This document shows positions 1 through 64,000 of a stretch of 64,000 nucleotides of DNA, in pieces. The stretch is from Candidatus Latescibacterota bacterium (GTDB taxonomy: Bacteria > Latescibacterota > UBA2968 > UBA8231). How positions within the stretch are numbered: position 1 is the stretch's first letter; the number at the start of each line of letters is the position of its first letter. The stretch is taken from positions 736,001-800,000 of the forward strand of contig CBDCXV010000011.1 of the NCBI GenBank assembly GCA_965223905.1. The letters are read 5' to 3'. The position numbers and the translations under genes were made by a program. Under the pieces are notes generated by a model. It saw nothing but the letters and a program-made list of their open reading frames with translations. It searched no databases and was not told where the DNA came from.

Positions 1-192
1 CCCGTCGCTTCTGTAGTCGGTGATGTAGAACCCCGAACCCTTGAAAAGAAGTCCGCCCCCGCCCCCGATCAGGCGCTTGACCTTGCCCCGACAGCTCTTC
101 TGTCGGCATTCGGTCAGAGGGTCGGCCGTGATGCTTTGAAACTCTTCAAAGGTCCTGCCGCATTTCTGACATTCGTACTCGTATGTCGGCAT
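1..192 (-). CDS. FmdB-family zinc-ribbon protein (3' end outside the window)
   Basis: Manual translation from ATG at 192: MPTYEYECQKCGRTFEEFQSITADPLTECRQKSCRGKVKRLIGGGGGLLFKGSGFYITDY. Has the typical MPxYEYxCxxC...FKGSGFYxTDY signature. Not in the ORF track. Confidence 0.9.
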   Translation of the reverse strand, partial: MPTYEYECQKCGRTFEEFQSITADPLTECRQKSCRGKVKRLIGGGGGLLFKGSGFYITDYRSDG

Positions 193-379
193 GGCGTTTT
201 GGCGGAGTAGGGCGGTCCGTAGGGCAATTCGGCCCGAGGCGGTTTTGGTGCGGGTGATTTTCTAAAAAGACTCAAATATAGCCTCACCCCGGAAGTGCGC
301 AAGATCAGACTGGATAAGCCGTTAGGTGCCGGTGAGGAAAGCCGGCAGGCAGGTTAATCCGCTCTGCGGTGGGATGCTG

Positions 380-2536
380 TCAGGGAGCAAGCCCCGGAAG
401 GTCGCCGTTGCTGAATGCCCTCACCCGCCCGCGGGAGTCGATCCTGAGCAGGGTCAGCTCCGTATTTGCTCGCCGGTCATCCGGGAAACTGACACGGCCA
501 ACTGCCCCCTCGTACCCCCGCACTCGCGCCAACCATTCCCTCAGGGCCGCCCGCGTCTGGTGTCCTTCTTCCCATCCCTTGATCACCATTCCGGCGGCGT
601 CGTACCCATAGGCCGCAAGCCCGGGATCGCGGCCGAAGCGGGTGCGGAATTCATCCGTAAACGCCCGGGACGAAGCGGCGCGGTATCGACCGGAAACAAG
701 CACCCCCCCTTCGACGTACTTTTTTTCGATCCGGCTCATCTGACCGATCTCCTCCGGGCGATACCAGATATCGTTGCCCAACACCTTCCCCTCCAATCGA
801 AAGAATCGCAACTGCGCAGCGATGGTGCGGGCGTCGTCAAAGCTCTCCACGACCACCGCGATGCCGTCGATCGTATCGATGAAGATCTCTGTCGAATCCG
901 AAGGTTCCTCGGTCATTTCAAGGCCGGCCTCCAGGAGCTGGTAGAACGTCTCCTCCCCGGCTAGTGTCGTATCGAGAACGGCAAGGGACAGCGAGTCGAG
1001 CACGGCGAGGGAATCGACCGTGTCCGAGGACGGCATCTGGCGGAACCCAGCCTGCCTGAGGGCCTCGAACTGGTTCTTGAAATCGGTCGTCTCTTCCGGA
1101 ACGTACCAGTCGCTGTGTACGACCTCGCCGCCGTTGCTCTCGGCCAGTTCGACAAAGGCGCGGTGGAAATTCCACCCGTAGTCAGTCAGCGGGGCGAGAA
1201 CGGCGAGGGTACCGAGCCCGAGGACGAGGGTGGCGTACTCGGCCAGGGCGCGTCCCTGGATCTCCGGCACCACGTTCAGCTGAAAAATGTGCCCCCCGAG
1301 CGTGTCGAGACCGCTCTGCTGCGCCAGCGGCGCGATCAAGGGGATGCCTGCCGCTTCCGCCACTACGGAAGCCGCGACACATGCGGGACTGAACACCGGG
1401 CCGATTATGGCGACCACATCCTGGTCCCGGGCCAATGACTGCACGGCCGAAACCGTCCGCAGCAGGCTGCCGCCAGCCCCTTGCGAAATGGAAACCGAAG
1501 ACCCTTGCGCTCCCACGAGCCGGCGCTCCCCGGTGTCTACGACCTTGAGCTCGAAGGGCTTCCCCATCCGGTCGTTCGCCATGTGAATGCCAGCGAGGAG
1601 CTCTTCACCCACGTAGCTCCGGGACCCGCTCAAGGGCATCGGGATGCCGATCGCAGGCCTCCCATCCGGGTCCGCCGACTCCGACGCGGTGATCACCCCT
1701 GATTCGGCGGGCAGTCCGCCGGCCCTCCATTCTCCTTCCGCCGCGTTCCCCGGAGTGCCGCCGGAAAGCGTCCTGCGGGCGAGGGCGGCGAAAACACCGT
1801 TCTCCACGCTGTCGAGATAGGCGGTGAGGACGGCGCGGCTGCGGCCGTGCCACCCCAGGCGGGCATACCACCGGGCTTCGCCGAACAGCACGGCGTCCCG
1901 AAAACGCTCGGCGCCAACCAGCCGGCCGATTCGCTCCCGTTCCTCGGTAGTGATCACCCGATTTCTGACGATAGCCGCCAGCCTTTCGGCGGCGCTCGCC
2001 TGCAGCGACAACGGCCCCGGAGTCGCCAGCAGGCGGGCGTACTCGGCTGCTGCTTCGCGGTAACGTTTCAATTGGTACAAACAATCCCCGGCCACAAGGC
2101 GGGCATCCGCGGTGTAGCGACTACCCCGATAGTCGATTTCGATTCGGCGGGCCGCCTCCAGGGCTTCCCGGTACCGTTCCAGGCGCATCAGGGCTCTGCT
2201 CACCAGCAGCAGCGCCGCGGATGAGCGCTGATTCGAGTGCATGGCGCTGACTTCTTCAAGAGCGCTCAGCGCTTCTCCATAGTCCCCTTCGGCGTAGGCC
2301 GCCAAGCCGTTGGCGAACTTGCGCTCGGCCTCAGGGGAGTATGTCTGTCTCGGAAGCGGTTGTGCCGAGGTGGGGCTGGAAAGGGAAGCGACGGCCACGA
2401 GGCTGAACGAGAGAGCCGTCGCAAACAGGGCCTCGCCTGGAGTCGGCGCGCCCGGAAGGGGTCTGGTCCTGCTGAATAAGAAACGCCACATCTGTATGTG
2501 GGAGCGTAATTTATGCGCGAGCAAATCGACTGTCAA
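380..2536 (-). CDS. Exported protein with N-terminal TPR-like repeats and a C-terminal type I periplasmic-binding domain (LppC/LpoA-like)
   Basis: Hydrophobic signal region, helical TPR-like repeats, and IGIPMPLSG...AIIGPVFS...DYG...AAYGYDA motifs. The start is uncertain and may be further downstream. Confidence 0.75.
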   Translation of the reverse strand: MTVDLLAHKLRSHIQMWRFLFSRTRPLPGAPTPGEALFATALSFSLVAVASLSSPTSAQPLPRQTYSPEAERKFANGLAAYAEGDYGEALSALEEVSAMHSNQRSSAALLLVSRALMRLERYREALEAARRIEIDYRGSRYTADARLVAGDCLYQLKRYREAAAEYARLLATPGPLSLQASAAERLAAIVRNRVITTEERERIGRLVGAERFRDAVLFGEARWYARLGWHGRSRAVLTAYLDSVENGVFAALARRTLSGGTPGNAAEGEWRAGGLPAESGVITASESADPDGRPAIGIPMPLSGSRSYVGEELLAGIHMANDRMGKPFELKVVDTGERRLVGAQGSSVSISQGAGGSLLRTVSAVQSLARDQDVVAIIGPVFSPACVAASVVAEAAGIPLIAPLAQQSGLDTLGGHIFQLNVVPEIQGRALAEYATLVLGLGTLAVLAPLTDYGWNFHRAFVELAESNGGEVVHSDWYVPEETTDFKNQFEALRQAGFRQMPSSDTVDSLAVLDSLSLAVLDTTLAGEETFYQLLEAGLEMTEEPSDSTEIFIDTIDGIAVVVESFDDARTIAAQLRFFRLEGKVLGNDIWYRPEEIGQMSRIEKKYVEGGVLVSGRYRAASSRAFTDEFRTRFGRDPGLAAYGYDAAGMVIKGWEEGHQTRAALREWLARVRGYEGAVGRVSFPDDRRANTELTLLRIDSRGRVRAFSNGDLPGLAP

Positions 2537-2605
2537 TCGTTGTCGCCCGCGGCGGGCTCCGGTATATTCGGTGCTCGCCGACCAGTCAATTGCGGGGGGT
2601 TTGTC

Positions 2606-4135
2606 ATGAATGTGCGAATGGAAAAGCCAGGGATGGACCCGGAAAAACTACGGGAGTTTCTGTCGCAGCAATACGAGAAAACAGCTGAGCCCTCTCCTCA
2701 TTCGGAACCCGCCGGCAGCGGGGATGGCGAACTGTCTTCTCCACCCGGCGAAAAACTGAACTTCAGCCTCAAGCCGGAGGAACTTATAGCCTATCTCGAT
2801 GAATACGTCGTCAGGCAGGAGAAAGCCAAGGCGATCCTCGCCACCAAGATCTGCACCCACTTCAACCGTCTCAATCTCCCGATCGATGACGAAGAGGTTC
2901 TCGTGGGATCGATAAAGAACAACGTGCTGATGATTGGCCCGACCGGTGTCGGCAAGACCTTCCTTGTCAAGCTGATCGCCCGCCGGCTGGGAGTACCGTT
3001 CGTAAAGGCGGATGCCACGAAGTTTTCCGAAACAGGGTACGTAGGAGGCGACGTCGAAGACCTGGTGCGAGAGCTGGTATCCGAAGCCGACGGCGACATC
3101 GAGCTCGCCGAGCACGGGATCATCTACATCGACGAAATCGACAAGATTGCCTCGACGAGAACGACGGCAGGCCCCGATGTCTCCGGCTCAGGGGTACAGC
3201 GCAACCTTCTGAAGCTGATGGAGGAAACAGAGGTCGATCTGAAAGCCCCGCACGACATCTCGTCGCAGATGGAATCGGTGATTCAGATCCAGAGAACCGG
3301 TAGGGCGGAGCGCAAGAAAATAAATACCCGGAACATCCTTTTCGTCGTCAGTGGGGCTTTCGGTGAACTCCAGGAGATCATCGCGCGACGCCTGAATCGC
3401 GGAGCCATGGGCTTTCGACTCCGTGACACGCGCGCCCCGGCGGAGGACGCCGTGGCCGACGGCGAACTGTTTAACGAGGTCCGGGCAGAAGACCTGATCG
3501 ATTTTGGATTCGAATCGGAGTTCATCGGACGCCTTCCCGTCGTTGCCGTGCTCCATAGCCTGGACTGCAATGACCTTCTCGAAATCCTCAGGGGGGAGAA
3601 CAGCAGCGTCATACTGTCGAAAAGGCGGGATTTCAAAGCCTACGGAATCGATCTCGATTTCACCGACGAGGCCTTTCAGAAACTGGCGGAAATGGCTTTC
3701 GAAGAGCAGATCGGGGCACGCGGGCTGGTCAGCGTGGTCGAGAAAGTCCTGCTTCGCTTCGAAACCCGGCTGCCTTCTACGGACCTCGAGTCATTCACCG
3801 TGACCGAACGCACCGTCTTCGATCCCGAGGGTGAATTGAAATCCATGCTTGTAGATACCAGCCTGCAAAGCTTTTCTGCGAAGTTCTCGTGCGACTACGG
3901 TATTCGCCTGAGTTTTTCCGGGGAGGCCGTCGAAGCGGTAAAGAAAATCGCCAGAGAACAGGGCCGGTTGCCTGGCGAGGTTTGCGCCGAGCTCCTTTCG
4001 GACTACGGCCACGGCCTGCAGCTGCTGGAATTGAAGCAATTCGAAATCACCCCGAAGGTGCTCTCCCGGCCGCAGGAGGTTCTGAACCAGCTTATCAAGG
4101 ACCTGTACAGTCCGGCTGCAACCGGGGATCCCTGA
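2606..4135 (+). CDS. ClpX-like AAA+ ATPase lacking the N-terminal Zn finger
   Basis: GPTGVGKT Walker A, DATKFSETGYVGGDVE, IIYIDEIDK Walker B, PEFIGRLP-like ESEFIGRLP, and GARGL. No CxxC N-domain. Start set at ATG 2606. Confidence 0.85.
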   Translation: MNVRMEKPGMDPEKLREFLSQQYEKTAEPSPHSEPAGSGDGELSSPPGEKLNFSLKPEELIAYLDEYVVRQEKAKAILATKICTHFNRLNLPIDDEEVLVGSIKNNVLMIGPTGVGKTFLVKLIARRLGVPFVKADATKFSETGYVGGDVEDLVRELVSEADGDIELAEHGIIYIDEIDKIASTRTTAGPDVSGSGVQRNLLKLMEETEVDLKAPHDISSQMESVIQIQRTGRAERKKINTRNILFVVSGAFGELQEIIARRLNRGAMGFRLRDTRAPAEDAVADGELFNEVRAEDLIDFGFESEFIGRLPVVAVLHSLDCNDLLEILRGENSSVILSKRRDFKAYGIDLDFTDEAFQKLAEMAFEEQIGARGLVSVVEKVLLRFETRLPSTDLESFTVTERTVFDPEGELKSMLVDTSLQSFSAKFSCDYGIRLSFSGEAVEAVKKIAREQGRLPGEVCAELLSDYGHGLQLLELKQFEITPKVLSRPQEVLNQLIKDLYSPAATGDP

Positions 4136-4158
4136 AACGGAGATGGTCGGTCTTCCGG

Positions 4159-5646
4159 CTACGACCGCTTCCGGGTGAGAAGCCGGGCGGACTTGCCGGC
4201 AGGCGGCCCCGGGCCCTCGCTCCCGGTTCGGTGGCGTGATTTACCACGGCCCTTCAGTCCGTATTCTTTCTCTTTTCTGTACAGCGTGCTGAGGCCGATC
4301 CCGAGCACCGCGGCGGCTTGGCGCCGGTCGTAGCCGACTGCTTCCAGGGTGTCGGCAATCGCCTGCTTTTCGATCTCCTTCATCGTCATCCCGGCCTTTA
4401 CGAAAACAGCCGGCCTTCCCCCGGGGTTCCTTATGTGGTCGGGAACGTCCTCAATGTCGAGCCTGCGGTCGGAGGTTCGCATGACGAGCATCCCCTCTAT
4501 GCAGTTCTTCAGCTCCCTTACGTTGCCGGGCCAGTCGTATTGCCCCAGACAGTCGACTGCCGCCGGAGTCATGCCGACCGCCCTTTGCCGGTTCTCCTCG
4601 GCGAATTCGCGAATGAACTCGTCGATCAGGATGGGGATGTCCTCGCGGCTTTGCCGAATTGGCGGAACCTCGATGCTGATCACGTTCAGCCGGTAGAACA
4701 GATCTGCCCGATACTCCCCATCGGAGACCATCGTTTCCAGGTCGCGATTGGTGGCGGCCACCAGGCGGACATCGACTTTGCGCGTCTCCACGCCACCTAC
4801 CCGTTCGAATTCCGAATCCTGTACGACGCGGAGCAGCTTGACCTGCGTCGGCATCGTCAAGTCCCCGACTTCGTCGAGAAAGAGGGTGCCTCCGTCGGCA
4901 AGCTCGAAGCGACCCTTGCGGGAGGCCGAGGCGCCGGTGAACGCCCCCTTCTCGTGGCCGAACAACTCGCTCTCGACGATCGCTTCGGGAAGGGCGCCGC
5001 AATTGGTCTCGACGAAGGGGCGATCGCGGCGATTGCTGTGCTGGTGGATGGCTTTAGCCAGTTCGCCCTTGCCGGTTCCTGTTTCTCCCAGCAGAAGGAC
5101 CGTGGCTTTCGAGGGAGCGACCTGCTCGATCTGGCTGTATATCCGCTGCCACATAGAGGAGCGGCGCACCACCCCCCCGAAGCGGTAGCGCCTGTCGAGA
5201 CGGCGATGGAGATCGTAGACCTCGTCGACGAGGCGCTGGTGCGAGAGACCCCTTCTCAGGACGGCGTTGATCTTGGCGAGAATGAGCGGGCGGACCTGGA
5301 AATCGTACGCCCCTTGCCGCATCGCCTCGGTGCCGAGTTCGATCCCCTCGGGGGTCGTGTTGGCGACCGCTATCGAACAGATCTCGGCATTGCGCTGCAG
5401 GGAGAGTTGAACGAGCCGTAACCCATCTACCCGCTCGGCCTGGAGATCGCAGATCAGTCCATCGACGCCCTCCGTATCGAGGATGTCGTAAGCCGACTGA
5501 CTCTCGCGGGCCCACAGCACCTCGTACCCTTCCTCCTTCAGAAAGGCGACCAAGTGCCTGGTCTCGTCGGTTTCCCCCAGGACGACGAGGACGCGCGCCT
5601 GCACGGCAGAACCGAGCGCATGCGGAATGGTGTGATCTGTTGCCAT
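4159..5646 (-). CDS. Sigma-54-dependent transcriptional regulator (NtrC/AtoC type: receiver, AAA, Fis HTH)
   Basis: GETGTGKG, ESELFGHEKGAFTGA, LFLDEVG, WPGNVREL and a C-terminal HTH (LGIGLSTLYRK). Start uncertain. Confidence 0.92.
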   Translation of the reverse strand: MATDHTIPHALGSAVQARVLVVLGETDETRHLVAFLKEEGYEVLWARESQSAYDILDTEGVDGLICDLQAERVDGLRLVQLSLQRNAEICSIAVANTTPEGIELGTEAMRQGAYDFQVRPLILAKINAVLRRGLSHQRLVDEVYDLHRRLDRRYRFGGVVRRSSMWQRIYSQIEQVAPSKATVLLLGETGTGKGELAKAIHQHSNRRDRPFVETNCGALPEAIVESELFGHEKGAFTGASASRKGRFELADGGTLFLDEVGDLTMPTQVKLLRVVQDSEFERVGGVETRKVDVRLVAATNRDLETMVSDGEYRADLFYRLNVISIEVPPIRQSREDIPILIDEFIREFAEENRQRAVGMTPAAVDCLGQYDWPGNVRELKNCIEGMLVMRTSDRRLDIEDVPDHIRNPGGRPAVFVKAGMTMKEIEKQAIADTLEAVGYDRRQAAAVLGIGLSTLYRKEKEYGLKGRGKSRHRTGSEGPGPPAGKSARLLTRKRS

Positions 5647-5762
5647 CTCAAGGGGACGAGGTATCGAAGTTTCCTCGCACCTTTCCGAATGTCTTATTCC
5701 GTCGCCTCGAACGCCATCACCTGTCAGCTGAGCAACGTCGTCTGGCAGCCCGGTTCCCGGGC

Positions 5763-6596
5763 TCATGCCGGCGTCAGGTGAGCGATCGTTTCGCAATGGG
5801 GTGTCTGGGGAAAGAGGTCGATCGGCTGAAGGGACGGTACTCGAAACCCGCCTTCGCAGAGAACCCTCGCGTCAGCGGCCAGGGACGTTGGGTTGCAGGA
5901 GACGTAACCGAGGGACGGGGGTCTCATTCCGATCAGGGCCCGCAGCACCGACTTGTAGATTCCCGCGCGTGGGGGGTCCGCGATCACGAGATCGAATCTC
6001 CTGTTTTCCGCCATCAGGACGGCGATCACCTTCTCAACACGGCCCGCCCTGAAGGTGCAGTTTCCCCCCGTTCCGTTCTTTTCGGCGTTTCTGCGGGCGT
6101 CGGCAACCGCCTCCTCGACCTGCTCGATTCAAATCACCCTGTCGGCCCGTTTTGCCAGGTGAAGGCTGATGCCTCCTGTCCCGCAGTAGAGGTCGAGGAC
6201 AGTGGCGCCGGTCAGATCACCCGCCAGCGCCAACGATCTGCTCGTACAGAACCGCTGCCTGACCGGTGTTGGTCTGGAAGAAGGCCGCTGAAATCTCGAA
6301 CCCGATCCCTCCGCAGACTTCCGAGATCCTGCCGCTTCCCTTGAGAACGAACTCCCGTTCTCCGATGGCGGCCTGGGCCTTTCCCCGGTGCAGGGTCACG
6401 ACAAAAGTCGTTATCTCCGGAACCCTTTCCAGGACACAGCGAACCAGGTCTCCGACTCCCTTGTCCGGGTACTCTGAGACAACCAGGTTCACCATCACCT
6501 CGCCGGGATTCCTGCCTTCCCGGACCACGCACGGTATCGAGAAGATCCGGTTCGACAGCTGCGACTGGAGACGGCAGTCGAGCACGTCGAAAATCC
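5763..6596 (-). pseudogene. rlmD: 23S rRNA m5U methyltransferase RlmD/RumA, C-terminal part (interrupted and frameshifted)
   Basis: FFQTN, DPPRAG, YVSCNP and DLFPQTPHCE motifs are spread over several frames. Continues from 14545-15006 across the insertion. Confidence 0.9.
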
Positions 6597-6630
6597 GGTA
6601 GTACGTCAGTTTGAAATCGAGTTATCCACA
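6597..6630 (+). repeat. Left terminal inverted repeat containing a DnaA box (TTATCCACA, 6622-6630)
   Basis: GGTAGTACGTCAGTTTGAAATCGAGTTATCCACA. Confidence 0.93.
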
Positions 6631-6671
6631 CCCCAGGAAGTGTAGTATTTACAGTAACATACCTTCCTTAA

Positions 6672-6754
6672 GGGGGCGCGGAGTCCTTGGGAGGATGGAT
6701 TGGTCTTGACTCCGTCCATCCTGTGTGCCAAGGGTCAAGATACTCCGCGCCCCC
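6672..6754 (+). ncRNA. Candidate pseudoknotted RNA, unit 1
   Basis: P1 6672-6684/6742-6754 (13 bp), P2 6685-6690/6728-6733, P3 6692-6699/6715-6722, loop 6703-6710 complementary to 6734-6741. The G-U pairs favour the plus strand. Confidence 0.6.
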
Positions 6755-6771
6755 AGCATTTCGGGGGACAA

Positions 6772-6848
6772 GGGAGCAGGGCCGGTTGTGTGGGAGCGAG
6801 CAGTCCGATGCAGCTCGCTCCGATAAACCATCGGATTGGCCCTGCCCC
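6772..6848 (+). ncRNA. Candidate pseudoknotted RNA, unit 2 (same topology as unit 1)
   Basis: P1 6776-6783/6838-6845, P2 6784-6787/6826-6829, P3 6793-6801/6813-6821, loop 6802-6809 complementary to 6830-6837. Confidence 0.6.
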
Positions 6849-6893
6849 CCACTTGACATTGCCAGCTTGCGCCTCCAACCACAGGAGGCAGAT

Positions 6894-7160
6894 ATGGAAA
6901 GCGGAAAGCTCAAACCAGGATGGCAGGAGGGCATCAAGAAGCTGATCGCAGAAGCAGACCGGCAGGAGGAACTAACTCCGGGTGACGGGGAGGATTTGAG
7001 AGGTGCCCCCCCCGCCTCCACGGGATTCGAGAGCGGCGATCCGGGAAACAGCGGATTCAAGGTCATTTCGGAGAGAACGGAGCGTCTTTTCAAACAACTG
7101 GAGCTGGGCTTCGAGCGCATCAATGCTCTCCGCAAGGCCAGGGGGCTCCCACCCGTCTAA
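6894..7160 (+). CDS. Hypothetical protein, 88 aa
   Basis: AGGAGG at 6883-6888 before the ATG and TTGACA at 6853-6858. Overlaps a convergent ORF. Confidence 0.5.
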   Translation: MESGKLKPGWQEGIKKLIAEADRQEELTPGDGEDLRGAPPASTGFESGDPGNSGFKVISERTERLFKQLELGFERINALRKARGLPPV

Positions 7161-7271
7161 GCGCATCAGTTTCTCCAGCTTTTGGGTTGCCTCTTCCACC
7201 TTAAGTGAGTTAGTGACAGGGGTGTTCAGATACTTTTGAAGCCTCTGTATTTCCTTGTCGAACTGCGCCAT
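6972..7271 (-). CDS. Hypothetical coiled-coil protein, 99 aa
   Basis: GGAG upstream of ATG 7271, strong heptad pattern, co-oriented with the transposase. Confidence 0.6.
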   Translation of the reverse strand: MAQFDKEIQRLQKYLNTPVTNSLKVEEATQKLEKLMRLDGWEPPGLAESIDALEAQLQLFEKTLRSLRNDLESAVSRIAALESRGGGGGTSQILPVTRS

Positions 7272-7290
7272 CGTGATTTTCTCCAAAGGG

Positions 7291-7587
7291 TTAGGCGGTG
7301 GCGATTTGCGGCCCCTGGCTGTTACGAGCAGCCGGGGCCGTGTCTATGTTCAGCATTTTTTTCAATTTCATATCTGTCTGTTTGTAATCTTGCACGGCAG
7401 ATCCATCTGCAATTGAGCCCGGCAGAGCTATTGGTATAGGGCTCCACTTGCCGCCACTGGTCCGATAGTCCCACATGGTTCCATCATCGCAAATCACGAT
7501 GTAGGAGCCATCAAAATGTCCACGCACCATTGCTACAGGCTTTCTGGGTTCCGGAACTGGGACTTCTTGTTGACTATCGTCACACAC
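7291..7587 (-). CDS. Hypothetical protein overlapping the transposase stop
   Basis: ORF track; the start overlaps the transposase 3' end, suggesting translational coupling. Confidence 0.5.
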   Translation of the reverse strand: MCDDSQQEVPVPEPRKPVAMVRGHFDGSYIVICDDGTMWDYRTSGGKWSPIPIALPGSIADGSAVQDYKQTDMKLKKMLNIDTAPAARNSQGPQIATA

Positions 7588-8470
7588 TTTCCTTCTCCAT
7601 TTTCCGGTAGGTTTTGGGACGATCTGGCTTGGGAGCCCTGTAGTCGATCAGGTCCAAGATCCAGCCTATGTCGTAGGGCCATTCGAAGATACCGGCTTTC
7701 ATGGCCGGGGTTTTTCCGTCCAAGCTCATGTGAGGGCGGATGAAGTTGTAGTACAGGAAGTAGAGGCTGCACATGTGAACGTGGTTCTGGAACTTCTTGC
7801 TGAATCCGTTGGTGCTTCGAGTGAACCGCCTCATTCCCATTCGCATGGTGAGGTTCTGACGTTCGACATGTGAGGTAGTGATGTGCTTGGGATCAGGATC
7901 ACCCTTTATCACCGATTTTTCGCTAGTGACTTCGATGGGGAGGGTAAATTTCCCATCTGGAGTATTCGTCGGATACTTGAAAGATTTCACAAGCTGGCTG
8001 TAGTCTACGAAGTTGCCGAAAGCCTTATCTACGGACTCTTGATAGGACCCCAAACCGTCAGTGGTCAGTTGCACTCGATAGGCAAGTCGACTCTGGAGGT
8101 CCTTCATGAACTTCTCGCCGGTTTCAATGGTGCGATCCCCGATCTGGTAAGAGACGATCAACTTACTTTTGGGATCTATGGCAGTCCAGGTCCAGATGTC
8201 CCCGGCAAAGGGAGGGGGATTCTTGGCCGTTTCGACGTTCTTCTTCTTGGCGTAGCAGAAAGCCCATATCTCATCGCACTGAATGCGCTTCGCCCTGACC
8301 ATGCGGACATTCCGGTCATGGAACTCGGCAGCGGCTTCTCCAGCGTCAACGAGCAGCTTCTTGACGGTGTTGAAGGAGCATCGGACAAGGCGGGCAGTGG
8401 CCTGCATCGAGTTGCCTTCTACTAGAAGATTCAGGACTTGCTCACGGTCTGACCTTGGGAGGGTTTTCAT
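7580..8470 (-). CDS. IS1-family DDE transposase (single ORF, N-terminal HTH)
   Basis: LVEGNSMQATARL HTH; IQCDEIW, WTWTAID, QLTTDG and TSHVERQNLTMRMGMRRFTR motifs typical of IS1-type transposases. Intact. Confidence 0.9.
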   Translation of the reverse strand: MKTLPRSDREQVLNLLVEGNSMQATARLVRCSFNTVKKLLVDAGEAAAEFHDRNVRMVRAKRIQCDEIWAFCYAKKKNVETAKNPPPFAGDIWTWTAIDPKSKLIVSYQIGDRTIETGEKFMKDLQSRLAYRVQLTTDGLGSYQESVDKAFGNFVDYSQLVKSFKYPTNTPDGKFTLPIEVTSEKSVIKGDPDPKHITTSHVERQNLTMRMGMRRFTRSTNGFSKKFQNHVHMCSLYFLYYNFIRPHMSLDGKTPAMKAGIFEWPYDIGWILDLIDYRAPKPDRPKTYRKMEKESV

Positions 8471-8510
8471 GCTTGCACAGTTCCTTCTTTGGGAGGGATT
8501 TCATACAAAT

Positions 8511-8539
8511 ATAGTACGAAAAAAACCGTGCAAAATCAA
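8511..8539 (-). promoter_or_regulatory. Sigma-70 promoter for the transposase
   Basis: TTGATT-N17-TACTAT on the minus strand, 40 bp upstream of the ATG. Confidence 0.6.
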
Positions 8540-8569
8540 CGTAATCCAGTTAAAAAACAACTATTTATG

Positions 8570-8605
8570 GCTTCAATGAGGCCGGGGTCCGAAGACCCCG
8601 GAAAG
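8570..8605 (-). CRISPR. Solitary CRISPR repeat unit, type I-G (I-U)-like; not an array
   Basis: Minus strand CTTTCCGGGGTCTTCGGACCCCGGCCTCATTGAAGC: 36 nt, 8-bp GC stem, 3' ATTGAAGC handle. No second copy seen. TATAAT at 8625-8630 upstream. Confidence 0.7.
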
Positions 8606-8758
8606 GCAATGGCAAGGAAAGGATATTATATACAATCTTACCCACGGAGACTGGTAAAGCCTACCGCTTCCGTCCTGATTCCTCCAGGTAGCATGTCATC
8701 TCCCTTCGCGAGCCCGATCCCTCACTCGCCTTCATCTAGGATCAGACCAAGCATTTGT

Positions 8759-8995
8759 CTACTCGCATCGAGCTTTGCAGGTATCGGCAGCTTTACCGGA
8801 CCGGGCAATACAGGCTCTCTTGTCACTGTCCCAAAACCGGGAAAAGCATACCGGTATACTGTCCTCGTAATCCTGCTGGCAATAACTGATACACCGCGCC
8901 TTAGCCTCTTCTGCGGAACAGGAGCTGGCAGGATTGGAACGGCTGCATCCATAGACCAACACAGCGGCCGCGATCAACAGCAGTGCGGGTGTCAT
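8759..8995 (-). CDS. Small cysteine-rich lipoprotein
   Basis: Signal peptide with lipobox VYGC followed by seven more Cys; AAGGAGG SD. Confidence 0.7.
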   Translation of the reverse strand: MTPALLLIAAAVLVYGCSRSNPASSCSAEEAKARCISYCQQDYEDSIPVCFSRFWDSDKRACIARSGKAADTCKARCE

Positions 8996-9037
8996 GCGAC
9001 CTCCTTGGTCAGCTGTCGGAAGCGTCTACGGCGGGGG

Positions 9038-9370
9038 TCAGTCACCGTACAAAATCGAAGGGTGGCCCCACTTTAGATCCCATCCTTTCGCGCCGACGAT
9101 ATAGCGGTGGAAAGAAACGCCCGGATCGGTTTTCGTAGCTGCTTGTAGATCATCAGCTTGGTTCTGCTCGTTGGGTGAATCCATAGTATCGACTTCAACG
9201 ATCCATATTTTGCCGTCCTTGTAGGCGACTATATCGGGAATTCTACCGTTGATAGATTTCGGAGTTGGATGCGTATCTATGTGGTCAGCTTCAACATCAC
9301 AACCTGCTTGCTCAAAAACCTCGACGATTTTGTCCACAGCCAAGTTGTGGACTGTCTGTTCCCATGCCAT
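9038..9370 (-). CDS. Small PD-(D/E)xK nuclease-fold protein
   Basis: RIPDIVAY...IWIVEVDT pattern; AAGGAG SD before ATG 9370. Confidence 0.6.
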   Translation of the reverse strand: MAWEQTVHNLAVDKIVEVFEQAGCDVEADHIDTHPTPKSINGRIPDIVAYKDGKIWIVEVDTMDSPNEQNQADDLQAATKTDPGVSFHRYIVGAKGWDLKWGHPSILYGD

Positions 9371-9487
9371 TCTGAAATCTCCTTTTCGGTCTGCATCAGA
9401 GTAAGGCACACCTGATGCCAGCTCATCGCAAGGCCGTAACTCCCTGTTTCCAGGGAGACCAAGCATTGTATCAGCAGCTTTCTATTG

Positions 9488-9679
9488 TCACTGTTCCATT
9501 TCTATGCGACTACTGTAAGGACTCCCCCACAGGCATACCGAGAGTAGAACCCAGATATACCAGTGACCGCTTGTGTGCTTCGGAGGATATTGCCGGCTGT
9601 AGGTGCGGTAGAGGTTCCACCACCCAACCGCTAAGGGGATCGTCAAGGCCAAGAGAAATGCACCTACATCCTTTCCCAT
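9488..9679 (-). CDS. Small two-TM membrane protein
   Basis: Two hydrophobic segments; lies directly downstream of 9699-9923. Confidence 0.5.
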   Translation of the reverse strand: MGKDVGAFLLALTIPLAVGWWNLYRTYSRQYPPKHTSGHWYIWVLLSVCLWGSPYSSRIEMEQ

Positions 9680-9698
9680 TTAACTACCGTTGGTTTTG

Positions 9699-9923
9699 TT
9701 ATGATTTTCCGTTTTGTTCATCATTGCGGTCGAGTTCTGATCCTACTTTGTTTCCCGCCAGTAACCCCAGTGCTCCCACTATCGCCCCTAGGGGAATCGT
9801 CGCCGGCGCAGCCCAGCCACCTGTAGCGATACCTATACCAGCCCCGATCTTGGCTCCAATAGCAGCGCCAGCGGCTGCTCCGCCTGCTGTTCCAACCAAT
9901 TCCTTTTTCCTTTTCTTCTTCAT
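9699..9923 (-). CDS. Glycine-zipper small membrane protein
   Basis: GxxxG repeats (GTAGGAAAGAAIGAKIGAGIG), basic N-terminus, AAGGAG SD. Confidence 0.7.
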   Translation of the reverse strand: MKKKRKKELVGTAGGAAAGAAIGAKIGAGIGIATGGWAAPATIPLGAIVGALGLLAGNKVGSELDRNDEQNGKS

Positions 9924-9950
9924 GTCCTGTCTCCTTTTTCTGTCTCTGCC

Positions 9951-10025
9951 AAAAAAAAGACCGCGCCGGGGTCTAACCTATCGCACCGAACTCCCCCGAA
10001 GCGGTTGGCGGCGAATCTCGCCGCA
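9951..10025 (-). terminator. Two hairpins followed by a U-tract
   Basis: GCGGCGA/TCGCCGC hairpin, then an ACCGC...GCGGT stem followed by a T-run on the minus strand, downstream of 10038-10217. Confidence 0.45.
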
Positions 10026-10037
10026 CGAAAAATTCCG

Positions 10038-10217
10038 TTACTTCTTTTTCCGACCCGAGCCGGATTTGCGGCCAGACTTCGGCTGATCCTCTTTAGCAGA
10101 GGTCCCGGTCACCGGGACCCTTACGTCTTCCTCTTCCCCGGTGGCGATGCGGCACACCTGCACCGCCAGTGCAATGGGGCTGGACGGTCGAACTTCGCCG
10201 TTAGGTCCTATGGGCAT
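10038..10217 (-). CDS. Small basic protein of the MPxGPxGExRP...RIATGE type, often found next to this IS1 subgroup
   Basis: MPIGPNGEVRPSSPIALAVQVCRIATGEEED plus a Lys/Arg tail. Family link is from recall, not a search. Confidence 0.65.
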   Translation of the reverse strand: MPIGPNGEVRPSSPIALAVQVCRIATGEEEDVRVPVTGTSAKEDQPKSGRKSGSGRKKK

Positions 10218-10303
10218 GATGCCATCCTTTCCGTTAAGGTGTAACGAACGATGCGGCATCGGATTGGGAATGTCAAGCTAATACTTCGATAATCATAGAG
10301 GGA

Positions 10304-10588
10304 TCACGGCGGAAAATCCGCGAGGGCTGCCCGGCGATTGGATAGGCTTTCTTCTCGGACGTCCTCAGCCCTCAGCGGTGCGTTCATGCGTTCCCGCAAG
10401 GCGGCTCCCAAGGCGGAAAGGGTGCGTTCCCGGTCGCCTTTGCGCAGAAGAGCGTGCAAAACCTCTTCGTTTGGCTTCGGGGATCGCAGTTCATCGGAAA
10501 TGGCCTTCGGCAGGGCTTCCTTCGCTCGGCCTTGTTGCCTTTGGGGTTCCATCCAGTTTGACGGTTTTGGCACGGGGTGTTCAGTCAT
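10304..10588 (-). CDS. Hypothetical protein
   Basis: ATGA overlap with the upstream ORF; AGGAG SD. Confidence 0.55.
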   Translation of the reverse strand: MTEHPVPKPSNWMEPQRQQGRAKEALPKAISDELRSPKPNEEVLHALLRKGDRERTLSALGAALRERMNAPLRAEDVREESLSNRRAALADFPP

Positions 10589-10839
10589 TTCTCCTGGTCA
10601 AAGGCAGTGTGGTATCTTTTTGTCAGCAGAACCACGTCCTTGAATGTGGGGAATATGAACCGTTTCGCCCGGCTATCTCCAGTAGCTGTCCAGCGGTTGA
10701 TTTCGAACCTGTTGCTCTCCCGGGATTTCAGGTGGTCGCCGTCCGGGTCCTGTGCGTGCGCTTGGAGTTGCAGGCCGACTTGGATGAGGTCGTGAGCCAT
10801 TTCGAGTAGTTCAGCCCGTAGGTCTTCCGCGTCAGACAT
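10585..10839 (-). CDS. Hypothetical protein
   Basis: ORF track; operon-like spacing. Confidence 0.55.
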   Translation of the reverse strand: MSDAEDLRAELLEMAHDLIQVGLQLQAHAQDPDGDHLKSRESNRFEINRWTATGDSRAKRFIFPTFKDVVLLTKRYHTAFDQEK

Positions 10840-10897
10840 TGGATTCTGTTCCCCTGTTCAGGTTTATTGGCCGTGCCGGGGGTCTGAGACAATACCG

Positions 10898-11149
10898 TTA
10901 CTTCGGATGGTTCTCCAAATGCTCGACGTGGTATTGCCGTAACTCCGTCAACTGGCCTTTGATTTCCGTAAGAGTTTGATCCGTGTTATTCTGACTGGCC
11001 TTGATCCGCTTGCCAATGGCCTTATGGGCTTTGTTGTTAGTTTTGTTGGTCGTCTTCAGCTCGCTTTTCAGGTTGTTGCGCAGTGCTGCATACAGGGCCA
11101 CAACAGCCAAGACAATGGTCCCAACGGCAATCCAGATTTCGGAAGTCAT
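10898..11149 (-). CDS. Small protein with N-terminal TM helix and coiled coil
   Basis: IWIAVGTIVLAVVALYAAL followed by a heptad pattern. Confidence 0.65.
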   Translation of the reverse strand: MTSEIWIAVGTIVLAVVALYAALRNNLKSELKTTNKTNNKAHKAIGKRIKASQNNTDQTLTEIKGQLTELRQYHVEHLENHPK

Positions 11150-11184
11150 GGGAGGGTCCTTCGTTGGGTTGGTTCAAAATTTCT

Positions 11185-11532
11185 TCACGTACCGGAGGTT
11201 CGGTCCCTGATTCGGTTCTTTGTCCTTCTATTGGCCCAAATGGACAATCCTGACAGCCCGCCACAGGCCAAGCCGAATAATCCCAAAAGAATCGCGCCCC
11301 CCCTAGATCCATGAGGAGTTACAAGAAGCGTCACCGAGGCGCCAAATGAAGCCGTGGCAATACCGATGCAGAACGTTCCCATCCACCCTATGGTTTCGAG
11401 ACCTTCGACCTCTTCTTCGGTCAGGGAATACATTCTAAGCGTTCTCGTTTCTTGGATGACATTGACGTTGTTAGCGGAGGATGGTGAAATCTCACCTCCG
11501 CCGCCCTTTTCAGACACTGAGTTCTTGCTCAT
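11185..11532 (-). CDS. Two-TM membrane protein
   Basis: Two C-terminal hydrophobic helices and a basic tail. Confidence 0.6.
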   Translation of the reverse strand: MSKNSVSEKGGGGEISPSSANNVNVIQETRTLRMYSLTEEEVEGLETIGWMGTFCIGIATASFGASVTLLVTPHGSRGGAILLGLFGLACGGLSGLSIWANRRTKNRIRDRTSGT

Positions 11533-11824
11533 GCTTTGAGTCGGAAATGGGTTTTCCCAGATTTTTAATCCCCATCACGACGGCACTGAAAATCCTGGTA
11601 AATCCACACTTCCCGCAATGGAGCAAGATGGCGGGGAAGCACACCCTTCCATGGGGGGACTGTGTTGTCCCGAGCGACGTAAGGCTCATTAAATGTGTAT
11701 TAATGAACCACCTGTTACTACGACATTGGGAACAATTGGGACTTATCCCATTGTCTTCCATCCATTCGTGTATTCTATCTATATCTTCTTCCGTTAGCTT
11801 ACCATCAGCCTCGGGCATTCTCAA
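11510..11824 (-). CDS. Zn-ribbon protein
   Basis: CSQC...CGKCG; AAGGAGG SD. Confidence 0.65.
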   Translation of the reverse strand: MRMPEADGKLTEEDIDRIHEWMEDNGISPNCSQCRSNRWFINTHLMSLTSLGTTQSPHGRVCFPAILLHCGKCGFTRIFSAVVMGIKNLGKPISDSKHEQELSV

Positions 11825-11879
11825 GCCTCCTTAGATGACCTTACGATGATCTTACAATGATCTCATTTCGCCGTTCTCC

Positions 11880-12017
11880 TCACTCCACTCCTGTTCTGCC
11901 ATCCAGGTGGCGGTCGAGGCGGTCGTTGTGACGGTCGATTCGGCTTCCAATGTCTCGCCAAAAGGCACCCAGAGCTGCCAGTACCACGAGCATGGGAATG
12001 ATTTCCGTCCAAGTCAC
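11880..12017 (-). CDS. 45-aa TM plus coiled-coil peptide
   Basis: Manual translation MTWTEIIPMLVVLAALGAFWRDIGSRIDRHNDRLDRHLDGRTGVE; GTG start after AAGGAGG. Not in the ORF track. Confidence 0.6.
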   Translation of the reverse strand: MTWTEIIPMLVVLAALGAFWRDIGSRIDRHNDRLDRHLDGRTGVE

Positions 12018-12039
12018 CTTGGGCCTCCTTCAGGAGGGA

Positions 12040-12309
12040 TCAGCTGCCGTTGACGGGTCCGGGAGTGGGGCATGGATCGAGCCGGCCTTCCACTCTATAC
12101 AACCCCTTTTCCACATAGTCAAGGCGCACATCGATGCGGGCCAGAGCCTTGCCCTGAGCAGACAGTTCCTACTGCATGGCGTTCATCCGGGTGTCCATCA
12201 GGTCCATTCTGGAACTCAGGCTGGAGCTGAATCCCCACTGGCTGCCGATGATGGCAACCAGAAGTCCCAAGAGCACCAGAACGTCCTTCCAGTTCAGTCT
12301 GCCGTTCAT
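12040..12309 (-). pseudogene. TM plus coiled-coil protein with an in-frame TAG at codon 47
   Basis: MNGRLNWKDVLVLLGLLVAIIGSQW...RMNAMQ*ELSAQGKALARIDVRLDYVEKGLYRVEGRL. The heptad pattern continues past the stop at 12169-12171. Confidence 0.55.
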
Positions 12310-12429
12310 CTTGGGCCTCCTTCAGGATAGGTGGTCTCCCACCGCTACCCTGAATTTCTCGCCATGAATAGGGAATGTCAAGCCAAAAACCGCTTGTGGA
12401 CGCCCGTGGGGTACTGTAAGGTATGAGCC

Positions 12430-12663
12430 GTCCGCTTCTCTACACGCAGGATCCGACTGAGGTCGGGTCTCCTGCTGAATGCAATAGCCAGTAGTAGAAC
12501 CCGGCCAAGGGGTCGCACCCCGAGGCAAGGCGAATAGGCAGGACTTTCCCGCGCGTTCCTGCGTGTCAGGGAGGTGGACAAGGCCCGGCACCCTTTTTTT
12601 CGGGGTGTCGTGGTGGCCGAAAAGTCCACCTCGAAACGCGGGAAATCGGTCGTGCAACACCCC
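12430..12663 (+). ncRNA. Candidate structured, switchable RNA (C4/CI antisense-like architecture)
   Basis: 22-bp stem 12430-12451/12557-12579 with 3 G-U pairs and one bulge, internal hairpins, and competing complements at 12624-12632 and 12637-12645. Putative promoter TTGTGG-N17-TAAGGT at 12394-12422. Confidence 0.55.
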
Positions 12664-12777
12664 TCCCAGAAGCATCTCAGTAGCTACAGATCCACCTGTT
12701 CGTCACTGTCTCAAGGGACGGTCCCGGTGTGCCATACCTGGACGGCTGTCCACCGGAAGGGGTTTGTCCACTCCTTC

Positions 12778-13335
12778 TTGCGGGAATGCCGTAGGCCGGG
12801 ACCGCTCTGCTTTTTTCTGTCGTGTCTGGTGCTGATCGGTTGCGCCAGAGACAGCAGCACCACTCCTGAATCTGCCCCCCCTGCGGAGTCAGTCTCCAGA
12901 CCAGATCCAGACGATCTGGACCTTTGGAGCTACGGTTACAACAGCAGCCAAAGGGTGCACATCTTGAGACACACCGCCACCTCAGAAGGGGTGGACTGCA
13001 CGATGTGGATTGAATGCAGGGGGACTCCCAGCTTCCCGGACTTGTATTTCTGGATTCCCAGAGGAGACTTCAATGGTTGGGGAGGCACACCTGGATACGA
13101 TGGGGATTGGCCAGATCAACCGGTCATAAACCTGACATGGGGAGAAGAAAATCCAGAACCTACCAAGATGAATTTGAGCAAGAACACCTTCACTTTTCAG
13201 GACCGGAAATGGAAGGACAAGATGATGTCGAACGACATCCTGTTGATGGAATTGCCGTGGGAACAATACGGCTCACTGTATTTCTATTTCGATCTCAGAG
13301 AAGGAAGACAACTCCTCAGCTACCACTGCTTATGA
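12778..13335 (+). CDS. Putative lipoprotein
   Basis: Basic then hydrophobic signal ending in lipobox LIGC, a Pro/Ser linker and a globular domain. Start uncertain (the ORF is open from 12574). Confidence 0.6.
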   Translation: MRECRRPGPLCFFLSCLVLIGCARDSSTTPESAPPAESVSRPDPDDLDLWSYGYNSSQRVHILRHTATSEGVDCTMWIECRGTPSFPDLYFWIPRGDFNGWGGTPGYDGDWPDQPVINLTWGEENPEPTKMNLSKNTFTFQDRKWKDKMMSNDILLMELPWEQYGSLYFYFDLREGRQLLSYHCL

Positions 13336-13368
13336 ACCACATCCATACCCCTCCCAAGGAGCAACTCG

Positions 13369-13524
13369 ATGACGCTTGCCAGTGAGCTGGTGAAGAAGCT
13401 GGAAGAAGAGCTGTCAGAGACTCAGAAAAAGCTCAAAGCAGAAGAGCAGAAGTCAGACAAATGGAAGAAGAAGGCAGGCGATAGATGGCAAGAGATTGAA
13501 CGTATGAAACGCAACTCGGGTTGA
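13369..13524 (+). CDS. 51-aa charged coiled-coil protein
   Basis: Manual translation MTLASELVKKLEEELSETQKKLKAEEQKSDKWKKKAGDRWQEIERMKRNSG; AAGGAG SD. Confidence 0.6.
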   Translation: MTLASELVKKLEEELSETQKKLKAEEQKSDKWKKKAGDRWQEIERMKRNSG

Positions 13525-13525
13525 C

Positions 13526-13783
13526 TCAATCTATCAGCAGACCGCAGCATTGAATTACAAAACCGAGGACCAAAACAGATACTCCGACCTTTGCTCTTCG
13601 AGAATCCTTGAGCAGTTGCTGGACCATTGGGAGCTTCATGTGGTCTTCCCTTGTCTCTCCTACCCATCGTGAAACTCCAAGCTCGATGGCCTTATCCCTG
13701 GACATGATAATGCCTGAACCCAAAATCACAGCTCCAACAATGTCCATCAGGAGACCAGCTACCTGAATTGATTCAGTAGACAT
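13526..13783 (-). CDS. Two-TM membrane protein
   Basis: Hydrophobic N- and C-terminal helices. Confidence 0.6.
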   Translation of the reverse strand: MSTESIQVAGLLMDIVGAVILGSGIIMSRDKAIELGVSRWVGETREDHMKLPMVQQLLKDSRRAKVGVSVLVLGFVIQCCGLLID

Positions 13784-13784
13784 G

Positions 13785-14289
13785 TCAACCGGTCTTCTGT
13801 TTGGGGTCGAAGTGGATTTCCTGCTTGTCCGTGGAGAGGAAGAGCTGGTCGAGGTACCGCAGTCTGGTGTTCACGGTAGGCGAGGGAGGCACCTGCACCT
13901 TGCCGGCATGAGACAGATCGGTCCGGGAGGTGTGAGCTTCCCGGTCGGTCAGGGCGACGATGTATTTCAGTCGGGCCATAGCAAGTGCTCCGGGAGTAGG
14001 ATGTAGACCGGTTCCTGATTCCAGAAATCGCCTAAGCCTGCAGCCATGTGGGCTTCCATAAGGGTACGAATACCTGTGGCAAGTTCGATATCCAGTGTGG
14101 GGTTGGCCAGAGATTCTCGACGCATATGGGCCATATGGCGCTCATGAGCTGAACGTCCCAAGAGAGGGGGGCAGGTCGACTTTTCGGCGTCGGATGTCTT
14201 CTTTCTTTGCTCGTCGTTTCAAGTCTGAGTAATTCCGTCCAGATTGGTGTTGATTTTTTTTCTCAGAATGGTATTTTTCAAGTGCCATT
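13785..14289 (-). pseudogene. Hypothetical gene(s), probably frameshifted
   Basis: Three short overlapping ORFs (14142-14289, 13967-14161, 13785-13979). The first junction lies next to a G7 run. AAGGAG SD before ATG 14289. Confidence 0.35.
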
Positions 14290-14476
14290 AGGCACTCCTT
14301 TCTTGAGAGGGAAGGAAACGAAAGCAAGGGACTGGAGATAGCCTATGCCAAGGCTTTCGGTCCCTTCTTTCATTTTGGGGTCAAAACGTCATCATGCTGG
14401 GCAATATACGTACTTTGTTCCCAAATCTCCAGGTTCAGCCACGGAATGTCCAGGACGAATCAGATATCCCTAAAAA

Positions 14477-14489
14477 AATCAACCATTTA
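14477..14489 (+). promoter_or_regulatory. IHF consensus site near the right end of the transposon
   Basis: AATCAACCATTTA matches WATCAANNNNTTR and is preceded by an A-tract. Confidence 0.55.
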
Positions 14490-14510
14490 CCTACTGTTTG
14501 TGGATAGAAT

Positions 14511-14544
14511 TGTGGATAACCCAGGTTCAGACTGACGTACTACC
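14511..14544 (-). repeat. Right terminal inverted repeat with a DnaA box (14511-14519); second 8/9 box at 14499-14507
   Basis: Reverse complement GGTAGTACGTCAGTCTGAACCTGGGTTATCCACA. Confidence 0.93.
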
Positions 14545-15006
14545 GAAAATCCGGTTGTAGCGACCGCGGTGGTGCAACCCCAGCAACGTGCCGCCTCCGC
14601 AATCCCTGCCGAAGAACTCCATCTTGTTGCGGTAGAAAAACGGGGCGCGACTCGCAATAATCGGCCTTTGCTCGTCGCAACGGAGACCCTGTTGCTCCAG
14701 TGCATTTTGCAACCATCCGTTCCTTCAATCGCAACTGGTCGCCGTAACGGAGGTCCTACCAGCGGCACCCGCCGCACCCCGAAGTTAGGGCATTCGGAGG
14801 CTACCCGGGGGATCGGGGTGCTCGTTATGCGGTCCGCAGTCGCCTCCCAGATTCTCCCTTTCCTCCTGCGCACGGTTCGCTTCCACACGATCCCCGGGCA
14901 GCGTCCGGCGAACGATGAACTCCGAGTCGTCGATCCTGGCCCAGCCGTCACCCTGGGCCGTTAACTCGCGGATATCTAGCTCAATCCTGTCTCCGCGTCT
15001 TGGCAC
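14545..15006 (-). pseudogene. rlmD: RlmD N-terminal part (TRAM domain, Fe-S region), frameshifted
   Basis: MPRRGDRIELDIRELTAQGDG...LPGDRV, CPNFG, YRNKMEF, spread over several frames. Confidence 0.9.
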
Positions 15007-15053
15007 TGGCCGAAACCGTTACGGTGCTGAATGATGGTGAACCGAGGTACATG

Positions 15054-15107
15054 AAAAAGCGAGGCGCACGAGATGATGCCATTTTCACCATCAAAAGCGC
15101 GCCTCGC
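15054..15107 (-). terminator. Intrinsic terminator after rplQ
   Basis: GCGAGGCGC/GCGCCTCGC stem with a T5 run on the minus strand. Confidence 0.5.
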
Positions 15108-15161
15108 CTTTCGGTTGAGGGAGTGGACGCTCCCGGCCGGGTGGTTCACCCAGGGTCGTCC

Positions 15162-15581
15162 CTATTCTTCTTTCTTTTCCGTTTCCTGACTCGCGGTTGG
15201 ACCTGACGCCGGAGCACGGCTACCTGGCCTGTCGACCAACTCGATTATGCACATCTCGGCACCATCGCCACGCCTCGGCTCACCCTTGACAATCCGTGTG
15301 TACCCGCCGCTGCGGTTGGAGTAGCGCGGACCGATCTCGTCGAAAAGCTTTGCCACTATGCGCTTGTTGGCTATTGTGCGCAGCACCTGGCGACGCGCAT
15401 GCAGATCGCCCCTTTTGGCAAAGGTGATCAGACTCTCGGCGGTTCGCCTCAGTTCCTTCGCTCTCGCCGTTGTTGTATGGATAGCCTCGTGTTCGATCAA
15501 AGAGGTGACCATGTTGCCGAGCATCGCCTTGAGATGACTGCGATCGCGGCTCAGCCTGGCCTTTTTGTTCCTGTGTACCAT
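15162..15581 (-). CDS. rplQ: 50S ribosomal protein L17
   Basis: [24 protein letters not shown]. Confidence 0.98.
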
Positions 15582-15648
15582 TGCTTTTTCGTGGGATCCG
15601 TGGTCACGCCTCGTCCGACCACGACGAACCGGTTCGGGATGAGTTGCG

Positions 15649-16662
15649 TCATTCCTCCGCCAAGGCGCTTTCGGGCTCCTCGTCCAGCTCGACGTCCTCG
15701 AAGCGCGAGATGTCCATGCCCCACGCCAAATTCATTTCGTCGAGGATTTCGCCCAACTCGTTGAGCGACTTGCGCCCGAAGTTGCGAAACTTGAGCATCT
15801 CCGCTTCACTGCGCGAAACGAGTTCGCGAAGATTCGTAATCCCCGCGGCCCGGAGACAGTTTGCCGATCGCACCGACAGTTCGAGGTCGTCAACCGGCAT
15901 GGCGAGCAGCTTGGCAATGTGCTTTACCTGGTCATCGACTTCCCTCTCCGGATCGGGCACCGGTTCAGTCTGGAAATTTGCGATGAGATCCAAATGCTCG
16001 ATCAGAATCCTCGCGGCCTGCGCCATGGCGTCTTCCGGCCGCAGGGAACCGTCCGTCCACACCTGCAGATTGAGCCGGTCAAAGTCGGTGCGACGGCCGA
16101 CGCGAGCGTGCTCGATGTCGTAATTGACCTTTAGAACGGGGGAGAAGTTTGCGTCCATCGGAATGGTTCCGATCGGCTGTTCCGGAAGCTTGTTCTCCTC
16201 GGCGAACACGTAGCCACGCCCCCTGCCGACCGCTACCTCCATCTTCAGGTGTACCTCTTTGCCGAGGGTTGCGATGTGGAGATCCGGATTCAACACCTCG
16301 ACCGCGGAATCGACCGTAAGGTCCCCGGCGACCAACTCCCTCGGCCCCTTGGCCTCGATTTGCAAAACACGGTCCTCTTCTCCGTGGTAGCGGATGGCGA
16401 CCTCCTTGAGATTCAGCACGATCTCCGGCAGGTCTTCGCGAACTCCCTTGACCATGGAGAACTCATGCTGCACGCCCTCGACGCTTACCGACTTGATGGC
16501 GGCCCCCTGAATTGAGGATACGAGGACGCGTCTGATCGCGTGTCCCACGGTCACGCCGAATCCGCGCTCCAACGGCTGCATCGTAAACGAGCCGTAGGTG
16601 TCGGTAAGCGTGTCCTTGTCGACTTCAACGAGACGCGGCATCTGAAGACCATCTAATGCCAT
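15649..16662 (-). CDS. rpoA: RNA polymerase alpha subunit
   Basis: [29 protein letters not shown]. Confidence 0.99.
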
Positions 16663-16754
16663 ATGGCTACTGACCCCCGGTTTGGTTTGGTTGTGAAAAG
16701 ATGGACGCTGTTTCGGCCACGAACTTGGTTCGCCCCGAAATCCGCTTCCGTCAA

Positions 16755-17381
16755 TTACACGCGTGAGTAGAATTCGATAACCAGCTGCTCTTCAGCCAGT
16801 GTGGGGATATCCTCTCTCGCGGGACGTTCCAACACTGACCCGCTCAGGTTCGCCTTGTCCACCGACAGCCAAGGAACCGTCTCGCGAGCGCGCCGCAGCG
16901 ACTCGTGAATAACCTCCAACTGGCGGCTTTTCTCCGAGACATCGATCACGTCACCCGGCCTCGTCAGGTAGGAAGGGATGTTGACGCGCCGGCCATTGAC
17001 CGTAAAGTGGTTGTGCTTGACCAACTGCCTTGCCGCCTTCCGCGACGGGGCGAACCCGAAGCGAAAGACCACGCTGTCGATGCGGCTCTCAAGCAGCCTC
17101 AAGAGGTTTTCTCCACTTACTCCCGGCACCCGGGTAGCCTCTCTGTAGTAGCCGCGGAACTGTCCCTCGCGGACGCCGTACATGCGCGCCAGCTTCTGCT
17201 TGGCGCGCAGCTGAACGCTGTACTCGGACTGCTTCCGCCGCATGCCCTGCCCGTGCTGCCCCGGTGCGTAGCTGCGTCGTTCGAAGGCGCACTTTTCGAG
17301 GCTGCAGCGCTCTCCCTTGAGAAACAGCTTGGTGCCTTCTCGGCGACAGAATCTGCAATTGGGCCCTGTGTATCTGCTCAC
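16755..17381 (-). CDS. rpsD: 30S ribosomal protein S4
   Basis: RYTGPNCRFCRREG, PGQHG, IEFYSR. Confidence 0.99.
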   Translation of the reverse strand: MSRYTGPNCRFCRREGTKLFLKGERCSLEKCAFERRSYAPGQHGQGMRRKQSEYSVQLRAKQKLARMYGVREGQFRGYYREATRVPGVSGENLLRLLESRIDSVVFRFGFAPSRKAARQLVKHNHFTVNGRRVNIPSYLTRPGDVIDVSEKSRQLEVIHESLRRARETVPWLSVDKANLSGSVLERPAREDIPTLAEEQLVIEFYSRV

Positions 17382-17413
17382 GTGAGTTCAGCCTTTCGCT
17401 CGTTTCGGTTACC

Positions 17414-17806
17414 TCACACGCGCCGCCGCTTTGGCGGCCGGCAACCATTGTGGGGAATCGGAGTGACGTCCCGAATCGCGGAGACCTCCAATCCCGCGTT
17501 CTGTAAAGCCCGAATCGCCGAATCGCGGCCCACTCCCGGACCCTTTACCCAGGCCTCAACCCGACGCAGCCCCATGTTGATAGCCTCTTGGGCCGCTCGC
17601 TCGGCCGCCAGCTGACCGGCGAACGGGGTCGACTTCCTGCTGCCTCGGATGCCGACCTTCCCGGGGGTCGCCCAGGAAATGACGTTGCCCTCAACGTCGG
17701 TCAGAGTGACGATGGTGTTGTTGAAGGTTGAGAATATGTGGGCTATTCCCAGCGCCTCGACCTTTTTCGACTTCTTGCGCCGCCGTCTCGCTTTTTCAGG
17801 TGGCAT
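17414..17806 (-). CDS. rpsK: 30S ribosomal protein S11
   Basis: [27 protein letters not shown]. Confidence 0.99.
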
Positions 17807-17877
17807 TCGGTATCCCTTTGAAGGCAGTCAACTTCGGTTCGAAGGAGCCCTCGGTGTGATTTCGCCCCGCGAGGGAC

Positions 17878-18258
17878 CTACTTCCTGGGCGCCTTCTTCT
17901 TGCCCGCAATCGACCGCCCTGGCCCCTTGCGAGTGCGGGCGTTTGTGCGTGTGCGCTGGCCGTTTGCAGGCAATCCCCGCCGGTGTCGCAGTCCGCGGTA
18001 GCACCCGATGTCCATCAGGCGCTTGATGTTCATGTTGACCTCTCCGCGCAGGCTCCCCTCGACCTTGAACTTGCTCTCGATAATGTTCCGCAGCCGCGTC
18101 AGCTCTTCGTCGCTGAGCGCGTTGATCCGGGTGTTCGGATCGACGTTCGACTCGAAAAGGATCTTGTCGGACGATGTTCTCCCGATCCCGTAGATGTATG
18201 TCAATCCCACCTGTACTCGTTTGTCTCGAGGCAGGTCGACACCGGCTATACGTGCCAT
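17878..18258 (-). CDS. rpsM: 30S ribosomal protein S13
   Basis: [23 protein letters not shown]. Confidence 0.99.
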
Positions 18259-18292
18259 GATCTCTCTCTCTCTCCTTGCAAGCTCTCCCAGC

Positions 18293-18409
18293 TTAACCCT
18301 GGCGCTGCTTGTGCCGCGGATTGCGCTTGCAAATCACTCTGACGGTCCCGTTGCGACGGATGATTCTGCATTCGGAGCAGCGCTTTCCTACTGATGCCCT
18401 GACTTTCAT
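18293..18409 (-). CDS. rpmJ: 50S ribosomal protein L36 (Zn-binding type)
   Basis: Manual translation [38 protein letters not shown]. Confidence 0.98.
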
Positions 18410-18440
18410 TTCTCTACCTCTACCTCCGGCGGTTCTCGCC

Positions 18441-19790
18441 TCATTGGCGCCTTCCGCGAATCTTGCCGCCGCCCTTCATGAACCCCTCGTAGTGGCGGGT
18501 CATCAGCTGCGATTCCAACTGCTGCAGCGTATCGAGAGCGACCCCGACGATGATGAGCAGCCCCGTGCCGCCGAAGAACTGGGAGAAGGACTGGGTCACC
18601 TGAAACTGGCGCGTCACGAAAAAGGGGAAGATCGCCACCGCTGCGAGGGCGATGGCGCCCGGAAGCGTGATGCGCGTCATGATGCGATCGATGTACATCG
18701 CCGTGCGTTTACCAGGACGCACCCCCGGTATGAAGCCTCCGTGCCGCTTCATGTTGTCTGCGAGTTGATTCGGATCCATCACGATCGCGGTGTAGAAATA
18801 GCAGAAGAACACGATCATGGTAGCGTAGACCCCCCAGTAGAACAGGGAGTCCATGGTGAAGAAGGCCCCGAGCCACTGCATCATTTCGTTTTCCGGAAAG
18901 AACTGGGTCACCGTTCCGGGCAGAAACATGATCGACTGCGCGAAGATGATCGGGATGACACCGGCCGAATTGATGCGCAGCGGAATGTGAGTCGTCTGTC
19001 CGCCGTAAACCCGCCGTCCGACAACGCGCTTGGCGTACTGAACCGGTATCTTGCGCTGCCCCTGTGTCAGCAACACTACGAAGGCGACGATGACGACCAT
19101 CAGAGCGACGAGGAATATCTCCTCGATCAGGCTTTTGCTGAAGCCGCGGTTGAGCAGGTAGTTCTGCCACTCGCTCTTCACCGCGAAGGGCAATTCTGCC
19201 ACTATACCGACGAAAATGATCAATGAAATCCCGTTGCCGATGCCGCGCTCGGTTATCTGTTCGCCGAGCCACATGATGAAAATCGTTCCTGCCGTTATCG
19301 TCAGCATCGTCATCAGCCGGAAACCAATGCCCGGATCGATAACGGCATCGAGGCCCGAACCCGGGCCGCGTATGCTCTCAAGGAAGTAACTGACCCCCAA
19401 AGACTGGGCCGCGGCGAGAAACACGGTACCGTAGCGGGTGTACTGATTGATCTTGCGGCGTCCCTCTTCCCCTTCCCGTTGCAGTTTCTGGAAAAAGGGA
19501 ACCACCGCGCCCATCAGCTGCAGAATGATCGAGGCGCTGATGTAGGGCATGATACCGAGGGCGAAAACCGTCGCTCTGGTGAAGGCACCGCCGACGAACA
19601 TGTCGTACAGTCCGAACAGGGTGTTGCCCCCACCCGAGAAGAACTCCTGCAGCACCGCGGAGTTTACTCCCGGCACCGTAATCTGGCCGCCGATCCTGTA
19701 TATGATGAGGATCCCGCATGTAAACAGAATCTTCCGCCTCAAATCGGGAATCTTGAAGCAGTTTTGAAAGCTTTCGAGAAGAACCGGCAT
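18441..19790 (-). CDS. secY: Preprotein translocase SecY
   Basis: [43 protein letters not shown]. Confidence 0.99.
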
Positions 19791-19792
19791 GT

Positions 19793-20263
19793 TTATGCGT
19801 CAGGTGGCCTATTTTCCAGCCTTTCGGCGCTGCCCCCGGCTGCGTCGATTTTCTCCCTTGCCGAACTGGAAAACGCATGCGCCCTGACCTTCAATGGGCG
19901 ACTCAACGCGCCAGTTCCCAGAATCTTGACGGGAAGAGTCGCCTTGCGAATAAGCCCGGCGGCTTTCAACTCGGGAGGACCCACCTCCCCTTCGAGGCCA
20001 CGGGACTCGATCTCAGCGAGGTTGACAACCTGGTATACACGTTGAAAACGCTGGTTGGAAAACCCGATCTTGGGAAGCCTGCGGTACAGCGGCATCTGTC
20101 CGCCCTCGAACCCCACGCGGCTTCCGCGCCGTGCACCCGAACGGGACCGCTGTCCTTTGTGACCGCGGCCGGCGGTCTTGCCGGTGCCACTACCGACACC
20201 CTTGCCGCGGCGCTTGGTCGCTCGACGAGCCCCTTTCGGCAGCTTGAGATTACCCAAATCCAT
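19793..20263 (-). CDS. rplO: 50S ribosomal protein L15
   Basis: GRGHKGQ, FEGGQMPL. Confidence 0.99.
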   Translation of the reverse strand: MDLGNLKLPKGARRATKRRGKGVGSGTGKTAGRGHKGQRSRSGARRGSRVGFEGGQMPLYRRLPKIGFSNQRFQRVYQVVNLAEIESRGLEGEVGPPELKAAGLIRKATLPVKILGTGALSRPLKVRAHAFSSSAREKIDAAGGSAERLENRPPDA

Positions 20264-20296
20264 AATGTGAGAAACCGTGCTGTTTCCTTCGACCGA

Positions 20297-20482
20297 TTAC
20301 CCGTTGACGATCTCCTCGACTTCCAGGAGATGGGAGATCGACCTGATCATGCCCCTGATCTGCGGAGTGTCCTTGTGGAGCACCTCCTGATGCATTCGTC
20401 GGATGCCGAGGGCGTGCAGCGTCCGCTGCTGCTTCCTCGCCCTCCCGATAGCGCTCTTCCTTTGCCTGATCGCGAGTTTCAT
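20297..20482 (-). CDS. rpmD: 50S ribosomal protein L30
   Basis: KSAIGR...TLHALGIRR...IRGMI; operon position. Confidence 0.97.
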
Positions 20483-21024
20483 CGCAGGCCTTTGACCGCA
20501 ACGCCGCGCATTCTCGCCACCGCATCGACATCTCGGAGCTCGCGAAGACCTTCCATCGTCGCCTTGATCGTATTCTGCGAATTCGAAGAGCCGAGCGACT
20601 TGGTAAGGATGTTGTGAACTCCAGCGAGGTCGAGCACGATACGGATGCCGCCACTGGCGATTACTCCGGTTCCCGGAGACGCCGGTTTCAAAAGCACTTT
20701 GGCGGCGCTGAACTTGCCGACGATCTCATGGGGAATTGTTCCGTCGACTACGGGCACCTCGACGACGTTCTTCCTGGCGTTTTCGGTCCCCTTGCGTATC
20801 GCCTCGGCGACCTCGCCAGCCTTCCCCGAGCCCACACCGACATGTCCGTTGCGGTCACCGACCACAACCATGGCGGTAAAGCTGAAATTGCGCCCGCCCT
20901 TCCTCACGTGTGATACACGCCTGACGCTGTTCTGTACCACCACCTCTGCCAGTTCCAGATTGCCTGCGTCGATTCGCGCCAACTCCGGACCCCCAGTCGC
21001 TTTCTTTTTTCCGCCTGCGGTCAT
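20479..21024 (-). CDS. rpsE: 30S ribosomal protein S5
   Basis: [18 protein letters not shown]. Confidence 0.99.
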
Positions 21025-21393
21025 TCAGAAATTCAACCCGCCTTCGCGGGCCCCATCGGCGACGGCCTTGACAATGCCGTGATACAGAAACCCTGCGCGG
21101 TCGAAAACCACGCGGTTGATCCCCTGCTCTTTAGCCTTTTCGGCGATCATCTTGCCAAGTTCGCGACCCTGCTCCACCCGCTTGGCACCGTTCTTTTCGA
21201 AATCTCGAGAAAGCGTCGAAATTCCTACGAGCGAATGTCCCGAGTGATCGTCGATGATCTGGGCTTCTATGTTGCGCAGGCTCCGGTGCACCACCAGGCG
21301 GGGGCGCTCCGGACTTCCGACGACCGTCTTACGTCCCCGGCTGCGCCGGCGCGCTCGTGCGGCTCTCTTCTTGGCAATCTTTCCCGGGTCCAT
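21025..21393 (-). CDS. rplR: 50S ribosomal protein L18
   Basis: RPRLVVHRS, VVFDRAGFLYHG. Confidence 0.99.
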   Translation of the reverse strand: MDPGKIAKKRAARARRRSRGRKTVVGSPERPRLVVHRSLRNIEAQIIDDHSGHSLVGISTLSRDFEKNGAKRVEQGRELGKMIAEKAKEQGINRVVFDRAGFLYHGIVKAVADGAREGGLNF

Positions 21394-21411
21394 CTACGGA
21401 AGTCCTCCGAC

Positions 21412-21969
21412 CTATGCGACCGCGGCTTTGCCGGCCTTCCAGTGGATGATTTCGCCTTCGTAGCGAATGCCTTTGCCCTTGTAGGGGTCGGGCTTGCGCT
21501 TTTGACGAATCTCGGAGGCCACCTGGCCGACCTTCTGTTTGTCTATTCCCGAGACGGCGATTCTCGCCTGAGCGCCGCCAACCGGATCGACAGCGGTGAC
21601 CTCGACGCCTTCCGGGGCCTCGTATTCCACGGTGTGGGAGTAGCCGATATGCAGAGTCAGCTTCCTACCCTGCTGCTCGGCGCGAAAACCGACGCCGTGT
21701 ACGTCGAGAAACTTCTGGTATCCGGTGATGACGCCGACAACGGCGTTGGCGATCAGCGAACGCGTAAGTCCGTGCAATGCCTTCGACTCCTTCTCATCGG
21801 AGTCCCTGGTGACAACGACAGTGGACTCGCCGGCCTCGACCGTAATTCTCTCGGCCCGATAGCCGACTTTGAGCTCGCCCTTTGGACCTTTTACTAAGAC
21901 CTCCGGCGGCGTCACGGCGACTTCGACTCCCTGTGGGAGTTCGATTGGTTGTTTGCCTACACGGGACAT
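21412..21969 (-). CDS. rplF: 50S ribosomal protein L6
   Basis: MSRVGK, PDPYKGKGIRY. Confidence 0.99.
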   Translation of the reverse strand: MSRVGKQPIELPQGVEVAVTPPEVLVKGPKGELKVGYRAERITVEAGESTVVVTRDSDEKESKALHGLTRSLIANAVVGVITGYQKFLDVHGVGFRAEQQGRKLTLHIGYSHTVEYEAPEGVEVTAVDPVGGAQARIAVSGIDKQKVGQVASEIRQKRKPDPYKGKGIRYEGEIIHWKAGKAAVA

Positions 21970-22011
21970 CTTCCTGCTCTCCAGATTTCGACTTGCCCTG
22001 CCTTCCCGGCG

Positions 22012-22410
22012 CTACCAGACACTGCAGAGAATCTCACCGCCGACCCCGGCCTTGCGCGCATCCCTGTCGGTCATTACGCCGCGCGACGTCGAGAGAATCG
22101 AAATGCCCAAACCGCTGCGCACGCGTGGAATTTTTCCTTTCGTCGCGTACTGTCTCAGTCCCGGCTTGCTGACTCTCCGCAATCCCTGAATTATGCTGAC
22201 CGAGTCTTCGCCGTAGCGCAGGTAAAGGCGCAACTGGCCCTGTTTCCCGTCTTCGTAGAAAGCGAAGTTGTCGATAAACCTCTCTTCCGCCAGAACGCGG
22301 GCAATTTCCCTCTTGAACTTCGAGGCGGGGATGTCGACACGCGGGTGTTTTGCGTGGCATGCGTTTCGAATACGCGTCAGGAGATCGGCAATCGGATCGC
22401 TCATACTCAT
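22012..22410 (-). CDS. rpsH: 30S ribosomal protein S8
   Basis: DPIADLLTRIRNA, STSRGVMT. Confidence 0.99.
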   Translation of the reverse strand: MSMSDPIADLLTRIRNACHAKHPRVDIPASKFKREIARVLAEERFIDNFAFYEDGKQGQLRLYLRYGEDSVSIIQGLRRVSKPGLRQYATKGKIPRVRSGLGISILSTSRGVMTDRDARKAGVGGEILCSVW

Positions 22411-22419
22411 CGCAATAAC

Positions 22420-22605
22420 CTACCAGCTCGCCTTGGTCACACCGGGGATCTCGCCCTGCAAGGCGAGCTCGCGGAAACAGATCCGGCACAATCCGAACTT
22501 GCGATAAACGGCCCGCGGTCGGCCACAGCGCTGGCAGCGAGTGTACTTTCTCACCTTGAACTTCGGTTCGCGGGCGGCCTTGATCAGGAGGCATTTCTTC
22601 GGCAT
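22420..22605 (-). CDS. rpsN: 30S ribosomal protein S14 (type Z, Zn-binding)
   Basis: RCQRCGRPR...LCRICFR. Confidence 0.99.
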
Positions 22606-22631
22606 TCGCTATCCGTTTCTTCGCGTTCTGG

Positions 22632-23180
22632 TCAGTTGGTGAACGGTGCCCCGAACTGCCGCAACAGCTCCAGGGCCTCTTCGTCGGTTGCGGCCGAGGT
22701 GACGATAGTTATATCCATGCCGCGAATGCGATCGATCGCGTCGTAATCGATCTCGGGAAAAATGATCTGCTCTCTGATCCCGAGCGTGTAGTTTCCGCAA
22801 CCGTCGAAGCTGCGGTTCGACAAACCGCGAAAGTCCCTGACCTGAGGCAGCGCGAAATTGACCAGCCGATCGAGAAATTCGAACATGATTTCGCGACGCA
22901 AGGTGACCATCGCCCCTACGGGCATTCCCTTCCGCAGTTTGAAGTTGGAGATGGCTTTCCTCGCCCTGCGAATCGTCGCCCGCTGGCCAGTGATGGCCGT
23001 GAGTTCGGCAACGACATTGTCGAGCAGCTTCGATTCCTGGGCTGCCTCGCCGACACCGGCGTTAACCACGATTTTCTCCAGCTTCGGCACTTGGTTGACA
23101 TTGTTGTATTCGAACTTTTCGCGCATAGCCGGAACAATGCGCCTTCGGTAATCCTCTTTCAGCCTAGACATCCGCGTCAT
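22632..23180 (-). CDS. rplE: 50S ribosomal protein L5
   Basis: [18 protein letters not shown]. Confidence 0.99.
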
Positions 23181-23494
23181 CCCGAGTCGATCATTTCGCC
23201 GCTACGCACCGATACCCGCATGCTGTGACCGTCTTCAAGACGCCGCTTCCTTATGCGCGTCGGCCGGTTCGTCTGAGGACAGACGATCATGACGCTCGAA
23301 GCATGGATTGACGCTTCGCGCTCCACGATTCCCCCTTGCGGATCCCGCTGCGTCGGTTTGGTGTGTTTCTTCATCATGCGTATGCCTTCGACGATCAGAC
23401 GATCTGTCTCCCGGAAGACCTTAAGCACCCTGCCCCTCTTTCCCTTCTCGTTGCCACTGATGACTTCTACCGTATCTCCCTGTCGGAAGTGCAT
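23177..23494 (-). CDS. rplX: 50S ribosomal protein L24
   Basis: [19 protein letters not shown] motif. Confidence 0.99.
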
Positions 23495-23653
23495 GTCAAC
23501 GCCCTCGCTAGTTTCAGGTCGCGGAGATATCCGGTGGCATCCCAGGTCCGGAGCGCAATGTCCGGATAGGGAACGGCGGAAGAGAAAACTGCCGAGATGC
23601 GAAGGAATCGACCGCGATACGCTGGTAATTTCCGAGACCCGGCACTGGGCTAT

Positions 23654-24022
23654 CTACACCACTTCAGGAGCCAGGGAGACGATGCGCATGAATTGGCGGT
23701 CTCTCAGCTCACGGGCCACAGGACCAAAAATGCGAGTTCCACGCGGCTCGTTGTTTGTGTCGAGAAGGACAGCGGCATTGTCGTCGAAGCGGATGTAAGA
23801 GCCGTCTGGCCGACGAAACTCCTTCTTCGTGCGCACGATTACGGCCCGACAGACCTCCCCTTCCTTAAGAGGGCCGTTCGGAGTCACGTCGTGTACTGCC
23901 ACGACAACCATGTCACCAACTCCAGCGTAACGCTTCCTCGAACCGCCGAGGACGCGGATGCATTTGCCTCGTCGCGCCCCGGCGTTGTCGGCCATCTTGA
24001 GGACAGAATATTCCCTTACCAT
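23654..24022 (-). CDS. rplN: 50S ribosomal protein L14
   Basis: [19 protein letters not shown]. Confidence 0.99.
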
Positions 24023-24047
24023 TAGATGGTCGACCTCTTCAGTCCTC

Positions 24048-24320
24048 TCATTTCCCGCCCTGTGCTTTTTTTACAATCCCGATCAGTCTCCATCGCTTCG
24101 TGCGACTCAAAGGTCGGGTTTCACGAATGCGCACCACGTCGCCGACTTCGGATTGGTTCTTTTCGTCGTGGGCCACGAATTTGGCAATCCGCTTTATTCG
24201 GCGTCCATACAGTCTGTTTGCCAAACGTTGATCGATTTCAACGACGCGTGTCTTGTCATTTCGAGCCCGCACGATGGTGCCTTCGAAGATCCGACCGCCT
24301 CTGTCAGCTGCTTCTCTCAT
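24048..24320 (-). CDS. rpsQ: 30S ribosomal protein S17
   Basis: [24 protein letters not shown]. Confidence 0.98.
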
Positions 24321-24365
24321 TCGTCTCTCACAGAGCGGCTAGCGCCGCTACGTTGCAATGATCTA

Positions 24366-24599
24366 TCAACTGCCCGCTTTTTCGTCCGAACCCGAGGGAA
24401 GCACGCGGATGCCGAGGTGATGCTCGCGCAGTACGGTGCGCACCATTGCGAGTTCACGCCGCACCTCCCGCAGCCTGATCGGACTGCTCAACTGACCCAA
24501 GGCGTGCTGGAACCGCAGGTTGAAACGCTCCTCGGTCAGCTCATCGAGGCGCCGGGTCAATTCCCTGACACTCTGTTCTCTCAGTTCACTCGATTTCAA
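24366..24599 (-). CDS. rpmC: 50S ribosomal protein L29
   Basis: [12 protein letters not shown]...VRRELA. Confidence 0.98.
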
Positions 24600-25012
24600 A
24601 CGCCGCCCGTCCGCTCGACGAATTTTGTCCTGATCGGCAGCTTGTTTCCGGCTTTCCGCAAAGCTTCCTTGGCCATCTCCAAGGGAACACCTGACAGTTC
24701 AAACATGATGCGCCCAGGTTTTACAACCGCGACCCAACCCTCGGGAGCCCCCTTTCCTTTTCCCATTCTCGTTTCAGCCGGTTTCTTGGAGATCGGCTTA
24801 TCGGGGAAGACGCGAATCCACATCTTTCCGGTTCGACTCATGGCGCGGCTAATCGCGATCCGGGCAGCCTCGATCTGCCGGTTGCTGATCCATCCCGGCT
24901 CCAGCGCCTTGAGTCCAAACTCACCGAACGAGACCATGGCGCCCCCCTTGCTCTGCCCTCTCATGCGGCCACGACTCTGCTTGCGCCATTCGGTTTTTTT
25001 CGGCATCAACAT
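24596..25012 (-). CDS. rplP: 50S ribosomal protein L16
   Basis: [15 protein letters not shown]. Confidence 0.99.
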
Positions 25013-25022
25013 GGGTTGTGCA

Positions 25023-25694
25023 CTATCCCTGTCTTTGTCCGGTGACGTCGGTTGTCATTTCGTCCTCTTCGACGACCTCTCCATGGCAAATCCAGACCTT
25101 CACCCCTACCGTCCCAGATATCGTGAAAGCAGTCGCAGTGGCGTAGTCGATGTCAGCTCGGAGCGTGTGCAGAGGAACCCTCCCCGCGGGCTCAGAACGT
25201 TCGCGCCTGGACATCTCGGCTCCGCCGATGCGACCTGAGCAGACAATGCGGATTCCTTCGGCACCCATGCGCATCGACGATGCAACCGACTTCTTGATGG
25301 CGCGACGAAAGGCGACTCTCTGCTCCAGCTGACGTGCGAGGTTGTCCGCGACCAGTTGGGCGTCCAGTTCCGGTTTCTTCACTTCCTGAATATTCAGCGA
25401 CACGTCCTTGGCGGTCAGCTGCTTCAACTCGTCCCTCAGCTTGTCGACTTCGGCACCCCGCCGACCGATGGCGATTCCCGGACGCGCGGTGAATACTTCG
25501 ATTGTCACTCTCTTGGGACGGCGTTCGATGTTGATACGGGAGACACCGGCCCTTTGCAGGCGCTGGTGGATGTACCGACGCAGCATCAGATCCTCCTTGA
25601 GGAGTTCCGGGTATTCCTTGTCGGTAAACCAGTTGGAGCGCCATCCCTTGATGATGCCCAGCCTGAATCCGTATGGATGTGTTTTCTGACCCAC
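25023..25694 (-). CDS. rpsC: 30S ribosomal protein S3
   Basis: GTG start giving [13 protein letters not shown]; [13 protein letters not shown]. Confidence 0.99.
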
Positions 25695-26083
25695 TACTCC
25701 TGCCCTTGTTTTTTCACGTTCGCATGATTTGCCGCGGGACCAGTCTCGTCGGTTACGATGACGGTAATATGGCTGTGGCGTTTGCGGATCCGATGAGCGG
25801 CGCCGCGGGCGCGCGGTCTGATCCGCTTCAGGTCTCGTCCTTCGTCGGCGAAAACCGACCCGACGACCAAGTCGTCGGCGTCGACCGGGTTCTCTTCGTC
25901 CTGATTGATGGCATTGGAGATGGCAGAGCGTAGAGTCTTTTCGACGGTTTTGGCCACCGCTCTGTTCGAAAACCGAAGAATGGTTAGCGCCTCTTCCACA
26001 GGCCTGTTGCGGATCAGATCGATGACCTGACGCACCTTGGTGGCCGGAACGCCGACCTGTCTGGCAACTGCTCTCGCTTGCAT
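25694..26083 (-). CDS. rplV: 50S ribosomal protein L22
   Basis: LKRIRPRARG...SHITV. Confidence 0.99.
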   Translation of the reverse strand: MQARAVARQVGVPATKVRQVIDLIRNRPVEEALTILRFSNRAVAKTVEKTLRSAISNAINQDEENPVDADDLVVGSVFADEGRDLKRIRPRARGAAHRIRKRHSHITVIVTDETGPAANHANVKKQGQE

Positions 26084-26091
26084 CGGAATTC

Positions 26092-26379
26092 TCAGCGGAT
26101 TCCCGTGGTGCGCTCCGTTGCCCGGCCACCGTGACCACGAAAGGTCCTGGTCGGTGCGAATTCCCCGAGCTTGTGTCCGACCATATTCTCGGTGATGTAG
26201 ACCGGGATGAACTTGTTGCCGTTGTGAACGGCGAGCGTATGCCCGAGAAAATCAGGTGTTATGGTAGATCGTCTGGACCAAGTCTGCAGCACTTTTTTTT
26301 CGCCCGTTCTGTTCAGGTCTTCGATTCTAGCAGCCAGCTTGTCGTCGACAAACGGACCCTTTTTCACTGATCTGGCCAT
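26092..26379 (-). CDS. rpsS: 30S ribosomal protein S19
   Basis: [18 protein letters not shown]. Confidence 0.99.
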
Positions 26380-26400
26380 ATGCGTTCTCTGCCTGGCTGC

Positions 26401-27231
26401 CTACTTGACTCGGCGCCGGCGGACTATCAAGGCGTCCGACTTCTTGCCCCTGCGGCGAGTCTTGCGCCCCTTGGTAGGCTTACCCCATGGGGTCACGGGA
26501 TGCCTTCCTCCCGATGACTTTCCCTCGCCCCCGCCATGCGGATGATCGACCGGATTCATCACCACCCCTCGGACCTTCGGTCGCCTGCCAAGCCAGCGCG
26601 ACCTACCTGCCTTGCCGAGAACCACGTTGCGGTGATCCGCATTGCCTACTTGACCCAACGTAGCACGGCACTGCACCGGAACTTCCCGGATCTCGCCAGA
26701 AGGCATTCTCAACTGCGCCCGGCGTTCGTCTCTGGTCATGAGTTGAACCCCGACCCCGGCACTGCGGGCAAGACGGGCGCCCTGCCCGGGGTTCAGTTCG
26801 ATATTGTGAACCCTCGATCCAACGGGGATCCTCGATAAAGGCAATGCGTTCCCAACGGCGATCGGAGCCTCCGGGCCCGAGCTCACGAAGCTGCCAACGC
26901 TCAGTCCCTGCGGAGCGAGAATGTAGCGCTTTTCCCCGTCCCGGTAGAAGATCAATGCAATGAATGCCGAGCGGTTCGGATCGTATTCAATGGTCGCCAC
27001 CTTCCCTTCAACCCCGTCTTTGTCACGCTTGAAGTCGACAATCCGGTAGCGGCGTTTGTGACCGCCTCCGCGGCGGCGCATTGTGATGCGGCCCCGATTG
27101 TTGCGCCCACCGCTTTTTGACAACGCTGCAGTCAGGCTCTTTTCGGGAGATGAAGCGGTTACTTCATCAAAGGAATTGACCGTTTTGTAGCGCTGCGTCG
27201 GCGTGATCGGCCTGAATCTCTTGACAGCCAC
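26401..27231 (-). CDS. rplB: 50S ribosomal protein L2
   Basis: [22 protein letters not shown]. Confidence 0.99.
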
Positions 27232-27518
27232 TATACGGCCTCGAGGATTTCGATGGCGTCACCGGCGCGCAAGGTGATGTATGCTTTTTTCCACGCACTC
27301 GTGGAACCTGGGAACATCCCTTGCCTCTTGGGCTTGCGACGCACGTTCACGACCCTGACGGATTGGACCCTGACATCGAAGATCGATTCGACCGCGTTTC
27401 GGATCTGGATCTTGTTGGCCCGGCGATCCACCTTGAAAGTGTAGGTGTTCCGATCGCGTAGATTCGTCGCCTTTTCGGTGACGACGGGGGCGTGCAATAC
27501 GGTGCGTGGATTGTTCAT
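27231..27518 (-). CDS. rplW: 50S ribosomal protein L23
   Basis: PVVTEKA, ANKIQI, WKKAYI. Confidence 0.99.
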
Positions 27519-28150
27519 TTACCAGAGTGAATCCCGGCAAGTGCGGCTACCGCCCTCTCTGTCAGCAACACTGTGTCGGCCAAAACCACGTCGTAGGTCG
27601 AGACACTGTTGACAGGCCGTATTTCCACACCTGGAATATTTCGGCAGGACTTGACCATTGTCGTCTGGCTGTGAGGTGTCACAAAAAGCACTTTCTCTCC
27701 TTCGAGTCCGATCGCCCCCAGCACGCCGAAAAAAGATTTGGTGCTCGGCTCGGGAAACTCGAAATCTTGGATGACTTTAACCCGCCCACTCCGGCATTTC
27801 AGCGACAAGGCGGAAGAAAGCGCTTTCTTCTTCAGCTGTTTGGTGAGTTTCGACGAGTAGGTTCGTGGCTTGGGTCCGAACGCAACACCGCCGCCGCGGA
27901 GCAAATTGGTGGCGGCAGTCCCGCGCCGAGCCTGACCGGTGCCTTTCTGGCGGTGGTGTTTGCGGCCGGTTCGCCTGACTTCCGAGCGGGTTTTCGTGGA
28001 GGCAGTACCCTGTCGTTGGTGGGTTTCGTAAGCCACAACCGCGCTGTAGACGGCGTACTCGTTGACCTCGGCATCAAAAAGGTGTTCCGGGAGTTCGGCG
28101 ACGCCGACTGTTCCTCCCTCGATATTCACCACTTCAGCACTATTGCCCAC
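27515..28150 (-). CDS. rplD: 50S ribosomal protein L4
   Basis: RQGTASTKTRSEV, RQKGTG, GGGVAFGPKP. Confidence 0.99.
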   Translation of the reverse strand: MGNSAEVVNIEGGTVGVAELPEHLFDAEVNEYAVYSAVVAYETHQRQGTASTKTRSEVRRTGRKHHRQKGTGQARRGTAATNLLRGGGVAFGPKPRTYSSKLTKQLKKKALSSALSLKCRSGRVKVIQDFEFPEPSTKSFFGVLGAIGLEGEKVLFVTPHSQTTMVKSCRNIPGVEIRPVNSVSTYDVVLADTVLLTERAVAALAGIHSGK

Positions 28151-28163
28151 GGCGAGCCTGCTC

Positions 28164-28472
28164 TCAGACCTTAATTTCGATGCCGATTCCGGCAGGAAGA
28201 TCGAGCTTCATCAGGGAATCGACGGTTTGCGGCGTGGAATCGTAGATGTCGATGAGGCGTTTGTGAATACGGGTCTCGAACTGCTCGCGCGATTTCTTGT
28301 CGACGTGCGGCCCGCGCAGCACGGTGTAAACGGTCCTGTCGGTAGGTAACGGTACCGGGCCAGCGATTCGCGCCCCGCTTCGCCGGACGGTCTGAACGAT
28401 TTCGTCGACAGACCTGTCCAAGGCGGCATGGTCGTATGCCTTCAATCGGATGCGTATTCGATCTACAGCCAC
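28164..28472 (-). CDS. rpsJ: 30S ribosomal protein S10
   Basis: [22 protein letters not shown]. Confidence 0.99.
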
Positions 28473-28499
28473 CGCGAACCCCCGCTTATCCCGGCTTCC

Positions 28500-29693
28500 C
28501 TATTCCGCGATGCTGACCACGACGCCGGACCCGATCGTGCGGCCTCCTTCGCGGATCGCAAAGCGCAACTGCTCTTCGACCGCGATCGGAACGGGAGTCA
28601 AGTCGACATCCATCGTGACGTTGTCGCCGGGCATGACCATCTCCGTTCCTTCCGGGAGAGTGATCGCTCCCGTAACATCAGTCGTGCGGAAATAAAACTG
28701 CGGCCGGTACCCCGTGAAGAACGGCTTCTCCCGACCGCCTTCCTTACTCGTCAGCACGTACACCTCGGCTTTGAACTTGGTGTGCGGAGTTATGCTACCG
28801 GGCTGGCAGAGCACCATACCGCGCAACAGTTCTTCCTTTTCGACGCCGCGCAGAAGCAACCCGACGTTGTCGCCCGCTTCTCCTTCATCGAGGATTTTTC
28901 GGAACATCTCGACGCCGGTGCAGACCGTCTTTCGGGTCTCCTTGATGCCCACGATTTCGACATCCTCTCCCGTCTTGACGCGACCGCGCTCGATGCGGCC
29001 GGTGCCGACAGTCCCACGGCCGGTGATGCTGAATACATCCTCGATCGGCATCAGGAAGGGCTGGTCGACAGGTCTTTCCGGCATCGGGATGTACTCGTCG
29101 ACATGTTGCATCAACTCCTCGATCGACCCGACCCCCATCTCGCCGTTCTCCCCTTCGACCGCTTTCAGGGCCGATCCACGAACGATGGGAATGTCATCAC
29201 CTGGAAAATCGTACTCGGACAGCAGTTCGCGCGTCTCCAGTTCGACGAGATCCAGAAGCTCGGGATCGTCCACCATGTCCACCTTGTTCATATAAACGAC
29301 GATCCGCGGAACATTGACCTGGCGGGCAAGCAGGATGTGCTCCCGGGTCTGAATCATGGGTCCATCGGCGGCGCTGACCACGAGAATCGCGCCATCCATC
29401 TGGGCGGCGCCGGTGATCATGTTCTTGATGTAGTCGGCGTGGCCAGGACAGTCTACGTGGGCGTAATGACGGGATTCCGTTTCATACTCCTGATGGGAAA
29501 CATTGATGGTAACGCCTCGCGCCTTCTCTTCCGGTGCGTTGTCGATGTCGTCGACCGACTTTGCCTCGGCGAAGCCCTTGCTGGCCAAGTTCAGGGTAAT
29601 CGCCGCGGTCAAGGTGGTTTTTCCGTGATCGACATGCCCGATAGTGCCGATGTTCACGTGGGGTTTCGTTCGTTCGAATTGTTGCTTCGCCAT
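28500..29693 (-). CDS. tuf: Elongation factor Tu
   Basis: [25 protein letters not shown]. Confidence 0.99.
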
Positions 29694-29751
29694 GTTGTCC
29701 TTAAGTCTCCTTGTCTGTCTATTGCTAATCAGTTTACGAAGCGTAGCCGGA

Positions 29752-31830
29752 TCATCGACCCGCAGACTCTACGATTTCCTCGCTGATCTGGGCCGGAACC
29801 CGCTCGTATTTTGCGAACTGCATGCTGAAAACCGCTCGCCCCTGCGTAAGTGATCTCAGGCGCGTCGCGTAACCGAAAGTCTCCGACAGGGGGATTCGCG
29901 AAACGACGACCTGGGCGTCGGACCGCGTGTTGACACCCTGAATTTCGCCGCGATGGGAAGTAAGGTCGCCAATCACTTCGCCGAGATACTGCTCCGGGAC
30001 GACGACCTCAAGGTCCATGACAGGTTCCATCAAAAATGGCTTCGCCCTCTTCGCCCCGTCCCTGAAGGCCATCGAGCCGGCCACCTTGAAGGCCATTTCG
30101 GAAGAGTCGACCTCGTGGTAGGAGCCATCGAGCAAGATGACCTTGGCGTCTTCAACGGGATAACTCGCAATCGGGCCGCTCGTCATGGCCTCCTGAATTC
30201 CCTGCTGAACCGAGGAGATGTATTCGCGCGGAATGGCGCCGCCTGTGATCTGCGATTCGAAAACCATGCCACTTCCCGGCTCCCCCGGCTCTATTTCGAT
30301 TTCCACATGGCCGTACTGGCCGCGACCACCCGTTTGGCGCACGAATCGACCGGTAGCTCGCACCCCCTGTCCCAGACCTTCTTTGTATGCAACCTGCGGC
30401 TTGCCGACTTTCGCCGCTACTCTGAACTCCCTGAAAAGGCGATCCAGCAGGATCTCGAGGTGCAATTCGCCCATCCCTGAAATGATGGTCTGCCCGGTCT
30501 CTTCATCAATGCGCACGACGAAGGTCGGGTCTTCGTCGCTGAGCTTGGTGAGGGCAGCGAACAACTGCTCCTGATCGGCGCGGGTTTTCGGTTCGACCGC
30601 TACGTGCAGGACCGGCTTCGCGAATTCGATTTTCTCGAGCAGGAGGGGATGACTTTCATCGCAAAGCGTATCGCCGGTGGTGGTGTCCTTCAAGCCTACA
30701 ACGGCGACTATGTCGCCGGCGTGCACAGCCTTGCGCTCGGTGCGGTCGTTGGCGTGCATCTCGAGAAGGCGCGAGACGCGCTCGCGTTTGCCCGTCCCCG
30801 GATTGTATACGTACGACCCAGCTTCCAGGGTTCCGGAATAAACCCGGATGAAGGATAGTCTGCCGACAAAGGGGTCGGTCATTATTTTGAATGCAAGGCC
30901 GGCGAAAGGTTCACAATCGGCGGCGACGCGCTGCACGACCTCTTCCCCGTGCGGCACTGTACCGGAAACCGGCGGCACGTCGACCGGGGACGGCAGCAGA
31001 TCCACCACCGCATCGATCAGTTTCTGCACTCCCTTGTAGCGGAAGGCACTTCCACAAACCACCGGCACCACCTTCAGCGAAATCGTCGCCTTTCTCAGCG
31101 CCGAGACGAGTTCGCTGCGCGTGATCTCCTGCCCTTCGAGAAATTTCTCGAGCAGGTGATCGTCGAACTCGGCCACTGACTCGAGCATTTTCTCGCGATA
31201 CTCGAGCGCCTGAGGCAGCAAGTCGTCAGGGATCTCCCCTTCGTGAAACTTCGCACCCAGCGACATCTCTTCGTAGGTCGTCGCCTTCATATCGATCAGG
31301 TCGATCAATCCGGTATAAGTTTCGCCGGAACCGATCGGGAGCTGAATCGGGACGAAGTTGCTGCCTAGCCGGTCGTGTAGCATCTCGAGGACACGCAAAA
31401 AATCGGCCCCGTTTCGATCCATTTTATTGACAAATGCGATGCGGGGCACCTGGTAGCGGTCGGCCTGTCGCCAGACCGTTTCGGACTGCGGCTCGACTCC
31501 ACCGACGGCGCAAAAAACTCCGATTGAACCATCGAGCACCCGAAGCGAACGCTCGACTTCGGCAGTAAAATCGACGTGTCCGGGGGTGTCAATGATGTTG
31601 ATCTGATGGCCCTTCCACTCGCAGGCCGTAGCAGCCGAGGTAATCGTTATGCCGCGTTCGCGCTCCTGATCCATCCAGTCCATGGCCGTGGTTCCGTCAT
31701 GGACTTCCCCCATACGATGCAGGCGCCCGGCGTAGTACAAGATCCGCTCGGTCGTAGTCGTCTTGCCCGCATCGATATGGGCGGCGATGCCGATGTTCCT
31801 AGTAGCTTCTATGGTGAAAATGCGTGCCAT
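29752..31830 (-). CDS. fusA: Elongation factor G
   Basis: [30 protein letters not shown]. Confidence 0.99.
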
Positions 31831-31851
31831 GAAATCGCTTTGGGATTCGAC

Positions 31852-32322
31852 TTAGAAACGGTAGTGGGCGAAAGCTTTGTTGGCTTCGGCCATTCGGTGA
31901 ACGTCATCGCGGGCACGCACGGCCCCTCCCTCCCCCTTGGAAGCCGCGAGAAGCTCGTTGGCGAGCCGGTCGGCCATTGTCCGTTCGGAGCGCTCGCGTG
32001 CGTACCGTATGAGCCACTTGATCGCACGCGTGGTGCGTTCCTCAGGACGAACATCGAGGGGTACCTGGTAGGTCTGCGATCCCACACGCCGGGATTTGGT
32101 GATGACGATCGGCTTGCAGTTTTCCACTGCCTTCAAGAACACGTCGATCCCCTGCTGATCCGACCTCCGGGTTACCATCTCCACGGCGTGATAGAAGATG
32201 CGTTCCGCCACGCTCTTCTTGCCCTTTGTCATGAGACAGTTGATGAAACGGGTTGCCAACACACTGTTATATTTTGGGTCTGGAAGGATCTGGCGTTTGA
32301 CGGCCCTGCGCCTGCGCGACAT
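31852..32322 (-). CDS. rpsG: 30S ribosomal protein S7
   Basis: GKKSVAE, MAEANKAFAH. Confidence 0.99.
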   Translation of the reverse strand: MSRRRRAVKRQILPDPKYNSVLATRFINCLMTKGKKSVAERIFYHAVEMVTRRSDQQGIDVFLKAVENCKPIVITKSRRVGSQTYQVPLDVRPEERTTRAIKWLIRYARERSERTMADRLANELLAASKGEGGAVRARDDVHRMAEANKAFAHYRF

Positions 32323-32693
32323 CAGGATTCCTTCCTCGCTCCGTATTTCGAGCGGCCCTGTTTGCGCTCGGACACTCCGCTCGTGTCGAGGACCCCGCGA
32401 ATTATGTGGTAGCGGACACCCGGAACATCCTTGACCCTGCCGCCACGAACCAGAACGATAGAGTGCTCCTGGAGATTATTACCCTCACCCGGGATGTAGG
32501 CGGCCACTTCCTGTCCCGTGGTAAGCCGAACGCGTGCCATTTTTCTCAGCGCCGAGTTCGGCTTCTTCGGAGTCGTCGTGTAAACGCGGGTACAGACGCC
32601 GCGCCGCTGTGGACACCCCTGCAGGGCAGGGGCATCTCGGCGCTTCGACAATTTCTTGCGGCCCTTTCGGACCAGTTGGTTGATGGTCGGCAA
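32322..32693 (-). CDS. rpsL: 30S ribosomal protein S12
   Basis: [18 protein letters not shown]. Confidence 0.99.
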
Positions 32694-32902
32694 TCTTTAC
32701 CGGGTCCGTTCTCGTCTTATCGGATTGCTTTGAAGCAACTGATGGCATCCATCCTACAATTCAAAGCCGTCTGCATCCACTCGTCCCCCTTGGCTGCCTC
32801 CAAGGGGCGTAATCGTTCTGAAGCCGAGTTTGTGATAAGCCCAAAAGCTAACCACAATTCTAGTATGCGTCAACAGACAAAATACCTAGGTATTCTTCAC
32901 CA

Positions 32903-37006
<4,104 letters not shown>

Positions 37007-37086
37007 GTTGCGCTCCCTTATTCAGTAAGGTCGAGTGCGACCGGATATTCTCACGATGGGTTCGCTGGGCCCGCGGAGTCAGCGAG

Positions 37087-40878
<3,792 letters not shown>

Positions 40879-41116
40879 GGCTGGACCTCCTCTTTGAGGT
40901 GGATGGAGACGAACAGGCTACTTAACATGCGGGCGCCACGCAGAGCATACTGCCTGCAGTCACAGATAGCCGCCGGCATTCCCCGCAGGGGAGAGGGATG
41001 GAATGCTCGGAAATGTCGCTGGACCCTGACGAGTCGCAGTGATGGGATTTTAGCGGGCAACCCCGGCAACCGTGGTGAAATCGCTTTTTGAAGGGCGCAG
41101 CCGCTCGGGCATTGGT

Positions 41117-41524
41117 CTACTGGATCTCCACTGTACCGCCCACTTCGGAGAGCTTGGTCTGGATCTCCTCCGCCTCCTGCTTGGTGATTCCTTCCTTCAC
41201 CGCCTTGGGGGCTTCGTCGACGAGGGCCTTGGCTTCCTTCAGGCCGAGACTGGTGATCTCCCGGACCACCTTTATCACCTGGATCTTCTTGTCTCCGGCG
41301 CTGGTCAGCACGACATCGAATGAGTCCTTCTCTTCGGCGGCGACCGCGGAATCATCTCCATCTGCGGGAGCGCCAGCCACTATCATCGGGGCGGCCGCAG
41401 ATACGCCGAACTTTTCCTCAAGCGCCTTTACCAGTTCAGCGAGCTCCAACACCGTGAGACTGCCTACGGTGTCGATGATTTCTTCAATTTTCGGGCTCAC
41501 TGTTGCCTCTTCGCTCATTGTCAT
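41117..41524 (-). CDS. rplL: 50S ribosomal protein L7/L12
   Basis: [21 protein letters not shown]. Confidence 0.99.
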
Positions 41525-42069
41525 GGACCTCCATCATGAGTTGTCTGTCGTTCGTTGCGCTTCTGTTCTTCGATAGCCGACAGCACGCCTACTACACTTC
41601 GCAGTAAACCGGTCAGCGTGGAGCCGAGCCCGTAAATCGGACTCTGGACCGAGTTTACCATCCTGCCCAGCAATTCCTCGCGCGAGGGCAGCTTGGATAG
41701 CTCCACAACCCGGTCGGCAGTCAGCACCTGTCCATCCATGTAGCCACTTTTGATGGCGAGCTTGCCGCCGTCGTCGATGAACTGCTGCAGTATTTTTGCC
41801 GGCGCAACAGGATCGTCGAGGGCAAAGGCCATAGCCGTCGGACCTCTCAGATAGTCGGTCAACCCCTCCAGCCCGGCATCCTCGACGGCGAGCTTGGCAA
41901 GCCTGTTCTTAACGACCTCGTATTCGACCGAAGCGCCGCGGAGCGAACGCCGCAATCGCGTCACCGATTCGACGTCGACTCCGGTGAAGTCGGCAAGGAA
42001 AATGGACCTGGCTTCGGACATCTTCCGGGACAGGTTGGCGACCGATTCTCTCTTTTCTTCTGTGGGCAT
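41521..42069 (-). CDS. rplJ: 50S ribosomal protein L10
   Basis: VVKNRL, GPTAMAF, LPSREEL. Confidence 0.98.
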
Positions 42070-42110
42070 CGGTTCCTAGCTGAATCCTCTCATGAGCGGC
42101 CTGAGCGCTG

Positions 42111-42812
42111 CTACAGGGAAATGGATGAGGGGTCGATCCGAATTCCGGGGCCCATCGTCGAGGACATAACCGCTTTTTTGATGAACTGCCCCTTGGCCGA
42201 AGCCGGTCTGCTGCGCAGGATGGCCTCGGAAAAAACCTTGGCATTGGCGAGCAGATCCGATTCCGAAAAAGAGAGTTTACCGATCGGAGCCTGAGCATTG
42301 TTGCCCGATTTGCTGTCCGCGCGATACTCGATGCGACCTGCCTTGGATTCCCTGACTACCTGAGCGATGGCGCGGGTTACGGTCCCCGTCTTCGGGTTCG
42401 GCATCATCCCTCTCGGACCGAGGATCCTTCCGAGTTTTCCAACTTGCCCCATCATGTCGGGCGATGCGACTACGAGATCGAAATCAAGCCATCCGTTTTG
42501 AATCTTTTCGACGATATCCGACCCACCGACAAAGTCCGCCCCGGCGTCGGCTGCCTCTTTCACAAGATCCCCCTGGGTGATGACCACAATCCTGACTTCC
42601 TTGCCCGTTCCGTGCGGCAACATGACCGTACCGCGAATCGATTGGTCAGCCTGCCGACCGTCGATCCCGAGATTGAACGCCAACTCTACGGACTCGTCGA
42701 ATCCACGTTTGGGAAAAGACTGGACCATCTTGATGGCCGCTTCGAGTGTCACGGCCTCGCGTTTGTCGTAGATGGCGATAGCCTGCTTGTAGCTATTGCT
42801 TCGCTTGGGCAC
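42111..42812 (-). CDS. rplA: 50S ribosomal protein L1
   Basis: LPHGTGK, LGPRGMMPNPKTGT, STMGPG. Confidence 0.99.
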   Translation of the reverse strand: MPKRSNSYKQAIAIYDKREAVTLEAAIKMVQSFPKRGFDESVELAFNLGIDGRQADQSIRGTVMLPHGTGKEVRIVVITQGDLVKEAADAGADFVGGSDIVEKIQNGWLDFDLVVASPDMMGQVGKLGRILGPRGMMPNPKTGTVTRAIAQVVRESKAGRIEYRADSKSGNNAQAPIGKLSFSESDLLANAKVFSEAILRSRPASAKGQFIKKAVMSSTMGPGIRIDPSSISL

Positions 42813-42842
42813 GTCATTCTCCTATCCTTAGGCACCGACTCC

Positions 42843-43328
42843 TTAGGCACCGACGTTTCCCGCTTCATTTTGCGATGCCTCAGCTTGTTGCAGATTTTGC
42901 CCCGGGGAGGCGACGATCAGACCCATGCTGCGGGCAGTTCCAGCGATCATCTCCACGGCGGAGACGACCGAATCGGCGTTAAGGTCTTCCATCTTCGTCT
43001 CGGCAATCTCGACTAATTGGTCGCGGGTCACGGTACCGACCTTGTCGCGGTTCGGGACTCCCGATCCCTTCTCGATACCTGCCGCTTTTTTTAATAACAC
43101 CGAGGCCGGCGGAGTCTTGGTAATGAAGGTAAAGCTGCGGTCGGCATATACGGTAATCACCACTGGTATGATCAACCCCTGTCCGTCCTGAGTGCTTGCG
43201 TTGAACGCCTTGCAGAACTCCATAATGTTGACGCCGTGTTGACCGAGGGCCGGCCCCACGGGAGGAGTTGGGCTCGCACTTCCGGCCGGTATCTGCAGCT
43301 TAATGACTGCGAGTTCTTTTTTCGCCAT
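42843..43328 (-). CDS. rplK: 50S ribosomal protein L11 with a roughly 20-aa C-terminal extension
   Basis: [18 protein letters not shown]. Confidence 0.99.
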
Positions 43329-43371
43329 AGGTATTCGTTCGCCTCACCAAATCGCCTGTTTGGCCCTTCGC

Positions 43372-43992
43372 TCAGCGGATGGCTGAACGCTCTTCGGCCG
43401 GCTCTACCTGCAGGACATCGAGTTCGACGGGAGTCCCGCGCCCGAAAATGCTGACCATTATCTTCAGCCTGCGTTTCTCGGGAATCACCTCCTGAACCGT
43501 GCCGACAAAGTCCTTGAACGCCCCGTCGTTGACCTTGACCTGATCCCCGACCAGGAAAGGGATCTCCTCAATCTCCTGCGACTTGCGGCGATCTATATGG
43601 CCGAGAATGTGGGAAACCTCTTCCTGAGTGAGTGCCTGCGGCTTGCGAGCAGGCCCGACGAAATTCGTTACTCCGGGTATGTTGGTCACCACGTGCCAAG
43701 CGTCCTTGTTCATCTCCATTTCGACGAGTACGTAGCTTGGTAGAAAGCGCTTCTTCGTAACGGTCTTCTTGCCCCCTTTCATCTCCACGACCTCTTCGGT
43801 CGGGACCACAGCCTGGTAGATGGCTCCTCCCGCATCACCTGATTGGATCAGCGATTCCAGGTAGGTCTTGACCTTGTTTTCGTGTCCCGAGTAGGTGTGC
43901 AGGGCATACCACTGCTTGAGAGCTTCCTCGCCTGCTGTGGATTGAGACTGCGGAGGGGGGGAATTCACGTTAACGACGAGGGCCTCAGACAA
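43372..43992 (-). CDS. nusG: Transcription termination/antitermination factor NusG
   Basis: WYALHTYSGHE, VSIFGRGTPVEL; start uncertain. Confidence 0.98.
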   Translation of the reverse strand: MSEALVVNVNSPPPQSQSTAGEEALKQWYALHTYSGHENKVKTYLESLIQSGDAGGAIYQAVVPTEEVVEMKGGKKTVTKKRFLPSYVLVEMEMNKDAWHVVTNIPGVTNFVGPARKPQALTQEEVSHILGHIDRRKSQEIEEIPFLVGDQVKVNDGAFKDFVGTVQEVIPEKRRLKIMVSIFGRGTPVELDVLQVEPAEERSAIR

Positions 43993-44170
43993 GCAGGATT
44001 GAGCGCACGTAGGACAAAACCAGGTCGAATAACCCGATGAAGATGGCGAAGGCTATGGAAAACACGATCACAATGGTGGTCGAATTGACCAGTTCGGTTC
44101 GCGTTGGCCATATGACCCTCGTAAACTCCGTGCGAACTTCGACCAAGAAAGTGGTGACTTTTTCCCACAT
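43985..44170 (-). CDS. secE: Preprotein translocase SecE
   Basis: EFTRVIWPTRTEL plus one TM helix. Confidence 0.97.
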   Translation of the reverse strand: MWEKVTTFLVEVRTEFTRVIWPTRTELVNSTTIVIVFSIAFAIFIGLFDLVLSYVRSILLV

Positions 44171-44211
44171 CCCCCGTAGCCCGGATTCCCACTACCTGCT
44201 CTGGAAAAAAC

Positions 44212-44284
44212 CAGGCCTGGCAGGACTCGAACCTGCAACCGCTGGTTTTGGAGACCAGTGCTCTACCAATTGAGCTACAGACCT
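44212..44284 (-). tRNA. tRNA-Trp (CCA), 3' CCA not encoded
   Basis: AGGTCTG/CAGGCCT acceptor stem, anticodon loop CTCCAAA, GGTTCGAGTCC. Confidence 0.97.
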
Positions 44285-44317
44285 AACAGACTCGTGTGTC
44301 GGTCGACCCGCATTAAT

Positions 44318-44470
44318 TCAACGGGTCTCTCGGTGAGACGTGTGTTTGCGGCAGAACCGGCAGTATTTCCTGTATTCCACGCGGCTGGGATGTGTGCGCC
44401 TGTTCTTGGTGGTCGTGTAGTTGTGCCTGCTGCAACTGTCGCATGCAAGGTGTATTTGGTCGCGTGGCAT
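44318..44470 (-). CDS. rpmG: 50S ribosomal protein L33 (Zn-binding type)
   Basis: Manual translation MPRDQIHLACDSCSRHNYTTTKNRRTHPSRVEYRKYCRFCRKHTSHRETR. Confidence 0.98.
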   Translation of the reverse strand: MPRDQIHLACDSCSRHNYTTTKNRRTHPSRVEYRKYCRFCRKHTSHRETR

Positions 44471-44583
44471 GCCGGGCGTGCCTCAATTCAGCTGACGTTA
44501 CGTGGCGATACAGCCCGCAAAGACCAAGCCGTATCTTGGTCTAACTTGATTCCAGCTATGGAGTTATAAATAACGAGAGTATC

Positions 44584-44659
<76 letters not shown>

Positions 44660-44674
44660 CACGTAACCTGAAAA

Positions 44675-44751
44675 TGGAGCGGGAAACGGGACTCGAACCC
44701 GCGACATCGAGCTTGGAAGGCTCGCGCTCTAGCCAACTGAGCTACTCCCGC
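44675..44751 (-). tRNA. tRNA-Gly (TCC)
   Basis: Cloverleaf GCGGGAG...CTTCCAA...GGTTCGAGTCCC...CCA. Confidence 0.97.
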
Positions 44752-44819
44752 AGCGTTCGCAACCCGGCCCCTTCGGACATCCGACCAAGCCGCATTCACC
44801 AAAAAGTTACAGACTTAAT

Positions 44820-44848
44820 AAGGTAAGAAACCTGAATTGGTGTGTCAA
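44820..44848 (-). promoter_or_regulatory. Sigma-70 promoter of the tRNA/ribosomal cluster
   Basis: TTGACA-N17-TACCTT on the minus strand. Confidence 0.7.
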
Positions 44849-44864
44849 TATAGTCCAACAGATA

Positions 44865-46290
44865 GTGCTGCTCGGCACAAATGAACCACTTCACTTTATT
44901 ACTATCAGGCCATCAGGGCCTTGCCCGTGGAGGTCCATTTGAACGGCTTGGCCAGGGTGCGGTTGAAGTATTCGATGAAGGCCCGAACGCGCTCTTTGAG
45001 CTGGTCCACCGAGGCGAAGCTGGCGCGTTTGAGCAGGCGCCGGACCAGGATGCTGAACCACAGCTCCATTTGGTTGAGCCACGAGGCGCGTTTGGGCGTA
45101 TACACGAACCGAATACGGTGCCCGGGATCGGCCAGGAAGGCAGCGCGGGAGGCTTTCGAGCGCAGGATCCCGGAGCGCCCCGCCCCTTCTTTCCCAGATC
45201 CTGATCAAGGTCGCACAGAACCGCCACCAGATGCACCCGGGATTCGGACTGATGCGTGTTGAGGTTGTCGACGATGAAGATCCATTCGCCCTCCCGATCG
45301 GTCCTCAGCGTCTGCAAGAAGTGGTTGGCGAAGTCCTCTTCGGTGCGCGTCGGGGCCAGCGTCGGGGCCAGGATACGACCGGTGGCGACCTCGAAGTTGG
45401 CGATCAGACACTGCGGGCCGTGGCGGATGTAGTGCTCCTCCCGGCGCTCGATATATCCGGGAATCGCCGGCGTGGTAGGATGCAGGCGCTCCGTTGCCTG
45501 CCTGCCGGTCTTCTCGTCGCAGCAGATCAAATGCACCCCGTGCTCGTGGAGCGTCCGGGCTTGCTCATACAGGGAACAGACCGTGGCCACGTTAGGGCCA
45601 AAGGAGTCCGCCTCCTCGGGCGCCGGATTGAGCCAAGACCGGGTCCGATGCGGCTTGAGGTCCGCCTGCTTTTAAAAAACGACCCACCGTACGGGTCGAT
45701 ATGCTCGCCACGATGTTTCGTTTCACCGCCTCTTCGGCCACCTCTCGGGCCGTCCCGTGGCTCACCGGGCGTTGCGCGTCCTGCGGCAGCTCACAGGCGA
45801 GGGCGATAATGGCGACGATTTGCTCGGGGGTGAACACCCCCGGCCAGCCCGCGCGTGGGGCATCTACCAGAGTCTCGGTGATGCAGCGGCTCACATCCGA
45901 CCGGCAGGCGCGGTGTTCGGCCGCGTGCAAGCGCTCCTGGGCCGCCGCCCAGCGTCGGCGCCACCGGCCCACCGTCCCCACATCCACCCCCAGGTCCCGG
46001 GCCAGATCCCGGTTGAGCCCCCCTCGGGCCGCGGCCAGCACGATGCGCGCCCGTCGGGCCAGACGCTGCGCCCCCGTGGAACGACGAACCAACCGCTCCA
46101 AATCTCTTGCTGTCGAGCGCTGAGCTCGAGGGCCGGAGCGATTCGCATGGGGTTGACGTACTCCTTTGGTGTATCGTACGGGGAGGCCGTCGTGGGAAGA
46201 AAGGGCAATCAGGGGGGACAGCCCTTGTACTCAGGGGGGGACAGCCCTTGTACAAGGATAATAAATAGCTACAATTGTGCCGCAGGACAC
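44865..46290 (-). mobile_element. IS630-family element 1 (degenerate transposase)
   Basis: TA flanks at 44863-64 and 46291-92; imperfect IRs GTG...CGGCACAA; HTH ORF 45592-46101, TTTTTTAAAA slippery site, CDEKTG / DNLNTH / SWLNQME motifs; extra frameshifts. Confidence 0.9.
46209..46253. repeat. 22/23-bp tandem duplication inside IS630 element 1
   Basis: TCAGGGGGG(G)ACAGCCCTTGTAC twice. Confidence 0.9.
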
Positions 46291-46292
46291 TA

Positions 46293-47526
46293 GTGGTTCA
46301 CCTATGTAGTAATGCTGGATAGAGGCGGTGCAGCTTGATGCGCGCATCGTCGGTGGTGAATTGCCATTTGACCCTCGTTGGACTCTTCTCGCGTTGGGAG
46401 AGCCAGGCGTGGACTTCTTTGCTCAGTTGCTGAATCGTGCCGATGCGCCGGTCCAGACACTGCCGGGAAAGCACCTTCAACCCGATTTCGGCCATATTGA
46501 GCCAGCTACCCCGTTTCGGGGTGAAGTGAATATCGATTTTATCGGCGATGCGTTTGGCTTCTTCGGGCGCAAAGACGTCGTACAAAGCCGCCTTCTGGTG
46601 CGAGCTCAGATTGTCCATGACCAAGGTCAGGGCATCGGCTTCCGGGTAGCAGCGATCGACCAGATCTTTTCATCACCTGAGCCCAATCTTTCTTGGTGCG
46701 GCGCTGCGTGACCTGGACTTGGCAGCGGCCGGTAAGCGGTTCCAGCATCATGAATACGGTGGCCACGCCGTTGCGGACATAGTGATGATCATACCGAGCC
46801 GCATGTCCAGGAATCGCCGGAAGAGGGGCCCGCACCTCTCCCACCAGCTGTTTGCTCGTCTCGTCCAGGCATACCGTGGGACGGGTGGGATCGTAGGGCC
46901 GGGTATAGATATCCAGCACATCCTCCATGGCCCAAACGAATTCGGCACTGGGGGCGCCCGGCAGGCACCACATTTCCTGCCGCCAGGGCTTCAATGCGTT
47001 TTTTTTAGCGTCTTGCGGACCGTTTCCGGGCTGACCCGGTCGACCACCTCCAACGAAACCAGGCGGTCTGCTAACAATTTGAGGGTCCAGCCCTTCCTTC
47101 CCTCCGGCGGCGGGCTACAGGCCAGCGCTACGAGACGAGCCTCGGCTTCTCCGTCGGATGGTCTTGGCCCTGCGGTTCGTCTGCTCCTTGCGTTGGAGGG
47201 CGGCCTCCAGGCCTTCTTCGACAAATCGTTTGCGCAGGCGCTCGACCGTGCTGGAATGGACCTCGAGAGCGTGCCCGATCTGTTCGTCGGTCCAGCCGTC
47301 TCCCTGCGATCCTTGATCCGTCTTCAGGAGAATGCGCGCATGCCGCTGCTTGAAAGCAGCCGCTTTCCCCTTGGAGATGAGTCCGTGCACATAGGGGCGC
47401 TCCTCCGGGGTGAGAGTGACGAGGTATCTCTTCTTGGGCAACGCCGTACTCCTTTTCCAATAAAGGGGATCGGTAAAAAGGATACGGCTGCCACTTTTAT
47501 TCCGCAATTCTAAATGGATCGACCAC
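46293..47526 (-). mobile_element. IS630-family element 2 (frameshifted)
   Basis: IRs GTGGTTCACCTATGTAGTAATGC and GTGGTCGATCCATTTAGAATTGC; TA flanks; CLDETSKQL, MDNLSSH, SWLNMAE motifs; A8 slippery site. Confidence 0.9.
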
Positions 47527-47706
47527 TAGTGTATCGTCTCAGAAAACTGTCCGCCTATTCAGGCGACGAGGGCGCGGCCGGTGTAGGTCCACTTGAAAGG
47601 CTTGGCCAGCGTGCGGTTGAAGTACCCTACGTGCCAATATAGAGTGAGGCACCTTCCCCATCCGAGTTTAGTGTAGTTTGGAGGGCGGAAAGGAGAGCGA
47701 TAGAGG

Positions 47707-48159
47707 ATGGCTTCCCGTACTGGAAGAGCGGATCGAACGACGGTACCCGTGGGAGGGTCCTCCCCTGAGGGTTCTCGTCCGGACCCGGAAGTGCCCGAGA
47801 GGGCCAAGCGCCGGCACTTCAGTGCGCAGTATAAGCTGCGGGTACTGGAAGAAGCCGATGCCTGCCGGGCGCCGGGGGAGGTAGGCGCCTTACTGCGCCG
47901 CGAAGGCCTGTATTCCTCGCAGCTAGCCGCCTGGCGACGGGCGCGCCGGGAAGGCTCGTTGCAGGCGTTGGCCACGCCGCGGGGCCCCCAGGGCCGTCGT
48001 CGGGACCCGGTGGCCAGCGACAACGAGCGCTTGCGCAAAGAAAACGCCCGTCTGCGGGGGCGTCTGGAGCAGGCCCAGGCCATCCTCGAGATCCAAAAAA
48101 AAGCCTCCGAGATCCTGGGCATCCCCCTGAACCGGCCCGCCAACGGCGACGACGCATGA
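47707..48159 (+). CDS. IS3-family transposase OrfA
   Basis: RRHFSAQYKLRVL...LRREGLYSSQLAAWR HTH plus leucine zipper. Confidence 0.9.
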   Translation: MASRTGRADRTTVPVGGSSPEGSRPDPEVPERAKRRHFSAQYKLRVLEEADACRAPGEVGALLRREGLYSSQLAAWRRARREGSLQALATPRGPQGRRRDPVASDNERLRKENARLRGRLEQAQAILEIQKKASEILGIPLNRPANGDDA

Positions 48160-49169
48160 GCGCGGCGGTCGAACAGTTGGCGGGTACCGTCGGAGTGGCC
48201 CCGGCTTGCCGCGCCCTGGGGGTGGCCCGCGCTTCGGTCTATCGGCACCGCACCCCCCCGCGGCCACGCCGGGACGCGGCGCGGCGCCGTTCGCCTCGCG
48301 CCTTGGCCCCGGAAGAGCGCGCCCAGGTGCTGGCTACCCTGCACGAAGACCGTTTCGTCGACCAGGCCCCGGCCGCCGTATACGCGAATCTCCTGGAGGA
48401 AGGACGCTACCTGTGCTCCCAACGCACGATGTATCGTCTGCTTCACGGCGCCGGCGAGGTGCGGGAACGCCGTCGCCAGCGCCGCCACCCTCGGGCCGAA
48501 CCGCCACGGCTGGTGGCCAGGGCCCCCAACCAGGTCTGGACGTGGGACATCACCCGTCTGGCGGGCCCGCGTACATGGGGGACGTATCCGCTTTACGTGG
48601 TGCTCGACCTGTTTTCGCGTTACGTCGTCGCCTGGATGGTGGCCACCCGGGAAAGCGCCGGCGGCGCACGGCGCCTGATCCAGGCCGCCTGCCACAAGCA
48701 AGCCATCGAGCCGGGGCAGCTGACCCTGCACCAGGATCGGGGCGCGCCGATGACGGCCAAGACCTTCTCGCAGCTGCTGGTCGATCTCGATGTCCTGGCC
48801 AGCTACAGCCGGCCGCGAACGGCCGACGACAACCCCTATTCGGAGAGCCAGTTCAAAACCGTCAAATACGCGCCAACCTACCCGGGCCGCTTTGCCGACC
48901 CGGAGCAGGCGCGAACCTACTTTCGCTCGTTCTTCCTCTGGTACAACACCCGCCATCGCCATAGCGGATTGGGCCTGCTGACACCGGAGGCAGTACATCA
49001 CGGGCGCGCCGAGGAGCTCCAGTCTGCGCGGCAACGCGTCCTCGATGACGCCTGCACACGACATCCCGAGCGCTTCGTCAACGGGCCCCCTCAGGCGCCC
49101 AGGGTACCGGCCGAGGTGTGGATCAACCCACCTCCGAAAACCGTCGAATGTGCACGGATAAAACAGTAA
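48156..49169 (+). CDS. IS3-family transposase OrfB (rve DDE)
   Basis: PNQVWTWDIT, DLFSRYVV, LHQDRG, DNPYSESQFKT. Confidence 0.93.
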   Translation: MSAAVEQLAGTVGVAPACRALGVARASVYRHRTPPRPRRDAARRRSPRALAPEERAQVLATLHEDRFVDQAPAAVYANLLEEGRYLCSQRTMYRLLHGAGEVRERRRQRRHPRAEPPRLVARAPNQVWTWDITRLAGPRTWGTYPLYVVLDLFSRYVVAWMVATRESAGGARRLIQAACHKQAIEPGQLTLHQDRGAPMTAKTFSQLLVDLDVLASYSRPRTADDNPYSESQFKTVKYAPTYPGRFADPEQARTYFRSFFLWYNTRHRHSGLGLLTPEAVHHGRAEELQSARQRVLDDACTRHPERFVNGPPQAPRVPAEVWINPPPKTVECARIKQ

Positions 49170-50588
49170 ACTTTCACGCGAAGTGTCTCATTCTCATTGA
49201 CACGTTCCGGTATTCGATGAAGGCCAGAACGCGCTCTTTGAGCTGGTCCACCGAGGCGAAGCTGGCGCGCTTGAGCAGACGGCGGACCAAGATGCTGAAC
49301 CACAGGTCGATCTGGTTGAGCCACGAGGCGTGCTTGGGGGTGTACACGAAACGAATGCCATGGCGGGGATCTTGCAGGAAGGCGGCGCGGGTGGCTTTCG
49401 AGCGCAGGATCCCGCGTTGTCCTTTCTTGCCCAAATCCTCTTTCCTGTCGCCCAGGGCCGCTACCAGGCGGACCAGGGATTCGGATGGATGCGTGTCGAG
49501 GGTGTCGACGATGAAAATCCATTTCCCTTCCAAGTCGGTGGCCACCGTCTGTAGTACGTGGTTGGCGAAGTCCTCTTCGGTGCGCGTCGACGACACCGTG
49601 GGGCGTACGATGTGCCCCGTGGCGACCTCGAAGTTGGCGATCAGACACTGCGTGCCGTGAGCGGACATAGTGCTGCTCCCGGCGCTCGACGCTCCGGGAA
49701 TGGGGAGGCGGGTAGGATGGGCCCGTTCCAGGGCTTGCATGCCGGTTTTCTCGTCGCAACAGATCAGATGGACTCCCTGTTCATGGAGTTGGGCGGCGTG
49801 CGCATACAAGGAGCATACCGCACTCACCTCGTTGCGAAACTGTTCGGGGTCCTCCGGCGTTGCGTTCTGCCAATAGCGACTTCGATGCGGCTTAAGATCG
49901 GCCTGATTTTAAAAAACGCCCCACCGTGCGCACCGAAATCCGGGGCACGATCTTGCGCTTCACCGCCTCTGCGGCCACCTCCCGGGGGGTCCAATGACTG
50001 ACCGGACGATCCGACGGCGCTTGCGGATCTTCACAGGCGATGGCGATGATCTGTATGATCTGCTCCGCACTGAAGTCCCCCCGGCGACCCGAACGAGGCG
50101 CGTCCACCAGGAGATCCCCGATGTACCGACTCAGAGCCGCCAGCGAGCGCTCTTCGGCGCGCGCCAGCCGCTCTCGGGCTTGAGCCCAGCGTTGGCGCCA
50201 CAGGCTCACCGTGTCTCGGTTCAGGCCCAACTGTCTCGCCAACTCTTTATTGGTTTCTCCGGTGCCGGCAGCCAGGATGATCCGAGCCCGTTCGGCCACG
50301 CGTTGCTCCCCTGTGGGCCGACGAATCCGACGCTTCAACTCCTCCTCCTGGCCAGCACTAAGTTCGATGATCGGGGCTTTGCGACCCATGGACGACGTGC
50401 TCCTGGCAACTGCCGGGGAAACCATCGTGGGAAGCGGATGAGCGGCTACAGGGGTACATCCGACATCCCAAAAGATACCTATGCGGACACAATTTCGCCC
50501 GGATGCACCAGTGGTCAGGGTGTGGGACACTACTCAACAGCTTCTGGGAGCGGAAGTTCCGCCAAGGGTCGGTTGCCGCGGTCGGCTT

Positions 50589-51059
50589 TCAGCGGGAAAT
50601 GCTGACGATCTTGTAGTAAAGGCGTCCCGCAGGAACCTGAATTTCGACCTCCTCCCCCTCCTGGTGGCCGAGAAGGCCTTTCCCGATCGGTGACACAGTG
50701 GAGATTTTTCCCTGCTCGAAGTCGGCCTCTTCTGGAGACACCAAGGTGTAGGTAAGTTCTCTATTTTTCTCGAGATCGAGCAGCTCGACCGTAGCCCCGA
50801 TGTACACCTTGTCGTCCGGAATGTTCTCGTTCTCGATGAGTCGAGCCCTGCTGAGAACCTCCTCGAGTTTGTTGATCCGCTGCTCAAGGAACATCAGGCG
50901 CTCCTTGGCCGCCGAGTATTCCGCGTTCTCGGACAAGTCCCCGAACTCTCTCGCGTGCTGGAGAGCCGCCCGAACGGTCGGACGTTCGGTTCCCTTCAGT
51001 TCACGCAGTTCCTCCTGGAGCTTCTGGTAGCCTTCTCTCGACAGGTACACTTCGCTCAT
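50589..51059 (-). CDS. greA: Transcription elongation factor GreA
   Basis: GDLSENAEY, ISTVSPIGKGL. Confidence 0.98.
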   Translation of the reverse strand: MSEVYLSREGYQKLQEELRELKGTERPTVRAALQHAREFGDLSENAEYSAAKERLMFLEQRINKLEEVLSRARLIENENIPDDKVYIGATVELLDLEKNRELTYTLVSPEEADFEQGKISTVSPIGKGLLGHQEGEEVEIQVPAGRLYYKIVSISR

Positions 51060-51278
51060 TGGGATGACACTCCTGGTCTCGAGCAATCGCCGCAACGTGT
51101 GGATCCCCCTTTGTCCACCACTGCGAAAACCCAATACACGAACTCCCCTCCGATGCCTTGGAAGGGGTGCATATAAAAAGCGGAAGCGTTTGGAGTGATT
51201 CGCCGCTTCCGCTCATGCTCATGGTCGTTCCGTATGTAGTGTGCCAATATAGGCAAATGGTCCAGCTCACGCAACCGA

Positions 51279-51334
51279 CAGTCGCCATTCCGGAGGTAGA
51301 GATTTTCAGTCGCCATTCCGGAGGTAGAGATTTT
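51279..51334. repeat. Exact 28-bp tandem duplication
   Basis: CAGTCGCCATTCCGGAGGTAGAGATTTT twice. Confidence 0.95.
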
Positions 51335-52093
51335 TCGCCGCTTGCATGACACGGGCGTGCGTCACCAGATCCCGACACTCCCGTGCAGGCCGGAGTGGGG
51401 CGGACAGGTCACTCCCTCCTCTCTGGGAGCCGGTGAGAATTTCCAGGCAAGCCGTCTTTCGGGGGCATCCCGGTGAATCTCCGCGTGCTCCCCTTCTCCC
51501 TATCCACGAGCCCCAGGCGATGCTCGTCTATCCTATCCGGTGTGGGAACTGAACCGATCGATCGGCATCAAGCCGGCACCGGCAACCTGCTGGACCTGGG
51601 GCTGGCTGGCTGAGGGAATCATTGCCAGCACGTTCAGCGAGCGGTCGAAGCCGCTCACCTGCGGCATCGGTCTCCCCCTGTGGGGAAAATCCCTCGACGA
51701 CTGAAAGCCTGGCCGAAATTTCCTAGTCTCGCCCTTGGCTACCACCCCATCCCCGTTCCGGGGTGCCACGCCGTTCAACTTCATCCCTTTCTGCAAAGGA
51801 TCCGCACTCCCACTCACCTTCAATCGTCAGGATTGCCGTGCCCTACCCACTGTTTCCTGGTCGGACGAAGATTTTGCAGTCTCGACCAGGGTCAAGCCCT
51901 CAGATTCAGCGGCAGATTCCGATTGCCGCGACACGCTTGAAGTGTATCTTGACTCCATCGTAAAAACCATAGTGAGGAAACGCTACGGCATTTGGCACTG
52001 GAAATACCCGCACTGTAGCGGAGTATTCCGACAGCATTCTCTTCCTGACAGGTGCAAGTTCAAAACAACAATTCTTGACTTCGAACCGGAAAC

Positions 52094-53137
52094 ATGGCTG
52101 GAATTGCCCAACCGACGGAGGCACCGAGCCTCGTGAACCGCTCCAGCGCGGAACTTGGGGTGGAAACTGCAGCCGCGAGAAACCGGACGGCTTTCAGGGA
52201 TATCACGCACTACACCCGTCTTCTGTTCTCTGGCGCGGATCACCTCGGCATCCTGCACCGCCTGACAACCAACCATTTTCTCGACCTTCCACCGGGCGAT
52301 GGACTCGAGGCGGTGTTCCCCGACAATCGGGGCCGTATCGTTTCCTGGGGAAGCTTCACCCGCCTCGATGGTAACAACACCCTCCTTGTGATTCCCTCCT
52401 CCAACGGGGGGCGGCTGGTCGAGTGGCTCGACCGCTACATTTTCAACGAGGAAATCTCGATTCGAGACCTGACTCCCGAGACGACCGCGATGGACGTAAT
52501 CGGGCCCGAGTCACTCCCCATCCTTTCCGAAGTTGCCCCGGTAATGAAAGGTGGCGGTACGATCCCACCCCATCGCCTGATCTCATCCGAAGGCCAGAAG
52601 CCGAGGTTCCTCGGGCTGCACTATGGCCGCCTTCCAGGTGTCCGGGTGATCGGAGATTTTGCTGACCTCAGGACCTTGGGTTCGCGAATGCATGGCGCGG
52701 GAGCCGTTCAACTGAGTGATGGCGGTTTTGAAACCATCCGGGTCGAAGAAGGTTGCCCGGCACTGGAGCGGGAGTTGACGGAGGATCACAACCCCTGGGA
52801 AGCCGGACTGGATCGAGCAATCCACCTCGACAAGGGGTGTTATCTGGGCCAGGAAGTCATCGCCAGGCTCGACACGTACGACAAAGTGAAACAGCGGCTG
52901 GTCGGACTGCGGATGCCAGCTGCCGGTCGAATCGACGGATCCTCCAGGCTGGTCTCGAGCGATGGACGCATGGCGGGCAAAATCACTTCCTCGGCCCTTT
53001 CCCCCACCCTGGGTTCACGGGTTGCCCTCGCCTACGTTCGCCACCAGTTCTGCGCTCCCGGTACCGAACTGGCCTTTGAGGAAGTGGAGGGCACCCCTTC
53101 TCCTGTAACCGTCAGCGAATTGCCGTTCCCGGTTTAG
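52094..53137 (+). CDS. ygfZ: YgfZ/GcvT-family folate-binding protein
   Basis: KGCYLGQEVIAR signature. Confidence 0.88.
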   Translation: MAGIAQPTEAPSLVNRSSAELGVETAAARNRTAFRDITHYTRLLFSGADHLGILHRLTTNHFLDLPPGDGLEAVFPDNRGRIVSWGSFTRLDGNNTLLVIPSSNGGRLVEWLDRYIFNEEISIRDLTPETTAMDVIGPESLPILSEVAPVMKGGGTIPPHRLISSEGQKPRFLGLHYGRLPGVRVIGDFADLRTLGSRMHGAGAVQLSDGGFETIRVEEGCPALERELTEDHNPWEAGLDRAIHLDKGCYLGQEVIARLDTYDKVKQRLVGLRMPAAGRIDGSSRLVSSDGRMAGKITSSALSPTLGSRVALAYVRHQFCAPGTELAFEEVEGTPSPVTVSELPFPV

Positions 53138-53167
53138 CCGCTTTCGGTTGTCAGCGGCCTTGGTGGG

Positions 53168-54280
53168 ATGAACCCTTCGCTCCCGACTACCGGACACCGC
53201 AAGGTAATCCATGTCGACATGGATGCGTTCTACGCCTCGGTCGAGCAGCGGGACGACCCTTCTCTCGCCGGAAAGCCAGTGGTTGTCGGTGGCGACCCAA
53301 GTGGCCGCGGGGTGGTTGCAGCGGCCTCCTACGAGGCTCGCGTATTCGGGATTCGTTCCGCCATGCCGATGAAGAGGGCCCTGGCGCGCTGCCCTCACGC
53401 TATTCGCGTATCCGGCGATTTCGGAAAATACCGTAAAATTTCGGAAACTCTTCACAAGATCTTCAGCGAATACACGGATCTCATCGAACCGGTCGCTCTC
53501 GACGAAGCCTATCTCGACGTCACCAACAACAAGCTCGATGTACCCCTTGGGCACCGGGTCGCGAAGATGCTCAAATCCGATATCCGGCGACGGCTCCGAC
53601 TCACTGCCTCGGCCGGACTGGCGCCCAATAAATTCCTTGCCAAGGTGGCCTCCGACCTGCGCAAACCGGACGGACTTGTCGTCGTCATGCCGGGGCAGGT
53701 GGCTGATTTTCTCAAAGATCTTCCGGTTGGCAAAATCCCCGGAGTCGGAAGAGTCACGGAAAAGGAATTCATGGAGATGGGGGTCGGAACGATCGGTCAG
53801 CTCGCGCAACTAGGGCTGGAGAAACTAACTGATAAGTTTGGCAAACGGGGCCTTTACCTCCACCACCGTTCCCTGGGTCGAGACGATGACCCGGTCAGAC
53901 CCAGGCGGGATCCAAAGCAGCTCAGCAGCGAAACGACCTTTGCCGAGGATGTTTTCAGTGCCGACGAAATGCGAGCGACCCTGCAACGCCTGAGCGAGGG
54001 TGTGGGCGCCCGCCTCCAGCGCCGGGGACTGCGGGGTCGCATTATCACCGTGAAGATTCGCTACCCGGATTTCGAAACCGTTACCCGGTCAAGGACACAT
54101 GCAACAGGGCTGTTTGACGGCAAGGTGATTGCGGATCTCGCCGTTCAGTTGTTACAGCGTTCTCAAGCCCCCCAGCGGGGTGTCCGGCTACTTGGCGTCG
54201 GTGTCTCCGGTTTCACCATCCACAAACCGGCAAGCTCACAGCTGGACCTGTTCGGGAGCCCGGCTCGGGAATCACACTGA
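53168..54280 (+). CDS. dinB: DNA polymerase IV
   Basis: HVDMDAFYASVE, SYEAR, LDEAYLD, C-terminal clamp motif QLDLF. Confidence 0.97.
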   Translation: MNPSLPTTGHRKVIHVDMDAFYASVEQRDDPSLAGKPVVVGGDPSGRGVVAAASYEARVFGIRSAMPMKRALARCPHAIRVSGDFGKYRKISETLHKIFSEYTDLIEPVALDEAYLDVTNNKLDVPLGHRVAKMLKSDIRRRLRLTASAGLAPNKFLAKVASDLRKPDGLVVVMPGQVADFLKDLPVGKIPGVGRVTEKEFMEMGVGTIGQLAQLGLEKLTDKFGKRGLYLHHRSLGRDDDPVRPRRDPKQLSSETTFAEDVFSADEMRATLQRLSEGVGARLQRRGLRGRIITVKIRYPDFETVTRSRTHATGLFDGKVIADLAVQLLQRSQAPQRGVRLLGVGVSGFTIHKPASSQLDLFGSPARESH

Positions 54281-54609
54281 AATAGCGAAACGCACTTGCA
54301 GATGTGGCCCGGGGGCCATCGGGTAGATACGCAAGCCCATTTGCCCACGCCGAAAACCGGTGTATTGGGCGGTCTGCCGCAGACCTAATAAAGGGACCCC
54401 TAACTCTACCATGTCCGGGCGGTTATCCCGGACAGAACCGGGATGGACGCGACACCCCCCGGGGGTTGTCCAGTGGTTAGGCCTGCTTCCCAGGGGGGTC
54501 GAGTACTCCTTATTCTGCCAGCCAGAAAGGAATTGCGGGGGTCATCGCTTGCCCCCGAGGGTTGATTCATCCAGCCAGTGTTCCACCTCGCGCCCAGGGA
54601 GTGACGCTC

Positions 54610-56290
54610 GGGCGGATGGGTGTAAAGGGGGCCATAAAGTACGAGCGCAGAAAGCCTCGTGTGGGTACATTCGCCCCCCCCCCCACTGCCCGGATGAAAC
54701 CGCGAGCCGGACGATGGCACGAGTATCGATTACGCCGAGCCCCGAACCGGGGACGATGGAGGGCCTGCAGGCCCTGTGGGATGAGCCTGCGCCGCGCACG
54801 CCGTTGCAGTTCCTGCAGCTGGAGAGACGCGTGTGCGCGGCCGCGGGTCGGCAGGCCGACGAGATCCTGGGACACCACCTGATCGGGGCGCACCAGGACG
54901 CGGCGTTTGTCGAGCAAGCGGTGGAGGCGGCGCGGCAGCGCCATGACGGGGTGCTGCGCCACAAAGGTCAGCGCACCACGTCGGTATGGGTGCCGGGCGG
55001 CGCGCTGTGCGTCGTGGAGACCCCCTACCTGCGACCGCAGACGCCTCGCCGGCCGGGTCGCAAGCGCACGCGGCGGGGTCCCACGGGCAGCGGGCGTCTA
55101 TCCGGTGCTGGAGGCGTTGGGGATCGCCCACCGGGTGTCTCCGGCCACGCGGAGCCAGATGGCCTTGTACACGGTGCAGGCGGGCAGCTACCAGGAGGCG
55201 GTGCAGTTGCTGGCGGAGCACGGTGTGCCCGTGGATACCGCGACGCTGAAGCGGGTGGCGCAGAGCACGGCTCGCGCCGACATCGGGCTGCGGGACGGGG
55301 CCCTGGCGCAGGCGCGGCGCACCCCGGTGGCCCCCAACGGTCCGCTGGCCGGCCTGCGGGTGCGCGTCAGCATCGACGGAGGGCGGGTGCGCACCCGGTC
55401 GCCGCGTCCGGGTCGCCGGACGAAGAAGGGACGCCACCGCTTCGACACGCCCTGGCGGGAGCCGCGCGTGCTGTTGATCGACGTGCTCGACCGCAACGGC
55501 CAGGCCGACCCGCTGCGGCGGCCTCTGTACGACACCCTGCTGGAGGATGCCGAGGCGACCAGGGCGCTGATCATCGGCTATCTGCGCCTGCTGGGCGCCG
55601 CCCACGCCCAGAGGGGGGTGTTCATCGCCGACGGCGCGGAGTGGATCTGGGAGCGCAGCGACCAGATCCGTCAGGAAGCCGAGATCCCCACCCGGCGCTG
55701 GGTCGAGGGGGTCGACTTCTACCACGCCAGCGAGCATCTGCACGACGCCATCGAGTTGGGTCGGGATCGCAAAGCGCCGGAGCGCCAGCAAAGGTACGAG
55801 AGGCTGCGTCATGTGCTGCGTCGCGAAGCCGACGGCGTCCATCAGGTCATCGAAGCTCTGAGACCCGAAGCGCGCGGCCGGCGGGGTCGCAAGATGAACA
55901 CGGCCATCGACTACTTCGAACGACACACGCATCGCATGGCCTACGCCAAGCTGACTCGTCGCAAGGTGCCGGTGGGATCCGAGCCCGTGGAGAGCGCCAT
56001 CCGCCGGGTCATCAACCTGCGCTTCAAAGCCCCCAGCACGTTCTGGACAACCGAAACCGTCGCCGACCTGATGCATTTGCGCGCCGCCTTCAAGTGCGGG
56101 CGCTGGCACGAACTGAGGCACCGGGGCCTCACGCAGACCTTTCCCGTGCCCTCCTTCGCTCGGTTGCCCCGAGACCAGCTCGACACCGTGTCCCCACAAA
56201 GAGCCAAAGAGGACCCGGAAAACCCACGGCAGGCAACCCTGCAGCCGGTTCGCAGACGGGCCTGAACGCCCCCGTTCCGCCATCGCGCCC
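54610..56290 (+). mobile_element. ISKra4/ISLre2-like IS, transposase frameshifted near 55090
   Basis: 9-bp duplication GTGACGCTC (54601-09 and 56291-99); IRs GGGCG...GATGG...GGGGG; SIDGG, ADGAEWIW, DFYHASEH and GSEPVES motifs (about 54714-56265). Confidence 0.85.
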
Positions 56291-56308
56291 GTGACGCTCT
56301 CCCGACCT

Positions 56309-57580
56309 TCACGCAGCTTCTGTTGTTCCGTCCGCTATCGGAAAGGTCGAACTCCCGTGGGGAATGACCGCGACTGCCGGGTCGGGTCCCACCCTCTCCA
56401 GCCCGGCTTGCAGGGCTGTGTCGAGACTTTCGAAGCCCACAATTCCGCAGGCATCCTGCAGCCTGGGCCCCATCGCCGACACGAGGTAGACATCCGCTCG
56501 CACCAGGACCGCCGCGATGGCCGCGGCCTTGTGCCCTCCCAGAATGAACTTGCGGGCGATGCGCTCCAGCACCTGCTCAGGCTTATTCGCCTGTCGCATC
56601 CACTCTTCGAAGGTGGAATTTCCGTAGCCCTCCAGGCACTCGGCCACCCAGATGACGACACCCCGGTCCCTGACGACTGCACCGGCGTTTTCGAGCGCCT
56701 TTTGGGCCTGGTAGAGATTCAGGTCAGACGGCAGGCCGCCTGCACTCACGACCACGATGTCGGCCTTGCCGTCAATCGCCACGGCGTCTCGCCGGGCCAA
56801 TATGCGGCATCCGCGGCGATGGGCATGGGTTGCCTCACCAGCTACCGCGGCAACCAGCCGGTGGTCGCTGTCGACGATGGCATTTAGGATGAAATCGAGG
56901 CCGACCATCGCCGCCCCTTCCTCGAGGTCGGCTCGGACCGGGTTGTTTTCGAGAACACCCGCCCGGGCTCCCGGCTCGACCATCAGACCGTGGTTGGCAC
57001 TTACGGTCTCTTCGCCGGCGCACCCGGGGAGAATCGATTTCGCTCCCCCTGAATACCCGGCAAAATAGTGGAACTCGATATTACCCAAACCGACCCGGAC
57101 GTCGGCGTCCACGACAGGTCGAAACAGGTCCACCGGTGTGCCGGCCCTGGTCCATCCGACACGAACCACATTGGCCGGGTCGTGGTTGACGACTTTTACC
57201 GAATCATACACATCGGGTCCCACGAGTTCGCGCAGTTCCTGGCTCGACAGCGGCCGATGCAGGCCCAAGGCCACCACGACCGTAATGTCCACTGTGGAGA
57301 TACCACCCGCCTGAAGTTCGCCGAGAATCGGTGGCAGCAACCGACGGGATGGACAGGGCCTCGTGTTGTCGCTCGTTATCACAGCCGCTGTCTGCCCAGG
57401 GGTAACCACCTCCCGCAGGGGGGGACTTCCAATCGGTTCCCGCAGCGCACGGCTTACAATCGCTTCTCCGTCGGCATCGGACGCAACGGCCGATGGCATC
57501 AGCAAGTCGACCGTTGCCGCTTCAGGCAGAGAAAGCTCCAAGACCCGCTGTCCAAAGGGGAGGTCGAAGATTCGGCTCAT
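56309..57580 (-). CDS. LarA-family nickel-pincer alpha-hydroxyacid racemase/epimerase
   Basis: SDNTRP, LGLHR, FHYFAGYSGGAKS, NLYQAQK; ATG at 57580 overlaps the upstream stop. Confidence 0.9.
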   Translation of the reverse strand: MSRIFDLPFGQRVLELSLPEAATVDLLMPSAVASDADGEAIVSRALREPIGSPPLREVVTPGQTAAVITSDNTRPCPSRRLLPPILGELQAGGISTVDITVVVALGLHRPLSSQELRELVGPDVYDSVKVVNHDPANVVRVGWTRAGTPVDLFRPVVDADVRVGLGNIEFHYFAGYSGGAKSILPGCAGEETVSANHGLMVEPGARAGVLENNPVRADLEEGAAMVGLDFILNAIVDSDHRLVAAVAGEATHAHRRGCRILARRDAVAIDGKADIVVVSAGGLPSDLNLYQAQKALENAGAVVRDRGVVIWVAECLEGYGNSTFEEWMRQANKPEQVLERIARKFILGGHKAAAIAAVLVRADVYLVSAMGPRLQDACGIVGFESLDTALQAGLERVGPDPAVAVIPHGSSTFPIADGTTEAA

Positions 57581-58110
57581 CCCTCGCCCTCCGGGTGCAG
57601 GTTCTTCTGGTAGAGGCCGACGCTGTAGAACTCGTACGAGGCGGCCTTGTCGGGAAAGTCGACGACGTGGACGGTGAAGCGTGCTGGCAGGCCGCACTCC
57701 GGCATCTGCTCGTGGAAAAAGCTGCTGTACGCCTGGGCGTATTCATTGTAAAGGCGCTGCTGTTCGTCGGCGAACCCCTGCGGATCCAGCACCGGATTAG
57801 GCGCCTTCGGCTGCGCGGCGAAAGCGTGCACCTCGATGAAATCAATCTTGGAAATTGAACCGCATATCCCGGCATCACGAAGCCATTTCTCCCAGCACCT
57901 GAACACCAGTTCCACCTCCACGGCCGGATTCATGGTATGGACCTCGTCGAGTCCCAGAATCCCCGTCGCGGAGTGACCACCGGTCAGGCCCGCAAAATGA
58001 ATTCTGAGATCGCCATTCCCCAGATCTTCGGTGACCAGAGCCGATAGAACCGGTTTTTCTCCACTATAGAAATAGGTAAGCTTGCCGCGCCGTTTTACTC
58101 GAAATGCCAT
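57577..58110 (-). CDS. Hypothetical protein, possibly RidA/YjgF-like fold
   Basis: C-terminal YSSFF...LPARFTVHVVDFP...YEF resembles the RidA PAR motif; operonic. Confidence 0.55.
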   Translation of the reverse strand: MAFRVKRRGKLTYFYSGEKPVLSALVTEDLGNGDLRIHFAGLTGGHSATGILGLDEVHTMNPAVEVELVFRCWEKWLRDAGICGSISKIDFIEVHAFAAQPKAPNPVLDPQGFADEQQRLYNEYAQAYSSFFHEQMPECGLPARFTVHVVDFPDKAASYEFYSVGLYQKNLHPEGEG

Positions 58111-58115
58111 CGGGT

Positions 58116-59324
58116 TCAGACCTCCATCCCGTCGATCACGCGATCGGCGATCGCCAGCGAACTGGTCGCTGCCGGAGAGGGTGCGTTGAGAATGTGCACG
58201 AAAGGACCCTCGCTGAGGATCTCGAAGTCTTTTGCGAGATCCCCGTTGGGGAACACCGCCTGTGCCCGGATTCCCGCGGGAGCGGGCACCAGCATTTCCG
58301 CCGCGACGGCGGGGATGAACTCCTGCAGTTCGCGGACGAACGCCGCCTTGCTCAGCGAACGGTACATCTCGGCCATTCCGACCTTGCGCCAGTGCCAGGC
58401 CATTCTCAAAAACCCCCGGTAGGTCACGGTTTCGAAGAAATCGCGAACATCGAAGTCCCAGAACTCGTACCCCTCGCGCGCAAAGGCGAGCACGGCATTC
58501 GGCCCGCACTCGCGACCTCCCCCTACCATGCGGGTGAAATGGACACCGAGAAAAGGCAGGTTGGGGTCGGGGACTGGGTAAATGAGATGGTTGCACAGAT
58601 GATGGGCTTCCGGTTTCAAGGCGTAATACTCACCCCTGAAGGGCAGGATCTTGGCTGGGGGAAGGCCTCCGGCTTTCTTGCAGAGGCGATCGCTGTGCAA
58701 ACCCGCGGCATTGACGACGAGGTCGCCGCGAAAATCCCCTGCATCCGTCGACACGATCTGCTGCTCCCCGTCACGATGGAAACCGGTCACCCTGGTAGCG
58801 AGGCGAACTTCCCCATCGGCTGCGGCTACCAACTCCGCCAGCCGATTGGCCACCCCCCGAAAATCAATGATGCCCGTGTCGTGAACGAGGATCGCCTGCG
58901 TACCCCGTACGTGAGGCTCGCGGTCCAGCAGGGCCTCACGTCCTATCAGCTCGCAGTTAACTCCGTTTTGTCGCGCGGTCAGAAACAGTCTTCGCAGCCT
59001 CTCCTCTTCGGACACTTCCTTGGCCACGATGACCTTGCCGCAGATTTCGTAGGGAATCCCCTGTTCGCGGGCAAACTCGGTCATCGACCGCAATCCCGCG
59101 CGGCAGAGGAGGGCCTTGGAGGAGTTCGGTTTGTAATAGGGAGCCGCGTGAAGCACCCCGCTGTTGCGCCCGGTCTGATGAAAGGCGAGCTCTTTCTCCT
59201 TCTCCAGAACGGTAACCCGAATGCCAGGAAAACGAACCAGCATCCGGTAAGCAATGGCGAGACCGACAATCCCCCCGCCAACGATGAGAATGTGGCAATT
59301 TATGGAAAGGGAAACCTTGTTCAA
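58116..59324 (-). CDS. lhgO: L-2-hydroxyglutarate oxidase
   Basis: GGGIVG, HQTGRNSGVLHA, PFRGEYY, LIYPVPDPNLPFLGVHFT, NAPSPAATSSL. Confidence 0.92.
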   Translation of the reverse strand: MNKVSLSINCHILIVGGGIVGLAIAYRMLVRFPGIRVTVLEKEKELAFHQTGRNSGVLHAAPYYKPNSSKALLCRAGLRSMTEFAREQGIPYEICGKVIVAKEVSEEERLRRLFLTARQNGVNCELIGREALLDREPHVRGTQAILVHDTGIIDFRGVANRLAELVAAADGEVRLATRVTGFHRDGEQQIVSTDAGDFRGDLVVNAAGLHSDRLCKKAGGLPPAKILPFRGEYYALKPEAHHLCNHLIYPVPDPNLPFLGVHFTRMVGGGRECGPNAVLAFAREGYEFWDFDVRDFFETVTYRGFLRMAWHWRKVGMAEMYRSLSKAAFVRELQEFIPAVAAEMLVPAPAGIRAQAVFPNGDLAKDFEILSEGPFVHILNAPSPAATSSLAIADRVIDGMEV

Positions 59325-59695
59325 CCAGACCTTGGTTCAGTAATATGATAAACCGGATCGCTAGCGGATGAGTTGCGAGCCCTTCTAGCGACGAGGTGAG
59401 GAGATGGTCCTCTGGTTGGTTTCAAAAACCGGACCGTTGAAAAAACGCGTGTAGGATCATTAAAATCAGATAATTGCGCAACTCCCGGACGGCGACCCTT
59501 CGGTGCACGCCACTTGCCTTCTTGCCAATGGGAGCCGCCCGCCAGTCGAGTGCTAACTGAAAGAGGCAGAATGGCTTACGACAATTTGATCAACCTCCCC
59601 GAATTGGTTTTCGGGGCGAATCTGGTGTGAAAAAGGGACCTTGCGTGCAAAATGCTGAAAAAACCAAAAAGTATGCAAGAATGCGCAAGATATGG

Positions 59696-59724
59696 TTGAC
59701 ATATTTTCAGGCACACTATATATT
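59696..59724 (+). promoter_or_regulatory. Sigma-70 promoter upstream of zapA
   Basis: TTGACA-N17-TATATT with AT-rich upstream sequence. Confidence 0.7.
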
Positions 59725-59756
59725 GTGATCCGCCACGTGGTAGTGCGCGCAACAGA

Positions 59757-59804
59757 GGGGGCTTCCGGGAGTAAGGGGAGATCGCGGAAGTCCCCCATTT
59801 TTTT
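59757..59804 (+). terminator. Intrinsic terminator between the promoter and zapA
   Basis: GGGGGCTTCCG/CGGAAGTCCCC 11-bp stem followed by T7. Confidence 0.6.
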
Positions 59805-59857
59805 GTAACACTCTCTGTCAATACCCTTCCGTGACCCCATTCCAGCCAAAAAACAGC

Positions 59858-60241
59858 ATGTCCAAAAAAGATGGTGTCCTAGTCCACATCTACGACTACC
59901 ACTTCCGCCTCGGAAGTGATTCCAGAGATCCCAAGTACATCGAGAAAGCCGCGGCCTATCTCGACGAAAAAATGCGCCGGGCTGCCGAGGAAGCGGGGAA
60001 AAGATCACCCTTTGAAATAGCGATTCTTGCCGCCATGGAGATCGCTGAAGAGGTGCTTGAGGAACGCGCCAAGACGGAGCGCATGCTCAACGAGGCGGAT
60101 GAACGCCTAAACACATTTACGGAGCGTCTGGAGAGCCAAAGCGGATCGACGGAAGAATCGGTTGGTCCGGAAGAATCCAGGCCCGAATCCGACCCGATCA
60201 TCCAAGACAATCCTTCAGGCGGATCAAGACCCCGTTTCTAA
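59858..60241 (+). CDS. zapA: Cell division protein ZapA
   Basis: VHIYDYHFRL...IEKAAAYLDEKM...IAILAAMEIAEE plus coiled coil. Confidence 0.88.
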   Translation: MSKKDGVLVHIYDYHFRLGSDSRDPKYIEKAAAYLDEKMRRAAEEAGKRSPFEIAILAAMEIAEEVLEERAKTERMLNEADERLNTFTERLESQSGSTEESVGPEESRPESDPIIQDNPSGGSRPRF

Positions 60242-60392
60242 TACTGGCTATTGGAGGATTCCTTCCGCCAATTTGGCGGGGTAGTACCTTCCGATTTCGT
60301 CTGTCTCCACCACCCATGACCATTGTTCCCCAGTTGCCGACTCCTGATCGGGAACTCGATCAGATACTCGTCATGTCCGTGGAACTCGAACT

Positions 60393-61210
60393 TTGATCAC
60401 AGCTGAACGGATCGACTCCTTCTCCATCGAGGGGTACCTCGTCATTCCTGATCTGCTGTCGCCTGCCGAAGTCGAGGACTGTTGCGCGGAGGTGGACAGA
60501 TTACATCAGGTCGCTTCGGAACTCAGGACGCTCGGGAATTTGGCGGGGAGCAGTTTTCAACCGGAACCTCATGCTCAGAGCGTTTTTCACGGCGACCGGG
60601 AAATCCCGGTGCTTCGAAAAATCGAAGACACGGGGACCCACTCGGACCTGTTCAAACAACTTGCCCGTCACCCAAGGGTGGTCAAAATCGCCCAGAGGTT
60701 GCTCAATTCCCCCGATCTCTTGCTATTCCGAAGTACGAAGTACCTTGATGCTCAAGCCTGCGTTTCACGGTTCTGCCCACGCACTGCATCAGGATTCTGC
60801 GTACTGGCCCCATCGATCCTCCTGCTCTCGTTACCGTGAGCATTGCCCTGACCGAGGCAACAGCGGATAACGGCTGCTTCAAGATCATCCCGCACAGTCA
60901 CGAATGGTGCCTTCAGGATTGGGGAAGAATCCTCCTCAGGCAGAACGAGTCTCTCACCGAGCGCGAAGATATCGACCTCGACACCCAGATCGACGTTCCT
61001 CTGGCTGCCGGTTCGGCGCTCTTCTTCCACAGTCTCCTGGTTCATGGTTCGGGACCGAACAGTTCCCCGAACGCCCGCAATACGGCACTTTACGCCTACT
61101 TTTCGCCCCATGTCCGCTATTGCCCCAAAACGGGACCAGCTGAGCGTTCCTTTCCTGTCGTCTCTGGCATTGGCGGATGCGAGGAGCACATCTTGGTTGC
61201 ATCGGTTTAA
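60393..61210 (+). pseudogene. Phytanoyl-CoA dioxygenase (PhyH) family, two frameshifts
   Basis: EGYLVIPDLL, HQDSAYW, NGCFKIIPHSH, LVHGSGPN...R spread over three frames; 7-bp duplication at 60729-60742 and an extra C near 60808. Confidence 0.88.
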
Positions 61211-61501
61211 GGGGCCAAGGTGCTGGTAGCAGGCTGGTATTCGCGGACAAATCAAGCGCGAGCAAGGGATGCATCCGGGACGGATGTAACAATCCTGGGC
61301 TCAACTCCGGGATCGGCAACGTCGAATGCCTGTCAGGACTGCCTTTCAGGCAGGACGCCTTGCAGATGCTTGGGTTGGGACGAGCTGTAAGAAGCGGATT
61401 CTGTATGCCGGGAGCAACGGATTCGGTACAAGGCGTCGTCAGGTCCGGGCAACAGTACGAAGCTGTGTATCTTGGGGCATGGGCAAGGGCAACCTCGCCC
61501 T

Positions 61502-61544
61502 GTTTTGAAGGAGGGATCGCGGAACTCGATCCCTCCTTCAAAAC
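61502..61544. terminator. Perfect 18-bp inverted repeat between convergent phyH and infC
   Basis: GTTTTGAAGGAGGGATCG-N7-CGATCCCTCCTTCAAAAC. Confidence 0.6.
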
Positions 61545-61638
61545 TGAGAGGCAATCGGAAAGGGGTCGGTAACGGAACTCTCTTCTCTCAGGATCTACAG
61601 GGGGATATCGCCGCCTTCCGAGCTGGCGAAACCAAGCG

Positions 61639-62160
61639 TTACAAAGGCCGCAAGATCATGGACATCTCGCGGCCTTCCATTTGCGGATGCTGGTGGACTA
61701 CGGCGACGTCGAGAAGTTTCTCCGCGACTTCCTGCATGACTTGCCGGCCGCGGTCGCGGTAGGCCACCTGACGGCCCAGGAAGCGCATGCTGATTTTCAC
61801 GAGGTTGCCCTTGCCGATGAACTCGCGAATGTGACCGAGCCGGTACTCCATGTCGTGCTCGCTGATGTTGGCGGTCTTGATTCTCACCGTCTTCATCTGC
61901 ACAGCCTGCCCCTTTTTTCGAGCCTCCTTGGCTTTTTTCTCTTTGTCGAAGCGGTATTTGCCGTAGTCCATGATACGGCAAACTGGCGGTCTGGCTTCCG
62001 GCGCGACCTCTACGAGATCGAGATCCGCTTCCTCCGCCATCGCCATCGCCTGTGATGTTCCCACGATGCCAACCTGAGTTCCGTCGGAATCAATCAGTCG
62101 AATCTCGGGGACCCGAATGGCGTCGTTGATTCTCGTAAATGACTGTTGCTGTTTGGCGAT
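61639..62160 (-). CDS. infC: Translation initiation factor IF-3, non-canonical ATC start
   Basis: RINDAIR...RLID, DLVEVAP..PPVCRIMDYGKY; AGGAGG followed 6 nt later by an in-frame ATC at 62160. Confidence 0.95.
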   Translation of the reverse strand: MAKQQQSFTRINDAIRVPEIRLIDSDGTQVGIVGTSQAMAMAEEADLDLVEVAPEARPPVCRIMDYGKYRFDKEKKAKEARKKGQAVQMKTVRIKTANISEHDMEYRLGHIREFIGKGNLVKISMRFLGRQVAYRDRGRQVMQEVAEKLLDVAVVHQHPQMEGREMSMILRPL

Positions 62161-62337
62161 AAGGTACCTCCTGCAGTTTGGGTTGTGACGTTTGGCAGGC
62201 CATGTCGACTCGCATTCAGATGCGATTTACCCGCAAATATAACCGCCTGCCCTCCGGGAGAAAAGGCGTGATCGGGCTGGTTTTCTGAGGTGTACCCCGT
62301 CAACTGGACAGTAAGTGGACTGAAATAAGGCACCTTT

Positions 62338-63447
62338 GGGGTATCCATTTAACTGGACCCACTCTTGATGGCCCGCCACGGTCGGTTCGCCCCCGGACGT
62401 TCCAAGCTCGCCGGGCGTCCACGTTGGGTCGGTGGTACGGGTCGTACTTTGCGGGGGCGCCGGCTGGCGACGAGATCCCGATAGCGCACCGGCGCGTGGC
62501 CGACAGCCAGCTCGAGCACGCGATAGAACACCCTACCCCGGCTGCGAGAGCGGCGGCGGTTGAAGCGGAACACGAACTCGTCGAGGTAGCTGATCAGGTG
62601 GGCGTCGTCGACGGAGCCCTGATGAGTCCCCAGGAGCCAACGCTTGGCCAACGAGGCTACGCGATGTACGGCGGGCAACAGCTTGTTGGGATCATCGCCA
62701 CGAGCGCGCTCGGCGCCCTGGCTGCGCCTTTCATGTTCGTAGCCGAGCTGCGCCAGTCCCTGATAGGCCGGCCAACCGTCGGTGATGATCGTCGAGCCGG
62801 GTTCAATGTGGTCGATCACGAAGCCGTGAAGGGACTGGGCCGACGCATCGGCCAGAGGCGAGATTCGGCAACGGCCAAGACCCTTTGGCTCCCGGAGCTC
62901 CACCGCGATTCCGGTCAGCACCTTCTTGCCTTTGGCGCGGCCTCCTGCCAGCCCTGGATCGACCCCGCCGATGTAGGTCTCGTCCACTTGGACCGCCCCG
63001 GTCAGCAACTCACGACCGGGGCGTACCAACACCGACCGCAGCCGGTGCAGCATCGCCCATGCGGTCTGATACGAGCCGATCTCCAGCACTCGTTTCAAGC
63101 TCAACGCCGAGATCCCGTCCTTGCCGGTGGCGAACAGCCAGCACGCGGTGAACCACACCGTCAAAGGCGTCCGGGTTCGGTCGAAGATCGTACCGGCGGT
63201 CACCGAACTCCGCGTTCGGCACGCCGAACACTTGAACCGGCCATCGCCCAGGTGCCAGCCGTCCTCGTGTGCGCACGCCGGACACAGGAAGCCGTCTGGC
63301 CACCGCAGCCATGCCAGGTAGTCCAAGCAGTCCGCATCGGTGGCGAACCAAGCCTGGAACTCGCCCACGGATCTGGGGTAATGTACCCCGGCGCGAGGAG
63401 GATCCATGCCTCATAAGCTACGATAGGTCCAGTTAAATGGATACCCC
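62338..63447 (-). mobile_element. IS1595-family element
   Basis: Perfect 22-bp IR GGGGTATCCATTTAACTGGACC (62338-62359 and 63426-63447). Confidence 0.92.
62349..63407 (-). CDS. IS1595-family transposase
   Basis: RWPDGFLCPAC Zn ribbon, SVTAGTIF, VDETYIGG, TDGWPAY, YLDEFVFRFNRR. Confidence 0.95.
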   Translation of the reverse strand: MDPPRAGVHYPRSVGEFQAWFATDADCLDYLAWLRWPDGFLCPACAHEDGWHLGDGRFKCSACRTRSSVTAGTIFDRTRTPLTVWFTACWLFATGKDGISALSLKRVLEIGSYQTAWAMLHRLRSVLVRPGRELLTGAVQVDETYIGGVDPGLAGGRAKGKKVLTGIAVELREPKGLGRCRISPLADASAQSLHGFVIDHIEPGSTIITDGWPAYQGLAQLGYEHERRSQGAERARGDDPNKLLPAVHRVASLAKRWLLGTHQGSVDDAHLISYLDEFVFRFNRRRSRSRGRVFYRVLELAVGHAPVRYRDLVASRRPRKVRPVPPTQRGRPASLERPGANRPWRAIKSGSS

Positions 63448-63589
63448 CAAAGGTGCCTTTCTCATGCTTCCTGGAACGGGGTTGTTTCCCGTACCGAGTA
63501 TCGGTACGGACTGGAGGATCGTTCTTCTCCACAGTGGCCATTTTGGCCTAACCGAGAGGGAGAATACCGGCACGGATGTGGGGGCCCCC

Positions 63590-64000
63590 TCAGACCGCCC
63601 GGTAAACCTGGACCGGCGTGGCATACCCCAACGCCTGGTGAAAGCGGTCCTGGTTATAGAAGTCGAAATAGCGATCCACCCCATGGCGGATCTCGGCCAC
63701 CGTCTCGTATCCCTTCAGGTAGATGTCTTCGTATTTGAGCGAACGCCACAAGCGCTCGATGAAGATGTTGTCCCAGCAGCGCCCGCGGCCGTCCATGCTC
63801 ATGCGCACCCCGGCTTCCTCGACCCGCTGGGTGAACTCGCTGCTGGTGAATTGCGATCCCTGGTCGGTGTTGAAAATCTCGGGCCGTCCCTGGGACAGCG
63901 CCTCGTCGAGCGCTTCCAGGCAGAAGGCCGCGTCCAGGGTGTTGGCCAGACGCCAGGAGAGCACGTAGCGAGAGAACCAGTCCATGACCGCCACCAGGTA
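63590..64000 (-). CDS. IS3-family transposase OrfB (partial)
   Basis: rve integrase core motifs. Confidence 0.93.
   Translation of the reverse strand, partial: YLVAVMDWFSRYVLSWRLANTLDAAFCLEALDEALSQGRPEIFNTDQGSQFTSSEFTQRVEEAGVRMSMDGRGRCWDNIFIERLWRSLKYEDIYLKGYETVAEIRHGVDRYFDFYNQDRFHQALGYATPVQVYRAV

Follow-up and report, generated by a model that had tools for sequence, protein, structure and literature searches.

The question raised by this locus is what the 7,948 bp that interrupt an rlmD remnant are, and how they came to lie there. The segment occupies positions 6597-14544 of the window, the 64,000-nucleotide stretch of DNA from a sponge-associated bacterium that was analysed here, and it is an IS1-family cargo element. 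It is very probably a transporter IS (tIS) from a divergent branch of the IS1 family with a single-ORF transposase, moved whole into an rlmD gene that was already frameshifted. The first-pass annotation had described a single-transposase, IS1-family carrier of passengers, with which the ends, the match to PF03400, the empty site and the bridging contigs agree. The boundaries and the transposase are:

6589..6596, no strand: left copy of the target-site duplication (TSD), GAAAATCC, which occurs once in the G002, G001 and empty-site contigs
6597..6630, plus strand: left terminal inverted repeat (IR), GGTAGTACGTCAGTTTGAA...GTTATCCACA, from the inverted-pair search and the family matrix
7580..8470, minus strand: IS1-family DDE transposase, 296 aa, with an N-terminal HTH, from PF03400 and invariant columns
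14511..14544, minus strand: right terminal IR, preceded by two TGTGGATA direct repeats
14545..14552, no strand: right copy of the TSD, GAAAATCC, from sequence

The terminal IRs are the top inverted pair of the region; taken as 6596-6630 and 14511-14545, they measure 35 nt and are 86% complementary. The outer ends begin GGT, and the flanking direct repeat is exact over its 8 bp; both the exact TSD and the IRs of about 34 bp claimed in the annotation are thus present. With a position matrix trained on 136 family ends, the left and right ends score 27.6 and 16.6, and no internal site exceeds -7.7, about the window-wide 99.99th percentile (-8.4). The transposase matches Pfam DDE_Tnp_IS1 (PF03400) with 38.6 bits (cut-off 24.1) and NCBIfam NF033558, the IS1 equivalog, with 68.6 bits, under the cut-off of 100, a shortfall that counts against the explanation preferred here. 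Its candidate catalytic residues, taken from invariant columns of the alignment, are D66, D138 and E203. It is 62-40% identical to the transposases of its relatives, and homologues 52-54% identical carry the NCBI label 'IS1 family transposase'. Presumably it acts on the 35-nt ends of the element: it would recognise these terminal inverted repeats and mobilise everything that they enclose, and an 8-bp staggered cut in the target, once repaired, would give the GAAAATCC duplication. By this mechanism the 7,948-bp unit would have been inserted recently into an rlmD pseudogene. Pfam and NCBIfam scans of the element's ORFs found no integrase, resolvase or second transposase.

Comparison with sites that lack the element shows how it arrived. 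Relatives with an intact rlmD had been proposed as a check, and in G002 and G001, of the same genus, the flanks meet, overlapping by 8 bp, within an uninterrupted gene (a 456-aa open frame). Contigs from X3, X4 and the RNA library X10, which belong to three other studies, link 6587 to 14544, skipping 7,956 bases, with 0-1 flank differences. Because this precise empty site is found both in contigs of other studies and in two sister species, the element moved as one 7.9-kb unit, and recently. Contigs of run X1, short-read data possibly from the same sample as the window's assembly, span both junctions without a single difference (6324-8275 and 13812-14643); the absence of such reads had been named beforehand as grounds for doubt. 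The annotation had also held that removing the element restores rlmD. Colinearity is indeed restored, but an intact gene is not: the remnant carries indels of +1, -2 and +1 nt near 14878, 14778 and 14709, and 69 nt are absent near 6530. The X3 and X4 contigs, gapless over 14544-15100, show the three N-terminal frameshifts in element-free strains, and rlmD was therefore frameshifted in this species before the insertion. The element is present once in the genome and the exact W-type end pattern had 0 matches in metagenome contigs, so the evidence covers no repeated movement of the 7.9-kb form.

The element belongs to an abundant family, with at least 565 relatives counted in genome contigs and at least 580 in metagenome contigs. 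The family IR and an exact 8-bp TSD were found at 83 of 160 fetched loci (60/80, measuring 1,933-4,586 bp, and 23/80, measuring 2,346-5,000 bp) and at 5 of 9 relatives' loci; a second family element in the same genome measures 3,545 bp, with the TSD GATCCGCT. Altogether, 89 related elements with exact 8-bp TSDs span 1.9-5.0 kb. Homologues in ordinary 1-kb IS had been set in advance as the finding that would overturn the proposal; the loci with IRs and TSDs measure 1,933-5,000 bp instead. The canonical plan, typically 2-5 kb, runs from the left end through a small protein and a slot for variable cargo to the transposase, whose stop codon falls within IRR (read from the sequence of the relative L044). 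A profile search shows that the small protein, a basic, conserved and helical protein of about 75 aa, is encoded by 65 of 68 elements; its gene is usually on the transposase strand, 100-600 bp inside the left end. The protein matches no Pfam family, and Pfam and NCBIfam searches that included InsA's family gave no match; it may be an accessory or a regulator of transposition. Family cargo consists mostly of defence or toxin-antitoxin-like genes of normal size, so microproteins are not the class trait that the annotation took them to be, and the class is hardly under-described, being abundant and already annotated by NCBI as above.

The window element is the largest sampled, 1.6x the next among the 89 measured, and those relatives carry 1-4 kb of cargo against its roughly 7 kb in three compartments. 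It keeps the family core, from 10217 down to 7580, flanked by additional passengers, about 4.3 kb past the small protein and about 1 kb past the stop codon of the transposase. These extra passengers on both sides of the core place its working ends far outside their usual positions: 4,285 bp separate the small protein from the left end of the family plan (100-955 bp in 62 of 64 other carriers), and 983 bp separate the transposase stop from its right end (about 20-60 bp in most relatives). Since this layout is unlike that of at least 60 canonical relatives, part of the length may reflect capture in one event rather than piecewise accumulation. Two features bear on this history:

10038..10217, minus strand: 59-aa member of the family small protein, with 75 bits to the family profile and a deviating C-terminal tail
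10884..10896, minus strand: weak 13-nt match (12/13) to the family IR consensus from the matrix scan, possibly a relic of an inner left end

In one account of its origin, the element would have begun as a canonical core of about 3.3 kb, its inner left end near 10896, whose own ends decayed; the ends now used would come from a transposase-less relative that it entered, or from two fused copies, and the arms, 6597-7579 and 10897-14544, would be the other element's cargo. This account, which does not dispute the present movement as one unit, is plausible, although we incline against it. It would explain the displacement of the small protein and of the transposase stop. The 13-nt match has the GTC variant of the consensus, as opposed to the ACG variant of the outer ends, and by our own arithmetic about 0.01 such matches are expected by chance; however, it has no TSD and is poor over the full 26-nt matrix. 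Variants at least 90% identical occur on other public contigs for three core proteins only (the 78-aa lipoprotein, the 110-aa nuclease-like protein and the 59-aa small protein), while the right-arm ORFs found are clusters of one, and further non-canonical members are this genome's second element and L221 (5,000 bp). Against it, neither an inner right end nor an internal TSD was found, nor, inside the element, any trace of another transposase or small protein, and the subterminal motif GTTATCCACA, private to the two outer ends, is common to both, as for a co-evolved pair. As for a misassembled join to rlmD or an island placed by a site-specific recombinase, the single copy and the fall in GC from about 0.61 outside to 0.48-0.58 inside might suggest one, yet either is scarcely credible beside the error-free traversal of both junctions by short-read contigs (X1 possibly being the source sample), an empty site that complements the insertion exactly and recurs in contigs of three other studies and in two sister species, the family-typical IRs with an 8-bp TSD and the ORF scans that gave no integrase or resolvase.

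The cargo of this transporter IS, as we read it, was described as about 20 small ORFans:

6894..7160, plus strand: 88-aa ORF of the left arm, gene call on record, 39% identity over 89 aa to a G013 ORF
6972-7286, minus strand: antisense 104-aa coiled-coil ORF, 64% identity over 59 aa
7291..7587, minus strand: 98-aa ORF (79 aa in another call) directly after the transposase, whose stop codon it overlaps
8759..8995, minus strand: 78-aa lipoprotein candidate, lipobox LVYGC by eye, with a variant about 90% identical on another contig
9038..9370, minus strand: 110-aa PD-(D/E)xK-fold (AHJR-like) protein
9488-9679, minus strand: 63-aa hydrophobic ORF, open frame
9699-9923, minus strand: 74-aa glycine-zipper ORF, exact start absent from the record
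10304..10839, minus strand: 94-aa and 84-aa ORFs with an ATGA stop/start overlap, both gene calls and clusters of one
10898..12309, minus strand: right-arm ORFs of 83 aa (TM and coiled coil), 115 aa, 102 aa (CxxC...CxxC), 45 aa and 46 aa
12727..13524, plus strand: lipoprotein candidate of about 200 aa (start uncertain; LIGC lipobox by eye) and 51-aa charged ORF
13526..14327, minus strand: four tiled small ORFs of 85, 64, 64 and 61/48 aa, with only 13785-13979 a gene call

These are open frames, and 12 of the 20 ORF versions looked up are gene calls in the protein collection; the exact starts of the ORFs of about 200 aa and 51 aa are absent from the calls on record. ORF cover on the cargo strand is 0.81-0.83 against 0.70 +/- 0.07 in dinucleotide shuffles, so ORF statistics do not distinguish it from chance. 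The coding status is partly supported, and most of the small ORFs are presumably genes; the 88-aa and 104-aa ORFs overlap, and it is likely that one alone is real. The fold call on the 110-aa protein is solid, as the annotation had it; two further pieces of the cargo, the solitary CRISPR repeat and the covarying leader RNA described below, are solid as well. The annotation's two lipoproteins have lipoboxes seen by eye, and its glycine zipper is a weak lead to Gly-zipper_Omp (PF13488; E 0.0019, 18.5 bits, cut-off 25). The entry for the 63-aa and 74-aa ORFs (9488-9923) has a 57% identical paralogue at C11:1189622-1189753. The 98-aa ORF has no Pfam or NCBIfam match. The 45-aa and 46-aa ORFs are paralogous TM peptides with a common 22-nt upstream repeat, and the former is 47% identical to an ORF of element L046. 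An RNA-library contig is 100% identical over 11315-11559, and the second member of the 115-aa ORF's cluster is an alternative start in the same element.

The structured intergenic RNAs claimed for the element were also found, as palindromes, a covarying leader and a CRISPR-repeat hairpin:

6668-6758 and 6768-6852, no strand: two long imperfect palindromes just inside the left end, from folding
8570..8607, minus strand: solitary CRISPR repeat unit on the same strand as the transposase, 100 nt upstream of its ATG
12460..12592, plus strand: structured 5' leader RNA, model R1, upstream of the lipoprotein gene, from covariation

The palindrome region, 6668..6852, has one copy in the genome and fold z-scores of -5.2 (plus strand) and -6.4 (minus strand), with none of 200 shuffles equally stable. 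Model R1 has 29 pairs, 11 of them with compensatory changes, and its invariant U-G pairs fix the strand; the leader scores 105 bits with it and had no Rfam match at E <= 1. The solitary repeat is 34/36 identical to the 14 repeats of the host array C10:90933-92856 and scores 30.2 bits against Rfam CRISPR-DR16 (E 6.6e-4), under the gathering score of 35; no second repeat was found near it. It forms the same hairpin as the host repeats, with two differences, a G-U pair changed to G-C and a CUCG loop changed to UUCG (-17.0 vs -15.6 kcal/mol).

It stands close to an even chance that this repeat is a passive relic, either an array fragment acquired by recombination or capture, or a hairpin retained between cargo and transposase for termination or processing, with immunity unaffected. 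It lies at the boundary of cargo slot and transposase, where foreign DNA joins, and is unique among the sampled elements. The host array is itself disturbed, with a 968-bp gap that contains a degenerate repeat in reverse orientation together with a copy of the leader-RNA motif, so recombination around these repeats does happen. An unselected remnant, however, would not be expected to hold 34/36 positions with both changes improving the hairpin, when, on other contigs, versions of the adjacent core genes have already diverged by 5-10% (protein).

A more doubtful reading is that the repeat is an RNA anti-CRISPR (Racr), transcribed with the transposase or just upstream of it, which mimics the host repeat and ties up repeat-binding Cas proteins, probably of type I-G. 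Racrs were described as solitary repeat units that phages and plasmids carry (Camara-Wilpert et al. 2023, PMC10651486), and by SRUFinder-type criteria, as given in the parts of that paper drawn on here, the repeat has 94% identity and full coverage with the host repeat as reference, is intergenic and has no partial repeat within 100 bp. Like Racrs as described there, it is a lone near-host repeat on a mobile element in a CRISPR-Cas host. Among 76 family genomes, the repeat at no more than 3 mismatches occurs in this genome only (14 array copies and this one), and both differences stabilise its hairpin. Its stem is the same as that of the array adjoining type I-G cas genes (Cas7g, Cas5-6g, Cas3g, Cas1), and it has the sense orientation, with a 3' ATTGAAGC tag, shares its strand with the adjacent genes and has a TATAAT hexamer about 23 nt upstream. 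However, the -35 region is poor and a consensus promoter scan gave no minus-strand promoter at the repeat, the RNA-library contigs examined do not reach 8570-8607, and no host spacer matches the window element or its sister element. The repeat occurs in 0 of 67 other elements; a loose hairpin-plus-tag scan gave 4 matches, and the one inspected lies inside an ORF. Judged from its sequence, it is a candidate that departs from the Racrs in the portions of PMC10651486 cited, which are on viruses and plasmids: its carrier is a transposon, Pfam and NCBIfam scans recognised no known Acr family in its vicinity, and the array that it matches is an orphan, with no cas genes closer than 10 kb. The resemblance to anti-defence regions proposed in the annotation has its one concrete footing in this repeat, which the annotation had not noticed, and not in the microproteins, which have no detectable relatives, so that nothing ties them to host takeover.

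Classical IS1 is about 0.77 kb long, makes an 8-9 bp target duplication and encodes InsA and the frameshifted InsAB'. The window element shares with it the DDE_Tnp_IS1 domain, the GGT ends, an 8-bp duplication within that range and homologues that NCBI names IS1. It differs in its transposase, a single 296-aa ORF with its own HTH, in its 7,948 bp with about 7 kb of passengers, and in the small protein conserved across the family. The ISMhu11 subgroup of the IS1 family in ISfinder comprises elements of 900-4,600 bp, some with passenger genes; by this description it resembles the present family in being IS1-related, with a single long transposase and an upper size, about 4.6 kb, in line with the 1.9-5.0 kb measured here. 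The term tIS was given by the ISfinder authors to IS derivatives that carry passenger genes (PMC9330008), and, as far as the cited part of that work describes them, the element is alike in having one transposase, passengers within terminal IRs and no flanking IS copies. Tn7-like transposons with defence cargo (Benler et al. 2021, PMC8649781) resemble the family in cargo dominated by defence or toxin-antitoxin-like genes; going by the portion of that account used here, the window element is unlike them in having one DDE protein rather than TnsABC(D/E), a far smaller size and no att-site targeting.

What is unusual here is the size and layout of this member, not the class: the other family elements, 89 measured with 1-4 kb of cargo, match it in neither size nor gene number. 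If the family is the ISMhu11 subgroup, the window element lies 70% above the upper size of that subgroup. If the solitary repeat does act as an RNA anti-CRISPR, the element or its vehicle would be protected from CRISPR interference.

The element at 6597-14544 (7,948 bp) is bounded by the best inverted pair of the area, 6596-6630 with 14511-14545 (35 nt, 86% complementary), and by an exact 8-bp direct repeat, GAAAATCC, at 6589-6596 and 14545-14552. Both ends start GGTAGTACG..., and 89 relatives likewise have such ends and a target-site duplication (TSD) of 8 bp. GC content is about 0.61 in the flanks, compared with 0.48-0.58 within the element, and 0.63-0.65 in the genome contigs. In two same-genus genomes the flanks abut with an 8-bp overlap inside an uninterrupted rlmD (in G002 a frame of 456 aa), so the target octamer is present once there. 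Public short-read contigs were aligned to window 6100-15100. Those of metagenome run X1, possibly the sample from which the window was assembled, span both junctions, at 6324-8275 on the left and 13812-14643 on the right, with 0 differences. Contigs from three other studies (metagenome runs X3 and X4 and the RNA library X10) link 6587 to 14544, skipping 7,956 bases; these empty-site contigs have 12 ambiguous letters and 0-1 flank differences. Near-identical strains therefore exist with and without the element. The insertion proposed in the first-pass annotation is real, a misassembly is excluded, and in the recent history of the population the 7.9 kb was inserted or lost as one exact unit.

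In this species the target gene is a pseudogene whether or not the element is present:

5763-6596 and 14545-15006, minus strand: rlmD pseudogene, from comparison with G002 and the empty-site contigs

rlmD of the window genome differs from that of G002 by indels near 14878 (+1 nt), 14778 (-2 nt) and 14709 (+1 nt), a 69-nt loss near 6530, and a further +1 near 6234. This last change is private to the window genome, since X3 and X4 are without one base at 6230. The three frameshifts of the N-terminal third are common to the empty-site contigs, which are gap-free through 14544-15100; because strains free of the element have them, it must have landed in an rlmD already broken. The idea that removing the element restores rlmD thus survives as colinearity with the G002 gene but not as an open frame. 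An old insertion followed by decay of rlmD was dropped, the element-free strains having the same N-terminal frameshifts.

The only long open reading frame (ORF), 7580-8470 on the minus strand, encodes 296 aa with a DDE_Tnp_IS1 domain (Pfam PF03400, 38.6 bits against a cut-off of 24.1, E 1.7e-9) and weak HTH matches (Pfam) at the N-terminus. The best NCBIfam match is NF033558, the 'IS1 family transposase' equivalog, at 68.6 bits, below its cut-off of 100; RefSeq plasmids label homologues 'IS1 family transposase', with hypothetical proteins on either side. In ISfinder, inverted repeats (IRs) of the IS1 family begin GGT and target duplications are 8-9 bp, and the window element is alike in its domain, its GGT-type IRs and its 8-bp TSD. 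Classical IS1 has the InsA/InsAB' two-ORF arrangement with a programmed -1 frameshift, whereas the window transposase is a single uninterrupted ORF of 296 aa; the IS1 family accepts single-ORF subgroups. Judged by sequence, the transposase most probably belongs to a divergent IS1-family branch. D66, D138 and E203 are invariant in 8/8 aligned transposases and, in the motif contexts DEIW, TTD and ERxN, make up the candidate catalytic triad. Contig depth in three metagenomes was several-fold higher across 50 nt of the transposase gene surrounding the DEIW motif (window 8235-8285). The high-depth contigs carry unlike sequence on either side, and this stretch is common to many other IS1-like copies in those three communities.

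Neither a second transposase nor an internal IR was found in the element, so the two bracketing IS copies of a composite transposon are missing. Unit transposons of the Tn3/Tn7 type have resolvase or TnsABC-type proteins and a 5-bp TSD; no such domain was found among 22 ORFs scanned, and the TSD is 8 bp, not 5. No integrase was found in Pfam and NCBIfam scans of the element ORFs. The passengers (a PD-(D/E)xK protein, lipoprotein candidates, a CRISPR repeat and a leader RNA) lie between the IRs of one IS with a single transposase match and no flanking IS copies. This is the arrangement of a transporter IS (tIS), an IS carrying passenger genes as defined in PMC9330008. The observation is real and well bounded, and a passenger-carrying IS of the IS1 family is a kind known in principle.

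Insertion sequences are usually seen as 1-kb selfish units. Among the matches listed in a profile scan of one genome per species, more than 565 were relatives of this transposase, mostly in Alphaproteobacteria and also in Acidobacteriota, Latescibacterota, Nitrospirales, Desulfobacterota-type groups and Chitinophagales. An IR pair with an exact 8-bp TSD was found in 60 of the 80 genome loci kept (1,933-4,586 bp, median 3,182 bp). Metagenomes gave more than 580 relatives among the matches listed; 23 of 80 loci had an IR pair and TSD (2,346-5,000 bp), many of the 80 contigs being too short for both ends. Relatives in the same family and class have transposases 40-62% identical to that of the window, in elements that share the end GGTAGTGTCTCAGTTTGAA and measure 2,146-3,962 bp; five of nine such loci have an IR pair with an exact 8-bp TSD, one a pair without TSD and three no pair. 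It had been considered that the homologues might prove to sit in ordinary 1-kb IS. No TSD-bearing family member does, the 89 others measuring 1.9-5.0 kb, and the lone 936-bp IR-to-IR case is without TSD. At 7,948 bp, the window element is 1.6 times the largest of 89 other elements. Its exact end pattern had 0 matches in metagenome contigs, and the closest metagenome relative of its transposase among the matches listed is 57% identical, so no sister copy of the 7.9-kb form was found. The ISMhu11 subgroup of the IS1 family ranges from 900 to 4,600 bp; its name was not found in the literature searched. Literature searches on IS1-family passenger or defence cargo found nothing on this transposon family, and no description of its breadth, its conserved small protein or its cargo spectrum was found in the searchable literature.

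The window genome itself holds further traces of the family on its contigs C9, C10 and C11:

C10:298724-302268 (fetched locus L012, 2225-5769): second IS1-like element, 3,545 bp, 21-nt IR, TSD GATCCGCT
C10:1287164-1287598: degraded IS1-like copy, about 30 kb from the type I-G CRISPR-Cas locus
C9:758253, C10:1429319, C11:1442312 and C10:922457: solo family-type terminal repeats, no transposase match alongside in the own-genome search

The second element's transposase adjoins its left end and is 44-46% identical to that of the window; as cargo the element carries a lipoprotein candidate of 433 aa that contains an HELGH motif and lies behind the same leader RNA as in the window, plus repeated coiled-coil ORFs. 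The solo repeats were probably left behind by elements since lost.

When the element ORFs were compared all against all, one cargo-side protein proved common to most elements. This small protein, of about 75 aa, starts MPKGPxGExRPADVVGCAVHVAKIATGE and usually has a basic tail, GGKARA...EIAxKAAxARW. Its profile matches 65/68 elements, and it is absent from the second element at C10:298724-302268. The profile places it as follows:

Window 10038-10217, minus strand: small protein
L044:11385-11621 (fetched locus): small protein
L046:11242-11478 (fetched locus): small protein
At least 60 other loci: small protein

The usual place of the small protein is on the transposase strand, 100-600 bp in from the left end, and the transposase stop falls inside the right IR. 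In the protein collection it accounts for at least 7,489 clusters among 8,000 candidates scored; no Pfam domain is recorded in these clusters, and those that are named are mostly called 'hypothetical protein', apart from one 'RNA-binding protein' and a single cluster named as a dehydrogenase. The AlphaFold model has three helices (pLDDT 76.7), and a PDB fold search gave no match at E <= 10. A complex prediction with the transposase scored 0.01 and gives no verdict either way. From the near-universal linkage and fixed position alone, we infer that the small protein is a transposition accessory or regulator, a functional counterpart of InsA.

The window element is an extreme, oddly built member of this family. 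In transposase-strand orientation, 4.3 kb separate its small protein (10217-10038) from the left working end, compared with the usual few hundred bases, and 983 bp separate the transposase stop (7580) from the right working end; the usual place of this stop is inside the right IR. The core, from small protein to transposase, holds in order a glycine-zipper ORF (weak Pfam match, below cut-off), a 63-aa hydrophobic ORF, a 110-aa protein, a 78-aa lipoprotein candidate and the solitary CRISPR repeat. The arms outside it hold small ORFs of 45-115 aa, including a CxxC...CxxC protein and two paralogous membrane peptides, and a plus-strand island of leader RNA, an approximately 200-aa lipoprotein candidate and a 51-aa ORF. 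The peptides and their upstream repeats are:

11880-12017 and 12169-12309, minus strand: paralogous 45/46-aa peptides, TM helix and charged tail
12014-12035 and 12306-12327: repeats upstream of the peptides, 22 nt, 95% identical, containing GAAGGAGG

An element of another genus holds a peptide 47% identical to the 45-aa peptide. Just inside the left end are two adjacent imperfect palindromes of 85-91 nt, 6668-6758 and 6768-6852. Each occurs once in the genome and, whichever strand is folded, is far stabler than shuffled sequence; the pair might serve as a platform for transposase binding, as a terminator or as an RNA. It is plausible that a canonical core later acquired outer ends and arms. 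The search for internal ends gave only a 13-nt match (12/13) to the family consensus at 10884-10896, without TSD, and only three core proteins have variants at least 90% identical on other public contigs.

The many small cargo ORFs of the first-pass annotation hold up in part. On one side, 12 of the 20 small-ORF versions looked up are gene calls on record, and several follow a good Shine-Dalgarno sequence and tile or overlap with their neighbours at stop and start; on the other, ORF cover is not above shuffles, and codon-position GC likewise fails to separate the small ORFs from chance. Transposase aside, no match reached a curated cut-off among the cargo ORFs scanned (22 with Pfam, 15 with NCBIfam). 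Relatives are lacking for almost all of the small ORFs; they were found for the small protein, for the glycine zipper (a paralogue on the chromosome), for the 45-aa peptide (in one element) and for a left-arm ORF pair (homologues in the genome G013). Counts from a promoter and terminator scan of the element were not above shuffles. Cover of element parts in the RNA library was rejected as transcription, as its contigs do not show transcription.

The assignment of the 110-aa cargo protein to the PD-(D/E)xK group was borne out at the level of fold. Its Atlas neighbours are annotated AHJR-like (0.96-0.97). A word-indexed homology search returned only its own cluster and an exhaustive search 43 distant relatives; 16 of the 32 relatives aligned match PF18743, which the protein itself reaches at E 0.05. 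The AF2 model (pLDDT 81.6, pTM 0.76) has as best Foldseek matches the endonuclease domain of an R2 retrotransposon (E 6.8e-5) and archaeal Hjc resolvases. The protein is thus predicted to have the PD-(D/E)xK fold, the restriction-endonuclease-like alpha-beta-beta-beta-alpha-beta core. In the aligned relatives P45-D46 and E59 are invariant and E-V is followed by D or E and then T. Because the motif keeps PD and E with no conserved lysine, nuclease activity is uncertain.

Cargo was surveyed across the family by scanning 120 ORFs of at least 136 aa from 69 elements (fetched loci L054-L133 and L196-L275), of which 49 had a Pfam match at E <= 1e-6.

Pfam matches among cargo ORFs of the element family
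HTH plus Peptidase_M78 (ImmA/IrrE-type): 14 ORFs
P63C: 8 ORFs
Other HTH_3: 5 ORFs
nSTAND / AAA_16 ATPases: 4 ORFs
NYN: 3 ORFs
SocA_Panacea: 3 ORFs
AAA_15 / AAA_21: 2 ORFs
Single cases: 10 ORFs, including a methylase-HNH fusion, Fic, YhaV and proteases

By this census the family mainly shuttles defence and toxin-antitoxin-like genes, among them XRE-ImmA/IrrE fusions, STAND and OLD-like ATPases and Panacea antitoxins. The earlier view of microprotein cargo as a feature of the class was not sustained among ORFs of this size (49/120 matched), and the microprotein-rich cargo of the window element is atypical for its family.

A phylum-wide DNA search with the whole element gave recurrent matches to 12462-12605, which covariation resolves into an RNA motif:

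12460-12592, plus strand: leader RNA motif, about 125 nt

In the 14 copies that align, 11 of 29 pairs have compensatory changes, and invariant U-G pairs set the plus strand; Rfam gave no match at E <= 1. A covariance model found 15 copies in the window genome, including those at C10:301662-301785 (in the second element), at C10:91498-91633 (in the gap of an orphan CRISPR array) and in 12 more places, and matches in 61/151 genomes of the phylum. The genes 30-200 nt downstream of the copies, on the same strand, encode mostly lipoproteins, secreted or membrane proteins, and the copies are often carried inside IS1-like elements, those of relatives included. The motif resembles a cis-regulatory leader, specific to the lineage, that enters these transposons together with its gene.

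The newest feature of the element is a host-matched solitary CRISPR repeat on a simple transposon. Rfam marks 8570-8607 on the minus strand as a CRISPR repeat, below gathering score, and it is 34/36 identical, over its full length, to all 14 repeats of a host array. The host has several CRISPR-Cas loci; the array that matches the repeat, and the locus whose array repeat has its stem, are:

C10:90933-92856: orphan CRISPR array, 13+1 identical repeats
C10:1257400-1268300 (L151): type I-G CRISPR-Cas locus, Cas1 fusion, Cas3g, Cas5-6g and Cas7g

No cas genes lie within 10 kb of the orphan array. The type I-G array repeat has the same stem as the solitary repeat, but not the same 3' tag; beside this locus is PDC-M31A/B, a candidate system from PADLOC. 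In the orphan array the last repeat is preceded by a 968-bp gap, which contains a reversed degenerate repeat, a leader RNA copy and a 132-aa membrane-protein ORF. Integration of this gap as a cassette through the repeat was set aside, as copies of its first 120 nt flank the array on either side and also lie on contig C9, so the history of the array region is more complex.

The solitary repeat lies alone between genes (stop 8759, ATG 8470), sense on its neighbours' strand, and the transposase ATG follows 100 nt downstream. Its fold matches that of the host repeats (stem of 8 bp, loop of 4 nt, tail of 12 nt), and its two differences turn a G-U pair into G-C and the loop into UUCG. That it is a passive relic or processing hairpin has close to an even chance. 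That it acts as an RNA anti-CRISPR (Racr) is possible but rather unlikely. In PMC10651486, solitary repeat units (SRUs) act as RNA anti-CRISPRs on phages and plasmids, and SRUFinder asks for an identity and a coverage of 90% or more relative to a CRISPR repeat. The features of the window repeat fit the SRUs published there, since in identity and coverage it lies within these limits, has one match in the element and no full or partial repeat within 100 bp, and is intergenic. Against this role, RNA-library contigs do not cover the repeat, the promoter scan gave no convincing promoter, no host spacer matches the element, and no other sampled family member has the repeat. At <=3 mismatches it was found in the window genome only among 76 genomes of its family; one same-family genome has an array of about 89% similar repeats. 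It is more doubtful still that the element is armed against host adaptive immunity, a small RNA made from its hairpin-improved copy of the host repeat soaking up the repeat-binding Cas proteins and the orphan microproteins including further anti-defence factors. Were it so, RNA anti-CRISPRs would also ride simple DDE transposons, beyond phages and plasmids.

Here the passengers, 7 kb in all, are very probably moved by one simple transposase of the IS1 type, whose relatives make up a very large family that has drawn little notice (more than 1,100 matches among those listed). The family spans Alphaproteobacteria, Acidobacteriota, Nitrospirales and others and shuttles defence or toxin-antitoxin-like genes beside a conserved, unnamed 75-aa protein. 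The leads that follow are the cargo length to which one DDE transposase can stretch, the role of the small protein in transposition, and whether the cargo of a transposon can include an RNA anti-CRISPR directed against the transposon's own host. Presence and absence of the element among near-identical strains is a natural experiment, and the comparison is possible within sponge-associated communities.

Follow-up and report, generated by a model that had tools for sequence, protein, structure and literature searches.

A 7.9-kb IS1-family transposon carries, 75 nt inward of its left tip, two tandem hairpin units that share one pseudoknot-capable topology. The motif is real, matches no described RNA family and is a single instance. 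It was located in a window of 64,000 nucleotides (the whole stretch of DNA analyzed, from a contig of Candidatus Latescibacterota bacterium), and all positions below are counted from the first letter of this window. The structure itself is real and statistically unusual, and the pseudoknots are predicted from complementarity. The topology that the original prediction assigned to both units was confirmed almost base for base, with agreement between a chance test, an architecture descriptor and a covariance model of unit 1. The features discussed in the following are collected in Table 1.

Table 1. Features of the transposon and its left end, in order of position in the window
Feature	Position	Strand	Description
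Left terminal inverted repeat	6597–6630	+	contains TTATCCACA at 6622–6630; about 34–35 nt, 86% complementary to the right repeat
Unit 1	6672–6754	+	extended hairpin with bulge/loop match; MFE −51.6, loop/bulge duplex −10.5 kcal/mol; z −7.2 (+), −7.0 (−); descriptor score 36
Spacer	6755–6771	+	17 nt between the units, with a GGGGG run
Unit 2	6772–6849	+	architecture as unit 1; MFE −47.8, loop/bulge duplex −9.3 kcal/mol; z −4.1; descriptor score 37
SD hairpin	6871–6889	+	anti-SD 6871–6876 paired with the Shine–Dalgarno region 6884–6889; 6-bp helix, 7-nt loop
ORF88	6894–7160	+	88 aa; AGGAGG 5 nt before the ATG at 6894
MAQFD family gene	6972–7271	−	99 aa, small helical protein; convergent with and overlapping ORF88
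orf98	7291–7587	−	orphan, 98 aa; overlaps the transposase stop by 8 nt
Transposase	7580–8470	−	single-ORF IS1-family DDE transposase, 296 aa; PF03400
Right terminal inverted repeat	14511–14544	−	pairs with the left repeat; 8-bp duplication adjoining

Architecture of the two units

Read from the sequence, both units are extended hairpins composed of the helices P1, P2 and P3. In unit 1, P1 spans 13 bp (6672–6684/6742–6754) and P2 spans 6 bp (6685–6690/6728–6733). P3 consists of 8 bp (6693–6700/6714–6721), the last of which is a U·G, and reaches 8–9 bp with the extra pair A6692–U6726. The internal loop is asymmetric, with G6691 on the 5′ side and 6722–6727 on the 3′ side, and the hairpin is capped by an apical loop of 13 nt (6701–6713). 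The 3′ strand of P2 is set apart from that of P1 by a bulge of precisely 8 nt (6734–6741), and the loop segment 6703–6710 is complementary to the whole of this bulge (8 bp including one G·U).

Unit 2 has the same construction. Its P1 comprises 12 positions (6772–6783/6838–6849), with A6775 either unpaired or in an A·C pair, followed by a P2 of 4 bp (6784–6787/6826–6829), a P3 of 9 bp (6793–6801/6813–6821) and an apical loop of 11 nt (6802–6812). In the RNAfold structure, three further pairs are added to P2 by way of a GUGUG segment. The 3′ bulge (6830–6837) again counts 8 nt and is complementary to the loop segment 6802–6809 (8 bp, one G·U). Complementarity of an 8-nt loop segment to the 8 nt between P2 and P1 had been claimed for both units, and can be read directly from the sequence. 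The same is true for two smaller features in the original prediction: GUGUG occurs in both internal loops (6723–6727 in unit 1 and 6788–6792 in unit 2), and unit 1 contains an alternative 7-bp pairing (6679–6685/6708–6714).

The linker before the loop strand measures 2 nt in unit 1 and 0 nt in unit 2, and the one after it 3 nt in both units. Reasoning from these lengths, it seems possible to form an H-type pseudoknot in which P3 stacks on the 8-bp helix. In unit 2, formation of this pseudoknot would probably require that the outer one or two pairs, including the G·U, fray. The GGGGG run in the spacer pairs 3′ of unit 2 in the minimum free energy (MFE) structure and could compete for the C-runs that close either unit.

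Stability and loop/bulge complementarity compared to chance

RNAfold reproduces the nested parts of both units. The plus strand of region 6660–6860 folds with −105.9 kcal/mol (z −5.68), and none of 200 dinucleotide shuffles was as stable (0/200). The minus strand of the same region reaches −99.9 kcal/mol (z −5.24), so that the MFE on the plus strand is lower by 6 kcal/mol. A 286-nt leader folds with −137 kcal/mol (z −5.46). When 90-nt windows across 5800–15200 were scanned for stability, unit 1 emerged as the most extreme window of this region, with the z-values listed in Table 1 for the two strands; unit 2 scored −4.1 on the plus and −4.2 on the minus strand.

The 8-bp match between loop and bulge was compared with two null models while holding the nested fold fixed (200000 trials per null). 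For unit 1, a match of this kind was found with 1635/200000 shuffled bulges and with 1024/200000 random 8-mers from the window. The corresponding counts for unit 2 are 631/200000 and 232/200000. Hence, the match is expected by chance with a frequency of about 0.1–0.8% per unit, and in both units together with a frequency near 1e-5. The energy gained from the loop/bulge duplexes (Table 1) exceeds the cost of freeing the loop (3.7 kcal/mol in unit 1 and 1.0 kcal/mol in unit 2), in a sum that leaves out the pseudoknot penalty.

A descriptor of the architecture (P1 and P2 contiguous on the 5′ strand, a 7–9-nt bulge on the 3′ strand, P3, and a loop complementary to the bulge) ranks the two units as the top two matches on both strands of the window, with the next matches scoring 34 and 33. 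In 1,335,896 nt of other DNA, searched on both strands, 17 matches reached a score of at least 36. Therefore, two such matches adjacent to each other on one strand are not expected.

Relationship between the units

With a covariance model made from unit 1 alone, unit 2 is aligned over its full length and in register, bulge on bulge and loop on loop, at a score of 26.5 bits; this search was run with filters off on 6400–7400, and the resulting E-value of about 1e-4 for a 1-kb search is rough. In the cmsearch alignment of unit 2 to the unit 1 model, 13 of the 28 pairs are kept with different bases and one further pair is marked as non-standard. Alignment of the pseudoknot pairs by bulge position shows two that are identical, five that are changed on both sides and one that is changed on one side. 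With default filters, neither of the single-unit models (R1 and R2) detects the sister unit. The window contains no further copy of either unit, even a partial one, and the best other matches are 11–13 nt long.

From these comparisons, the sequences of the two units appear mostly unrelated. The original prediction, which called them simply unrelated, was right for the most part and slightly overstated: their global alignment scores 41, compared to 23.4 ± 7.0 in 500 shuffles (maximum 46), and MAFFT finds a direct repeat with 14 of 17 positions identical that is out of structural register. The MAFFT alignment is not a structural one, and the pair counts above were taken without it.

The same architecture with different sequences had also been put forward as built-in covariation. 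This argument does not yet stand, as it would hold only if the two units were homologous. Apparently compensatory changes distinguish any pair of stable hairpins, including a pair of independent origin. The argument for selection comes from the loop-matched bulge of exactly 8 nt, which recurs at the same place in both units, and not from the base differences. If the units do share one ancestor, the 13 nested pairs and the five of eight pseudoknot pairs that are kept via double changes would amount to covariation within one locus.

The host transposon and its relatives

The claimed position of the units, close to the left end of a mobile element and on its inner side, was borne out by terminal inverted repeats (Table 1) and by an 8-bp target duplication, GAAAATCC, at 6589–6596 and 14545–14552, with a boundary that is ambiguous by about 2 bp. 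Within the window, the core of the inverted repeat is confined to the two ends of the element, and two matches were found in 0/100 shuffles. The element is inserted in a rlmD/rumA-like methyltransferase frame on the minus strand: the two flanks are parts of one frame, and the target duplication codes for identical residues on both sides. This split host gene, a pseudogene, also contains stops and frame changes. Between the inverted repeats, the G+C content drops from about 62% to about 50%.

The transposase matches PF03400 with 38.6 bits (cutoff 24.1), and its close relatives are named IS1 family transposase. Against NF033558 the E-value is 6.7e-19, but the score of 68.6 bits is below the cutoff of 100. 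Judged by sequence, the element thus combines the DDE transposase, terminal inverted repeats and target-site duplication that define an IS1-family member. The transposase is the sole recognizable enzyme within the element. A Pfam search (E 0.001) with 79 frames of at least 60 aa across the element returned no domain except a weak DUF3482 (E 1e-4, below the cutoff); the transposase frame was outside this set and was tested separately.

A genome scan with the transposase as query provided 80 loci with 48–57% identity, a set from which the window's own genome is absent. Allowing up to five substitutions, the repeat core was found at 93 ends in 58 of the 80 loci. In most of the 80 loci, one repeat overlaps the stop codon of the transposase gene and the other lies 1.2–6.7 kb upstream. 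Inspection by eye suggests that a TTGAC-type promoter and an ATG often come after the repeat upstream of the transposase. In at least one case of an inward promoter with ATG (locus L049), also judged by eye, this arrangement is found at the end distal to the transposase gene, to which it is oriented antisense. In the element under study, the transposase stop is about 950 nt away from the left repeat, and this interval accommodates orf98, the MAQFD gene, ORF88 and both units.

None of this content could be traced in the related elements. The best blastn match of the RNA among the 80 loci is 15 nt long (E 0.71), and tblastn searches of the same loci with the three small ORFs gave no hit (best E 0.34). 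Within 500 nt inward of the 93 repeat ends, descriptor scores of at least 34, 32 and 30 occur at 0/93, 3/93 and 7/93 ends, compared to background frequencies of 0.018, 0.050 and 0.138 per 500 nt, respectively. The descriptor frequency at related ends is at or below background. In a search of the window and the 80 loci with the R1 and R2 models under default filters, each model matched only its own unit below E 0.1, and nothing below E 0.9 was returned outside the window; this is a weak negative in that the filters also missed the sister unit. Among plasmids and phages, neither blastn in distant mode with 6590–6900 nor tblastn with the MAQFD protein found a match. Since the motif is missing from 80 related elements, we regard it, on the basis of these sequence comparisons, as part of a cargo module that is separate from this IS1 group's transposition machinery. 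The fact that related IS1 elements lack the motif also argues against a core role in transposition.

Adjoining genes and expression signals

The motif has a likely expression context that the original prediction did not include, consisting of the SD hairpin, a small ORF downstream and an overlapping gene on the opposite strand. The SD hairpin is present in the MFE structure of the 286-nt leader and also in its centroid structure. ORF88 has three non-self homologues (E 9.9e-13, 6.4e-4 and 6.6e-4), and the start methionine is common to all. For the MAQFD protein, six homologues were found (E 1e-12 to 8e-19), and the N-terminus does not vary among them. A search with orf98 found only itself.

ORF88 and the 99-aa MAQFD gene (7271–6975) overlap by 183 coding nt. 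In this overlap, the mean BLOSUM62 score of mismatches is −0.11 in the minus strand frame versus −0.75 in ORF88. The N-terminal 27 residues of ORF88, which are outside of the overlap, average +0.22 over 23 mismatches. Because of these substitution patterns in and outside the overlap, ORF88 and MAQFD are probably both real genes, with ORF88 being the less certain of the two. ORF88 could thus be a conserved antisense shadow, against which no more than 23 informative mismatches can be set.

An AlphaFold model of the MAQFD protein consists of three helices (pLDDT 76.5). A Foldseek comparison of this model with the PDB gave no match at E 0.001 or better, and a sequence search of the PDB returned generic coiled coils only. 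Searches of NCBIfam, PADLOC and Pfam with the cargo ORFs produced only weak coiled-coil or glycine-zipper noise.

With regard to strand, the loop/bulge helices are complete (8 bp) only on the plus strand, and retain 7 and 6 contiguous pairs on the minus strand. The original prediction held that the non-Watson–Crick pairs are G·U on the plus strand. This is correct for four of them; the mismatch A6775/C6846 would be a G·U on the minus strand. A G·U count of four for plus and one for minus provides weak evidence for the coding strand of the RNA. A prediction tool found no sigma-70-like promoter between the left repeat and unit 1, and a relaxed scan gave only weak candidates with 3/6 matches in the −35 hexamer and spacers of 15 or 19 nt. 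Region 6400–7400 contains no terminator-like site on either strand (0 found), and no U-tract follows either hairpin.

Comparison with known RNA systems

Applied to the whole window at gathering thresholds, Rfam identifies three tRNAs only. With E-values up to 10, region 6400–7100 produced seven weak matches, all to eukaryotic miRNA, snoRNA or lncRNA families, and none to a riboswitch. The expectation that the units belong to no described family is therefore upheld by the Rfam covariance search, which returned no relevant match at E up to 10, c-di-GMP-II included. The open-access literature yielded no account of a comparable RNA in IS1-family elements.

In how they would work, the units come closest to structured leaders in which a platform sequesters the SD, yet they fall in no described family. 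The likeness to such 5′ leaders, which may be of the riboswitch type or controlled by a protein, consists of structured domains followed by an SD/anti-SD hairpin directly before the start codon. Some riboswitches occur in tandem, as do the two domains described here. Unlike such leaders, the units are almost fully Watson–Crick paired, have no conserved unpaired pocket in common and point to no ligand or protein.

The c-di-GMP-II riboswitch (RF01786) is a hairpin with internal loops and a terminal loop that forms a pseudoknot, the 3′ strand of which lies in the 3′ tail. In contrast, the 3′ pseudoknot strand of our units is a bulge inside P1, and the conserved junction nucleotides are absent. 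The RF01786 covariance model gave no match even at E up to 10. PreQ1-II, like c-di-GMP-II, has a pseudoknot that resembles that of the units. The twister ribozyme, too, is built as one extended hairpin, with pairs between its terminal loop and an internal loop of the same stem. This pseudoknot consists of a few pairs, whereas that of the units would span 8 bp. Twister, pistol and the other self-cleaving ribozymes in Rfam gave no Rfam match, a comparison in which core nucleotides were judged via the Rfam models only. The exonuclease-resistant and dumbbell elements in flavivirus 3′ UTRs also occur in tandem; they share one fold despite diverged sequences, and each is closed by a pseudoknot between loop and downstream sequence. 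The units described here differ from them in kingdom, in position (5′ of an ORF) and in junction type.

Among RNAs of mobile elements, those of the IS10 RNA-OUT type are similar in being stable structured RNAs by the end of the element, and the plus strand transcript would likewise be antisense to the transposase operon. The overlap in our case is limited to the 3′ end of this operon's last gene and includes no translation start. The 178-nt span of both domains is similar in size to the IS621 bridge RNA. The IS110 bridge RNA (PMC11208160) is also structured and encoded beside the element end; the enzyme in our element is instead an IS1 DDE transposase. A bridge RNA or seekRNA of the IS110 type was rejected, as no IS110-type recombinase occurs among the Pfam-scanned frames of the element. 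Guide pairing to the element ends or the target was rejected as well: the best match is 6 nt long, and 4260/5000 random segment sets reach at least 6 nt. The element contains no TnpB or IscB gene, as would accompany an omega RNA, and no reverse transcriptase, as would accompany a retron msr-msd RNA; Cas domains were not found in its frames. A type III toxin–antitoxin system (ToxI-like) was dismissed since the units are not sequence repeats, and the adjoining ORFs match no toxin in PADLOC or Pfam. Finally, an intrinsic terminator was dismissed for lack of a U-tract and of any terminator-like site on either strand of 6400–7400.

Interpretation

We tentatively interpret the units as the structured 5′ part of a plus strand transcript that would run from near the left repeat into the cargo gene ORF88, and serve as a leader or as a stabilizing RNA. 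We consider this reading possible and rate its chances at somewhat less than even. It is based on the excess of structure, the in-register architecture, the complete helices on the plus strand, the arrangement of SD, anti-SD and ATG, and the homologues of ORF88. Two further reasons are the conservative substitutions in the N-terminal part of ORF88, and the inward TTGAC-type promoter and ATG at related repeats. According to this interpretation, transcription would start near the left inverted repeat and proceed into ORF88. Each unit would fold to a long hairpin that locks itself by a loop-to-bulge pseudoknot, and the two units together with the SD hairpin would make a leader of roughly 240 nt. 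This leader may keep translation of ORF88 low or conditional unless the SD hairpin is opened, and may provide the transcript with a very stable, nuclease-resistant 5′ domain. The transcript would overlap the convergent transposase–orf98–MAQFD operon at its 3′ end in antisense orientation, and a long-lived plus strand RNA could damp this operon by antisense pairing or by transcriptional collision. Several observations speak against a leader: no convincing promoter was found, the fold of the minus strand is nearly as good (z −5.24) and would turn one mismatch into a G·U, the gene that overlaps ORF88 on the opposite strand is better supported and has the more conservative frame in the overlap, the motif and ORF88 are both absent from the 80 related elements, and nearly complete Watson–Crick pairing leaves no obvious ligand pocket.

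The stability of the minus strand raises the question as to whether the hairpins could instead be the 3′ untranslated end of the transposase–orf98–MAQFD operon, where they would protect the message from 3′ exonucleases or stop read-through into the split host gene. The three better-supported adjoining genes all belong to this strand, on which unit 2 follows 123 nt after their end, the fold is nearly as stable as its complement (−99.9 kcal/mol, z −5.24; −7.0 and −4.2 for the individual units), and A6775/C6846 turns into a G·U. We consider this explanation unlikely, given that no U-tract follows the hairpins, that terminator-like sites number zero, and that the loop/bulge helices lose their G·U pairs, leaving 7 and 6 contiguous pairs. 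A minus strand RNA also leaves unexplained both the exact 8-nt loop-matched bulge in the two units and the arrangement of SD, anti-SD and ATG on the plus strand. Nearly equal folding of both strands would also fit a motif that acts at the level of DNA or has no function, for example nested repeats from a palindrome-forming event, an inserted host repeat or sites for a DNA-binding protein. The absence of the motif from 93 related inverted-repeat ends and its occurrence as a single instance fit this explanation. A repeat origin is at odds with the lack of any other copy in the 64-kb window, where the best other matches are 11–13 nt, and related IS1 transposases work without the motif. Moreover, an identically placed loop-matched 8-nt bulge in two differing sequences is improbable without selection, and the non-Watson–Crick positions are mostly G·T on one strand. 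We regard a DNA-level or functionless motif as unlikely, to a degree similar to that of the operon end.

Less probable still is a free-standing, processed non-coding RNA carried as cargo, which could be a sponge for a protein that recognizes its shape, a nuclease-resistant RNA or a partner of the small proteins. Duplication of an architecture with largely different sequence would suit such an RNA, the scarcity of unpaired bases fits shape recognition better than a ligand pocket, and the adjoining small proteins are conserved and belong to no known family. However, neither a promoter nor a terminator delimits a discrete gene, frames of at least 60 aa in the element encode no known RNA-binding, RNA-guided or RNA-processing domain, and no second instance was found among plasmids, phages and the 80 related loci. 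The decoy, antitoxin, nuclease-resistant RNA and transposition regulator functions listed in the original prediction are without direct support. A broader proposal, in which a new shape-defined, self-locking RNA module travels as transposon cargo and, being nuclease-proof or protein-titrating, balances two convergent, overlapping small genes and the transposase operon, strikes us as quite improbable. By far the least credible option is a guide similar to bridge RNA, in which unpaired segments would recognize the target and the ends of the element. Two domains of 178 nt in total beside the element end, and a 6-nt complementarity between the unit 2 bulge and the duplicated target, would be compatible with this role. 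Yet a match of at least 6 nt is also reached by 4260/5000 random segment sets, the enzyme is an IS1-type DDE transposase with no IS110 recombinase or other enzyme domain at its side, and relatives with the same inverted repeats are devoid of the RNA.

Implications

At present, the value of the two units is that of a defined target for testing and not of an established RNA class. Should the fold prove real and conserved, a new pseudoknot architecture would join the bacterial structured RNAs. The element that carries it would then be a rare DDE-type insertion sequence equipped with a structured RNA and an overlapping antisense gene pair, and such a case would bear on the ways in which transposons regulate their cargo or stabilize it.

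Insertion Site and Element Ends

The gene interrupted by the 7.9-kb IS1-family transposon resembles rlmD/rumA methyltransferase genes. Since both of its parts carry in-frame stops and frame changes besides the element insertion, this gene is a decayed pseudogene. Elsewhere in the window, an Rfam search found a cluster of three tRNA genes at 44212-44751 (-), and ORFs of rpoB/rpoC size occupy 32903-40878, with ribosomal protein genes close by.

The two inverted repeats of the element share the sequence TTATCCACA (left: 6622-6630, plus strand; right: 14511-14519, minus strand), and a second copy, CTATCCACA, lies slightly inward of the right repeat at 14499-14507 (-). These sequences are identical to the DnaA-box consensus. 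The outside end of Tn5 also has a DnaA box; a literature search for a DnaA box in this end returned no paper using the term.

Interior of the Element and Related Loci

The 6 kb between the transposase gene and the right repeat (8500-14500) contain only short ORFs, none of which matches any family. Weak hints alone were obtained of a glycine zipper, a SLATT-like two-helix membrane protein and a restriction-endonuclease-like fold. A fold-stability scan identified additional 90-nt windows with z below about -3.6 in or adjoining the element (see table). Of the 80 related IS1 loci, 40 gave a tblastn match to a small ORF starting with MPxGPxG, which is present in the window too. In several of these loci, the Shine-Dalgarno sequence of this ORF is directly preceded by a perfect hairpin with a stem of 19-32 bp, and these hairpins are unrelated in sequence.

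Coordinates of features in the window and in related IS1 loci (L-numbers)
Feature	Position	Strand
rlmD/rumA-like methyltransferase gene, interrupted by the element	5763-6596 + 14545-15100	-
Other low-z fold windows	7270-7389; 11470-11559; 12550-12639; 14290-14379; 15040-15129	
Small ORF starting MPxGPxG, window copy	10041-10217	-
MPxGPxG ORF/hairpin loci, examples	L014 8715-8798; L012 915-1022; L020 8051-8197	

Overlapping ORFs and Possible Pairings of the Tandem Units

Two small, conserved and convergent ORFs next to the tandem RNA units, the 88-aa ORF88 (6894-7160, plus strand) and a MAQFD-family ORF (6972-7271, minus strand), have 183 coding nucleotides in common. Each is conserved among its homologues at the N-terminus, outside the overlap; in other assemblies, gene callers annotated either the ORF88-type or the MAQFD-type ORF.

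The units also share a 17-nt direct repeat (6697-6713 and 6833-6849, 14/17 identical) that is out of structural register, falling in P3 and the loop of unit 1 and in the bulge and P1 of unit 2. The 3' strand of P3 in unit 1 (6710-6723) is complementary at 12 of 14 positions to codons 8-12 of ORF88 (6916-6929). In the predicted fold of the 286-nt leader, residues 6662-6668, directly 5' of unit 1, form a 7-bp helix with 6925-6931 in the same coding stretch. The unit 1 region may possibly engage this part of ORF88 in a long-range pairing.

Follow-up and report, generated by a model that had tools for sequence, protein, structure and literature searches.

The window analyzed here is a stretch of 64,000 nucleotides, positions 736001-800000 of contig C11, and all coordinates below count from its first position. 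It contains a transposon of 7,948 bp (window 6597-14544), whose 19-bp inverted ends match at 18 of 19 positions and which is bounded by a target-site duplication (Table 1). The insertion splits an RNA methyltransferase gene that is intact in G002 (452 aa), and the congeners G001 and G002 both possess contiguous empty sites with a single copy of GAAAATCC (GAAAACCC). The original prediction assumed that the CRISPR-like repeat that concerns us lies within a transposon; the inverted ends, the target duplication and the empty sites in two congeners show that it does, and that this mobile element was recently inserted. A DDE_Tnp_IS1 transposase, inverted repeats, an 8-bp target duplication and empty sites place the element in the IS1 family, for which duplications of 8-9 bp are typical (ISfinder). 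Inverted repeats of the same family, GGTAGTG..TCAGTTTGAA, also flank homologous transposases in relatives. The transposase is present in a single copy in the genome, its homologues in relatives are 45-61% identical to it, and plasmid records label such homologues "IS1 family transposase". When the whole transposon was compared with plasmids, the transposase alone was matched (5 records, 1-4% coverage), and there was no match to phages. Two other candidates from this region were discarded. An 11-nt inverted repeat, I14 (7387-7397 and 8526-8536), had been taken for the ends of the IS, the true ends being at 6597 and 14544, and a supposed prophage at 15-43 kb consists of ribosomal-protein, rpoA, rpoBC and elongation-factor genes.

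We take the transposon to resemble the ISMhu11-like subgroup (ISfinder) of IS1-family insertion sequences with passenger genes. In common with these, its DDE_Tnp_IS1 transposase bears an N-terminal HTH, its inverted ends begin with GGT, its target duplication is in the range of 8-9 bp, and its cargo, which is variable, is placed between the transposase and one end. Unlike them, it measures 7.9 kb, has its transposase in the interior, at 960 bp from its end, and includes a CRISPR repeat in the cargo. It is the largest of eleven elements that were measured or fetched, the others being 1.7-4 kb in size. The cargo ORFs yielded no useful Pfam, PHROG, PADLOC or NCBIfam family above threshold; in particular, no family exceeded the cut-off for the 104-aa ORF and none matched the 78-aa ORF. 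The former has a coding-like pattern of GC1/GC2/GC3 (0.61/0.40/0.65) and DNA relatives at 78-80% in G013 and G023, and the 142-aa ORF has one homologue, 92% identical, on an ENA contig. The GC content of the orphan cargo is 0.51-0.59, as against 0.60-0.67 in the left flank. An Atlas search with the cargo proteins gave a weak AHJR-like nuclease lead (0.94, with 160 shared features, fewer than the 170 typical of a true family), scans of viral contigs with two of these proteins returned nothing or one match of 29 residues, and no acr- or aca-like neighbor was recognized among the cargo ORFs. The cargo also includes a conserved motif of about 130 nt that resembles a structured RNA. Copies of it are found in the cargo of an IS1-like element of G001 and in 11 other genomes of the family; RNAalifold pairs 29 positions, 8 of them with compensatory changes, and there was no match to Rfam at E<=1.

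Table 1. Features of the transposon and of the solitary repeat (window coordinates; minus-strand signals are given in their direction of reading where the order is reversed).
Feature	Position	Strand	Remarks
Target-site duplication GAAAATCC, left copy, 8 bp	6589..6596	.	second copy beyond far end
Terminal inverted repeat GGTAGTACGTCAGTTTGAA	6597..6615	plus	end downstream of transposase; 18/19 identical to other end
Cargo ORF, 104 aa	6972..7286	minus	in 960-bp segment between transposase stop and inverted repeat
IS1-family DDE transposase, 296 aa	7580..8470	minus	PF03400 DDE_Tnp_IS1, 38.6 bits (cut-off 24.1)
Short upstream ATG	8504	minus	
Transposase promoter module (inferred)	8508..8569	minus	layout as in L047, L048, L050, L055
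-10 TATATT	8513-8508	minus	just before ATG; common to homologous elements
-35 TTGATT	8539-8534	minus	TTGA common to homologous elements
AT-rich stretch of promoter module	8569-8541	minus	includes T6
T6 run	8557-8552	minus	12 nt (CATAAATAGTTG) between repeat and T6
Solitary type I-G CRISPR repeat, 36 nt, CTTTCCGGGGTCTTCGGACCCCGGCCTCATTGAAGC	8605-8570	minus	
Handle of repeat, 8 nt, ATTGAAGC	8577-8570	minus	
Predicted Csb2 cut in repeat	between 8578 and 8577	minus	T. sulfidiphilus Csb2 geometry (PMC9638904)
Stem-loop within repeat	8601-8582	minus	
TATAAT	8630-8625	minus	perfect candidate -10 box; 19 nt 5' of repeat
Last cargo ORF before repeat, 78 aa	8759..8995	minus	signal-peptide/lipobox-like N-terminus; AAGGAGG upstream
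Row of small co-directional orphan ORFs, 64-142 aa	9038..14161	minus	codon-position GC pattern
Orphan ORFs, first four	9038-9466, 10038-10259, 10304-10588, 10585-10839	minus	
Orphan ORFs, last four	10898-11149, 11510-11824, 13526-13783, 13785-13979	minus	
Conserved structured-RNA-like motif, ~130 nt	12462..12605	plus	antisense to transposase, within cargo
Terminal inverted repeat GGTAGTACGTCAGTCTGAA	14526..14544	minus	far end of transposon
Target-site duplication GAAAATCC, right copy	14545..14552	.	

Between the 78-aa ORF and the start of the transposase at 8470 there is a solitary 36-nt repeat, and the order TATAAT, 19 nt, repeat, 12 nt, T6 agrees to the base with the original prediction. The repeat is intergenic; an overlapping plus-strand ORF (8489-9076) has a non-coding-like GC1/2/3 of 0.52/0.56/0.48 and a PHROG match of 21 bits only. 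Allowing up to 3 mismatches, we found a single occurrence of the 36-mer in the window; the expectation from 100 shuffles is 0.00. When the whole transposon was searched with the covariance model R1, filters off, the solitary repeat scored 57.8 bits and nothing else exceeded 14.6 bits; the 14.6-bit match is the same hairpin on the opposite strand, and the next real candidate reached at most 8.1 bits, so that the transposon carries no second or degenerate repeat. In the whole genome the other matches to R1 were two arrays, one truncated copy inside the array on contig C10 and a weak match on C9 (20.7 bits, E 0.46). These searches of the transposon and the genome uphold the earlier statement that there is no second repeat. 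The Rfam model CRISPR-DR16 (RF01330) aligned over its full length (1-37) on the minus strand with 30.2 bits (E=5.8e-4), which is below the gathering score of 35 bits and supports a likeness to CRISPR repeats and not membership of RF01330. The hairpin has a stem of 8 bp and a UUCG loop (-17.0 kcal/mol, with 3 of 200 shuffles as stable); stem and loop occupy positions 5-24 of the repeat and are followed by CCUC (25-28) and AUUGAAGC (29-36).

The host possesses type I-G genes. A genome-wide check for them, proposed with the original prediction, found Cas3g twice, Cas4g/Cas1g, Csb2 (C10 locus, full-length, 192.8 bits) and Csb1/Cas7g. For the families searched, the window itself contains no cas gene, as had been claimed, and the genome-wide matches to Cas1, Csb2 and Csb1 lie outside C11:736001-800000. 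Cas8g (Csx17, TIGR04113) had no match in the host, and this model also matched none of its control genomes. One of the two arrays, elsewhere on C11, adjoins Cas4g/Cas1g (738.8 bits, cut-off 560) and Cas3g. Of the I-G loci, this one on C11 has the repeat flanks most like those of the solitary repeat; an ISL3 transposase is present in it, and Csb1, Csb2 and Cas8g were not recognized there by NCBIfam, PADLOC or BLASTP. Its array shares with the solitary repeat the 5' TTTCC, the 3' GGCCTCATTGAAGC and the hairpin geometry, and the stem is maintained between the solitary and the array repeats by compensatory changes. The other array (C10:90933-92854) is without cas genes, and all 14 of its repeats are identical to the solitary repeat at 34 of 36 positions; across the solitary, C10 and C11 repeats 26 of the 36 columns are invariant. 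Shangguan et al. (2022, NAR; PMC9638904) describe a 36-nt I-G repeat with a hairpin of 7-8 bp, cut 4 nt past the stem to leave an 8-nt handle, and the solitary repeat has the same layout, an 8-bp stem, then 4 nt and then an 8-nt handle. The proposal that the repeat is of a type I-G-like kind is thus borne out both by the array beside Cas4g/Cas1g and Cas3g and by the published geometry. As with the I-G repeats of that report, related repeats in the host adjoin Cas4g/Cas1g, Cas3g, Csb2 and Csb1; unlike the arrays described there, the solitary repeat is without spacers, and its cleavage by Csb2 is predicted. The search program SRUFinder of Camara-Wilpert et al. (2023, Nature; PMC10651486) is described as selecting elements that match a known repeat, have no repeat or partial repeat nearby, are intergenic, are carried by a mobile genetic element and have a predicted promoter within 250 bp upstream. 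Our 36-nt element matches a known repeat, has no full or partial repeat nearby, is intergenic and is on a mobile element; we class it as a solitary repeat unit (SRU), of the type I-G kind native to the host.

Both differences between the solitary repeat and that of the C10 array fall in the hairpin, with UUCG in place of CUCG in the loop and G-C in place of a G.U pair. The predicted folding energy thereby changes from -15.6 to -17.0 kcal/mol, and the flanks are unchanged. By manual count, structure and flanks are both spared by about 22 of the 108 single substitutions that are possible, and the chance of two such differences is therefore about 0.04. These data bear on the possibility that the repeat is an inert relic, left by a collapsed I-G array of the host or of a mobile element, or by the capture of an array edge by the IS, and that it is now a passenger with no effect. 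The C10 array, whose repeat is nearly identical, is visibly scrambled; it contains a 970-nt insert with an inverted truncated repeat and is flanked by dispersed 120-nt repeats, and recombination around these repeats therefore does happen. A relic is also favored by the lack of such repeats at related loci. The original prediction had suggested that related elements be surveyed for repeats of other subtypes at this position, and an I-G-like repeat is present at none of 91 related transposase loci from genomes and none of 80 from metagenomes, so that the one described here is unique among 171. The solitary repeat is thus not a conserved part of this IS family. The exact repeat type is likewise absent from the 75 other genomes of the family, and its exact pattern (with 2 N) from the metagenome contigs and viral contigs searched. 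A search of the 91 loci for other handle-type repeats by motif and hairpin gave 23 matches, none of them upstream of the transposase and none convincing. One apparent case of a conserved link between SRU and transposase, in G010, was rejected, the ORF downstream of the repeat being of the rve type and not homologous to the IS1-like transposase (BLASTP E=0.012 over 33 residues).

Relics do arise in this family. In the relatives G051, G066 and G060 a solitary repeat or mini-array is located just after a glyoxalase gene, and in G061 the same gene is 15 kb upstream of an array of 13 repeats, a comparison that fits deletion scars. Degeneration is plain to see in these scar-like repeats, with a length of 34 nt in G066 and changes to the handle in G066 and G077, whereas the solitary repeat is full length with exact ends, its two substitutions both strengthen the hairpin and its handle is untouched. 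It is also found on lower-GC, foreign cargo and yet is of a type found in this genome alone. Further, even a relic would still be included in cargo transcripts and serve as a substrate for Csb2, so that an absence of effect requires low expression. Taking both sides together, we consider a relic to be nearly as likely as the explanation that we place ahead of it, an RNA anti-CRISPR decoy, which is described below.

No -35 sequence matches the TATAAT box, a consensus scan made no minus-strand promoter call, and the promoter upstream of the repeat is thus weak, as a relic would allow. The two I-G arrays of the host have -10-like boxes 21-23 nt before the first repeat, compared with 19 nt at the solitary repeat. 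The flanks of the latter gave no significant alignment with the leaders and trailers of three I-G-type arrays (z -0.9 to 2.0), and the lack of leader homology to either of the host's I-G arrays (z <= 1.1) again favors a relic. A scan of 8300-9100 detected no terminator-like site, and since none separates the repeat from the cargo ORFs upstream of it, their co-transcription is likely. The T6 run was considered as a terminator and rejected: it starts 24 nt past the stem, the criterion for an intrinsic terminator being a U run within 0-2 nt, the scan found none, and it falls within a stretch common to related elements. We prefer to regard it as belonging to the AT-rich stretch 5' of the putative transposase -35. 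The consensus scan did not call this promoter either. The solitary repeat abuts the promoter module as the last item of the cargo, directly upstream.

This location, exactly at the junction of co-directional cargo ORFs and a conserved promoter module, would suit an element of RNA punctuation. In such a role the hairpin, with or without cleavage by Csb2, would end or cut read-through from the cargo and uncouple the transposase from outside transcription, and, like REP elements, it might also stabilize the upstream mRNA at its 3' end. Csb2 is reported to remain on the cleaved hairpin (PMC9638904). In addition, two of seven homologous elements (the window's own left out) have a structure typical of processed RNA at the same place: the G002 element has a tRNA (64.8 bits), and in the second G000 element there is a tRNA-like fold (28.8 bits, below gathering). 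The other five have nothing comparable there, an I-G repeat is present at none of the 171 loci, and the hairpin is not an intrinsic terminator. Any GC hairpin could insulate, which leaves the intact 8-nt handle unexplained, and for these reasons we regard insulation as unlikely.

The explanation that we favor, tentatively and with less than even confidence, is that the transcript of the solitary repeat ties up Csb2 and Cas7 in the manner of an RNA anti-CRISPR (Racr). The repeat would be transcribed from the TATAAT box, by read-through from the co-directional cargo genes, or both. Csb2 of the host, a Cas5-Cas6 fusion, would bind the 8-bp UUCG hairpin, cleave 4 nt past the stem and remain on the hairpin. 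The downstream piece would start with the handle and, because there is no second repeat, would seed only dead-end assemblies of Cas7. Csb2 and Cas7 would thus be titrated from real crRNAs, to the benefit of the transposon or of a plasmid or phage that ferries it. The original prediction raised such a decoy, as well as the cutting of read-through transcripts by Csb2, and both ideas are plausible. There is precedent for a decoy. Camara-Wilpert et al. (PMC10651486) report 2,103 viral and 90 plasmid SRUs, of which 83% match the subtype of the host, and RacrIF1 is described there as acting via Cas6f and Cas7f. Like the SRUs and Racrs of that report, ours is a lone intergenic repeat on a mobile element, unlinked to other repeats or cas genes and matching the host subtype, with an intact hairpin and handle and a possible promoter just upstream. 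It differs in that its carrier is a chromosomal IS1-family cargo transposon rather than one of the phages and plasmids surveyed, in its subtype ("I-G" and "I-U" do not occur in the main text of that paper) and in the lack of a recognized acr neighbor.

A decoy of this kind is supported by the fact that the repeat is a real I-G repeat with hairpin-strengthening differences, is solitary and intergenic, is carried by a mobile element and agrees in subtype with the host; likely co-transcription, a -10 box at a distance like that in I-G leaders and the SRU precedent also favor it. Several observations argue against it: there is no usable -35, this is a single instance, and no acr or aca neighbor was recognized. 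Further, none of 151 host spacers from five arrays matches the transposon, and there is therefore no evident present need for protection. The ISL3-bearing C11 locus, in which csb1 and csb2 were not recognized, and the occurrence of solitary repeats resembling deletion scars in relatives also weigh against a decoy. A variant, which we judge to be quite improbable, is that the transposon switches itself by means of the host CRISPR system. Csb2 would cut transcripts that start at the SRU or read through it, Cas7 would coat the downstream RNA that bears the handle and forms the 5' end of the transposase message, and Csb2 and Cas7 would be drained from real crRNAs; transposase would stay low while type I-G is active and be released when CRISPR is lost or inhibited.

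Two further roles can be judged from the sequence around the repeat. In CreA of CreTA and the crlRNAs a second (degenerate) repeat is present, together with a short spacer that partly matches a PAM-adjacent promoter, and crlRNAs occur near cas operons and in phages. Like these, our element, which is not in a normal array, could give rise to a repeat-derived RNA capable of loading Cas proteins; unlike them, it has no second repeat, target or PAM. The original prediction raised the possibility of a crRNA-like regulator that guides Cascade; it would bring the I-G complex to the promoter of the transposase or of a host defense gene, or to an insertion target. Such regulators exist (10.1101/2023.03.03.530964, 10.1101/2024.12.27.630466, 10.1101/2024.10.29.618823), and past the handle the sequence overlaps with the transposase promoter in its -35 region. 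Against this, the transposon holds no second or degenerate repeat, and the PAM position at the repeat's own locus reads AGC, whereas TTN is reported for I-G (PMC9638904). Own locus excepted, one genomic site matches the would-be spacer over its first 16 nt (<=2 mismatches), with 21 of 36 overall, and the would-be spacer has no other match in the genome. By eye there is no match to the flanks of the insertion site, the transposase is of the IS1-type DDE class, and no Tn7-like targeting gene was seen among the cargo ORFs scanned. Tn7-like CASTs carry their own Cascade or Cas12k with TniQ/TnsABC, and their guide matches the homing site. The transposon resembles CASTs with delocalized or atypical crRNAs in possessing a lone CRISPR repeat element; unlike them, it was found to have none of Cascade, Cas12k, TniQ/TnsABC or a guide matching a homing site. 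The notion of a guide is thus largely refuted by the sequence already, and is the least probable of those considered here. Scarcely more probable is an array seed, a leader with one repeat from which Cas4g/Cas1g-Cas2 could build a new array borne by the transposon. The single repeat with a -10-like box upstream at a leader-like distance, the Cas4g/Cas1g encoded by the host and the cas-less array of the same repeat type in the genome are compatible with a seed; the absence of a spacer, of similarity to either I-G leader and of any sign of past integration at the repeat argues against it.

To date, the catalogued solitary CRISPR repeats with a role as RNA anti-CRISPRs come from phages and plasmids. 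If the decoy is real, a matched, intact I-G repeat on a simple IS1-type cargo transposon would show that the strategy reaches a third class of mobile element, and a very common one, and would extend it to type I-G, for which no RNA inhibitor was found reported. If instead the element serves as a switch, it would be the first IS-type element to couple transposition to CRISPR status via a single repeat. With one 36-nt element and one Csb2, it offers a compact object for testing. Even if inert, it would provide a clean, dated example of the scattering of single repeats by mobile DNA, a source of false "orphan CRISPR" calls. As a whole, the IS1-like elements of this family ferry RNA-type cargo near their transposases, including a CRISPR repeat, a tRNA, a tRNA-like fold and a structured motif of 130 nt.

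Two genomes of the same genus served for comparison with the DNA at window 2500-17000. In both of them positions 2500-6603 and 14544-17000 are contiguous and the DNA between is absent, and the empty sites carry a single GAAAACCC. Together with the terminal inverted repeats and the target duplication listed in the table, these empty sites place the repeat inside a transposon of 7,948 bp, as the original prediction had it. The insertion of this IS1-family element is recent. It lies within a gene for a (uracil-5) RNA methyltransferase, which in one congener, G002, is whole (452 aa). Remnants of the gene lie at window 14553-14951 and 5763-6596 (-), and its 3′ part is itself split into two or more frames (6212-6631, 5763-6029). 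The sole recognisable gene of the element is the IS1-family transposase (296 aa; PF03400, 38.6 bits), present in a single copy in the genome. Upstream of the repeat the cargo consists of short ORFs (64-142 aa) that run in the direction of the transposase; they have coding-like codon-position GC, and none was assigned in family searches. The GC content of the element is 0.51-0.59, against 0.60-0.67 in the left flank. To the right of the transposon, window 15162-43000 was considered as a prophage and rejected as such; it is a block of core genes (rplQ-rpoA, ribosomal proteins, EF-Tu/EF-G, rpoBC).

Positions of the transposon features in the window and of the CRISPR arrays on the host contigs C9, C10 and C11
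Feature	Position	Strand	Description
TATAAT	window 8630-8625	-	19 nt before the 36-mer
36-mer CTTTCCGGGGTCTTCGGACCCCGGCCTCATTGAAGC	window 8605-8570	-	read from the sequence
T6 run	window 8557-8552	-	12 nt after the 36-mer
Terminal inverted repeat GGTAGTACGTCAGTTTGAA	window 6597-6615		matched by inverted copy at 14526-14544, 18/19
Target duplication GAAAATCC	window 6589-6596 and 14545-14552		outside both ends
Conserved motif, ~130 nt	window 12462-12605	+	transposon cargo, antisense to transposase
I-E-like array	C9		26 repeats
I-E-like array	C11:365924		74 repeats
Array with 37-nt repeat	C10:1255137		24 repeats
Array of GTTTCCGCGATCTATTGGTCGCGGCCTCATTGAAGC	C11:1244676		19 repeats
cas-less array	C10:90933-92854		14 repeats, all identical

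The conserved cargo motif, GTCGGGTC.CCTGCTGAATA..A.AGCC ... GGCGAATAGGCAGG ... GGCCCGGCAC, recurs in the host at C11:1190994-1191114 and C10:73959-74021, and at ~3792-3912 of the homologous-element locus L055. The IS1-like element of the congener G001 has the motif in its cargo too, in the same relative orientation, and 11 further genomes of the family have one or two copies each. For an alignment of seven copies RNAalifold predicts 29 base pairs, 8 of them with compensatory changes, and the G-U pairs speak for the plus strand. No Rfam family matched at E<=1, and the motif may represent an undescribed structured RNA.

Re-reading of the minus strand returned identical coordinates for the TATAAT box, the repeat and the T6 run that had been reported here. 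With up to 3 mismatches allowed, the window has the 36-mer only once (expected 0.00, 100 shuffles), and on the minus strand Rfam CRISPR-DR16 aligns with its full length at 30.2 bits (E=5.8e-4), which is below the gathering score of 35. A covariance model, R1, was built from three repeat types: the solitary repeat and those of the 14-repeat and Cas4g/Cas1g-linked arrays. Run over the whole transposon with filters off, it found the solitary repeat and no other, bearing out the claim that the repeat is solitary. Applied to the whole host genome, R1 recovered the solitary repeat and two arrays. Its other matches there were a truncated copy, in inverted orientation, within a 970-nt insert in the 14-repeat array and a weak one on C9 (20.7 bits, E 0.46).

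A k-mer scan followed by inspection located five CRISPR arrays in the host assembly (7.9 Mb, 11 contigs), of which the window covers C11:736001-800000. The solitary repeat differs at only two positions from the 14 repeats of C10:90933-92854, around which no cas gene was found among 34 ORFs scanned. The C11:1244676 array lies immediately 3′ of Cas4g/Cas1g (738.8 bits, cut-off 560), at a locus that also contains Cas3g, the I-G 'Cas3-extension' protein and an ISL3 transposase, and the C10:1255137 array adjoins Cas2, a Cas1 fusion, Cas3g, Csb2 (the Cas5-Cas6 fusion; 192.8 bits) and Csb1/Cas7g. The search for I-G cas genes suggested earlier thus finds them in the host. When aligned, the solitary, 14-repeat and Cas4g/Cas1g-linked repeats have in common 5′ TTTCC and 3′ GGCCTCATTGAAGC, and an 8-bp stem is preserved across the three types by changes on both sides. 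According to Shangguan et al. 2022 (PMC9638904), the I-G repeat is 36 nt long, Csb2 cuts 4 nt beyond the hairpin to give an 8-nt handle and remains on the hairpin after cleavage, and the I-G PAM is TTN. The solitary repeat has exactly this layout, with the stem reaching position 24, then CCUC, then AUUGAAGC. Its kinship with the host arrays and this geometry confirm the I-G-like assignment: the 36-mer is an I-G repeat, of a subtype that its host also has.

The 14-repeat array (C10:90700-93200; loci L009, L010) is rearranged, with the 970-nt insert between its last two repeats. Within the insert lie the truncated repeat, in inverted orientation (C10:91511-91537), and one copy of a ~120-nt dispersed repeat that is also found on both sides of the array and on C9; ORFs resembling TraI/primase and TraR are 5-17 kb from the array. 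At the I-G locus C11:1228001-1246200 (L017; Cas3g, Cas3-extension, Cas4g/Cas1g) the ISL3 transposase is accompanied by a Phd-like antitoxin ORF and by three large ORFs (367, 590, 786 aa) without a family match. A csb1 fragment with 91% identity to the C10 csb1 lies at C11:2036306-2036841. Spacer 12 of the I-E array (C11:366623; 33 nt) matches C9:431004-431032 at 28/29 aligned bases, a possible self-target or prophage target.

The inverted-repeat type of the element was matched in 57/76 family genomes (<=3 mismatches; 0-2 matches per genome with a reversed-pattern control). Paired inverted repeats around homologous transposases delimit elements of 1.7-4 kb, and there are also short MITE-like pairs. 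The transposase stop lies directly against one inverted repeat in four of seven homologues (L047, L048, L050, L053), and in four (L047, L048, L050, L055) the ATG comes a few bases after a TATATT-like -10, which is itself preceded by a TTGAC/TTGAT -35 and an AT-rich stretch; variable cargo fills the remaining space to the other inverted repeat. This promoter module is retained in the window's element (8569-8504). The module starts exactly at the end of the CRISPR repeat, so that the T6 run most plausibly belongs to the AT-rich stretch upstream of the promoter, and the repeat occupies the junction between cargo and transposase. An intrinsic terminator was rejected here, the structure being non-canonical and the scan finding none. 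At the equivalent spot one of the seven homologous elements has a tRNA (RF00005, 64.8 bits) and another a tRNA-like fold that scores below the gathering level (mascRNA-menRNA, 28.8 bits), as might be expected if the repeat were RNA punctuation, that is, a processing or insulator site; the other five have nothing comparable there, however, and we consider this unlikely.

The tRNA (92 nt, anticodon TAT) is at L052 2955-3046, in an element of G002, and the tRNA-like fold at L049 282-349, in the host element C10:298724-302268, both just upstream of the transposase. A tRNA gene falls inside the 1.5-kb flanks in 10/80 genome_contigs transposase loci. The start region of the window's transposase (8470-8520, minus strand) has two similar starts, ATGAAATCCCTCCCAA and ATGAAAACCCTCCCAA, at a distance of 34 nt; the first of these lies 3 nt after the TATATT box and opens a 20-codon frame. 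In the relatives a single ATG follows the -10 by 6-8 nt, an arrangement suggestive of leaderless transposase mRNAs.

With R1, no I-G-like repeat besides the window's own was found at 91 related transposase loci (11 family and 80 genome_contigs, 1.5-kb flanks; best other match E=0.84) or at 80 metagenome transposase loci (best E=0.42). The exact repeat type was absent from all 75 other family genomes and from the metagenome and viral contigs searched. I-G-like repeats in general are frequent in the family (28/76 genomes, the host counted), and five relatives with single matches were inspected (G051, G066, G060, G077, G010; loci L141, L144, L145, L143, L142, respectively). Directly 3′ of a glyoxalase gene, G051, G066 and G060 carry a lone repeat or a repeat-spacer-degenerate-repeat unit; in G061 the glyoxalase gene is 15 kb upstream of a 13-repeat array. 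These are likely deletion scars. In G051 and G066 the repeat, a 39-nt spacer and the degenerate repeat come right before an ATG, beside a PIN-domain gene, and the lone repeat of G060 is beside a Gp49/HTH pair. The lone repeat of G010, CTTTCCGGGG...CCCCGGCCTCATTGAAGC, is preceded by TTGACA and followed by a strong terminator hairpin, with fragments of transposases nearby; that of G077 has an altered handle. Weaker single matches occur in G062, G068, G070 and G074. The solitary repeat may itself be an inert relic. Its uniqueness, the scrambling of the sister array and the scars seen in relatives support this, and its perfect state weakens it; we regard a relic as nearly as likely as the decoy discussed below.

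That the repeat seeds an array is very doubtful. The proposal that it gives rise to a guide, or crRNA-like regulator, fails: R1 finds no second repeat in the transposon, the would-be spacer has no second target in the genome, and the PAM position reads AGC instead of the required TTN, making such a role exceedingly improbable. Much of the original prediction stands: a solitary I-G repeat lies in a transposon, before the transposase, and it proves to be matched to the host.

How the repeat acts is something that we infer. We tentatively favour a decoy, at somewhat less than an even chance: a transcript of the repeat would titrate host Csb2 and Cas7. The scan found no terminator between the upstream cargo ORFs and the repeat, and read-through transcription from these ORFs is therefore likely. 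The predicted fold is an 8-bp stem with a UUCG loop, and both differences from the 14-repeat type reinforce this hairpin (from -15.6 to -17.0 kcal/mol), the flanks being unaffected. None of 151 spacers targets the transposon, and no acr-like neighbour of the repeat was recognisable. The closest known kind is the solitary repeat unit (SRU), or RNA anti-CRISPR (Racr) candidate, with which our repeat shares the sequence-level criteria in the text of Camara-Wilpert et al. 2023 (PMC10651486): it matches the repeat of a host system of the same subtype, is intergenic, has no partial repeat nearby and lies on a mobile genetic element. Of a possible promoter there is a TATAAT without a -35, and a promoter scan made no call. 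Unlike the SRUs and Racr candidates described in that text, it is carried by an IS1-type cargo transposon and belongs to subtype I-G. Searches of open-access text turned up no SRU carried by an IS or transposon; for I-G SRUs the scope was the same text, and I-G entries are possible in the supplementary SRU tables of PMC10651486. The kind is known, and what is new is the carrier and the subtype. A solitary I-G repeat on an IS1-type transposon is a good candidate for the bench.
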